A DNA stretch of 24,000 bases from Candidatus Hodarchaeota archaeon (GTDB lineage: Archaea; Asgardarchaeota; Heimdallarchaeia; Hodarchaeales; Hodarchaeaceae). The notes below the pieces were generated by a model. It was not told the DNA's origin. It did no database searches and saw nothing but the letters and a program-made list of their open reading frames with translations. A program made the position numbers and the translations under genes. The number at the start of each line of letters is the position of its first letter. Positions within the stretch are counted from its first letter, which is position 1. Location of the stretch: the NCBI GenBank assembly GCA_016839785.1, contig JAEOTQ010000106.1, positions 5,535 through 29,534 of the forward strand, in the 5' to 3' direction. This document shows positions 1-24,000 of the stretch, piece after piece.

Positions 1-433
1 GATTCCCTAAAGTGATTTCTGTTACAAGTAACAATAACCCAATTGCTACTGGAATGAGCATGGTTCCAAAACTCAAGAAACCAGTGAAACCTACCTTTTT
101 TGGATCTCGAAATTTACTTGGATCCCCTTTACTGAATATTAATTCAGCTAATTTTCCTAAACCGAAATTACAATATCTACCCAGATAGTAACAATGCGTG
201 CAGCGGAGCTTCATACTCACCATAAGCGTAGTTGCTGCAAGTATAAGATATAAAGCACTCAACATGGGATGGAAGAAGTACAAGACAAAAGCACCAGCTA
301 AGTAACTTATAATTGTTAATGATGCTGATAAACACACAATCTTGAACGGATAAGATTCCAATTTAGATACTGAACTTGCCAAAATATCACCAGGAATAAA
401 CTCGATACAATATTGAAGTTCTTCTTTCAGCAA
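1..433 (-). CDS. Partial CDS (N-terminal ~144 codons; gene runs off the left window edge): polytopic membrane protein with a Cys motif, function unknown
   Basis: Not in the supplied ORF track because there is no stop inside the window. My reverse-strand translation from TTG (433-431) stays open for 144 codons down to position 2: LLKEELQYCIEFIPGDILASSVSKLESYPFKIVCLSASLTIISYLAGAFVLYFFHPMLSALYLILAATTLMVSMKLRCTHCYYLGRYCNFGLGKLAELIFSKGDPSKFRDPKKVGFTGFLSFGTMLIPVAIGLLLLVTEITLGN. An in-frame stop lies just upstream (446-448). There are several helix-length hydrophobic segments and an RCTHCYYLGRYCNFG motif. The start codon is uncertain because no ATG lies near the 5' end. Confidence 0.45.
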   Translation of the reverse strand, partial: MLKEELQYCIEFIPGDILASSVSKLESYPFKIVCLSASLTIISYLAGAFVLYFFHPMLSALYLILAATTLMVSMKLRCTHCYYLGRYCNFGLGKLAELIFSKGDPSKFRDPKKVGFTGFLSFGTMLIPVAIGLLLLVTEITLGN

Positions 434-469
434 ACTTAAAAGAGTTTATCCTATTCCCATTAATTGAAA

Positions 470-2182
470 ATGTCCGCTAGTAAAATCAAGTGTTTAACCC
501 TAACTTTTCTGTTAATTTTATCAATTAATAGCTTCATACACTCAATCGGACACCTTTCAATAACAAGAGTAGGTGATGTTTACAAGTTTCAGAGCATTCA
601 TGCTTCTTTTGAAAGAGAGTTATCAGAAATAAACTCGACAGCAATAGAAGAATTTGTAGATGCGTTTTTTGATGAGGAATTACTTAACTCATTCCTAGTT
701 CCTGGAGTTGCTATAACTTTTGTCCAGAATAATGAAACCATATTTACTAAAGGGTTTGGATGGGCAAATGTATCCTCCTCCGTACCTGTTGATGCGAATG
801 AAACGATATTTCGTGCTGGATCCATTTCTAAATCATTTGTAGCCACTGCAGTAATGCAACTCTATGAAAAGGGACTTCTTGAGTTAACTACAGATATTAA
901 TATGTATTCACCTACTTTTAACATTTCTGATTCCTATCCCAACCATCCCATAACATTACATCATCTTTTAACCCATACAGCAGGATTTGATGAGGTGTGG
1001 AATGTCACAACCTCCCCTACTAATATAAGTATCCTACCTGAATTTTTAGAAACTAATTTACCTAAACGAATCTATGCTCCAGGAGAGGTATTTTGCTACT
1101 CCAATTATGGATACGCTCTGGCGGGATATCTTGTAGAAGTGATTTCAGGAATAAATTTTGATCAATATGTGAAGATAAACATTTTTGATCCGTTAGGAAT
1201 GAATTCTTCAGGTTTTGAACAACCATTCAGTTCTTCACATCTTGAGGATTTCGCTCAAGGGTATTACTTTGAAGATGAAGAACCTATACCTCTGGAACTC
1301 TATTACTTTATGGCTTATCCAGCAGGTTCCCTCTATACAACTGCTTCCGACATGTCAAAATTCATTGTTGCCCATCTCAATGGAGGTGTATACAATAATT
1401 CGAGAATCCTCAATACATCCACTATTCAATTAATGCAGAGTAGGCAATTCACTCATCATCCACAGCTGGGAGGATATTGTTATGGATTCTATGAGTATAT
1501 AGATCATATCAATCAAAATATTAGCATTATCCACCATGCGGGAGATCTCTACGGATTCGCAAGCGATTTAGTACTCTTCCCAGAATTAAATTTCGGTTTT
1601 TTCCTTTCTCATAACAGTGTTGGTACTGGATTTCGGGAAGTTTTTCTTGCAGCATTGTTCGATACTTTTTTTCCGACCCCATCCACTGTTCCGATACCCA
1701 CCGACGATTTTATGGATCGTAAACAGCTTTATCAAGGTATTTATTGGTATAACCGATATCCTCATGAGAAATATGAACAAGGTGAGTATTCCGATGTTAT
1801 CCCCTATTCCACCATAGAACTATCTGTAAATGAGTCGGCAGCGACATTAATTACTGTTATTAATGAACAAGGGGAAACTATTAGTGTAGATTGGATTGAA
1901 ATCGAACCCTTTCTCTTTCAATTACCTGAAACAGATACTAAACTGCTGTTGGTTCCTATTGATGACAAGATCCAATATATTATTTTAGGACTGGCTGTAT
2001 ATGAACGACAGGATACGGACGATTCTTCTTTAACCACAACTAGTTTCCAATCAACTACAACAGAAACTACACATTCTAAAGCAAATTTCACCAACATAGG
2101 AATAATTTTTTATGCGGTAATTATTTTAGTATTTCTCTCCAAAAGAAGGAAAAGAAAAAAGATAGACGGTACTCAAAAGTGA
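470..2182 (+). CDS. Secreted, C-terminally membrane-anchored serine hydrolase of the beta-lactamase/DD-peptidase (class C-like, esterase/aminopeptidase) fold
   Basis: The ORF track gives 464..2182 (TTG). An in-frame ATG at 470 is the more likely start. The N-terminus is signal-like (KIKCLTLTFLLILSINSFIHS). Family motifs occur in canonical order: S-x-x-K (SISK, nt 821-832), Y-x-N (CYSNYGYALAGY) and H-x-G in the KTG position (HHAGDLYGF). The C-terminus has a Thr/Ser-rich stretch (SSLTTTSFQSTTTETT), a hydrophobic helix (IGIIFYAVIILVFL) and a basic tail (SKRRKRKK). I count 13 N-x-S/T sequons by hand. Confidence 0.85.
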   Translation: MSASKIKCLTLTFLLILSINSFIHSIGHLSITRVGDVYKFQSIHASFERELSEINSTAIEEFVDAFFDEELLNSFLVPGVAITFVQNNETIFTKGFGWANVSSSVPVDANETIFRAGSISKSFVATAVMQLYEKGLLELTTDINMYSPTFNISDSYPNHPITLHHLLTHTAGFDEVWNVTTSPTNISILPEFLETNLPKRIYAPGEVFCYSNYGYALAGYLVEVISGINFDQYVKINIFDPLGMNSSGFEQPFSSSHLEDFAQGYYFEDEEPIPLELYYFMAYPAGSLYTTASDMSKFIVAHLNGGVYNNSRILNTSTIQLMQSRQFTHHPQLGGYCYGFYEYIDHINQNISIIHHAGDLYGFASDLVLFPELNFGFFLSHNSVGTGFREVFLAALFDTFFPTPSTVPIPTDDFMDRKQLYQGIYWYNRYPHEKYEQGEYSDVIPYSTIELSVNESAATLITVINEQGETISVDWIEIEPFLFQLPETDTKLLLVPIDDKIQYIILGLAVYERQDTDDSSLTTTSFQSTTTETTHSKANFTNIGIIFYAVIILVFLSKRRKRKKIDGTQK

Positions 2183-2236
2183 AAGACGGAGTACTCTATC
2201 AGAGTCCATAACACACCTTAACTAGTAGAACACTTT

Positions 2237-5200
2237 TTACACTTGTTTTTTTCGTATAATAGCAAAGATAATACCCAGAACAAGTAAGGAAAAACTTCCA
2301 AATCCAATTGAAACTTTGGGTTTGGAGGTGGAACTTGTGGTAGGTGGGACCTCAGTAGTGGGTGTAGGAGTACTAGTAGAACTAGATGAACTAGTAGAAG
2401 TCGATGAGGCGCTTGTGATGGTGGTAGTGGTAATTTCAACCATTTTTACTAAAAGAATTACAGTATCAATTGCTTGATTTCCATTAAAATCAGTAACCAC
2501 AAGTGAAAAGGTATATGTGCCTGCAGGAAGATTTCCTACATCAATTGAAACTGAACTGTTCTGATTCCATACACCAGAGGTCAACATCTCTCCATCTTGG
2601 TATATAATATAAGTACCATTATATCTGTCTGATATATTCCAATTTAGAAAGTAGCTAGTTGTGCCTTCCATGTACTCTTCATCATCGTGTGGATTAATTG
2701 TCGGAGGAGTGAGATCTATTACTTCAATAGTGACAACTGACTGCGATTCTTGGCCAAATAAATCCGAGAATGTCATGGTATATGTATAATTACCTAGATC
2801 CAACTCTGGGATTGTTATATTAATCCAGGTATTATTTCCCCAAATACCAGTGATAATAGTCCCGTTTGCTAAAATAAGAGTGTAATTAAAAGGGTAATAA
2901 TCAATTGCTCTCCATGTTAACTCAGAACCAGCTGTCTCCTCTATGGTTTGGTTCAGAGGAGAGTTCACAATAATTGGAGGTGTTACATCTATTACCAGCA
3001 CAAAAACTGTATCTGCAGATGATAATCCCCTAGCATCATAGACTATTATTGTGTAGTTCCATACGCCAGGATGTAAACCATCAATTCTTATTGAAAGTGA
3101 CTCATTTCCAACCCATGAACTAGTTAACGCTAATGAATCATTTTTATATATGAAGAAGACATCAGGATTTAAGTCAGCTACTGTCCAAGTTAATGTATTA
3201 TTGATACTCATTTCCAAGATGAATATATCTGATTCTTCACTAACAAGAGGAGGATTTGAGTCAATTAGTACGAAAACAAATACTGTATCATTTACTGTCA
3301 GATTATCTGTTGTTTTAACGAATATAGAGAAATTATATATTCCTGGGTCAAGATTGTCAACTAGGTAATTTACTAGCGTGCTATTGGTCCAATCATCAGT
3401 CTCAAGGGGGAGATCATCCTGATAAATTGTGTAATTGCCCGTTTTATTACTAATTATGGTCCAACTAATCCAATTATTCATCATCCCTTCAGTATATGTG
3501 ATATTTTCTGGTTGATTGATGGCTAGTCCCTTAACTGGCTCAACTATGACAAACACTGAGTCTTTCAGTGATAGATTACTATGATCGAACACTACTAGTG
3601 TATAATTGTAGATTCCGATACTTGCATTGGCTATTATGAATTGTATTGGAAAGCTACTATTCCAAGAATCCGATTGAACTACTATACCATCTTCATAGAG
3701 TGTATAGTGAGATGGATTATAATCGGTAACTAACCAAGTAATGACGGTACCAGTAGTTTCAACAATAGTTTTGTTCCCTGGACTTGTGATAAGAGGAGGG
3801 GTAGAATCAGGAAGAACAGTAAGGAATAAAGTACTTGTAGCATTCAAAGCTGAAGTATCATGGATCAGAAGAGTAATATTATAGATTCCAGACAAGAAAT
3901 CAGAATAATCTAGAGAAATATTGGTATCAGAGGTCCAATTACCGTCCAAATATACCTGGTCGTCTACAAAAATTGTGAAATTATAAGGATGTATATCATT
4001 CGCAATCCAAGTAATAGGGATAGTCGGGTACCCGTATTCATGGGTGAAGTTCGTAGGGTGACTGACAACAGGAGCAGTTCCATCGTATATTACTACATAA
4101 TGGGTAGAAGAATTGATGTTCGATGAAGAATCATTTACATAAATAATGAATTCAAATACACCCAACGGTAGGTTGGTTACATTCAGAGTAATTGTCTGCC
4201 CAGAAGTCCAAGAACCATTAGCATAAAGAACGCTATCCATGAATATAGAATAGTTCCAAGGATGTAAATCAGTAAGCGTCCAATTGATAGATTTATCAGG
4301 CAATACCTCCATAAAAACAAATATTTTACCAGAATTTAAATTCGGAGGAGTTGTATCTATCACCGTAACAAAGACGGTATCACTACGTTCATTACTATCG
4401 GTATCAATAAACTTGATTGTAATATTATGAACACCTAATCCTAATCCATCAACTGAATAGTTAATAATTTCTCTCGATGTCCAAAGATTAGAGAAAACTG
4501 GTATATCATCAACAAGAATACTGAACATAAATGGACTTTCATCCAAGGCTACCCACGTTAAATTATGCCCAATTGTTGCTTCTTCATAGGTCAGATTCGA
4601 AGGTGGATCAATGATCTCGGGTGGTAATTCTATAGAATACCAAATCATTAACGGGAAGTTGTCACTTGAACTCACAGAACCAGAGATAAGGTATGGGGAG
4701 TCTCCAATACCATCAGAATTATTATCAATACCTCGATAATCCAACCAAAAATTACCATGCGTACCATTATCCCAATTTTGATTATTCCACGTGGAATAAC
4801 CCTGGTTAATCGCTCCTCCGCGATTGTGGAGAAAATTATTCAGATAAATATGGTTTGCGGGTTCACTACTTCCGACATAGATCCCATAATCAGTGCATCC
4901 AATTACGGTATTGTTACGAACAGTAACGTTTCCCGAATCATAGAAATCAATTCCATAATCGCCGCAATTTCGAATCAAGTTGTTTTCTACAGTGGAATTA
5001 AATGACCAAGTAATCGATATCCCATTATAGATCACATTTTCTATATAGTTATTCGCGATATAGGTATCTTCAAAAAAGCCATAAATTCCATATCTTCCAT
5101 CTTTAATAATATTATTGGTTACCGTGGAATTAATAATCGTGGAACTTAATCTAATACCTTCATCAGTGTTGTTTATAATGATGTTGTCAGAAATTATAGT

Positions 5201-6223
5201 ATAATGAGCATAGGAACTTAACCAAATCCCTGAACCATCATTATTGACAATCGTATTGTTTTTAATTATACTATAATAGCCAAAAGAACTGATCCATACA
5301 GCGGCATCGAAATTTCCGTCGAAAGTATTATTGGTTATCCAATTATTCTCCGCATTTGCCACCCAGATGGCTTGATCAAGATTTTGTGTGAAAAAATTGA
5401 ACTGAATATTGAACCAATCTGAATTAGATAATTCAATACATTGTCCAATATTGGATACAAAGAAATTATGCTCTATCGTAGCGTTGTCAGAACTGGTGGA
5501 ATATATCCCATGGTAATTAAATGAGAAATTATTATTCTTGATGTGACTAAATCTCGTACCTTGAAGATAAATGCCTCCATAGTTAGTTCCAGAAGTCTGA
5601 TGAGAAGAAATTTCGTTGTATTGTATAAGAGAGGAATCACCACTAATAACCATACCAAAATTGCCATTATTAGAAATGGTATTATTCTGGGTAATAACGT
5701 CATCACTGTAAAGGATTTCCAGGCCTGCATAGTTGTTGTTCACTAATGTATTATTTTCTATAAGGACCTGATCAGCAGCGACGAAATAAAGGTAGATTCC
5801 ACTTGAAGAGGATCCATTTACAGAAATGTAATTATTTCGAAGAATAAAATTATAACCAGTGGAACGAATCTCAATACCGTGAGTACTTGCCGTTGAGTTA
5901 GTAATGTAATAATTTTCAATAATAAAAGGTGCACTCACCGATCCATTACCCAACCATCCTTCAGAAGCAGCTTGAGTAGCAAAATCAGAGTTTCCACTAA
6001 TGTAGATGGGATTCCGAGAGGTATAGGACTGAGCTTTAAACTGTGGTAGCTTTGGAGAATCTTTTTCTATTTGTCTGAGTGGATATGCAGCGTTACTTAC
6101 TCGGATGGGTTCTAATCCAGAGTCATTTACTCTTATTTCATGAAAATTATGAATAGAACTCAAAATGATCGCTAACAAAAGTATAAAGGGTACGTAGTAT
6201 TTTTTGGAATCAACGCGGGACAT
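2237..6223 (-). CDS. Large cell-surface protein: signal peptide + NosD/CASH-type right-handed parallel beta-helix (PbH1 repeats) + 8 Ig-like repeats + Ser/Thr stalk + C-terminal TM anchor (putative adhesin/S-layer-associated glycoprotein)
   Basis: The ORF track gives 2237..6262 (TTG start). The in-frame ATG at 6223 yields a classic signal peptide (MSRVDSKKYYVPFILLLAIILSSIHNF). The beta-helix entry (NPIYISGNSDFATQAASEGWLGNGSVSAPFIIENYYI) is followed by many ~22-24-aa turns of the type NNxIxxNxxxGIxLxxSxxxxIxxN. The typical exit motif is present (GNFWLDYRGIDNNSDGIGDSPYLISG). Eight ~91-aa repeats then follow, then the stalk TTTTITSASSTSTSSSSSTSTPTPTTEVPPTTSSTS, the TM helix FGSFSLLVLGIIFAII and the tail RKKQV. 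I count about 58 N-x-S/T sequons by hand. Confidence 0.85.
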   Translation of the reverse strand: MSRVDSKKYYVPFILLLAIILSSIHNFHEIRVNDSGLEPIRVSNAAYPLRQIEKDSPKLPQFKAQSYTSRNPIYISGNSDFATQAASEGWLGNGSVSAPFIIENYYITNSTASTHGIEIRSTGYNFILRNNYISVNGSSSSGIYLYFVAADQVLIENNTLVNNNYAGLEILYSDDVITQNNTISNNGNFGMVISGDSSLIQYNEISSHQTSGTNYGGIYLQGTRFSHIKNNNFSFNYHGIYSTSSDNATIEHNFFVSNIGQCIELSNSDWFNIQFNFFTQNLDQAIWVANAENNWITNNTFDGNFDAAVWISSFGYYSIIKNNTIVNNDGSGIWLSSYAHYTIISDNIIINNTDEGIRLSSTIINSTVTNNIIKDGRYGIYGFFEDTYIANNYIENVIYNGISITWSFNSTVENNLIRNCGDYGIDFYDSGNVTVRNNTVIGCTDYGIYVGSSEPANHIYLNNFLHNRGGAINQGYSTWNNQNWDNGTHGNFWLDYRGIDNNSDGIGDSPYLISGSVSSSDNFPLMIWYSIELPPEIIDPPSNLTYEEATIGHNLTWVALDESPFMFSILVDDIPVFSNLWTSREIINYSVDGLGLGVHNITIKFIDTDSNERSDTVFVTVIDTTPPNLNSGKIFVFMEVLPDKSINWTLTDLHPWNYSIFMDSVLYANGSWTSGQTITLNVTNLPLGVFEFIIYVNDSSSNINSSTHYVVIYDGTAPVVSHPTNFTHEYGYPTIPITWIANDIHPYNFTIFVDDQVYLDGNWTSDTNISLDYSDFLSGIYNITLLIHDTSALNATSTLFLTVLPDSTPPLITSPGNKTIVETTGTVITWLVTDYNPSHYTLYEDGIVVQSDSWNSSFPIQFIIANASIGIYNYTLVVFDHSNLSLKDSVFVIVEPVKGLAINQPENITYTEGMMNNWISWTIISNKTGNYTIYQDDLPLETDDWTNSTLVNYLVDNLDPGIYNFSIFVKTTDNLTVNDTVFVFVLIDSNPPLVSEESDIFILEMSINNTLTWTVADLNPDVFFIYKNDSLALTSSWVGNESLSIRIDGLHPGVWNYTIIVYDARGLSSADTVFVLVIDVTPPIIVNSPLNQTIEETAGSELTWRAIDYYPFNYTLILANGTIITGIWGNNTWINITIPELDLGNYTYTMTFSDLFGQESQSVVTIEVIDLTPPTINPHDDEEYMEGTTSYFLNWNISDRYNGTYIIYQDGEMLTSGVWNQNSSVSIDVGNLPAGTYTFSLVVTDFNGNQAIDTVILLVKMVEITTTTITSASSTSTSSSSSTSTPTPTTEVPPTTSSTSKPKVSIGFGSFSLLVLGIIFAIIRKKQV
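2438..4624 (-). repeat. Eight tandem ~91-aa (about 273 nt) Ig-like/beta-sandwich repeats inside the surface protein (protein-level repeat)
   Basis: Track residues ~547-1275. Each unit reads roughly: PP..x5-10..(L/I)(T/S)W...D..P..Y.I(Y/F).D......W.......(I/V)......G.Y.(Y/F)......D..(G)N...D.V.V.V.D.TPP. The boundary motifs fall at residues 638-640 (TPP), 729-731 (TAP), 821-823 (TPP), ~908-912 (EPVKG), 1003-1005 (NPP), 1094-1096 (TPP) and 1185-1187 (TPP). That gives a period of 88-93 aa. Confidence 0.8.
4649..6013 (-). repeat. Protein-level PbH1 / parallel beta-helix repeat region (NosD/CASH-like) inside the surface protein
   Basis: Track residues ~84-538 hold successive short repeats rich in N, G and I. 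Examples: NNYISVNGSSSSGIYLYF, ENNTLVNNNYAGLEILYS, QNNTISNNGNFGMVISG, KNNTIVNNDGSGIWLSS, SDNIIINNTDEGIRLSS, VENNLIRNCGDYGIDFYD, VRNNTVIGCTDYGIYVGS. The repetition is at protein level only. The DNA copies are diverged. Confidence 0.75.
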
Positions 6224-6420
6224 TGGGGGACTTCCTAACGAAAAACAATTTAATAGACACAAAAGATAGTGTAATTACATCTTTTCTTCTTAATAAGAAG
6301 CACTAGATAATTTCTCCGAACGTTACCTTATTTCCACAATATTTAATTATTCGAGCAAATACTTAATTGGAAACAAGAAAATTGCCTTCAGTATTCAAGT
6401 TAACAAAAGAGTTGAGCAGT

Positions 6421-7254
6421 ATGGAGCATGAAGAAAGTAAATATGTCACTCGGGATGGAATAGACATTTTTTATCAGGTGTGGAAACCTGAAGGGACACC
6501 TAAGGGAATTGTACAAATAGTTCACGGATTAGCAGAACATGCAGGGCGGTATATGCATGTCGTTAACAAACTTGTACCACAAGGATATTTAATCTATGGT
6601 GATGACCATCGAGGACATGGACGATCAGGTGGACATAAAGGATTTGTTAAGTCAATTAATGATTTTGTACAGGATCAAAAGGAATTTACAAAGATAATAA
6701 AGGATAAAGAAGGCGCAAATTTACCTCTTTTCTTACTTGGTCATTCTATGGGATCTTTGATATCAATTCTTTACATATCTGATTCTCCTGATGACTTCAA
6801 AGGGCTTATTCTTTCTGGTACTGGATCAGCTGTAGGAGAAGGAGTGAATTGGTTTACAATAATATTAGCAAAAACAATGTCAAAAATATTACCAAAAATG
6901 ACGTTAAAAAATGAATTATCGGATGGAGTATCACGAGATCCCGCAGTAAAAGAAGCTTATAATAATGATCCATATGTATTAGACAAGATAACCACTAGAC
7001 TCGGAGCTGAAATTTTTACTGGACTTAAAGCAGCTAAAAGCAGTATTGGAAATATCAAGATCCCTATTTTAGTGCAAAAAGGTGGAGAAGATCCTTTAAT
7101 AATAAAAACAGAGGAATTGATGAAGAACGTGACTACTGAGGATTCCACCTTAAAGATGTATGAGGGATTATTTCACGAAGTGTATAATGAGCTAGAAGAG
7201 GATCGAGAAGTTGTCCTTAATGATCTAAACGAGTGGTTAAATTCTCATCTCTAA
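6421..7254 (+). CDS. Alpha/beta-hydrolase, monoacylglycerol lipase / lysophospholipase-like
   Basis: The ORF track gives 6367..7254 (TTG). The in-frame ATG at 6421 (MEHEESKY...) is preferred. The HG-x-x-EH-x-x-RY box (VHGLAEHAGRY) is typical of the MGL/lysophospholipase (PldB-like) family. The nucleophile elbow is G-H-S-M-G-S (nt 6739-6756). A candidate acid lies in GGEDP and a candidate catalytic His in EGLFHEVYNE near the C-terminus. Confidence 0.85.
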   Translation: MEHEESKYVTRDGIDIFYQVWKPEGTPKGIVQIVHGLAEHAGRYMHVVNKLVPQGYLIYGDDHRGHGRSGGHKGFVKSINDFVQDQKEFTKIIKDKEGANLPLFLLGHSMGSLISILYISDSPDDFKGLILSGTGSAVGEGVNWFTIILAKTMSKILPKMTLKNELSDGVSRDPAVKEAYNNDPYVLDKITTRLGAEIFTGLKAAKSSIGNIKIPILVQKGGEDPLIIKTEELMKNVTTEDSTLKMYEGLFHEVYNELEEDREVVLNDLNEWLNSHL

Positions 7255-7459
7255 TTTAGTGGATCTACATTAGAATCACTTCAAAAAAAATCGATATTCA
7301 CAAACCTAGCTTCTTCGCTCTCATTCTTTCTCTTTATAGAAGTATTGAGACTTAATCCAGCATTGAACTAAATTTGATAAGCACTAGAAAAGAAATTAAA
7401 ATCTAGAAAGTTAAAAAAGGTTCGTCAGAAGTATATGATTCTACTGAACAAATTGACCA

Positions 7460-8461
7460 TTGGTGAGAAAATTGGCGATTGAACCACAATATGCTATTGA
7501 AGTGAAGGGTCTTAGGAAAACCTTCGGTAAAGGGGAGAATAAAGTCGAAGCTGTACGGGGAGTCTCACTCCAAGTCAGAAAAGGTGAAATTTTTGGATTT
7601 TTAGGTCCAAACGGTGCTGGAAAAACCACAAGTTTACGAATGATGGTAGGACTACTTAATCCTAGTGCAGGAAATGTGATAATTTTAGGAAAGGATCCTA
7701 AAGAGAAACAAAATCAAGATTTTATCAAGGAAAAAATTGGGATCATCCCTCAAGAAGTCTCTCTATATTTGGAATTAACAGTGGAAGAGAATCTATGGTT
7801 TATCGCGAATGCTTATCGGGTTCCTTCAGCAGATGCAAAAGTGACGATTGATAAACTAATCAGTGATATGGGGTTAGAAGAGAAACGAAAAGCATTGGCG
7901 AAGAACCTTTCGGGAGGAATGAAGCGACGATTAAATTTAATAATGGGATTAGTGCATAATCCCGAACTAGTCCTTTGTGATGAACCAACACCTGGACTTG
8001 ATCCTCAATCACGAGTGGTTGTTTGGGAATATATCCAGGACTTACCCAAGCAAGGAAAAACGGTCATTTTAACAACCCATTTTATGGAAGAGGCTGATCG
8101 TCTTTCAGATCGGGTCGCTATAATCGACAATGGTGAAGTGCTTGTGCTCGACTCTCCTAAAGCTCTAAAAAAATCCGTTGGCGAAGGCGATCTTGTTGAG
8201 TTTATGCTTGAAAATACCGAAAAAGATCATTTGGAACAGATTGCCTCTGCTTTGAGAGAATTTAATGGAGGAAAAGCTATACAAGAAGTATACATTTCTT
8301 CTAATCGTGTGATCATGCGATCTAAGGATGTTATATCGAATCTTTCACGGATTCTGAACCATATTGAGGATCAGGGAGCAGAAGTAGAAAACATGGCTAT
8401 TCGGAATACTACACTTGAGGATGTATTTATTTCCCTCACTGGAAGAGCTTTACGTAATTAA
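7460..8461 (+). CDS. ABC transporter ATP-binding protein (ABC-2/DrrA-NatA-like exporter ATPase)
   Basis: Walker A is GPNGAGKTT (nt ~7604-7630). The Q-loop is IGIIPQE, the ABC signature LSGGMKRRL, Walker B LVLCDEPTPGLD and the H-loop LTTHFMEEA. The C-terminal ~100 aa form an accessory domain common in ABC-2 ATPases. The start is non-ATG (TTG 7460, GTG 7463 or TTG 7472), so the exact start is uncertain. Confidence 0.9.
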   Translation: MVRKLAIEPQYAIEVKGLRKTFGKGENKVEAVRGVSLQVRKGEIFGFLGPNGAGKTTSLRMMVGLLNPSAGNVIILGKDPKEKQNQDFIKEKIGIIPQEVSLYLELTVEENLWFIANAYRVPSADAKVTIDKLISDMGLEEKRKALAKNLSGGMKRRLNLIMGLVHNPELVLCDEPTPGLDPQSRVVVWEYIQDLPKQGKTVILTTHFMEEADRLSDRVAIIDNGEVLVLDSPKALKKSVGEGDLVEFMLENTEKDHLEQIASALREFNGGKAIQEVYISSNRVIMRSKDVISNLSRILNHIEDQGAEVENMAIRNTTLEDVFISLTGRALRN

Positions 8462-8466
8462 GGGAG
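8462..8466 (+). promoter_or_regulatory. Shine-Dalgarno-like GGGAG upstream of the first permease gene
   Basis: GGGAG lies 9 nt upstream of ATG 8476 and directly after the ATPase stop (8459-8461). This is consistent with operonic translation. Confidence 0.45.
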
Positions 8467-8475
8467 ATATTTTTA

Positions 8476-9846
8476 ATGTTACCCTTGGAAATTGCTAAAC
8501 GGTTTGGAAAAGAGCTCATCCGAATGCGAATTTCGCTTGTTGTCTTACTGGCTTTACCAGCATTTATGGCATTCATGTTTTGGTTCGCCTTTAATAGCGC
8601 AGGTCTTGGTTCAACAGAAACATATATCCTAGGAGTTGTAAATGAAGATGAGGGGGTTGCTGATGAATTAGCTGCATATTTTCAAGTAGTCAACAGTGTC
8701 TATGATACAGGTATCTCCAATACAACATTGACACATGGATTTGCACATGATTTCATCCAATCTTTAAAGTCAATTAATTATACAAATGAGCAGAATACGG
8801 CTGATAACATCCCAATTTTTACTATAGAAGAGTATGATACATCAGAAATAGCATTAAATAACTCTAATCCTAATGAAGATGTTGAATCTAGAGACATTGA
8901 CGCATTACTTTATTTTCCTAGAAATTATTCCAATACAACCCTTTCAGCAGTCAATAATGCGAATTTCATCCAATCAGGGCTCTATCTCGACGAAAATCCT
9001 TTTTGGGTTGGTCCCCCAATTCCAAAATCGGATAATAGTGAACTCAAAATTGTCGGAGACGAAGGTTATACTCGGTATTTAATTGTTAAAGTGATCCTGA
9101 GTAAAATCTTAACTGCATTTATGGAGAATATTCATAATTTCCAATATTCTGGCGGTAATGTTGATTATGAAATTAATTCGGTCGCACTTAAAGAATACAG
9201 CATATTTGATACAATAATGCCCGGAATCCTTGTATTTGGAATCCTTACACAGTCAGGAATGTTAGCTGCGTTTCTTGTAAGCGAGTTCGCAGAAACACAA
9301 ACCATGACTCGTGTCAGATTATCTCTCATAAAACCTTGGGAATATATTATGGGAGTTTCAATCTATCAGTTTATTGTCTCATTTTTCCAAATGGGAATTC
9401 TTTTCGTTCTGCCCATTTTATTATTAGGTTTTCGTCCTGCAGGAAGTTTAATTGAAGGATTTCTAGTACTCTTAGTAACTACCGTATTTACGACTGGTTT
9501 AGGTTTTGTATTAGCAGGGATATTCACTTCTTCTGATACTGCAGGTCAATCTTCTGGTTTTCTAATGACCCCTATTGCTTTCATGTCTGGGGCATTTATG
9601 GAGGTTCCTACAATTACTCTATTTCCCAGCGTTATCCCTACAGCTTCAGGAATTCCTCGTGATTTCATTTTATGGGATATAATACCAACAACCCATACTG
9701 TAAATGCTCTTCGGTCAATTTTATTATATGAATTTTCAGTAACTGATGTTTGGGGTGAACTCATGCTATTAATAATTCCCTCTATACTTCTTCTAGTATT
9801 TGGGATGATTTTCTATAGTAAACGACGATTTGCAGGAGATATCTAG
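8476..9846 (+). CDS. ABC-2 type transporter permease with large extracytoplasmic domain (permease A)
   Basis: TM1 is ISLVVLLALPAFMAFMFWFAF. A ~200-aa hydrophilic, sequon-bearing segment follows (aa ~41-245, nt ~8596-9210). After it come five hydrophobic helices and the conserved ABC-2 region TRVRLSLIKPWEYIMGVSIYQFIVSFFQ. The protein is paralogous to the next ORF. Confidence 0.8.
   Translation: MLPLEIAKRFGKELIRMRISLVVLLALPAFMAFMFWFAFNSAGLGSTETYILGVVNEDEGVADELAAYFQVVNSVYDTGISNTTLTHGFAHDFIQSLKSINYTNEQNTADNIPIFTIEEYDTSEIALNNSNPNEDVESRDIDALLYFPRNYSNTTLSAVNNANFIQSGLYLDENPFWVGPPIPKSDNSELKIVGDEGYTRYLIVKVILSKILTAFMENIHNFQYSGGNVDYEINSVALKEYSIFDTIMPGILVFGILTQSGMLAAFLVSEFAETQTMTRVRLSLIKPWEYIMGVSIYQFIVSFFQMGILFVLPILLLGFRPAGSLIEGFLVLLVTTVFTTGLGFVLAGIFTSSDTAGQSSGFLMTPIAFMSGAFMEVPTITLFPSVIPTASGIPRDFILWDIIPTTHTVNALRSILLYEFSVTDVWGELMLLIIPSILLLVFGMIFYSKRRFAGDI
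9834..9838 (+). promoter_or_regulatory. Shine-Dalgarno-like AGGAG plus stop/start abutment (TAG-ATG) coupling the two permease genes
   Basis: AGGAG lies 8 nt upstream of ATG 9847. The stop TAG at 9844-9846 is immediately followed by the ATG. Confidence 0.5.
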
Positions 9847-11163
9847 ATGAACTTGACCATTAGAATTTTCATTCGGTCATTCAAACAGGTCATTCGATCT
9901 CCAGCACGGCTTTCCCTCATCATAGGCTTCCCAATCTTTTTTATTATGATTTTTGCATTTATTTTTGGAGGAGGCGTTGATGAAACAACGGTATCTCTAG
10001 GATTCCTTAACCTTGATGATTCAGGACTGCTGGAATCTGATTGGGAAGAGGATTTTACTAACTTCACAGACGCGTGGGGAGATAATGATTCAATAAATCC
10101 ATTTACAGTAGGATTTGGAGAATACTTTGTTAGGAGTCTAGAAGGTCAAGCGAATTTAGACATATCTAATAGCACGTTTCGAATAGTGGAGTTCAATTCT
10201 ATAGATGAAATGCTTGTTTCTGTGCAAAGTAGGGCTGTTTCAATCGGGATTGTAATACCCAGTGATTTTTCACTCGCAGTTTTATCTGGACTTAATTCAC
10301 GTGAAACTATTCTTACTGGACAACCAATTGTGGATAATTCTTTGATCTTAAGACAAAACCTAACCATCAATATTCTTGGTGATCCAAGCTTTTTAGCGTT
10401 TCAAACTGGCCTTACAGAAGTTGAAAATGCGCTAGATAGTTTTCAATCTCAAGTCTATGGAATACAGGTTCCAGCAGGTAACTTTCAATCGGTTTTTGAA
10501 AATGTTGTAAGCTATGAATTAACCCAGTTCGACTATTTCATCTCTGGATTCTTTACGTTTGGGCTAATCCTAACTTCAAGCGGTATTGCTGGTATCATTG
10601 GTGAAGAACGGGACTATCGGACACTGGAAAGACTCAAATTAAGCCAGGTAAAACCTGCTGAATATCTCCTTGGTATCTCTCTTAATCAAATAGTCCTTGC
10701 TATTATTCAGGTTGTCATAATGTTTGGTGCAGCCTATCTTTTTGGGTTTAGAGGTCAAGGAAATCCAATTTTTGCAGCATTAATAGCAATTATTACTCTT
10801 CTTCCAGTTTTAGGATTGGCTGTATTTGTAAGTGCATTTGTACCTAATGGCCGTGATGCTAATGGAGTGATTGCAATGCTCAGTGCCCCTATAGGATTTG
10901 TATCAGGTGCATTCCTTCCTGTTCCAGAAATTCCACTAATTCAAAATCTCGTCCCTGATGGATCGGGTTCACTTCGAGCATTGCAATTATGGGATTTCTT
11001 CCCGTTTCATGCATCTACAAAAGCCATAAGGAATATCTTACTATTTGATCACTCCTTTGCCCAAATTCTGCCAGATTTATTCTTTTTGATTATTGGTGGT
11101 CTACTGTTCTTCGGTTTTGGTATGTTCTTCTTTGTTAAAAGGATATTCACCCCAGAAAATTAG
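9847..11163 (+). CDS. ABC-2 type transporter permease with large extracytoplasmic domain (permease B, paralog of permease A)
   Basis: The topology matches permease A: TM1 is LSLIIGFPIFFIMIFAFIF, the external segment spans aa ~42-228 (nt ~9970-10530), and five helices follow. Stretches alignable with permease A include LERLKLSQVKPAEYLLGISLNQIVLAIIQ vs TRVRLSLIKPWEYIMGVSIYQFIVSFFQ. A second example is VSGAFLPVPEIPLIQNLVPDGSGSLRALQLWDFFPFHASTKAIRNILLF vs MSGAFMEVPTITLFPSVIPTASGIPRDFILWDIIPTTHTVNALRSILLY. Confidence 0.8.
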   Translation: MNLTIRIFIRSFKQVIRSPARLSLIIGFPIFFIMIFAFIFGGGVDETTVSLGFLNLDDSGLLESDWEEDFTNFTDAWGDNDSINPFTVGFGEYFVRSLEGQANLDISNSTFRIVEFNSIDEMLVSVQSRAVSIGIVIPSDFSLAVLSGLNSRETILTGQPIVDNSLILRQNLTINILGDPSFLAFQTGLTEVENALDSFQSQVYGIQVPAGNFQSVFENVVSYELTQFDYFISGFFTFGLILTSSGIAGIIGEERDYRTLERLKLSQVKPAEYLLGISLNQIVLAIIQVVIMFGAAYLFGFRGQGNPIFAALIAIITLLPVLGLAVFVSAFVPNGRDANGVIAMLSAPIGFVSGAFLPVPEIPLIQNLVPDGSGSLRALQLWDFFPFHASTKAIRNILLFDHSFAQILPDLFFLIIGGLLFFGFGMFFFVKRIFTPEN

Positions 11164-11269
11164 GAAGATCATGAAACACTTAAAGGAATATTACTACTTA
11201 AATCCACTGAGGCTAAGAAAGCACTTGATGAAACAAAAACAGATGATAATTTGACAATAGGTTTTCATA

Positions 11270-12184
11270 ATGCGCCTAAGACCACCAGAAGAAACCCTAC
11301 ACTCCTGGTCCTTTCCCCATCGAATGTTTTATCAACTAATTAAACTAGTTCTCCCCAGATTTATCCGCCTCTATTTTCAGTTTGAAGTAAAAAATGTTGA
11401 ATTCCTAGAGAAGTTACCTGAAGGAGTACCAGTGATATATTGCTTTAATCATCGATCGCATTTGGATACCTTCCTTTTTGCTAGTGCGTTGGTGTATCCT
11501 TTTGGAAATAGGACCGCATGCGGATTAATGACAAATGGCAATGTAATGGAAGAAAATAAATTTTTCTATCTACTCAAGCACTTGGGAGCGTATCCTGTTT
11601 ATCCCCAGAACTCCACACCAGCTCTGGATCATACGATAAAACTCCTTGACGATAATTTAGCCGTTCTGATTGCTCCTCAGGGTAAACGAATTCCAACTAC
11701 ACCTTTAGATGATTATCACAATTTAGTCGAACAGGGAAAATCAGGAGTAGGAAGACTGGTATTAAGAAGTAAGGGTAAAATTCCAGTAGTACCTATGTAT
11801 ATTCATGGCTCTTATGAAGCACTTGCTTTTGGAAAAATGATTCCAAAAATTAAATCTTATATTTCAGTGTCAATCTGCAAACCAATTATTTTTGCTGAAG
11901 AGAGACGAGAAGATGAATGGACTGAATCTGACCTAGTATTTCATTCTAGAGCGAGGGCGATAAGCAAGGTAATTATGGCATCGATTCGAAAACAAATGCA
12001 ATTTGAGGAACAGTACTTCTTCCAAATCCTATCCCGAAAGGTACAGCTCCCCCTAGATAGAGTACATATTTCTTATCAAACTCACCCCATTGCTTATCGA
12101 TTTTTCCGAAACCTATTGCGATATTCTCCTGACCAGTTGAAAAAATGGCTCGAATGCAACCCTCAGATCAGTGAACACACATAA
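11270..12184 (+). CDS. Lysophospholipid/1-acylglycerol-3-phosphate acyltransferase family protein (PlsC/AGPAT-type, HX4D)
   Basis: The four LPLAT blocks occur in order. Block I is NHRSHLD (HX4D, nt 11450-11467). Block II-like is HLGAYPVYP. Block III is APQGKR, in the position of FPEGTR. Block IV is KIPVVPMYIHG. A ~100-aa C-terminal extension has no motif I recognise. Confidence 0.8.
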   Translation: MRLRPPEETLHSWSFPHRMFYQLIKLVLPRFIRLYFQFEVKNVEFLEKLPEGVPVIYCFNHRSHLDTFLFASALVYPFGNRTACGLMTNGNVMEENKFFYLLKHLGAYPVYPQNSTPALDHTIKLLDDNLAVLIAPQGKRIPTTPLDDYHNLVEQGKSGVGRLVLRSKGKIPVVPMYIHGSYEALAFGKMIPKIKSYISVSICKPIIFAEERREDEWTESDLVFHSRARAISKVIMASIRKQMQFEEQYFFQILSRKVQLPLDRVHISYQTHPIAYRFFRNLLRYSPDQLKKWLECNPQISEHT

Positions 12185-12301
12185 ATTACCTGTTTTGGTA
12201 CGAAAAATATCACTCATACTATAGGCAATGATATCAAAATAAATTTCCCCAAATGACTCAAGTGAATACTATGGTAAACGATTTCTTAGAACCTTAGGGG
12301 A

Positions 12302-15300
12302 TCATTGGTTATCTTTCTGACTCTTTTTAATACCAAGGGCTTCACGTACATATTCCTCAACTCTTTTATGTTGATCTTGAGGGGAAAGTTGAGTATCAAG
12401 CTTAAGAATTGAAGTGATGTTAGTTCGAAGTCTTTCAAACTTAACTGATTCTTTCATTGCGATATCATAATAAAGCTTCATATTTTCTTGCTGTGCAATT
12501 CTTAGACATTTATTAATCCAATGTTCCACTTGATTAAACTGAAATGATGCAAGGTCTATTCTTGCTCTCAACAGGTACACTTGACAGAGTTCAGAGTAGT
12601 ATTGATTGTTCTCACAGTCATCTTGCCATTTATTTAGCATGGTGAGCATTTTCTTCTTAGCTACCGGTGAAGGATTACTCAACCAGGTTTTAAATTCGGA
12701 TGCCACAAGAGCACCTTGACAGATGACTTGAAATTCCACATCTAAATTCTCATTATCTAGGGCTGTGATCCATTCTTTTTCTGCTGATCCCCAATTTTTC
12801 TCCGTTTCAGCAAGTAAGGCTTGGATCATGTGATGGAATGCAACAACAGCGGGATGCTTATACGGTGGGGTGGGAAAACGTTGAAGGATGTGGCTTTCAG
12901 GGGTCAGAATTTGTGTTTCTTTCTGCAGAAGAACTATTCTGAGAGATGTTTCAGCGACCATTCTATCGTTTTCTAATAGCTCAAAAACATCCAGAGCGGA
13001 TTCATACTGCTGGATGGATTTTAAAAATTCACATTGAAGGTAAAGGGCATTAGCTTTTGCTAGTAATGTCTTGGCATCTGTTTCAGTTTGCACTAATGCG
13101 ACATAATCAGTAAATCCTAGTTTTTGAATTTTTAACGCAGTAGGATAATCAGGAGCTTTTAATTTCGTAATCCAATTTCTTTTTTCAGTTTCTCGTCTGA
13201 TTCTGACAATAAAGGCTGCTAAGGCAATGTTGGTAATAATAATTAATAATCCTACATGAAATATACTGAAACTGATAAGCGGAAAACTCCAAAATTCACG
13301 GGGATTAGTCCCCCCTCTATATTCGTCTACATTATGAACCCAATCCCCATCTAAATCGAGTTTCGCGTCACTTGGATCTTGTGCATTAAGCCCCATTCTA
13401 AATTCCCAAACATCAGGCATACCATCAATGTCTCGATCATAAAAAGCGTAGATTTTGTCAATGTATTGAAATTCAGGACCAAAATTCATTGGATTTAGAG
13501 AACCACTCTCATTATAGTTTTGTATCCAATCACGGAAAGCCACTAATTTCAACTTTTGATTGAGATAAATATACAGAGAATCATTAGCTGCTATTTCCTC
13601 AATATTTTGGTACATCTCTCGACGAACGTCAATATCCTGTTCAATCGCTGCATCTTCTATCAGAGTGTTCAAAGATGGATTTTCATATGAGAGCATTGTC
13701 GCAAAAACACCATATTGTCCATGTAAATACGGAGCAATAAAATTGTCTGGATCTGCATAATCTGCAGCCCATCCACAATAATTAAGAGGGATTTTTTGAT
13801 GCCAAGAGACCTCATCATACTGATCCTGTTCCATGGGTTGTAGAATTGCCCTTATCCCCACATCACACATCACCAGGGAGTTAGCTAGGGATAAGTAGAT
13901 GTACGAAAGTATTTCGTTATTAACAGGATACACTAATTTAATAGTTCCTTGCCAACCAACTTGCTCAAATAGTATTCTAGCTGTTTCTAAATCGTAGGAG
14001 GGAAGAAGACCCTTTTCTGTTAGATTTTCATTATGACCAAGAATTCCCTCAGGAATGATTCCTTCCATCTGTTTCCCAATTCCATTGAGAATATTATCGA
14101 TATAAAACGAGTAATCAAAAGCACTAGCCATGGCTTTACGGAATATAACCGAAGTAAATGGATTGTTTTGACTTGCTTTTACTTCACCTTTGGCAAATCG
14201 TGATAGGAGACTCGCGTTGTAAATAGAATTTTCTGATTCATTCAGATAGATTTGGGATAGGGATTCTTTCATATTCATCCCTAGAAAGAATGTGGTAGAT
14301 GTTGGGGCGGTAAAAGTAGTTATTCCTTCATAAAGCGACTCACCTGCAGGAGTGATGATTTTATACGCATCTGGTTTTTCTACATAAACCATATCAGAAT
14401 CACCATTGATTAAATTTTGAATGCGGGTGTCATCATCTATTTCCGATCTAATTTCGATCTCCTCGACAGAATGTAAACTAAATGATCCCCACCAATTGTC
14501 ATTTTTCTGAAGAAGAATAGAATTTTCAGTTAGCGACTGTAATTTATATGCTCCAGTGCCAATTGCGTGGTTTTTCATCCATGAATGATAAGAATCACTA
14601 AAGCGATGCGATCCAGGGACTACACCAGATATTTTTGGATTATGATCACTCGTCAATCCCAATTTGGTATAATCCGAGAGGGTGGAAAACCATTTATCCA
14701 GAGGAACCATACCATACACTTTATCCCCAATAAACAATGTGTATTCCGTTGGTCGATTATCTATAACAGCTTTTGGGGAAACAGCACTTCCTACATCGAA
14801 CGCGAGAGAATTAATAAATGGTGAATATGCAGACTCAAGGTTGATTTCTAAAGTATAATCATCTACAACCACAACTCCTCCTGCATCAAGATAAGCTTGT
14901 GCTTCTGTATAATTGGGATTAAAATATTGCATATAGGTTGATCCACCCTTGATAACTTGAGCTATCATCCAAGAGGGCCCCCATGGATCGTTCATGAGTA
15001 TAGATCTATCAATAGAATATTTCATTACGTAGGCGTTAAAAACGACACCATCGTGGAATACAACGTTCTTACGAAGGTTAAAGGTATATACTCGTCCATT
15101 TGGTGAGACAGTCCATCCCGTGGCTAGTCTACCTTCAAGTTCATCGACTGAATTCCCTTTATATCCAACTAAGGATTCATATATCAATTCAATAATAGTA
15201 CTCCCAGTGGTCTCATAATTGATCCCTGGATCTAAGGATTTAATGGCATTTGGTATACTCAGTGTTTCCCAGATAAATTTATCGGGATTCTTTAGTTCCC

Positions 15301-15412
15301 CATTTGCCCTAGAAGCGTGTATTACTGCTGTGGAAGGTTGTATGGCAATTAAAATACTCAGAATCAAAATTGGGAGAATAAATCTAAGATATAGGCCATT
15401 CCTAGCAGTCAT
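12302..15412 (-). CDS. Fusion protein: signal peptide + family-5 (Opp/Dpp/Nik-type) solute-binding domain + acidic Ca-binding-like (TSP3-like) motif + single TM helix + ~300-aa cytoplasmic TPR-like helical domain
   Basis: The ORF track gives 12302..15421 (GTG). I prefer the ATG at 15412 because that GTG sits inside a GAGGTGA Shine-Dalgarno-like element 6-8 nt upstream of it. The signal-like N-terminus is RNGLYLRFILPILILSILIAIQPSTAVIHA. The family-5 SBP hallmark is LATGWTVSPNGRVYTFNLRKNVVFHDG. See the sub-features for the C-terminal parts. The frame is uninterrupted throughout. Confidence 0.8.
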   Translation of the reverse strand: MTARNGLYLRFILPILILSILIAIQPSTAVIHASRANGELKNPDKFIWETLSIPNAIKSLDPGINYETTGSTIIELIYESLVGYKGNSVDELEGRLATGWTVSPNGRVYTFNLRKNVVFHDGVVFNAYVMKYSIDRSILMNDPWGPSWMIAQVIKGGSTYMQYFNPNYTEAQAYLDAGGVVVVDDYTLEINLESAYSPFINSLAFDVGSAVSPKAVIDNRPTEYTLFIGDKVYGMVPLDKWFSTLSDYTKLGLTSDHNPKISGVVPGSHRFSDSYHSWMKNHAIGTGAYKLQSLTENSILLQKNDNWWGSFSLHSVEEIEIRSEIDDDTRIQNLINGDSDMVYVEKPDAYKIITPAGESLYEGITTFTAPTSTTFFLGMNMKESLSQIYLNESENSIYNASLLSRFAKGEVKASQNNPFTSVIFRKAMASAFDYSFYIDNILNGIGKQMEGIIPEGILGHNENLTEKGLLPSYDLETARILFEQVGWQGTIKLVYPVNNEILSYIYLSLANSLVMCDVGIRAILQPMEQDQYDEVSWHQKIPLNYCGWAADYADPDNFIAPYLHGQYGVFATMLSYENPSLNTLIEDAAIEQDIDVRREMYQNIEEIAANDSLYIYLNQKLKLVAFRDWIQNYNESGSLNPMNFGPEFQYIDKIYAFYDRDIDGMPDVWEFRMGLNAQDPSDAKLDLDGDWVHNVDEYRGGTNPREFWSFPLISFSIFHVGLLIIITNIALAAFIVRIRRETEKRNWITKLKAPDYPTALKIQKLGFTDYVALVQTETDAKTLLAKANALYLQCEFLKSIQQYESALDVFELLENDRMVAETSLRIVLLQKETQILTPESHILQRFPTPPYKHPAVVAFHHMIQALLAETEKNWGSAEKEWITALDNENLDVEFQVICQGALVASEFKTWLSNPSPVAKKKMLTMLNKWQDDCENNQYYSELCQVYLLRARIDLASFQFNQVEHWINKCLRIAQQENMKLYYDIAMKESVKFERLRTNITSILKLDTQLSPQDQHKRVEEYVREALGIKKSQKDNQ
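12305..13204 (-). other. Cytoplasmic ~300-aa helical, TPR-like domain of unknown function
   Basis: Residues 740-1039 have a K/E/Q/L-rich composition with a single isolated sequon, in contrast to the ectodomain. Helical-hairpin-like stretches include AKTLLAKANALYLQCEFLKSIQQYESALDVFELL, HPAVVAFHHMIQALLAETEKNWGSAEKEWITAL and YYSELCQVYLLRARIDLASFQFNQVEHWINKCLRIAQQ. I see no kinase, HAMP, MCP, GGDEF or DNA-binding motif. Confidence 0.5.
13205..13291 (-). other. Single predicted transmembrane helix separating ectodomain from cytoplasmic domain
   Basis: Residues 711-739 read WSFPLISFSIFHVGLLIIITNIALAAFIV. They are followed by RIRRETEKR, a positive-inside signature. Confidence 0.7.
13301..13438 (-). 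other. Juxtamembrane acidic D-x-D-G repeat pair resembling bacterial/archaeal thrombospondin-type-3 (TSP3)/dockerin-like Ca-binding motifs
   Basis: Residues 662-707 read RDIDGMPDVWEFRMGLNAQDPSDAKLDLDGDWVHNVDEYRGGTNP. This matches the recurrent pattern D-x-D-G-(D-G)-hPDxWE...GLNP.DP.D...D.DGD....N..EY..GTNP seen in many secreted prokaryotic proteins. I recognised the pattern from memory. Confidence 0.55.
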
Positions 15413-15417
15413 TTGGT

Positions 15418-15424
15418 TCACCTC
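15418..15424 (-). promoter_or_regulatory. Shine-Dalgarno-like GAGGTGA upstream of ATG 15412
   Basis: The reverse strand reads ...GGTTTGAGGTGAACCAAATGACT. GAGG is followed by 8 nt and then ATG. Confidence 0.5.
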
Positions 15425-15739
15425 AAACCAGTTCGACCATATGAGTCAGTTCTTATTGTAGGGTATTGTATTAAATAGTTGGTTTTTGAGGCAACTTGGG
15501 AATGGAAAGAAGGGCTGAGGGGATATTAATGCAATTTCTATCAATTTTTCGATATGACAACCCCAAAAGGATAAATTTGTGAGGGTATCCAAGAATTAAT
15601 TAATTGAGACTGTCCTTCTCTTTTCCTTTGATCATGGCAAAAATGTACGATTTTAAAAGAAGCGAAAATAAAGCATTAATTCGAAAGAAAACATCTGGTA
15701 TTCTATAAGTTTAGATTCTGATGAAGTAAACTAGAAAAA

Positions 15740-15744
15740 GAGGA
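15740..15744 (+). promoter_or_regulatory. Shine-Dalgarno-like GAGGA upstream of the flavodoxin-like gene
   Basis: The sequence reads AAAGAGGATGGAATGATG. GAGGA lies 4 nt upstream of ATG 15749 and 7 nt upstream of ATG 15752. Confidence 0.45.
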
Positions 15745-15748
15745 TGGA

Positions 15749-16310
15749 ATGATGACAAACAAAGTGTTGATTGCATATGGAACTCGATTCGGAAGTACAG
15801 AAGAAATTTCGAGTAAATTTGCAGAGATCATGAGGGACAAGGGATTAGATACAACTGTCATAGACATTAAAAAAGATAAATGGCCTTTATTGGATCAATT
15901 TGATGCGGTACTAATTGGTAGTAGCATAAAAATGGGAAGATGGACAAAAGAAGCAAAAAACTTCCTCCAAAAAAAATACCTCAGTTTTGAAGAAGAAATC
16001 ATTCTTAGCAGTATTTGTAAGCTCAGGGGAAGCTGGAGATCCAGAAAAATATCAGGAAGCGAAAACCAAGTACGTGCAGACTGTACTCACAGAAGCAGGT
16101 TTCGATTTGAATAAAGTGATGCATGAAGCGTTTGGGGGAGTATTCGATCTGACAAGTGCGTCAAGAATGGGTTGGTTAGATAAGAAATTTGCTAATATGG
16201 GAGCAAAGGAAGAGGCTAATTTAACTGAAAATGCATATAATGATCTTCGTGATTGGGATCAAATCCATGCATTTGCTACTGAGGCTACCACTAGAATTCT
16301 TAATCTTTAG
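15749..16310 (+). pseudogene. Flavodoxin-like protein (flavodoxin_5/HemG-like) interrupted by a frameshift in an A8 homopolymer (15969-15976); a pseudogene, a sequencing error, or slippage-dependent
   Basis: Two overlapping track ORFs in different frames (15749..16114 and 15987..16310) together make one flavodoxin-like protein. The N-terminal half carries the FMN phosphate loop VLIAYGTRFGST and then AVLIGSSIKMGRWTKEAKNFLQKK. The second frame continues ...KKKSFLAVFVSSGEAGD..., the expected next beta-strand. Removing one A from the A8 run gives a continuous ~186-aa reading: ...NFLQKNTSVLKKKSFLAVFVSSG.... Confidence 0.7.
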
Positions 16311-16363
16311 CAGATTATCCTAAAGTTATTGAATCAGGTTACCAGGAGAAATATCAGACAAGA

Positions 16364-16753
16364 TTATAAGAGAGTACGGGCCTTTTTTAAATCATCTACT
16401 CCAATGATTAACCTGTTATTTTCAGCTAAGTAAATCAAATCAATATTTATCTCTTCCTGAGCCAATTTACGAAATATGCTTCCCCCAGAACCAGGTTTTG
16501 TGACTATATTTTTGATTTCGATAACTAGGACCTCTCGCTGATCCTTAATCGTAAAACCAGCTCGTTCCAGAATATTATATGCTTTACCCGCTTCTTCAAC
16601 CAGAATATGAACTATATCTTCTGCTTCACATAAGGCCCCGGAAAGACCTTCTATATTAATATTTTCTTTACCTAGTGTTTCTCCTAAAGCAGCGAGAGCA
16701 CCAGGCTTATTTTCTAATACAATAGCAATATCCTTCAATTTAAAACTCCTCAC
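16364..16753 (-). CDS. ACT domain-containing protein (two ACT-like halves), small-molecule-binding regulatory protein
   Basis: The first half, IAIVLENKPGALAALGETLGKENINIEGLSG, has the ACT beta-alpha-beta signature with the ligand-loop Gly. The second half is VLVIEIKNIVTKPGSGGSIFRKLAQEEINIDLIYL. The track start is GTG 16753. An alternative TTG at 16738 is preceded by GAGGAG. Confidence 0.65.
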   Translation of the reverse strand: MRSFKLKDIAIVLENKPGALAALGETLGKENINIEGLSGALCEAEDIVHILVEEAGKAYNILERAGFTIKDQREVLVIEIKNIVTKPGSGGSIFRKLAQEEINIDLIYLAENNRLIIGVDDLKKARTLL

Positions 16754-16843
16754 ATTTAATTTTCCTTTTTAAAGAGACGTTATGATATATATAGTTTCCT
16801 GTCGCTACATCCTTCCAATATGAAAATTCATCTATATCCAAAT

Positions 16844-16850
16844 AAAAAAA
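16844..16850 (-). terminator. Oligo-T tract (T7 on the minus strand) ~40 nt downstream of the GNAT stop; candidate archaeal-type terminator
   Basis: The plus strand reads aataaaaaaacc, which is an A7 run and therefore T7 on the coding strand of the GNAT gene. No convincing hairpin is present. Confidence 0.3.
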
Positions 16851-16888
16851 CCATCAAGAATTTACTTGTGAGTTCCTAGATGAGCTAA

Positions 16889-17410
16889 TTAAAGGTTCTT
16901 TTCCATGTATAGCCAAAAGGGTTTCATTTTATCAAGTATTTCAGATCCAGGATATTCTTCTCTTTCAATGAACCCTAAAGATTGATACATACGACGTGCA
17001 CTTTCCATAAAAGGTCCAGTATTAAGATAAATTTTTGTAAAACCTAATTTTTTCGCTTTTTTCAGTAATTGTTGTAGCATCTCTTTTCCTAATCCTTTTC
17101 CACGATATTTTTGCCTTATATACATCCGTTTAATCTCTCCAACATCTTTATTGATATTTCGAAGAGCACCCATACCTGCGACTTCCTCATCTACATACAA
17201 TAGATAAGCAATTCCCTCTGGAGGGGTAAAAAATGCAAATTCGTCAACAATAACATCAGCAAAATCACGGTAGCTTAAATCATTCGTAGGAAGAATTTGA
17301 ATATCATATTTCTCCCTAATTTCAGTATATACCCAAGTAAAAAACTCTTCGTTTAAATCAACCAGTATCGATCGATGACTTTCTAGATCAATTATAACAA
17401 AATTTGACAT
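16889..17410 (-). CDS. GNAT family N-acetyltransferase
   Basis: The acetyl-CoA binding motif A is IRQKYRGKGLGKEMLQQLLKKAKKLG (R/Q-x-x-G-x-G/A; nt ~17087-17116). Motif B-like sequence is ARRMYQSLGFIE. The size of 173 aa is typical for the family. Confidence 0.85.
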   Translation of the reverse strand: MSNFVIIDLESHRSILVDLNEEFFTWVYTEIREKYDIQILPTNDLSYRDFADVIVDEFAFFTPPEGIAYLLYVDEEVAGMGALRNINKDVGEIKRMYIRQKYRGKGLGKEMLQQLLKKAKKLGFTKIYLNTGPFMESARRMYQSLGFIEREEYPGSEILDKMKPFWLYMEKNL

Positions 17411-17546
17411 TACTTACCATCTTCTAAAACCATTTTAGATTTTTTTCCAAACCAAACAAATGGAATTCTAATTTCAAAGGATAAGAGTAGGTAATTAGTA
17501 ACTTAGGAGATTTGGGATGAATTTCCTGGTGTTTCTCTTGGTAAAA

Positions 17547-18086
17547 TCATTTATATAGCTGTAAGAACTGGTATTTTTCAGGATCAACTTCTTTAATAGC
17601 TTCAGCAGCACGATTAATATCAATTTGGACTATTGGTTCGAATTTTTCACTCAATTTTTGGGGATCCTGGATTTTCTTTGTCACAGAATAAAGAGTTGCC
17701 CACAGGTGGTCTTTAAATAAATCAACTGCTTTTTTCGAATCAATCTTGAATAAGGGTTCAAAATTTTCCCGAAAAGATTGCACATCACGAGTATCTGTCC
17801 CCGAGAAAATCAAAATGTCCCAGATATGTTCTTTGACTTTCCCTGTGTCAATTTTGACAATTGCTTCAAATTCTGTCTTCAATTCGTTCGGATTCTTTAT
17901 CTCTTTTGTCAAAGAATATAATTTAGACCACAACGGAGCTTCAACTAGTTTGATCGCTTTTTTTGATTTAATTTTAAATACTGGTTCGAGTTTTTTCCTA
18001 TAAGCCTCCTTGTTTCCAATGTCACTAATGGAGGAACATAGCATTATCCAGAATTGGTTTTCGATCTTTTCTTTGTACTCTCCCAT
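17547..18086 (-). CDS. Hypothetical cytoplasmic protein built from four ~38-40-aa helical repeats (two ~76-aa double units)
   Basis: A clean ATG-started ORF with no TM segment or signal peptide. The internal repeat core (L/F)EP(V/L/I)(F/V)(K/Q)I(D/K)xx(K/R)A occurs four times: LEPVFKIKSKKAIKLVEAPLWSKLYSLTKEIKNPNELK, FEAIVKIDTGKVKEHIWDILIFSG, FEPLFKIDSKKAVDLFKDHLWATLYSVTKKIQDPQKLS and FEPIVQIDINRAAEAIKEV. I recognise no known family. Confidence 0.6.
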   Translation of the reverse strand: MGEYKEKIENQFWIMLCSSISDIGNKEAYRKKLEPVFKIKSKKAIKLVEAPLWSKLYSLTKEIKNPNELKTEFEAIVKIDTGKVKEHIWDILIFSGTDTRDVQSFRENFEPLFKIDSKKAVDLFKDHLWATLYSVTKKIQDPQKLSEKFEPIVQIDINRAAEAIKEVDPEKYQFLQLYK

Positions 18087-18226
18087 AACATCACCATTTT
18101 GAATCTCTTCTATTTTTTCTTTTAAAAACCTATATGTCAGAAATACCCGTGAACTTAGCTATGGTAGCAAATACTATAGTGTCTCTAGTTTGGGTAACCA
18201 AATCTTGAGAGAGATAAATTCGATTA

Positions 18227-18364
18227 TTCAATACTTTGATTTTTTCTATTTAGTACCATCAGTATAAGAATTGGTAGAATAAAAACAAAGGCAGTTACTG
18301 AATTCTCAGTTGATGTCGTTGGTTCTTCATAATTTTCATGGTCAAAAATTGCTGGAAGAACTAG
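18227..18364 (-). pseudogene. Possible relic of a surface-protein C-terminal anchor (46 open codons, no start codon)
   Basis: My reverse-strand translation is LVLPAIFDHENYEEPTTSTENSVTAFVFILPILILMVLNRKNQSIE*, with the stop at 18224-18226. It has the same acidic/Thr-Ser linker, hydrophobic helix and basic tail layout as the C-termini of the two surface proteins at 464-6262. It is bounded upstream by a stop (18365-18367) and has no ATG, GTG or TTG. Confidence 0.25.
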
Positions 18365-18558
18365 TTAGTAAAAGTAAAAACCGAATCCCTTGTGAAGTAG
18401 ATCTTTTTTCAACTTCCTTCAATCCATTCTAGAGGCATATCTGCCTGACTAATTACCTTCATTCTCGGAGGTTTATGTAGGTTAAGGTACTGATAATCAC
18501 GTTCGAATAAAACTTAAACTAATGTTTATTACAAATGTTCTTTTATTGGGTAAAGAAA

Positions 18559-19287
18559 ATGCAGTCACAAGACATTTTTAAAATTATTAATAATAGACGA
18601 TCGATAAGGAAATTTACTGAAAAACCAATTTCGAAGGAAATCTTGGAAAAAATACTAATCGCTGGACAAAGAGCACCTTTTGCGTTTCAAGGATGGAGTG
18701 TAGTATATACAAGAAAGCCAGAAAAAATGAAATTGAAAATAGGGGTGTATCCCATGACTAAAGTATTGATGTTCTTCTTACTTGATTTAAATATTATTGA
18801 GAAAATCATTAATCAGCGGGGGTATGACTATGATGCCGAAGATGCCAATACCATGTGGTTGGCAATTCAAGATGCTACTCTTGCATCGGAAAACGTAATT
18901 TTAGCAGCTGAGGCAATGGGTTTAGGCTCTGTATTATTGGGTGCAACACCAAAACGATATGAAGAAATCAGAGAGGTTTTTAATCTTCCGACCAGGGTTT
19001 TTCCTATTGTAGGATTATGCTTAGGGTATCCTGATCCTGAAGCATTAATGGAGGTAAGGCCAAGGTATCCTCTGAAGTATATGGCGTTTGAGGATGAATA
19101 TAAGGACCCTAATGAGGAAGAAATTAAGGAATGCATGAAAGCTATGGATGAAGGCTACAAAACACAGGGATACTATATCAAAAATCAGGCCAAGATTCCG
19201 TTAGACGAGAAATTTGGTGAAGATAAATATGATTATGATAAATATTCCTGGTCAGAGCATGACTGTATTTGTCAGATAACTAGTTAG
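18559..19287 (+). CDS. Nitroreductase family protein (FMN-dependent NAD(P)H oxidoreductase fold)
   Basis: The ORF track gives 18535..19287. The ATG at 18559 produces the typical N-terminus MQSQDIFKIINNRRSIRKFTEKPISKEILEKILIAGQRAP. The R-R-S-x-R-x-F FMN-binding signature lies at nt 18595-18615. Later conserved stretches are DATLASENVILAAEAMGLGSVLLG and PIVGLCLGYPD. The exact start is uncertain. Confidence 0.8.
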   Translation: MQSQDIFKIINNRRSIRKFTEKPISKEILEKILIAGQRAPFAFQGWSVVYTRKPEKMKLKIGVYPMTKVLMFFLLDLNIIEKIINQRGYDYDAEDANTMWLAIQDATLASENVILAAEAMGLGSVLLGATPKRYEEIREVFNLPTRVFPIVGLCLGYPDPEALMEVRPRYPLKYMAFEDEYKDPNEEEIKECMKAMDEGYKTQGYYIKNQAKIPLDEKFGEDKYDYDKYSWSEHDCICQITS

Positions 19288-19702
19288 AAACTAATCCTGG
19301 ACAGGATGAGTCACACATCCACTATCCGCAGGGTAGCAACAAGAGAAGGTATGCCGTCCATTGGGACTACTTGAATCAGATCTTCTGGCAACATCCCAAA
19401 AATCACGAATTTTGTTTCAATTTTGGCCATTTTTCTCTTGCCTTTGACGGGTAACTCGTCTAACGTAGTTACAAGAGAAGGGGGCTTAAAAGTTAGGGAA
19501 AATTTTTTGTCATCACCTCGGATTGAGGAAGTAAGGGACGGAGGCCTTTTAAGGTTGAGAGAGAGAGGTCACCGAATACGAGATATCATACATTGTCGGA
19601 CAAAAATGATCATGGAATTCGAGGTCCGCTAATTATTGAACAACTGAAAAAAGCAGGCTTTAAGCTATAAATTTACTTATCGGACTAAACTATATTATTT
19701 TC

Positions 19703-19710
19703 TTTTTTTT
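19703..19710 (+). terminator. T8 tract in the long non-coding gap; candidate oligo-T terminator
   Basis: The sequence is tcttttttttccg. It lies ~75 nt downstream of the locally G+C-richer patch at 19440-19630. Confidence 0.25.
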
Positions 19711-19952
19711 CCGACAACAAGTAATTCATATTGTTGGCTTGTACCTTAGAAACAGGTCATGAAGTGGTTTTGGAATCCAAAAATAACCCATTGGCTCTTC
19801 TATATCCACTTCTAAGGAGTAATTCCACCGACATTATACTAGAGAATCTGATAATATTCCGCTTTCTAGAACACCTGTTCTAATCAGTAGTATCTTAAGA
19901 TATGATAGATTAATTTAGTTGAAGTCTTGCTTTAAACAACTCATAGCAGTTC

Positions 19953-20410
19953 ATGGAGAAAAGTGAATTGATTTCAAAAGGAGTTGTGTTTACCCTCATC
20001 TCTATATTCCCTCTAATCGTTGGAACAACGGTTGCTTACGTCATATTTCAACAACAACAGAAGAGAATCTTGTCACAATCAATACTGAAATATCCCTTTA
20101 CATTGGGGAATCAGTAATTATCAAAGAACATGAGATTAAACTGAAGTTTGTGGATGTAATAGATGATTCCAGGTGTCCAAGCGATGTAGAATGCGTATGG
20201 GAAGGAACAGTGTCATTAGTGATTAATATACGCTACAATAGTCAGGATCTAGGCAATTTTATTTTAAACTCAAGTAATTTACACAAAGCTTCCTTTATGG
20301 GATATTATGTGAAGTTAAAGGTGCTGGAACCCTATCCTATCTCAACAGAGATCATTCCTAAGTCATCGTATCATGCCACCTTTCGGATTGCTGAATACGG
20401 ACCAGATTAG
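19953..20410 (+). pseudogene. Small membrane-anchored protein with a 'DSRCP...C-V-W-E-G' beta-rich ectodomain, apparently split by a 1-nt frameshift (a pseudogene or an assembly error)
   Basis: Frame A (ATG 19953 to TAA 20115-20117, my translation) reads MEKSELISKGVVFTLISIFPLIVGTTVAYVIFQQQQKRILSQSILKYPFTLGNQ*, an N-terminal TM anchor. A second frame is open from ~19968 and reads ...HISTTTEENLVTINTEISLYIGESVIIKEHEIKLKFVDVIDDSRCPSDVECVWEGTVSLVINI..., running into track ORF 20150..20410 (GTG). That ectodomain has no plausible start codon of its own. Adding one nt near TTT 20046-20048 joins the anchor to a TTTEE linker and the domain, giving about 152 aa. Confidence 0.5.
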
Positions 20411-20456
20411 GTTGAATCTTCAGGTTTAGGCTATTTAGGAAGATATTCCTCGACTG

Positions 20457-20464
20457 TTTTTTTT
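20457..20464 (+). terminator. T8 tract ~47 nt downstream of the stop at 20408-20410; candidate oligo-T terminator
   Basis: The sequence is cgactgttttttttaatcc. There is no strong hairpin, which is consistent with archaeal-type oligo-T termination. Confidence 0.35.
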
Positions 20465-20751
20465 AATCCAATAACTTTAGGGATTACAGGTATTAATTCG
20501 AACCGATTTTCCCTTAATTTTACAGTTATGCTTCTTTAACTAAACTGAGTATTAAAATCCCTTCTCTCTTACATTAGAAAAGTTATAATTCCATATATAG
20601 AGTTAACCGAGCGTTTAAGTGTGTTTAAAATTGGAAAATCTAATTTGATCAATAGAATTACAAAATAAAATTGATTTACGAAGAGTGAATCAATCCTCCT
20701 ATAAAGGAATCAATTTCCTGAGAATATAGTGTGTATGGAGATGTTATTTGA

Positions 20752-21780
20752 TTGAAGGTATCTAACCAGGTTTTCGTCATCACCCTTATTTTGAGCACGA
20801 TACCCTTAGGCTTAGTTATTCTTCAACTTCAAAATGATGAAACAATTACTCCCAATGATGATTTTTTTGAATTATCGATCGGCAATATACCGACAATAAA
20901 TGTATCTACTTGGTTAATGCCAATAGAGGGTGAAATTGAAAATCCTGTTGTCTTTTCCTATGAAAATTTAACCTCCTTACCAACTCTAACGATTAATGCC
21001 ACTTTAAGAAGTGTAAGTGGAAATTCAGGAAGAGCAGAATGGCGTGGAGTTCCATTAAAAAATATATTAGATACAGTTCGACCTACTGAAAATGCTTATG
21101 ATGTGGTTTTTTATGCCGCTGATGGATACACTTCTTCATTAACAATAGAAGAAATTAACACCTCGGAAATTCTTCTGGTATTTGAAATGAACAAAGAAAC
21201 CTTACCAGCAGGTCAGGGTTTTCCGCTAAGAGTTATTGCACCCGGGTACTATGGCTACAAGTGGGTAAAATGGTTGATAAAAATCGATATTGTAGAAACT
21301 GATTATATTGGGTTTTGGGAATCTAGAGGATGGAATGATAATGCTCGATTTTCTATTGAACGTGATTGGTCAGTACATGCCCTTCTATTTTCAATTTCAT
21401 TTATGTTCGGCGTAGCATCAATGATGACGGGATTAAAATTTTCTAGAACCTCAATATTATTTAAGGATCTACCACGATTTATGAATCGGAGATTTCACCA
21501 CTTTTTATCATTAACATACGTGATTTCAGCTTTCATCGTGTTTATTTATTGGATCATTCAGACGTTAATCGATCGGGGGAGGATTTTTTATACACCACAT
21601 GGAATTGTTGGATTTATTTCTATATTGTTGCTGTTAGTAACTGCAATAACTGGGATGAAGAGAGTTATTAGAAATCCTGAATATAAAGGGGTTCATCGTG
21701 GATTATACTTTTGGGCAGTCTTCGTTTTCTTAGTTTCCATTGTATTAGGGTTGTTGCTTTCCATAGTTTTTTTCTATTAA
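20752..21780 (+). CDS. Fusion of an N-terminally anchored molybdopterin-oxidoreductase-like (sulfite oxidase/MsrP-YedY fold) domain with a C-terminal 4-TM His-bearing (b-type cytochrome-like) module; contains no cysteine
   Basis: TTG start. The N-terminal hydrophobic anchor is VFVITLILSTIPLGLVIL. Oxidored_molyb-like motifs follow: WLMPIEGEIENPVVFSYENLTSLP, AEWRGVPLKNILD, VVFYAADGYTSSL, LLVFEMNKETLPAGQGFPLRVIAPGYYGYKWVKWLIKIDIVETDYIGFWESRGW. Four hydrophobic helices then each begin with a His: H209, H249/H250, H283 and H315. The 342-aa translation contains zero Cys. Confidence 0.75.
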   Translation: MKVSNQVFVITLILSTIPLGLVILQLQNDETITPNDDFFELSIGNIPTINVSTWLMPIEGEIENPVVFSYENLTSLPTLTINATLRSVSGNSGRAEWRGVPLKNILDTVRPTENAYDVVFYAADGYTSSLTIEEINTSEILLVFEMNKETLPAGQGFPLRVIAPGYYGYKWVKWLIKIDIVETDYIGFWESRGWNDNARFSIERDWSVHALLFSISFMFGVASMMTGLKFSRTSILFKDLPRFMNRRFHHFLSLTYVISAFIVFIYWIIQTLIDRGRIFYTPHGIVGFISILLLLVTAITGMKRVIRNPEYKGVHRGLYFWAVFVFLVSIVLGLLLSIVFFY

Positions 21781-21874
21781 TCCTATCATTTTCCTAATTC
21801 ATAGTCATTGTCTTTTTGTATTTCCAAAACGCTAGACGTTGGTTAAGGTATGAAGAATCTGGACTAGCGTATAA

Positions 21875-23911
21875 CTAATTTTCAATGACGAAAAAAATCC
21901 GAAATTTATCGCTGAGAGGAACATTCTTGAGATATAGCAAGTAGCTAACAAGGAAGCTCGAGAGAGCACCGTTTACTGAATTATCATTTACAACAGAAAA
22001 TAATTCGTCTTTGTTTGAATAATGTTTAAAAATTTTCACCGCAACCTTATAGGGGGATAGATTCAGAGTAGCTTTTAAGGGAGGCAAATCGATACGTTTC
22101 ATGATGGGTCCAAGGTTCTTTTCTTGGGAAAATAAAACAAACTGGATGGCGAAATTGGTTGAAAAATTTATTAAGCGTTTTCTACCTGGTGTTGGATTGA
22201 AAAGTAGTTTGATATTGTCGATTGAAGGACTATTCCGCAGGAATACAAGGAATTTCACAACCTCAGGTATTGTAGTGAAGCTTTGGAAGTCTAGTTCAGA
22301 TTTAATAGCAGAAAGCCACCAAGACAAGAAAGTATCTTGATTAAGATTGGAAGCGACAAACCAATTCCAGTCTTTCTTGAAGAGATGTTTTTGTGAGAGG
22401 TAAGTATCGCCAATTAAACCAAAGAATTCATCTAGAATGTTTGCACTCCCAAAGTGACGTAAGAGAGCGGGAGGATATGTAAACGAGGGCCAGAGTTCGT
22501 TGTATGAATATTTAATTTTCCCATTGACTGATGACCACGTATGGTTTAACGTGTCCTTCGAGGGGTGTATATAATCGTAAATTCTTGTTGCTTTGATAAT
22601 AAGACAAGAATCGAAGAGGCTACTAAGCCCAGCATCATCAGCTCGCTTTAATGTGATACGGATAGTTTCAGGAGTCGTTTCAGGGTGTCCTAAAAAGATG
22701 TTCCAAGATTTCAGGAAATCTCCAGGATTTAATGATTGGGGAGCTCTGAATATTCGTTCCTCCAAGGAAAAATACTTTTTCCCGCTGTGCCTGAACTCTT
22801 CTTTAATCACCTCTTTTGTTTGAGTGAAAAATTTGATAATCTCATCACTCTTTAGAGGGGGATTAATCGTTGCAAGATTGTGATCATCAAGAGAAACGAC
22901 ATCAGTAGATCCTCCACAAAAACCTGCTTTTCTGATGTGTTTGACTTCATCCACAGAGAAAGTCATCAGGTGCAAGGTGTACCACGATATTTTCTCGTAA
23001 TCCTCCCTCTCTTTATTAATTTCCAGTATACGATCTGCAAGATTCATAACAAACTCATTGCTCTCAGTATTAATTTCAGAGCAAATGAAAAACAGTTTAT
23101 TCAGTTGATACTTTCTAAGAAAGTTGATTTCATCTACTATAACATCTAAATCGCGGTATTGTACCTTTTTCCCTACAACCAAAGGTTCAGAGCAAAAGGA
23201 ACAAAGCTTTGGACAACCCCGAGACACTTCTATGGGAACACTAAGCTCCACATCCTCCCCTACAAACCGAGAATAGAATGCCTGTCGATTCTCAATAATC
23301 TCTGCAGTATATTCTTGACGTGAAGCAGGAGGGAAAAACTTGGAAGGACCTCTCTGAAGAGTCTCTGCTTGATAATAAATGAGATTAGCAATCTGATCTA
23401 AACTTTCTTGCACTAAAACGTCTTCAAAGTGTTCAAAAAAGGCATCAGGACCTCCAATAACACCATAATCGGGTTTAAGATATTTCATTAATTTTTCGGG
23501 CATAACAGAAAAACCATATCCCCCAATAACAATCGGTATATGTATCAATTTTCGAAGTGTTTGAATTAGATGTTTTGTTGCTTCGATTGGATAATATGAT
23601 AATGGTTCTTGCGATCGAGAAACGATAGGTTGGTGATAATTATAATTAGTAGGTAGTTTACTATACCTATCTACCTCCACTGTGTCTGTGTTTCTCAAGG
23701 TAATTAATATCATATCAAAAGAGGTTTTCTGCAGTAATTTCTGGAGATAAACTTCCCATTGATCTTCCGGAATCCCATACATATCGTTAGGGACAGTATG
23801 AACCCCATATCTATCTGCAATCTCTGAAACTTGCACGAACGCATAAGGATATAGCAACGCAGTTTTGAGATTGCTTGCATTAAGTAAAAGGATAGCTCTT
23901 TGAGGGCCCAT
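21875..23911 (-). CDS. B12-binding-domain radical SAM protein (class B-like) with ~250-aa uncharacterised C-terminal extension
   Basis: The CxxxCxxC cluster motif is SRGCPKLCSFCSEP (Cys233/237/240; nt 23192-23215). The N-terminal ~190 aa read as a Rossmann-like B12-binding-type domain (AILLLNASN..., IPIVIGGYGFSVMPEKLM, GVIGGPD). Residues ~430-678 have no motif I recognise. A GGGG(T) Shine-Dalgarno-like element lies ~7 nt upstream of the ATG. Confidence 0.85.
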   Translation of the reverse strand: MGPQRAILLLNASNLKTALLYPYAFVQVSEIADRYGVHTVPNDMYGIPEDQWEVYLQKLLQKTSFDMILITLRNTDTVEVDRYSKLPTNYNYHQPIVSRSQEPLSYYPIEATKHLIQTLRKLIHIPIVIGGYGFSVMPEKLMKYLKPDYGVIGGPDAFFEHFEDVLVQESLDQIANLIYYQAETLQRGPSKFFPPASRQEYTAEIIENRQAFYSRFVGEDVELSVPIEVSRGCPKLCSFCSEPLVVGKKVQYRDLDVIVDEINFLRKYQLNKLFFICSEINTESNEFVMNLADRILEINKEREDYEKISWYTLHLMTFSVDEVKHIRKAGFCGGSTDVVSLDDHNLATINPPLKSDEIIKFFTQTKEVIKEEFRHSGKKYFSLEERIFRAPQSLNPGDFLKSWNIFLGHPETTPETIRITLKRADDAGLSSLFDSCLIIKATRIYDYIHPSKDTLNHTWSSVNGKIKYSYNELWPSFTYPPALLRHFGSANILDEFFGLIGDTYLSQKHLFKKDWNWFVASNLNQDTFLSWWLSAIKSELDFQSFTTIPEVVKFLVFLRNSPSIDNIKLLFNPTPGRKRLINFSTNFAIQFVLFSQEKNLGPIMKRIDLPPLKATLNLSPYKVAVKIFKHYSNKDELFSVVNDNSVNGALSSFLVSYLLYLKNVPLSDKFRIFFVIEN

Positions 23912-23931
23912 GCGTTTTACCCCGAAATAGA

Positions 23932-24000
23932 TTATTTTGATCCGAAGAAGGGGATGCCTCTTGATAAAGGTATCCTATCAATTCTTTTCCTCAATAAAAC
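23932..24000 (-). CDS. 3' end (last 22 codons) of an unidentified gene upstream of and co-oriented with the radical SAM gene
   Basis: My reverse-strand translation from the window edge is VLLRKRIDRIPLSRGIPFFGSK*, with the stop at 23932-23934. That is only 20 nt before the radical SAM start codon, which suggests an operon. The fragment is too short to identify. Confidence 0.3.
   Translation of the reverse strand, partial: VLLRKRIDRIPLSRGIPFFGSK

Follow-up and report, generated by a model that had tools for sequence, protein, structure and literature searches.

The window analyzed here, a 24,000-nucleotide stretch of an archaeal contig, contains a single open reading frame at positions 2237..6262 of the (-) strand whose product raises the question of what a long, membrane-anchored beta-helix protein does on the surface of an Asgard cell. 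The frame encodes 1341 amino acids counted from a TTG and ends in a stop codon at 2237-2239. The ATG at 6221-6223 (M14) is likely the true start, which gives 1328 amino acids; an identical public record, P0002, also begins at M14 and has this length. Based on the names of the closest homologs, which the sources place in the Hodarchaeales or Kariarchaeaceae, and on the distribution of the heimdallarchaeosortase described below, the host is a Heimdallarchaeia (Hodarchaeales-like) Asgard archaeon. The gene product is a large, probably sugar-coated cell-surface protein whose beta-helix head sits on a stalk made up of eight anciently diverged Ig-like domains. A surface protein with a beta-helix head, about eight Ig-like domains, a Ser/Thr stalk and a C-terminal anchor had been proposed in the original prediction. 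HMM matches, a self-search and structure models bear out this architecture, and the reading as an archaeal surface protein is likewise confirmed. At the N terminus (amino acids 14 to ~38, 6149..6223; all features given here are on the (-) strand), the residues KK form a basic n-region that is followed by a 13-residue hydrophobic core, resembling a Sec signal peptide, and the orthologs have an N terminus of the same kind. A linker of low confidence (amino acids ~39-80, 6023..6148) follows; residues 1-31 of the AlphaFold model have a pLDDT <50.

The head (amino acids ~81-543, 4634..6022) is a NosD/PbH1-type right-handed parallel beta-helix according to Pfam, NCBIfam, AlphaFold and Foldseek. Its N-cap, which contains one helix, is followed by about 16 turns of ~23 amino acids and then by a C-cap. 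Pfam matches span amino acids ~128-530, with Beta_helix (PF13229) at 8.7e-48 (162.4 bits, cut-off 25.9) and NosD (PF05048) at 2.9e-30 (105.8 bits), and the NCBIfam model para_beta_helix (TIGR03804) matches eight stretches. An AlphaFold model of the head together with Ig-like units 1 and 2 (pLDDT 90.7, pTM 0.81) confidently shows the right-handed beta-helix that had been predicted. The C-cap motif (amino acids 496-541, 4640..4777), which matches PDB 2kzw_A in a phmmer search (E 1.7e-7), is the most conserved part across nine orthologs and holds GNFW..Y and a D.N.DG.GD loop, which may bind Ca2+. By HMM comparison, the head belongs to the same family as those of archaeal "NosD domain-containing" or parallel beta-helix surface proteins (PF13229 and PF05048; CASH/PbH1), a label that NCBI already gives to the orthologs. 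These proteins share the N-cap and C-cap motifs, including GN.W..Y...D.D.DG.gD..Y, which is also found in PDB 2kzw. The euryarchaeal relatives, however, have stalks of PKD (PF18911/PF00801), Big_7 or CARDB domains, whereas the stalk of the present protein is built from an Asgard unit of 91 amino acids.

One possibility is that the protein is a true NosD-like accessory protein that partners a neighboring ABC transporter as NosD does with NosFY. An ABC ATPase and two ABC-2 permeases are indeed encoded on the opposite strand 1.2 kb away (7460-11163), and in addition to the Pfam NosD match there is a match to the structure of NosD from NosDFY (PDB 7o0y, E 5.7e-4), likewise a right-handed beta-helix of extracytoplasmic or periplasmic location whose repeat pattern is related. 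However, the score with the NosD-specific model TIGR04247 is only 76.2 bits, far below the cut-off of 300, NosZ was not found in the genome (84.5% complete), and the transporter is missing from the neighborhoods of the orthologs P0005 and P0003, so that a NosFY-like synteny is not conserved. The same Pfam domain occurs in about 24 open reading frames of the genome, the present one included. Moreover, the protein carries about 900 residues of stalk and anchor that NosD lacks, and a head on eight domains would presumably be unable to dock on a membrane transporter in the way that NosD docks on NosY. The low TIGR04247 score, the lack of NosZ and the lack of a conserved ABC partner thus largely refute this explanation, which we consider extremely improbable, and the protein is not linked to N2O reductase.

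A second possibility is that the head acts on polysaccharides outside the cell as an enzyme (a lyase, hydrolase or epimerase of the beta-helix kind) and that the stalk holds it off the cell for polymeric substrates. Foldseek matches of the head are beta-helix proteins, and the best among them are enzymes, including a GH110 galactosidase (E 3.5e-10), phage tailspikes and the epimerase AlgG. There is also a weak PDB sequence match to an alpha-1,3-glucanase (E 0.0018), the ortholog P0005 is encoded beside a GH16 gene, and other proteins of the genome that contain the stalk unit bear enzyme heads (phosphoesterases, a metalloprotease). Against this, the Foldseek TM-scores are low (0.17-0.31) at identities of 8-17%, indicating similarity at the level of the fold only, and the GH16 neighbor of P0005 is not conserved. 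No conserved cluster of Asp, Glu, His, Lys or Arg was found in the helix body of the nine orthologs, in which conserved polar residues are located in the caps or are part of the repeat pattern. Two turns of the helix are absent in P0005, P0013, P0022 and P0003. A carbohydrate-cleaving head, one of the options originally put forward, thus finds no support in the catalytic-acid comparison of the nine orthologs, and we regard an enzymatic role as rather unlikely. These orthologs are conserved only in their caps, at the Asn ladder and at the YG positions of the repeat pattern, and their helices vary in the number of turns, which argues for binding rather than catalysis.

C-terminal to the head, a phmmer self-search seeded with the last unit, a check proposed along with the original prediction, retrieved exactly eight tandem units, the seven non-seed units at E 5.6e-7 to 1.2e-11. 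Units 1 (amino acids 544-638, 4349..4633) and 2 (639-730, 4073..4348) were modeled with the head; units 3 (731-821, 3800..4072), 4 (822-912, 3527..3799), 5 (913-1003, 3254..3526), 6 (1004-1094, 2981..3253) and 7 (1095-1185, 2708..2980) were identified, like units 1 and 2, by self-search and alignment, and units 2 to 7 were also compared with those of orthologs. Unit 8 (1186-1276, 2435..2707), examined with AlphaFold and Foldseek, was modeled as a seven-strand sandwich (pLDDT 96.6), in agreement with the Ig-like fold anticipated from sequence. The eight units share a mean pairwise protein identity of 28% (range 20-35%), with two W and one G invariant and a D.(T/N)PP ending in five of them. The array is old, as had been proposed, because the units have diverged at the DNA level: their codon-aligned identity averages 44%, and Tandem Repeats Finder reported no period of ~273 bp. 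Orthology with P0005 and P0003, which holds position by position, strengthens this view: diagonal identities are 48-82% compared to about 30% off the diagonal; unit 2 is the best conserved (82% and 74%).

The original prediction placed the unit in no named repeat family, and this is true only of its full length. The C-terminal half matches the Pfam family K319L-like_PKD (PF22352) at 46.2 bits (whole-protein threshold 27). This match is confined to the unit's final 35-45 residues (amino acids 1229-1272 in unit 8); in the present protein and in five diverse relatives, only positions ~41-84 of the 84 profile positions align, and no curated model, Pfam included, covers all 91 amino acids. Both the unit and PKD-like Ig domains are seven-strand sandwiches, and the G.Y.[FY]..V.D..G....V.V hairpin of the unit matches the PF22352 model and the solved PKD domains of KIAA0319L, but nothing matches the N-terminal half (P..I..P...T..E, W...D..P..Y.I..D). 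The 50 top-ranking structures that Foldseek returned for the unit are Fn3-like and I-set Ig domains and include no PKD structure. The 91-amino acid unit is not special to the present protein and ranks with the most common modules found in surface proteins of Asgard archaea: of 201 sampled Asgard genomes, 158 contain it, and it occurs in 24,672 protein clusters. Eight further exported proteins of the present genome each have a single unit directly before a Ser/Thr linker and tail, beneath unrelated heads: two metallophosphoesterases, an LVIVD propeller, a Kelch propeller, an alpha-toroid, an M12-like metalloprotease and two of unknown type. From this shared position under unrelated heads, we conclude that the unit is a membrane-proximal spacer in these eight surface proteins.

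The stalk ends in a Ser/Thr/Pro-rich linker (amino acids 1277-1317, 2312..2434; S/T/P make up 68% of the 50 residues that precede the helix), which is probably extended and O-glycosylated. The tripartite tail (1318-1341, 2240..2311) comprises the motif SIGFGS, a hydrophobic helix of ~14 residues and RKKQV. The helix and the basic tail are thus present as predicted, although they are better read as a weakened sorting signal for a heimdallarchaeosortase: the tail reads as a degenerate PGF-type Heimdall-CTERM signal or, failing that, as a plain type I anchor. PGF-CTERM proteins processed by archaeosortase A in haloarchaea and methanogens, and Heimdall-CTERM proteins (NF045529), likewise have a Ser/Thr-rich linker, a small GF motif, one helix and a basic tail. 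As in those systems, a cognate sortase is present: the heimdallarchaeosortase of this genome scores 278.5 bits with NF045528 (cut-off 130), its sequence shows the Cys (in an ACTG motif), Arg and His motifs, and it is not ArtA (23.4 bits against 75). The enzyme exceeds the cut-off in 43 of 45 genomes of the same class, the present one included, compared to 1 of 156 outside the class. In the literature searched, we found no experimental study of the Heimdall-CTERM/heimdallarchaeosortase system and no paper naming it.

It is quite possible, at somewhat short of even odds, that the tail escapes cleavage altogether and serves as an ordinary type I transmembrane anchor, its xGF likeness being a decayed remnant. 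The present copy has IGF rather than PGF and gave no match to the curated Heimdall-CTERM model at E <= 10, compared to 12.7-23.2 bits for paralog tails. With a local model built from the 49 open reading frames of the genome that have canonical PGF-type tails, it scored only 13.7 bits (E 0.012). Compared to the S(P/T)GFEG of the orthologs, Pro is changed to Ile and Glu to Gly, and with this Pro replaced the protein may simply stay anchored by its helix. Yet GF is kept at the right distance from the helix, the orthologs have the canonical motif and score 15-28 bits with the local model, and the genome encodes 49 canonical tails and one heimdallarchaeosortase.

Our best explanation, to which we assign a probability of roughly 60% for the mechanism as a whole, is a lipid- or helix-anchored, N-glycosylated putative adhesin or ligand-binding protein on the cell surface. 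The protein would be exported by Sec and heavily N-glycosylated by AglB. We observed 58 N-X-S/T sequons compared to 27.2 +/- 4.5 in 1000 shuffles, the genome contains an STT3/AglB gene (STT3, 145.7 bits), and glycosylation at N-X-S/T was shown in cultured Asgard archaea (PMC11284389; 10.1101/2025.02.26.640444). The C-terminal helix would hold the protein at the membrane, where the heimdallarchaeosortase probably cuts near the xGF motif and moves the protein onto a lipid, much as ArtA cuts the PGF-CTERM proteins of haloarchaea; in Haloferax, ArtA substrates have been shown to be anchored to lipid (PMC7157517). Together with the linker, the eight Ig-like domains would act as a passive spacer of roughly 30 nm, placing the ~8-nm head (both estimated from domain counts) beyond small surface proteins, where it would bind an external ligand, most likely a glycan or the surface of another cell. 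PfbA of Streptococcus pneumoniae (PDB 4mr0; Foldseek E 2.4e-6, TMt 0.42) also has a beta-helix binding head, and PfbA-like stalked and long Ig-repeat bacterial adhesins likewise combine a C-terminal sorting signal with a repetitive Ig-like extender. The 17% identity to PfbA amounts to no sequence relationship, however; the sorting enzyme is a different one, and the present protein is a probable archaeal N-glycoprotein.

A role as an S-layer protein or another lattice-forming envelope protein is improbable in our view. The protein is large, secreted, rich in sequons and C-terminally anchored, like haloarchaeal S-layer glycoproteins, and a Hodarchaeales isolate has an S-layer-like lattice (10.1101/2025.02.26.640444). 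The S-layer protein reported there, however, is described as a homotetramer with a central pore and as conserved across lineages, and the supplements searched make no mention of a beta-helix, NosD or PKD. Of 12 congeners, only 1 has an ortholog of the present protein, whose distribution thus does not support the S-layer association once suggested, and its head is one of about 24 similar ones in the genome. A thin head on a stalk would also not suggest a planar lattice. The number of NosD-type heads and the rarity of the ortholog point instead to a variable repertoire. Under the adhesin reading, the protein would be one putative adhesin or receptor within a large family of stalked surface proteins that turns over fast, neither an enzyme nor a NosD chaperone, and a clear if rather typical representative of a very large repertoire of surface proteins. 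Cultured Lokiarchaeia, for their part, have many proteins protruding from the cell surface and show no ordered S-layer (PMC9834061).

Window positions 2237-6262 on the minus strand hold one uninterrupted ORF, 1341 codons long when counted from TTG; the public record of identical sequence (P0002) begins at the ATG for residue 14 and comprises 1328 residues. The best reading of the encoded protein is a beta-helix binding protein that would be exported, N-glycosylated, and anchored through a C-terminal signal, either by a lipid after sortase cleavage or by the C-terminal helix itself, with the head projected on eight Ig-like domains that act as a passive stalk. Based on domain counts, we estimate roughly 30 nm for such a stalk and roughly 8 nm for the head. 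The original prediction of a surface protein of about 1330 aa had seen the overall anatomy of head, eight units, linker, and C-terminal helix correctly. Its signal peptide call also stands: the N terminus reads as a basic n-region with a hydrophobic core of 13 residues behind it, similar to Sec signal peptides. At the other end, a Ser/Thr/Pro-rich linker leads into a single hydrophobic helix and the residues RKKQV. The nearest homologs are named Candidatus Hodarchaeales or Kariarchaeaceae (Heimdallarchaeia, Asgard archaea) by their sources. Scans for tRNAs and Rfam families across the window gave no matches.

The head had been described as a right-handed beta-helix of the NosD/CASH kind, and profile scores above cut-off, a confident structure model, and structural matches all agree with this. 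Pfam Beta_helix (PF13229) matches four stretches of the protein (8.7e-48, 162.4 bits versus a cut-off of 25.9) and, together with the Pfam NosD match (2.9e-30), spans approximately residues 128-530; NCBIfam para_beta_helix (TIGR03804) matches eight stretches (53.8 versus a cut-off of 19.45). An AlphaFold2 model of residues 45-730, built with 22 homologs, reached a pLDDT of 90.7 and a pTM of 0.81. In this model, a disordered stretch after the signal peptide is followed by a short N-cap helix, about 16 coils, a C-terminal cap, and two Ig-like domains. The coils consist of three short strands each and recur with a period of about 23 residues over model residues 69-434. Foldseek against the PDB retrieved a GH110 galactosidase, phage tailspikes, the pneumococcal adhesin PfbA, and the alginate epimerase AlgG, all right-handed beta-helices; given low TM-scores and identities of 8-17%, only the fold is common to these proteins and the head. 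Among solved structures, the closest in sequence were the 2kzw cap motif (E 1.7e-7) and the NosD structure 7o0y (E 5.7e-4).

Is the protein then a NosD in the functional sense? Such an assignment would place it in a NosDFY-like operon, and an ABC ATPase with two ABC2_membrane_3 permeases of 456 and 438 aa is indeed encoded nearby (window 7460-11163, plus strand), preceded by an S33 alpha/beta hydrolase at 6367-7254. However, the score against the NosD family model TIGR04247 is 76.2 bits, below the 300-bit cut-off, NosZ had no match in the genome assembly (4.04 Mb in 248 contigs, 84.5% complete), and ABC-2 transporter genes were not found beside the orthologs P0005 and P0003. On these three results we rejected the operon, and the protein is not a NosD in function; the misleading "NosD" label is thereby corrected. 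NosD-type beta-helix domains are present in about 24 ORFs of the genome, the studied one among them (for example on contigs C49, C133, C76, C248, C163, and C116); this strong expansion of the family likewise speaks against a NosD function. A homolog named Odinarchaeota by its source (P0059, 2299 aa) combines NosD-type beta-helix domains with SBP_bac_5 in a precomputed Pfam list, an architecture that possibly links NosD-type heads to peptide-binding proteins.

A carbohydrate-cleaving function had also been proposed, and we sought a catalytic constellation in the aligned heads of nine orthologs. Conserved are the N-cap, an Asn ladder, the YG positions that recur from coil to coil, and the C-cap, which contains GNFW..Y and a D.N.DG.GD loop that may resemble a calcium-binding loop. 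In the nine orthologs, polar residues are conserved only in the caps and as part of the repeat pattern, with no conserved acidic cluster on the helix body. The flank of the helix lacks the conserved Asp/Glu/His/Lys/Arg constellation of beta-helix lyases, hydrolases, and epimerases (GH28, GH110, PL1/PL6, AlgG), and the enzyme option gained no support. Moreover, coil number varies, two coils being missing in several orthologs. The lack of an acidic cluster together with the variable coil number makes an enzyme less likely than a head with a binding or structural role.

Behind the head, phmmer seeded with the last unit recovered exactly eight units in the protein, the seven non-seed units with E values of 5.6e-7 to 1.2e-11, in line with the eight tandem diverged units of about 91 aa originally described. 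Units 1 to 4 occupy aa 544-638, 639-730, 731-821, and 822-912, and units 5 to 8 aa 913-1003, 1004-1094, 1095-1185, and 1186-1276, all encoded on the minus strand. Protein identity between units averages 28% (range 20-35%), and only two Trp and one Gly are invariant across all eight. Tandem Repeats Finder detected no period near 273 bp in the gene, as is expected of an old array, and codon-aligned DNA identity between units is 44%. Each unit has its closest counterpart in the positionally equivalent unit of P0005 and P0003 (diagonal identity 48-82%, off-diagonal about 30%), which makes the eight-unit array older than the divergence of these proteins. An old array, not a recent expansion, is thus confirmed by both DNA identity and unit-by-unit orthology. 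Unit 2 (window 4073-4348, minus strand) has ortholog identities of 82% and 74%, compared with 48-73% for the other seven units, and its higher conservation hints at a position-specific role.

The Ig-like nature of the unit was confirmed by modeling. For unit 8, AlphaFold2 run with alignment A2, whose 16 rows are the eight units and eight single paralog units of the same genome, produced a seven-strand sandwich with a pLDDT of 96.6. The best Foldseek matches were Fn3-like modules of CbhA (E 7.1e-5), and Ig domains of titin and MAG matched with TMq of 0.73-0.79; CARDB and the Y_Y_Y domain of a Bacteroides sensor were further generic matches. PKD structures were not among the best 50 Foldseek matches. 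In the whole protein, Pfam K319L-like_PKD (PF22352) scores 46.2 bits against a gathering threshold of 27, with an alignment restricted to profile positions 41-84 of 84 and with only two of the eight units matching at all. The matching part is the last 35-45 residues of the unit, a hairpin with G.Y.[FY]..V.D..G....V.V that also matches solved KIAA0319L PKD domains. The same half-coverage recurred in five diverse relatives and against solved PKD domains. The motif of the unit also bears what we take to be a resemblance to the HYR domain. HYR (PF02494) gave no match in the whole protein at E <= 1 and was not among the 15 families reported when the eight units were scanned singly (E <= 1). As the family of the unit, PKD, HYR, Big, Y_Y_Y, TIG, CARDB, and fn3 yielded at best partial or sub-threshold matches. 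The generic Foldseek matches and the half-length PKD match together place the modeled unit in the Ig-like/E-set fold class, with a motif in common with PKD-like domains, and no curated model describes it whole. The proposed lack of a named family therefore holds for the complete unit, but not for its last 35-45 residues, which match K319L-like PKD above the whole-protein threshold.

The unit is common among Asgard surface proteins and not special to the protein studied here. Of 201 genomes sampled from the whole phylum, 158 contain it according to a profile built from A2, many with at least 26 scored matches; the same profile found it in 24,672 representative proteins of a 1.84-billion-protein library (7,323 at E <= 1e-10), in arrays of up to 38 units. 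Close orthologs carry 7-10 units behind the same head, and other homologs carry 10-17 units and no match to the beta-helix head. Eight other exported proteins of the genome contain a single copy of the unit each, invariably directly before a Ser/Thr linker and C-terminal helix. The heads of these proteins are unrelated: two metallophosphoesterases, an LVIVD propeller with fn3, a Kelch propeller, a 1444-aa alpha-toroid protein, an M12-like metalloprotease, and two of unknown type. Mainly because of this constant context beneath unrelated heads, we interpret the unit as a spacer and not a functional site. Asgard surface proteins would thus combine an interchangeable head with a shared Ig-like extender and a Ser/Thr linker, in Heimdallarchaeia with an added PGF-type tail, and the A2 profile could serve to annotate Asgard surface proteomes. 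The two metallophosphoesterases are tandem paralogs (C168:36083-38901), each with one unit and a sorting-type tail.

The C terminus had been described as a TM helix with an RKKQV tail. Both elements are present, but the tail is better taken for a weakened PGF-type sorting signal than for an anchor alone. At its extreme end it is tripartite (SIGFGS, helix, RKKQV) after a linker of 68% S/T/P, and the eight paralogs and the orthologs share the layout of Ser/Thr-rich linker, small GF motif, helix, and Arg/Lys; the motif is S(P/T)GFEG in orthologs versus SIGFGS here. The curated Heimdall-CTERM model (NF045529; 26 positions, cut-off 24 bits) gave no match at E <= 10 in the last 40 residues, and six of eight unit-bearing tails scanned matched at 12.7-23.2 bits, all under the cut-off. 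Because this model failed on the studied tail, we built one from the genome itself, defining a canonical tail as [PSTN]GF followed by 15-24 hydrophobic residues and a basic end. Among all ORFs of the genome, 49 have such tails, mostly PGF(E/S/D), and constitute a ready list of predicted sortase substrates. Their profile scored ortholog tails at 15-28 bits and the studied tail at 13.7 bits (E 0.012 among 4,433 C-termini).

A candidate for the cognate enzyme, heimdallarchaeosortase, is encoded on contig C222 (L001:1408-2151, minus strand; 247 aa). It scores 278.5 bits against the equivalog model NF045528 (cut-off 130) and has an ACTG Cys motif with Arg and His further on. NF045528, TIGR04178, and TIGR04125 were used in place of Pfam Exosortase_EpsH, which was dropped because it gave no matches, also failing on the Haloferax and Methanosarcina controls. 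Matches to NF045528 above cut-off occur in 43 of 45 genomes of the class (42 of 44 without our own), compared with only 1 of 156 sampled genomes of the phylum outside it. In Haloferax, ArtA substrates with PGF-CTERM are cleaved and lipid-anchored (PMC7157517), and by analogy we infer the same of this tail family; whether the IGF tail of the studied copy would still be processed has roughly even odds. For the tails of this genome as a class, the motif they have in common and the presence of the sortase speak against ordinary anchors. Neither Heimdall-CTERM nor heimdallarchaeosortase occurs by name in the literature searched; this class-specific pair of sortase and PGF-type tail is known from curated models. 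The gene convergent with the studied one (window 464-2182, plus strand) encodes a 572-aa beta-lactamase-fold serine hydrolase (Pfam 3.1e-49). This protein has a signal peptide and 13 sequons, and it ends in a Ser/Thr-rich linker, a single C-terminal helix, and the tail KRRKRKK. Its anchor is like that of the studied protein in kind, but lacks the GF motif.

The protein contains 58 N-X-S/T sequons, compared with 27.2 +/- 4.5 in 1000 shuffles, and the genome encodes an STT3/AglB gene. Glycosylation at N-X-S/T has been demonstrated in cultured Asgard archaea, in which peptide-binding proteins of the SBP_bac_5 kind are the main N-glycoproteins (PMC11284389; 10.1101/2025.02.26.640444). The window also encodes a 1039-aa SBP_bac_5 solute-binding protein (12302-15421, minus strand), which has a C-terminal extension of about 450 aa, no C-terminal helix, and only 7 sequons.

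Cultured Lokiarchaeia have no ordered S-layer and many unidentified protruding surface proteins (PMC9834061). One Hodarchaeales isolate has an S-layer-like lattice, the protein of which is described, in the available part of the source, as a pore-forming homotetramer; that part of the paper and supplements does not mention beta-helix, NosD, or PKD for it and offers no account of its domains for comparison (10.1101/2025.02.26.640444). Conservation within the lineage, as expected of an S-layer protein, is not seen here: a recognizable ortholog of the head exists in only one of 12 congeners (G102; a 1285-aa ORF, 40-43% identity), and the other 11 have paralog-level matches. Such a distribution fits a variable repertoire of adhesins or receptors better than it fits a core protein of the envelope.

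A wider proposal, tentative and in our estimate more probably wrong than right, is that the unit represents a distinct Asgard-wide Ig-like family that serves the non-S-layer surface proteome as its standard extender close to the membrane. Heads held 30-40 nm out would then account for the "complex surface densities" of cryo-tomography, proposed mediators of cell-cell contacts relevant to eukaryogenesis, with class-specific sortase attachment in Heimdallarchaeia. The studied protein itself is unexceptional, and its locus is a clean, well-modeled example of how protruding Asgard surface proteins are built. The interest lies in an un-modeled Asgard-wide extender unit, an uncharacterized Heimdall sortase system, and the bearing that Asgard surface proteins have on cell-cell contact.

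Two other genes of the window are unrelated to the studied protein. One is a 678-aa radical SAM-like ORF (21875-23911, minus strand), with Radical_SAM at 28.4 bits and B12-binding at 19.9 bits, both just under Pfam cut-offs; the other encodes a molybdopterin oxidoreductase with a fused DUF4079 membrane domain (20752-21780, plus strand). The call of ortholog P0003 begins within the beta-helix and overlaps a 160-aa call upstream of it, so its 5' end has probably been lost by truncation or a frameshift. A gelsolin-domain gene, which encodes a eukaryotic signature protein, lies about 9.5 kb downstream of this ortholog (L013:22917-23243, plus strand).

Follow-up and report, generated by a model that had tools for sequence, protein, structure and literature searches.

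In Gram-negative bacteria, the LplT-Aas system couples a transporter to a PF01553 acyltransferase that reacylates lysolipids; its parts are an MFS flippase and an acyl-ACP synthetase module, and neither a lipase nor an ABC-2 exporter is involved. This known system works in the way that a sequence-only reading had proposed for five adjacent genes in the window analysed here (a 24,000-nucleotide stretch of an Asgard contig), in which a lipase-like hydrolase, an ABC-2 exporter and a PlsC-type acyltransferase were put forward as a possible deacylation/reacylation plus export unit. In PlsC/AGPAT enzymes, the motif II arginine (G-x-x-F-I-D/R-R) binds the acceptor phosphate. Hodarchaeales have been proposed as the archaea nearest to eukaryotes. 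A dedicated, conserved ester-lipid remodelling/export locus in this group would have been a strong lead on how eukaryotic ester lipids arose from an archaeal host. PlsC-like genes in Asgard archaea have already been published (PMC6431249, PMC13400652, PMC8813620). The genes and spacers considered here were as follows.

6367..7254, plus strand: MGL-like alpha/beta serine hydrolase (Hydrolase_4; PF12146 and alignment to MGLL)
7255..7459, no strand: 205-bp spacer between hydrolase and ATPase, AT-rich with TATA-like stretches and room for a promoter of its own
7460..8461, plus strand: ABC ATPase of the DrrA/ABC-2 (type V, ABCA-like) class (PF00005 and DrrA1-3_C)
8476..9846, plus strand: ABC-2 permease 1 (ABC2_membrane_3, PF12698, 7.2e-28)
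9847..11163, plus strand: ABC-2 permease 2 (ABC2_membrane_3, PF12698, 5.1e-33)
11164..11269, no strand: 106-bp spacer between permease 2 and acyltransferase
11270..12184, plus strand: divergent GPAT/LPLAT-superfamily acyltransferase of an Asgard-specific clade (PF01553, motifs, fold and tree)
12302..15421, minus strand: SBP5-TM-TPR protein (SBP_bac_5, 1.4e-58), outside the proposed module

All five plus-strand reading frames and the gaps between them (205, 14, 0 and 106 bp) were found as first described, and the gene-by-gene assignments of the sequence-only reading were right at the superfamily level. The host was an archaeon, represented by a Hodarchaeales-type Asgard MAG with a completeness of 84.5%. 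An archaeal 16S rRNA was not present in the MAG; host identity was therefore drawn from lipid genes and from the relatives of its proteins. All named relatives of the acyltransferase were Asgard, and a GGGPS gene and G1PDH-like genes were found, so that the earlier conditional premise of an archaeal host is true. The same MAG showed beta-oxidation capacity, with 9 acyl-CoA dehydrogenase matches, a thiolase and a FadB-like fusion. No PlsY, PlsB or type-II fatty-acid synthase (FAS-II) condensing enzyme was found in this 84.5%-complete MAG as a source of ester lipids, which counts against an ester-lipid remodelling module.

The hydrolase scored 230 bits against Pfam Hydrolase_4 (PF12146, 2.8e-68; cut-off 27), and aligned over its full length with human MGLL (residues 26-292, 5e-44) and with the Rv0183-type MGL of M. 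tuberculosis (2e-42). The motifs HG...EH..RY and GHSMGS were present as had been noted. The HG oxyanion motif, the nucleophile-elbow Ser of GHSMG and the Asp and His that align with the human triad are common to the hydrolase and MGLL; this complete Ser-Asp-His triad, the HG motif and the profile score place the protein among the monoacylglycerol lipase-like members of Hydrolase_4. It was not PldB by profile (49 bits against lysophospholipase L2 PldB, NF008019, with an equivalog cut-off of 362), and it scored far under the cut-offs of other named NCBIfam equivalogs. The ATG at 6421 is the most likely start of translation and would yield a protein of 277 aa, the length shared by all relatives. 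The hydrolase has neither a signal peptide nor a TM segment and is predicted to be cytoplasmic. The family was widespread in Asgard archaea and sulfate-reducing bacteria. As an MGL-type enzyme it would cut a single acyl ester, in a monoacylglycerol or lysolipid-like substrate, and would most likely feed scavenged fatty acids into beta-oxidation.

The exporter trio fell in the type V class: the ATPase matched ABC_tran (PF00005, 6.9e-33, 114.6 bits) and carried a DrrA1-3_C C-terminal domain, the PF00005 and PF12698 matches were above their cut-offs, the TM pattern fitted, and the three genes were kept together in 14 of 14 loci examined. Against TIGR01188 (drrA) the ATPase reached 289 bits, slightly below the cut-off of 312, and its best PDB matches were the NBDs of ABCA1/4/7/3 and bacterial 4yer. 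For the ATPase, the GTG one codon downstream of 7460 may be the true start, as the relative G053 does not conserve the TTG. In permease 1, TM1 is followed by an external loop of about 200 aa, which carries 5 N-x-S/T sequons, and by a C-terminal TM bundle. Permease 2, whose start codon abuts the permease 1 stop, is its paralogue (30% identity) and found no match among PDB sequences with phmmer. The window ATPase is DrrA-like with a C-terminal regulatory domain, as in DrrAB/YbhFSR/ABCA exporters, and both permeases show the TM1, large ectodomain and TM bundle of ABC-2/type V systems. However, the window pairs one ATPase gene with two different permease genes, its permeases match no solved structure by sequence, and no lipid genes were consistently adjacent to trios of this type. 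Trio neighbours varied across the 14 loci (a TPR protein, peptidases, regulators) and were unrelated to lipids, a further point against a lipid export module. Beta-oxidation genes lay 6-10 kb from the exporter in G057, G058, G051 and G062; this proximity was rejected as lipid context because the genes belong to a single synteny block common to these genomes, with unrelated genes lying between. The trio would be a self-contained type V exporter, with an ATPase dimer, a two-permease heterodimer and putatively glycosylated ectodomains.

The earlier label "PlsC-type" for the acyltransferase fitted the superfamily and was otherwise too narrow. The protein scored 48.7 bits against PF01553 (8.7e-13; gathering threshold 23), and its AlphaFold model (pLDDT 90.9) matched GPAT1, plastid GPAT, PatA and LpxM in Foldseek with a probability of 1.00, so that domain score and fold agree on the GPAT/LPLAT superfamily. 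A phmmer search against PDB sequences found no match, and profile and fold searches were needed. The motif I HX4D dyad (NHRSHLD) was present, with N60, H61, S63, H64, L65 and D66 invariant in the 33 family members; the PQGKR and IPVVP blocks were also there as reported. However, the motif II arginine was absent (LGAYPVYP; family consensus GAFPVYP), and the arginine of T. maritima GVFLDR aligned with a non-basic position. The motif III position read APQGKR against FPEGTR, with P136, Q137, G138 and R140 invariant and Gln for Glu family-wide, and the score against TIGR00530 (PlsC/AGPAT) was 20.9 bits against a cut-off of 102.95.

Among solved enzymes, T. maritima PlsC (5KYM) was the best PDB sequence-profile match, yet a marginal one (E = 0.006), and was absent from the significant Foldseek matches. 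The window protein shares with it PF01553, the HX4D dyad, the PVVP of motif IV, an N-terminal amphipathic helix and the lack of a TM segment, whereas GAYPVYP without arginine, PQGKR and an extra C-terminal helical extension of about 80 aa set it apart from bacterial PlsC. The best global structural matches were GPAT1 (8E4Y, TM-score 0.55) and plastid GPATs (1K30/8IA1, 0.49-0.50), in alignments of about 300 columns that took in the C-terminal helices. Motif I is of the HRSH-x-D type seen in GPAT1, and E. coli PlsB gave a weak match at motif I. However, identity to GPAT-type enzymes was just 16-17%, their motif II/III phosphate-binding residues were not conserved, and the protein is much smaller than GPAT1 and PlsB. 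The acyltransferase is a member of an Asgard-specific GPAT/LPLAT-fold clade and not a canonical PlsC; Hodarchaeales have a well-conserved, multi-copy family of this kind, with 2-3 paralogues per genome. It would act as a peripheral-membrane enzyme through the HX4D dyad, with acyl-CoA as the presumed donor of the acyl group and a hydroxyl as its presumed target. Since the enzyme lacks the motif II arginine and has PQGxR at motif III, something other than lysophosphatidic acid may serve as the acceptor.

The five genes are probably three independent functional units that became adjacent through recent local rearrangement in this lineage. The sequence-only reading had named absent linkage in relatives as a sign of fortuitous adjacency, and absent linkage was what the gene neighbourhoods showed. 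A direct exporter-to-acyltransferase junction occurred in 1 of 33 family loci, that of the window, and in no relative among the loci compared. The acyltransferase tree groups the window gene with those of G052 and G053. In G052 the trio (ATPase, permease 1, permease 2) was separated from the acyltransferase by rSAM and GNAT genes, two genes of unknown type and one for a TetR regulator, and in G053 a different gene followed permease 2. Against independent units, the hydrolase-to-exporter adjacency was kept in three close relatives (window, L051 and G053). Co-occurrence across genomes was also lacking: G049 (93% complete) had an acyltransferase orthologue and orthologues of neither hydrolase nor exporter, G052 had exporter and acyltransferase and no hydrolase, and G054 carried hydrolase, MFS, GNAT, SBP5 and acyltransferase genes in this order on one contig and no exporter orthologue (completeness of the three, 89-93%). 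The closed genome G057 has the units at 3.55, 4.45 and 4.48 Mb, and in G055, G062 and G065 they were far apart or on separate large contigs. Twelve further metagenome loci of the acyltransferase family held neither the hydrolase nor ABC-2 permeases. As a lineage-specific juxtaposition, the locus should not be cited as a lipid remodelling/export module.

The spacers suit separate promoters. Gaps of 205 and 106 bp flank the exporter, whereas those within it measure 14 and 0 bp. The 205-bp spacer was nearly identical in the 94% relative L051, so that this comparison was uninformative; its counterpart in G053 contains an 11-T run, the type of sequence that terminates archaeal transcription. The acyltransferase ATG is preceded, at a distance of about 23 bp, by an AT-rich element (ATAATTT) that would be compatible with a promoter of its own and a leaderless mRNA. 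Five genes in a row on one strand are not in themselves unusual: with the exporter trio counted as one unit, three units remain, and the chance of a shared direction is about 1 in 4.

A looser link, in which only hydrolase and acyltransferase are related through acyl-ester turnover and the exporter lies between them by accident, appears unlikely. Such a pair might take an acyl group off a lipid or lipid-like molecule and put it back, or might recover exogenous acylglycerols. In 3 of the 33 loci, no more than 8 kb separated the two families; these represent two independent events in different paralogue clades: the window/G054 lineage, where G054 keeps both genes on its contig without the exporter, and Hodarchaeum mangrovi L033, where a different paralogue pair is divergently adjacent across a 174-bp gap. 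Chance alone would give about 0.1-0.2 such loci at 1-2 hydrolase copies per 4 Mb; the chance estimate of about 0.01 is uncorrected for the roughly 15 gene families in the neighbourhood that might have drawn attention. Acyltransferase paralogues also lay 0.6 kb from thiolase and FadB-like genes in G000 and within 4.2 kb of FadB in G060 and G061, which links the family with acyl-CoA metabolism and makes acyl-lipid metabolism plausible as a shared theme. However, 30 of the 33 family loci had no hydrolase within reach, a hydrolase orthologue was missing in the acyltransferase-bearing G049, G052, G059, G060 and G061, and the hydrolase orthologues with 74% and 69% identity adjoined SBP5 or GNAT genes instead.

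It is more doubtful still that the acyltransferase family carries out an acylation not known in archaea, possibly together with the MGL-like hydrolase that recurs beside it in two paralogue pairs. The reaction could be the first glycerol-phosphate acylation, for which neither PlsY nor PlsB was found in this genome, or the esterification of an ether lysolipid such as GGGP to give mixed ether/ester lipids. If true, the archaea nearest to eukaryotes would have an ester-lipid step.

Least probable is the original Lands-cycle-like proposal of one expression unit in which the hydrolase deacylates, the acyltransferase reacylates and the ABC-2 exporter flips or exports the product: the tight same-strand spacing, the lipid activity of all three protein classes in other organisms, the strong MGL homology, the phospholipid transporters ABCA1/3/4/7 among the ATPase relatives, the LPLAT fold and the partial arrangements in the nearest relatives G052 and G053 speak for it, but the single junction, the uncoupled presence and absence of the units, their megabase distances in the closed genome and the spacers speak against it.

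The sole recurrent neighbour of the acyltransferase was the SBP5-TPR gene on the opposite strand (7 of 33 family loci, in convergent and divergent orientation). No theme was shared among the neighbours in Thor-, Hermod- and other Hodarchaeales loci, which included an M24 peptidase, AFOR, SAM methyltransferases, a PEMT/ICMT-like protein and a helicase. An enrichment of ABC genes beside the family was considered and rejected (7 of 21 loci within 8 kb, in line with the roughly 28% that chance would give); ABC ATPases gave 85 matches in 4.04 Mb, about one per 48 kb.

Each genome also contained a single-copy, more AGPAT-like gene, sometimes paired with an MFS transporter. Together with the GPAT-fold family and a beta-oxidation pathway that is present in genomes where FAS-II and PlsY were not found, this gene makes up a concrete enzyme set to assay. 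In the MAG, the look-alike of LplT-Aas was not among the window genes; it was an MFS gene with a 324-aa PF01553 gene on contig C8, outside the window. Two genes of this genome on contig C8 scored 35.5 and 57.6 bits against TIGR00530, above the window gene and below the cut-off.

The ORF listing, Pfam and a motif search confirmed five consecutive plus-strand genes in the window, separated by gaps of 205, 14, 0 and 106 bp (5' to 3'), together with the motifs quoted for them. The sequence-only reading had proposed that they form a Lands-cycle-like ester-lipid deacylation/reacylation and export module. The genes are as follows:

6367-7254, plus strand: hydrolase (Pfam Hydrolase_4, 2.8e-68)
7460-8461, plus strand: ABC ATPase (Pfam ABC_tran, 6.9e-33, with a DrrA C-terminal domain)
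8476-9846, plus strand: permease 1 (Pfam ABC2_membrane_3, 7.2e-28)
9847-11163, plus strand: permease 2 (Pfam ABC2_membrane_3, 5.1e-33)
11270-12184, plus strand: acyltransferase of 304 aa (Pfam PF01553, 8.7e-13; 48.7 bits, cut-off 23)

Three of the five genes make up a single exporter; the strand is therefore shared by no more than three units, which is unremarkable.

Searches with acyltransferase, hydrolase and the two permeases as queries covered 24 genomes from the order and 83 from the class, and the loci were then compared; 20 named Asgard loci, 12 metagenomic loci and the contexts of three hydrolase orthologues were added. The trio ATPase-permease 1-permease 2 was unbroken in all 14 loci examined, with flanks that differed among them (a TPR protein in five; elsewhere peptidases, regulators or transporters). 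A direct exporter-to-acyltransferase junction was found in the window only (1 of 33 family loci), and the presence of the three units was uncoupled from genome to genome.

Arrangement of the three units in relatives of the window's genome (P1 and P2, permeases; SBP5, SBP5-TM-TPR gene)
G052: ATPase-P1-P2, radical SAM, GNAT, two unknown genes, TetR, acyltransferase, methyltransferase, SBP5; genome without the hydrolase
G053: hydrolase-ATPase on one contig; ATPase-P1-P2, then a homologue of one G052 insert gene, on a second; SBP5 and acyltransferase on a third
G054: hydrolase, MFS, GNAT, SBP5, acyltransferase; genome without an exporter orthologue
G049 (93% complete): acyltransferase divergent from SBP5; orthologues of hydrolase and exporter both missing
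G048: exporter on one contig and acyltransferase on another, both with flanks too long for the two to be neighbours
G057 (closed, CP070695): exporter at 3.555 Mb, acyltransferase orthologue at 4.451 Mb, hydrolase at 4.483 Mb
G055, G062, G065: three units dispersed likewise
Two metagenome contigs with acyltransferase orthologues at 71% identity: cluster absent
Two orthologues of the hydrolase (74% and 69% identity): SBP5 or a GNAT gene follows

The sequence-only reading had itself taken absence of the linkage in relatives as the sign of a chance neighbourhood. Since the junction was unique to the window and the presence of the units was uncoupled, the comparison indicates that the adjacency of hydrolase, exporter and acyltransferase would be fortuitous. 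The assigned gene classes and the archaeal host were right, but the five-gene lipid remodelling/export module was left unsupported, its parts being dispersed and uncoupled in relatives. The best explanation, which we regard as reasonably probable, is that hydrolase, exporter and acyltransferase are independent units that a recent rearrangement would have placed side by side. The spacers flanking the exporter measured 205 and 106 bp, compared with 14 and 0 bp within it; both carried AT-rich elements resembling TATA boxes, located 23-27 bp before the start codons, and the G053 counterpart of the first (hydrolase-ATPase) spacer held an 11-T run. These features fit separate promoters for the three units, as predicted from sequence.

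An ABC ATPase of whatever kind lay within 8 kb of an acyltransferase family member in 7 of 21 loci; about 28% would be expected by chance, because the genome's 85 ABC domains average one per 48 kb. The hydrolase and acyltransferase families came within 8 kb of each other at three loci, which trace to two independent events, the first in the window/G054 lineage and the second in a different, divergently adjacent paralogue pair of Hodarchaeum mangrovi. With 1-2 hydrolase copies per genome, approximately 0.1-0.2 such loci were expected (roughly p = 0.01, with no correction for the many families that might have drawn attention), suggesting an excess over chance. FadB was located within 4.2 kb of an acyltransferase paralogue in G060 and G061. 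A loose link of the acyltransferase family to acyl-CoA or acyl-ester metabolism is kept alive; neither the hydrolase proximity nor the FadB/thiolase contexts support the five-gene module. On contig C76 of the window's own genome (L011:1902-7425), a third-clade paralogue of the window acyltransferase (39% identity) had a GNAT gene on either side, and a thiolase and a FadB-like 3-hydroxyacyl-CoA dehydrogenase/enoyl-CoA hydratase fusion were found 0.6 kb from it.

The only recurrent acyltransferase neighbour was the SBP5-TM-TPR gene on the opposite strand (12302-15421 in the window), adjacent in 7 of 33 loci and either convergent or divergent. This adjacency (window 11270-15421; L020-L023, L025 and L068) persisted though the relative orientation flipped. 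A PEMT/ICMT-like membrane methyltransferase gene (PF04191, 2e-11) adjoined the acyltransferase orthologue divergently in G058 (L027:7078-7626), and soluble SAM methyltransferases were located beside the orthologues in G052 and G065.

The hydrolase could be aligned end to end with human monoglyceride lipase (5e-44) and with its M. tuberculosis counterpart, and the catalytic triad residues (GHSMG serine, aspartate, histidine) were in register. Every relative of the hydrolase was 277 aa long, which makes the ATG at 6421 the probable true start. No TM segments were predicted in the hydrolase or the acyltransferase. In each permease, a single N-terminal TM helix is separated from a C-terminal TM bundle by a loop of about 200 aa, which carries five N-x-S/T sequons. 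The top solved-structure matches of the ATPase were the NBDs of the eukaryotic lipid transporters ABCA1, ABCA4, ABCA7 and ABCA3 (2e-83, summed over two NBDs); scored per domain, the bacterial ABC-2 ATPase 4yer ranked above them. The G053 genome held the permease pair in two copies on short contigs (C83 and C106; L012 and L013), 78-83% identical to that of the window, which could reflect duplication or strain mixture. Two genes upstream of the acyltransferase orthologue in G065 (contig C9), a 111-aa ORF (L026:6947-7282; 41% identity to the window ATPase) covered just the N-terminal portion of an ABC ATPase domain, as would the remnant of a gene.

The blocks NH-x-SHLD, PQG-x-R and PVVP-type were invariant in the alignment of the 33-member acyltransferase family, and the C-terminal helical region was conserved. 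The window protein shares PF01553 with PlsC but lacks the motif II arginine, and throughout the family glutamine stands in place of the motif III glutamate. It scored 20.9 bits against TIGR00530 (cut-off 102.95). No PDB match was obtained in a single-sequence search; the family profile retrieved T. maritima PlsC (E = 0.006) and human GPAT1 (0.059). Foldseek with a confident AlphaFold model (pLDDT 90.9) recovered the GPAT/LPLAT fold, with the best global overlap to human GPAT1 (TM-score 0.55), followed by plastid GPATs (0.49-0.50), then PatA and LpxM. From these motif, TIGR00530, profile and fold results, the protein is a PF01553 superfamily member but not demonstrable as PlsC.

Named relatives of the acyltransferase were Asgard archaea without exception. 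The closest (70-72% identity) came from Heimdallarchaeota B3_Heim and Hodarchaeota/Hodarchaeales MAGs including H. mangrovi, and those from Thor-, Hermod- and Odinarchaeota were 42-45% identical; the closest non-Asgard sequences recovered were from Acidimicrobiia (23-28%). In the family tree, the window protein grouped with G052 (YT2_004) and G053 (YT1_021), then with G049 (B3_Heim) and G054 (MAG_8), then with G048 (H. mangrovi). This Asgard-specific family of GPAT fold deserves biochemical work, and its characterization, together with the negative result on the module, is the main value of the analysis.

The window lies in contig C60 of a 4.04-Mb MAG (248 contigs, 84.5% completeness, about 36% G+C) with no assembled 16S gene. 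The premise of an archaeal host holds, because the named acyltransferase relatives are all Asgard and the MAG encodes GGGP synthase and G1P-dehydrogenase-like proteins. No PlsY match and no convincing FAS-II ketoacyl synthase were found in this MAG, absences not proven because it is 84.5% complete, and GpsA-like matches were weak only. Beta-oxidation-type genes were present (nine acyl-CoA dehydrogenase matches, thiolase and the FadB-like fusion). Asgard MAGs, those of Heimdallarchaeota among them, have already been described as containing PlsC and PlsY homologues (Villanueva et al. 2017, as cited; Coleman et al. 2019); Coleman et al. considered them bacterial acquisitions unlikely to serve membrane synthesis (PMC6431249). 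A 2026 study revisited these homologues and points out that lipidomics of cultured Lokiarchaeia gave archaeal lipids only (PMC13400652). Ester-lipid genes are mosaically distributed in Asgard archaea (PMC8813620, PMC12993045). Our literature search found no paper combining Hodarchaeales with acyltransferase.

The MAG contains four PF01553 genes, the two on contig C8 scoring better against AGPAT and Aas models. One of them encodes a 324-aa acyltransferase whose top NCBIfam matches were Aas-type acyl-ACP--phospholipid O-acyltransferases, with an MFS_1 transporter directly upstream on the same strand (C8:21681-24025; L018:13682-16029). The pair resembles the bacterial LplT-Aas lysolipid flip-and-reacylate system. 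Its two genes are also neighbours in G049, G052 and G053, whereas distant Hodarchaeales have lost this adjacency; across the order, 21 of 24 genomes carry one copy of the acyltransferase gene. Also on contig C8 (L018:3101-4455), a heliorhodopsin gene (PF18761, 8.7e-84) adjoined and slightly overlapped a Staygreen-family gene (PF12638, 2.6e-46), near genes for an AMP-binding acyl-activating enzyme and a 235-aa PF01553 protein.

Follow-up and report, generated by a model that had tools for sequence, protein, structure and literature searches.

The window analysed here, a stretch of 24,000 nucleotides from contig JAEOTQ010000106.1 of a Candidatus Hodarchaeota archaeon, carries a complete coding sequence of 342 amino acids with a TTG start (20752..21780, + strand), the serine-type member of an Asgard family in which a sulfite-oxidase-fold (SUOX) domain is fused to four transmembrane (TM) helices. 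The codon immediately 5' in frame is TGA (20749-20751), so the reading frame has no N-terminal extension; as a preceding sequence-only reading of the locus had held, no upstream start could supply a Tat signal. The same TTG serves as the start codon of the orthologues in genomes G061 and G062, which begin with MKRS and MRRS, respectively. A possible archaeal promoter element, TATAAA (20700-20705, + strand), and a possible ribosome-binding element, GGAG (20737-20740, + strand, 11 nt before the start codon), may be read from the letters upstream.

At its N-terminus, the protein has a predicted signal-anchor (residues 1-26; 20752..20829, + strand), recognised from AlphaFold2 helices at residues 3-15 and 17-28, from the charges and from the N-termini of the family; its n-region is short, with one Lys followed by the hydrophobic helix. 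A SUOX-fold molybdopterin-binding domain of predicted extracytoplasmic location (residues 44-189; 20881..21318, + strand) and a C-terminal four-helix membrane module of the DUF4079/cytochrome-b561 type (residues 205-342; 21364..21777, + strand) follow. The AlphaFold2 model, built with 25 homologues, reached a pLDDT of 88.7 and a pTM of 0.78, and it places the helices of the C-terminal half at residues 206-229, 246-274, 282-307 and 315-341. The entire protein contains no cysteine. This Asgard membrane protein thus combines a sulfite-oxidase-type molybdenum cofactor (Moco) domain with a four-helix, four-His electron conduit that probably holds two hemes.

Residues 44-189 match positions 2-169 of the 169 positions of the Pfam profile PF00174 (Oxidored_molyb) with 122.3 bits against a cut-off of 24 (E 2e-35). 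Foldseek searches with the N-terminal half of the model retrieved SorA, YedY, SoxC, sulfite oxidase and nitrate reductase (E 6e-14 to 1e-10, rmsd ~2-3 A), the best match of the Mo domain being SorA (2blf, E 6.8e-14). When the family profile was aligned with SorA (E 1.7e-34), the QC of the family fell on the QC of SorA, and the residue of the query at this point is Ser87, which the family alignment likewise puts at the position of the Mo-ligand Cys. The SUOX-fold Mo domain without a ligand Cys, proposed from the sequence alone, is thus borne out, and the profile alignment by which the residue was to be fixed gives Ser87, encoded by AGT (21010..21012, + strand) and corresponding to SorA Cys104; the Mo-ligand Cys is absent at this conserved SUOX position in the query and its clade. 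A single-sequence phmmer alignment, which had made Val88 the counterpart of SorA Cys104 owing to a chance SGNS match, was overruled by the family and profile alignments.

In sequence, the Mo domain resembles SorA and sulfite oxidase more closely than it does MsrP. It reaches none of the NCBIfam equivalog cut-offs, scoring 62.9 bits against 207 for MsrP (NF003767), 103.6 against 600 for SorA, 74.7 against 420 for SoxC and 37.9 against 570 for SorT. Therefore, the term MsrPQ-like can denote an analogy of design, not family membership. A sulfite dehydrogenase function was considered and rejected, since these scores lie far under the cut-offs, the dimerisation domain PF03404 was not found in the query by Pfam, and two SorA positions are not kept: in the alignment of the family profile with SorA, the position of Arg55 is variable within the family and that of Tyr236 is Trp194.

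The four helices of the C-terminal module each begin with a His, on alternating membrane faces, as in the four-helix core of cytochrome b561, Dcytb and DUF4079. His209 (21376..21378, + strand) and His283 (21598..21600, + strand) would lie at the outer ends of module helices 1 and 3, and His249 (21496..21498, + strand) and His315 (21694..21696, + strand) at the inner ends of helices 2 and 4. His209, His249 and His283 are present in 100% of 54 family members and His315 in 98%. They are also kept in 37 matches to the TM module alone (26/27 aligned residues for His209, 34/35 for His249, 37/37 for His283 and 35/35 for His315), among which there are stand-alone versions consisting of a signal peptide and the 4-His module. 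These data and the AlphaFold2 helices uphold the earlier description of a 4-TM fusion in which a conserved His pair lies close to each of the two membrane faces, and the conservation across homologues on which the heme proposal depended extends to the stand-alone modules.

An alternating four-His helix core of the b561 type binds two b hemes and mediates transmembrane electron transfer. From the b561 geometry, we infer that His209 and His283 are the candidate ligands of an outer heme, and His249 and His315 those of an inner heme. The b561 similarity rests on Pfam and Foldseek. For DUF4079, the whole protein scored 28.0 bits and the module alone 31.0 bits (E 3e-7; cut-off 31.4), and the module alone matched the Pfam family Cytochrom_B561 with E 0.016; among 17 related modules, 14 matched DUF4079 (best 1.5e-14) and 10 matched b561 (best 2.8e-5). 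Foldseek with the C-terminal half returned cytochrome b561, Dcytb and the TM domain of NOX5 (probability 0.98-0.99, E ~0.05), with 0.99 for both b561 (4o6y) and Dcytb (5zle). A comparison of the TM-module profile with PDB sequences was set aside, its only match being a chance one to an ACIII subunit (E 0.66). Homology to MsrQ was also rejected: Pfam found no match in the query to Ferric_reduct, the MsrQ family with six TM helices, and the MsrQ/YedZ-type module of the sequence-only reading gives way to one resembling DUF4079 and eukaryotic cytochrome b561, the latter differing in its six helices and its use of ascorbate. No characterised DUF4079 member was found in the literature, where the name turned up in one paper on another subject; the fusion family gives this uncharacterised DUF4079/b561-like module a concrete redox partner.

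A survey of the architecture showed the full-length fusion in ~54 of 400 Asgard species genomes. The Mo-ligand residue of 54 non-redundant members is Cys in 49, within the motif ATLQCVEG, and Ser in 5, and Cys occupies the ligand position in 114 of the best 120 matches. The Cys-less state had been taken as a trait of the fusion as such; with these numbers it is instead a derived state of one shallow clade in one genus.

The fusion as such is known already from single-chain heme-b/Moco membrane proteins, namely the polytopic proteins of the Sco3746 type described by Tooke et al. 2017 in eLife (PMC5449189). Sco3746 likewise unites, in one polypeptide, an outward short-hairpin SUOX Mo domain and a TM bundle with His residues, for which two b hemes are predicted, and its insertion proceeds by Sec and Tat, with a conserved SRRxFLR Tat motif before TMD5 (PMC5449189). 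Its relatives P0051 and P0089 have Mo domains 35-37% identical to the query over ~40% of the query, and SRRTFLR or GRRAVLR before TMD5. In the Sco3746 type, however, the heme bundle is N-terminal, the Tat motif precedes the last TMD and the Moco domain is C-terminal, a layout not found in the query, which has an anchor, the Mo domain between TM1 and TM2, and then four TM helices; in addition, the ligand Cys and the clear internal Tat motif of Sco3746 contrast with the Ser, the absence of a Tat motif and the DUF4079/b561-like module of the query. The novelty lies in how the domains are ordered, in the kind of heme module and in the lack of a Tat motif, and literature searches on DUF4079, SUOX in Asgard archaea and MsrPQ fusions yielded no description of the architecture.

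The MsrP-MsrQ (YedY-YedZ) system is similar in that an outward SUOX Mo enzyme is fed by a membrane heme-b protein, and YedY is a fold match of the query (Foldseek E 3e-12), but it consists of two polypeptides, a Tat-exported MsrP with Cys and an MsrQ of the ferric-reductase-domain family. Hence, of the MsrP/MsrQ-like system that was first proposed, the design of an outward Mo domain coupled to heme stands by analogy, and the kinship does not, the sequence being closer to SorA and the TM module not being MsrQ. SorA of SorAB from Starkeya novella (PDB 2blf) and sulfite oxidase provide the best sequence and fold match of the Mo domain, at 31% identity; the query differs in lacking PF03404 and the 17-residue active-site hairpin insertion, and in its fused, predicted b-heme-type TM module in place of a soluble heme-c partner.

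We consider it rather probable that the protein is a functional membrane oxidoreductase with two cofactor types, an outer SUOX Mo/W-pterin and a two-b-heme bundle, and with a remodelled Ser site. It is most likely an outward-facing oxidoreductase resembling MsrPQ and Sco3746, with an altered metal site. The N-in signal-anchor would hold the SUOX pterin/Mo(W) domain on the outer membrane face, and the C-terminal bundle would bind two b-type hemes, at His209/His283 on the outer and His249/His315 on the inner side. Electrons would cross the membrane through these hemes, which would connect a donor in the membrane or on its cytoplasmic side with the outer metal centre; the flow would most likely run in the reductase direction.

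The gene context ties the family to Moco, since the Cys-type gene of genus g53 is located within, or adjoining, a cluster of Mo/W-transporter and moaCAE-moeA-moaB genes. This holds in four genomes with differing gene orders, one of them being SBP, permease, ModC(TOBE), fusion, moaC, moaA, moaE, moeA, moaB, moeA. The presence of the fusion does not track Moco biosynthesis across Asgard genomes, a relation that was tried and discarded (MoaC in 22 of ~54 fusion-bearing genomes vs 177/400 overall). The check for Moco biosynthesis genes that the sequence-only reading had suggested turned out negative in the host: MoaC and MoeA_N are absent in the host genome and in 20 of 22 genomes of its genus, MoaE is absent in all six genomes tested, and the MoaA C-terminal domain is absent in the host genome. 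A search for HemB (ALAD) detected it in no more than 20 of the 400 Asgard genomes, and none of these carries the fusion. Therefore, both proposed cofactors would need to be imported by the host. These absences, like that of a Tat motif, count against the oxidoreductase model. The genomes of the host genus nevertheless hold 7-13 tungstopterin AOR genes each; so many tungstopterin enzymes without a recognisable MoaC, MoeA, MoaE or ALAD point to a cofactor from partners or to biosynthetic routes that are unknown, a puzzle that concerns archaea related to the eukaryotic ancestor.

Such a host lends some weight to a different view, in which the outer domain of the Ser type, and perhaps of the whole family, would bind a pterin, molybdopterin or Moco without catalysis and without oxygen-atom transfer. 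It would serve as a receptor, as a station for salvage or loading, or as a means to keep the ligand reduced via the heme conduit; we regard this view as rather unlikely. PruR offers the precedent, a natural Sec-exported, extracytoplasmic SUOX fold without the Mo-ligand Cys that binds non-Moco pterins in the periplasm (PDB 7kos, 7rkb; PMC11194511), and its structures are among the fold matches of the query (E 2e-7). The anchor of the query is likewise of the Sec type, without a Tat motif, the AOR genes of the host genus without MoaC, MoeA and MoaE require that pterin cofactor be acquired externally or through some unknown route, and the place of the Cys-type gene between Mo/W-transporter and moa/moe genes would also fit a cofactor-handling protein. 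PruR, however, is a soluble protein of ~150 aa in which Trp (PW motif) takes the place of the Cys; its hairpin is truncated, its cleft is shortened and its partner is a c-di-GMP enzyme. None of its size, solubility, Trp or truncation recurs in the query, which has the full-length domain (PF00174 over positions 2-169 of 169), Ser at the ligand position, the other family-invariant residues and a fused heme-type conduit. A mere binder would not need the catalytic Cys kept by 49 of the 54 members, and MoaC in 22 of ~54 fusion genomes argues that the family is not tied to auxotrophy. We know of no Moco or molybdopterin (MPT) uptake system in prokaryotes, which also weighs against a binder.

The Ser-type members form one monophyletic group (support 100/100) that branches from within the Cys-type clades, has a stem of 0.82 substitutions per site and has so far been seen in one genus only. 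Codon 87 reads AGT in the window as well as in G061 and G062, against TGT in the Cys-type paralogues, of which the genome of the window itself encodes one of 347 aa (G000:C141); three further metagenome proteins also have Ser at position 87. With the same AGT in three genomes, Ser in three more proteins, intact reading frames and a dN/dS of ~0.1, a sequencing error or pseudogene at this codon was rejected. Among the columns conserved in at least 94% of the Cys-type members, only C87S, T94R and A143V are changed throughout the Ser clade; some of its members also differ at a small number of other conserved columns (e.g., L56M and V162I in the query), and the four His and the PLR..P..GYKWVKW...GFWE.RGW.D motifs are all kept. 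The overall dN/dS of the clade is 0.10, with 0.13 for the Mo domain and 0.06 for the TM domain, values that are approximate given the saturated dS (>1) and no higher than the 0.16 of the Cys-type paralogue. A dN/dS of ~0.1 indicates that the Ser clade is not decaying. No functional partner gene emerged from the comparison of Ser-type gene neighbourhoods, whose synteny is loosely conserved, the genes upstream being common to G061 and the downstream radical-SAM gene not.

Among enzymes of the sulfite-oxidase family, the Cys thiolate counts as a Mo ligand that cannot be dispensed with, and its change to Ser in sulfite oxidase nearly abolishes activity; to our knowledge, there is no natural Ser-ligated SUOX enzyme. 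The Ser clade naturally carries the same substitution as the laboratory mutants C185S (chicken, 3hbg) and C207S of sulfite oxidase. In C207S, the Mo-S Raman bands are lost, i.e., the Cys-S-Mo bond is abolished (PMC9370002), an observation that speaks against a functional Ser site.

The loss of this bond (PMC9370002) would suit a quite unlikely alternative, in which the Mo domain of the Ser clade is dead and remains as a structural or interaction module, and the heme module alone acts as a b561-type transmembrane reductase. The long stem branch of the clade points the same way, and the stand-alone 4-His modules indicate that the module can act without a Mo domain. A dead domain is, however, difficult to reconcile with a Mo-domain dN/dS of 0.13, similar to that of the Cys-type paralogue, and with the retention of all family-wide conserved residues round the cofactor motifs. 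Moreover, the clade-wide changes are few and identical in all members, which looks like retuning, not drift.

In the preferred oxidoreductase reading, the window copy comes from an old paralogous lineage in which a single T-to-A change turned the Cys codon TGT into the Ser codon AGT. C87S arose together with T94R and A143V on the long stem branch, and the protein has been under purifying selection since, which is why we favour a remodelled site over a dead one. The likeliest Ser-type site may be a Ser-O-ligated Mo/W centre or a centre without a protein ligand, whose redox tuning or substrate would differ. A Ser-ligated or otherwise non-canonical site on the one hand and a repurposed, cofactor-less domain on the other, as the sequence-only reading had put it, remain the right alternatives. 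In either case, the classic C-to-S 'dead' mutant occurs here naturally in an otherwise intact, strongly selected domain, and the clade constitutes a natural test of whether the SUOX site is workable with Ser or without a protein ligand.

A further possibility takes its cue from a host with many pterin enzymes and no recognisable molybdopterin or heme synthesis. The SUOX domain might be Sec-exported unfolded and gain its cofactor outside, or it might capture exogenous molybdopterin or tungstopterin and keep it reduced for salvage, the Ser clade being a specialised binder or a natural Ser-ligated centre. We consider this very unlikely; if true, the Ser clade could represent the first case in nature of a Ser-ligated Mo/W centre within the sulfite-oxidase family.

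The charges and a conserved sequon indicate that the Mo domain is probably located outside the cell. The mean net charge in the family is -1 after TM1 and +3.5, +1.0 and +4.9 in the three following loops, the n-region of the family is strongly basic (e.g., MNRKRK...), and among the sequons of the query (NVS50, NLT72, NAT82 and NTS136) that at N72 recurs in 43 of 54 members. The external location proposed earlier from the sequons is thereby supported. The Mo domain of the query is net acidic, with 13 K+R vs 25 D+E. An inverted topology, with a cytoplasmic, normally Moco-loaded Mo domain and four helices that merely anchor it, would remove the problem of the missing Tat signal and agrees with the single Lys in the n-region of the query, but it is highly improbable given the basic n-regions of the family, the acidic stretch after TM1, the positive TM2-3 and TM4-5 loops, the N72 sequon and the acidic Mo domain.

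By the accepted rule, Moco domains that act beyond the cytoplasm depend on Tat for their export, and we know of no assembly route for an outside Moco domain that is flanked by TM1 and TM2. A twin-arginine motif is absent from the query, both at the N-terminus (MKVSNQ...) and internally, in agreement with what the sequence-only reading had noted, and most family members are without a canonical one; the proteins of genus g53 have an n-region of the form RK-x-F/Y-L-K. The fusion family puts the Tat-export rule itself in play, by setting a Moco domain between two membrane helices.

The fusion gene at 20752-21780 (+ strand) encodes 342 amino acids from a TTG start, and the anatomy proposed in the sequence-only reading, a SUOX-like Mo domain followed by a four-TM module, was found to be real by Pfam, AlphaFold2, and Foldseek. 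PF00174 (Oxidored_molyb) was located at residues 44-189 and covered profile positions 2-169 of 169 (E 2e-35), and residues 207-334 matched DUF4079 slightly below the gathering score (E 2.9e-6) and eukaryotic cytochrome b561 (E 0.094). The NCBIfam equivalogs SorA, SoxC, MsrP, and SorT all matched the query, with every score far under the cut-off. The AlphaFold2 model, with 25 homologues as input (pLDDT 88.7, pTM 0.78), started with a helix, continued with a beta-rich domain, and ended in four long helices (206-229, 246-274, 282-307, and 315-341). The proposed lack of both Cys and an in-frame extension was also borne out: the protein contains no Cys, and an in-frame TGA directly 5' of the TTG (20749-20751) leaves no concealed N-terminal extension. 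The convergent downstream neighbor (21875-23911, - strand) encodes a 678-aa radical-SAM protein with weak B12-binding domain matches; as comparison of the neighborhoods showed that it is not beside the Ser-type gene of G061, a relative in the same genus (g1), a functional link is unlikely.

The best-supported reading is that the protein would act as an outward-facing Mo(W)/pterin oxidoreductase linked with the cytoplasmic side by two b hemes, by analogy with MsrPQ, a comparable design fed through hemes, and with the Sco3746 fusions; the copy in the window would be a retuned paralogue having a metal site with Ser in place of Cys. Sulfite is unlikely as the substrate, since the positions of SorA Arg55 and Tyr236 are not retained in the fusion family, and the 17-residue active-site hairpin insertion and the dimerization domain of sulfite oxidases are both absent in the query. 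A PruR-like binder of pterin or cofactor, or a salvage device, modeled on the PruR pterin-binding proteins (PMC11194511), is unlikely. The N-terminal half resembled these proteins in the PDB by Foldseek (E 2e-7), more weakly than it resembled SorA, YedY, SoxC, sulfite oxidase, and nitrate reductase (E 6e-14 to 1e-10).

Concerning the Mo ligand, the sequence-only reading had placed a residue other than Cys at this position, and our alignments identified it as Ser87. The consensus of 25 full-length homologues, ATLQCVEG.SGTAEW, aligned without gaps with ATLRSVSGNSGRAEW in the query, and the family profile paired the QC of the family with the QC of SorA. A Cys-type member of the family from another genome reads LQCVEGPSGTALWKG. 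A single-sequence alignment had suggested Val88 as the counterpart of SorA Cys104, an artefact of a common SGNS string that was overruled by the family and profile alignments. As the same substitution eliminates the Mo-S(Cys) bond in sulfite oxidase (PMC9370002), a working Ser-type site would be unusual. Structures of the C185S mutant were among the fold matches of the query in Foldseek.

The absence of Cys is the derived state of one small clade and not a trait of the fusion family, contrary to its earlier description as part of the architecture. The Mo-ligand column held Cys in 114 of the best 120 database matches, and Ser was found among these only in the query's own cluster. Database relatives that carry a name are annotated as Promethearchaeota and Hermodarchaeota. 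When 400 Asgard species genomes were searched with the family profile, about 54, spread over six GTDB families, had the full-length fusion, and the non-redundant full-length proteins carried Cys in 49/54 cases and Ser in 5/54. Among the best 30 loci of the Asgard genome search, Ser occurred only in the window and in G061, and a third g1 genome, G062, has a Ser-type gene divided between two contig ends. In the maximum-likelihood tree, the Ser proteins formed a single clade (100/100) whose stem is long, at 0.82 substitutions per site, within a node (96/95) that also contains Cys-type clades. Ser is encoded by AGT in each of the three genomes and Cys by TGT in the Cys-type paralogues of the genus; a single T-to-A change is therefore enough for the replacement. 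The host genome also has a Cys-type paralogue, G000:C141, with 49% identity. Full-length family matches with one or two in-frame stops (TGA or TAA; TAG in G002) were also seen at G002:C1, G180:C62, G202:C21:27549-28568, G214:C32, G239:C13, G256:C125, and G263:C105, and these may be broken second copies or assembly errors.

At columns with at least 94% identity among Cys-type proteins, only three changes were clade-wide in the Ser proteins (C87S, T94R, and A143V), and some further conserved columns varied in individual members (e.g., L56M and V162I in the query). The clade keeps all other conserved motifs, among them T33, W97, D124, S128-S129, N147, G156-x-P158-x-R160, P164, G168-Y-K-W-V172, E190, G193, D196, and all four His. 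Pairwise Nei-Gojobori dN/dS was 0.10 over the whole protein (Mo domain 0.13, membrane module 0.06), compared with 0.16 for the Cys-type paralogue of the same genus; these figures are approximate because dS exceeded 1, with pN still far below pS. By these sequence measures, the Ser clade is not decaying. A sequencing error or pseudogene at Ser87 was excluded by the AGT codon in three genomes, the retained motifs, and pN << pS.

His209, His249, and His283 were invariant and His315 was 98% conserved among the 54 full-length proteins, upholding the proposal of four conserved His with one pair near each membrane face. Every one of them opens a helix. If the helices alternate in direction, 209 and 283 pair on the outer side and 249 and 315 on the inner side, as in b561 proteins with two b hemes, and we infer that hemes are bound here as well. 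The C-terminal half resembled cytochrome b561, Dcytb, and the NOX5 membrane domain (Foldseek vs. PDB, probability 0.98-0.99). The suggested likeness to MsrQ/YedZ was not supported, since the 17 related modules matched DUF4079 (14/17, best 1.5e-14), eukaryotic b561 (10/17, best 2.8e-5), and prokaryotic b561 (3/17), and none matched the ferric-reductase domain of MsrQ. A search with residues 200-342 alone against 1.84 billion representative proteins returned 37 matches, mostly the same fusion, and the four His were kept throughout. Some of these are stand-alone proteins of 160-190 aa (P0131, P0135, P0139, P0140, and P0150), with a signal peptide, an acidic linker, and the four-helix module, so the module also exists without the Mo domain. 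That the fusion is a pseudo-enzyme whose heme module works on its own is quite improbable; the stand-alone modules favor this reading, and the low dN/dS of the Mo domain speaks against it.

The Mo domain of the proposed oxidoreductase is predicted to lie outside the cytoplasm. Averaged over 50 proteins of the family, net charge was -1 in the 15 residues following TM1, and the three loops between helices averaged +3.5, +1.0, and +4.9; with the basic n-regions of the family, the N72 sequon in 43/54 members, and the net acidic Mo domain of the query, these charges indicate this placement and leave an inverted topology of the fusion very improbable. The query starts with MKVSNQ, confirming that it has no Tat motif, and its orthologues, which share the TTG start, read MKRS and MRRS there; the twin arginine is therefore not conserved even inside the Ser clade. 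Many proteins of family f20 (e.g., L010, L015-L019, and L023) start with M(N/D)RKRK(M/I)(Y/F)LKY, a stretch similar to the Tat consensus RRxFLK apart from Lys in place of the second Arg, which may be a non-canonical Tat signal or a plain basic Sec anchor. The host genome has at least part of the Tat system, as the locus L001 (G000:C48, 181-1695) holds the C-terminal part of TatC, in a gene broken by the contig end. This fragment adjoins genes for NuoA-like and NuoB-like subunits. We know of no described assembly route for an outside Moco domain located between TM1 and TM2 without a Tat motif.

In four genomes of another Asgard genus, g53 (loci L046, L047, L048, and L049), a single Mo/W cluster contains the Cys-type gene or has it as an immediate neighbor. 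In G199 (L046, C50, 5132-15520) and G216 (L047, C5, 3722-13670), the order was periplasmic binding protein, permease, ModC-like ATPase with TOBE, fusion gene, moaC, moaA, moaE, moeA, moaB-type gene, and moeA; in G210 and G202, the same genes were rearranged, and the fusion gene changed its position, always adjoining the cluster. In G214, a fifth genome, about 3.3 kb separate MoaC from the fusion gene. A linkage that outlasts such reshuffling is good evidence for a tie between the family and Mo/W-cofactor metabolism. MoaC, MoaE, MoeA_N, and the MoaA C-terminal domain were not found in the host genome (84.5% complete). Within g1, MoaC and MoeA_N occurred in the same 2 of 22 genomes and were absent from the closed single-contig G066 and from 96-99% complete genomes; MoaE was absent in all six genomes tested, the host and five relatives. 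As the six g1 genomes checked carry 7-13 AOR-family (tungstopterin) genes each, the cofactor would be imported or made by an unknown pathway. ALAD is needed for any tetrapyrrole. Of 400 Asgard species genomes, 20 had a match to ALAD/HemB (PF00490); no such match came from the approximately 54 that carry the fusion, among them the host. Heme B was measured in a cultured Hodarchaeales strain expressing heme proteins (bioRxiv 10.1101/2025.02.26.640444), which makes heme proteins credible in Asgard archaea. The missing biosynthesis is no specific argument against cofactors in the fusion protein.

Fused heme-b/Moco membrane proteins of the Sco3746 type (PMC5449189) and Cys-less SUOX-fold proteins are already known; bacterial relatives of this type have SRRTFLR before the fifth TM helix, unlike the query. 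New is the order of anchor, Mo domain, and b561/DUF4079-type bundle, in a family that appears to be confined to Asgard archaea. Also new are the lack of a Tat motif and a Ser that has naturally replaced Cys in a SUOX site otherwise fully conserved and kept under purifying selection. The searchable literature, which did not extend to a 2008 SUOX-fold review, yielded no description of this architecture or variant. A third SUOX paralogue type of about 270-300 aa (L044, G061:C20; L045, G066:C1:4374351-4374971), present in many g1 genomes and not found in the host, has a signal peptide, a Cys-containing Mo domain, a Ser/Pro-rich linker, and a single C-terminal TM anchor. Finally, the 315-aa protein P0038 lacks a twin-arginine motif; its TM domain, which bears His, is N-terminal, and its Mo domain, with the family GFWESRGY motif, comes after it.
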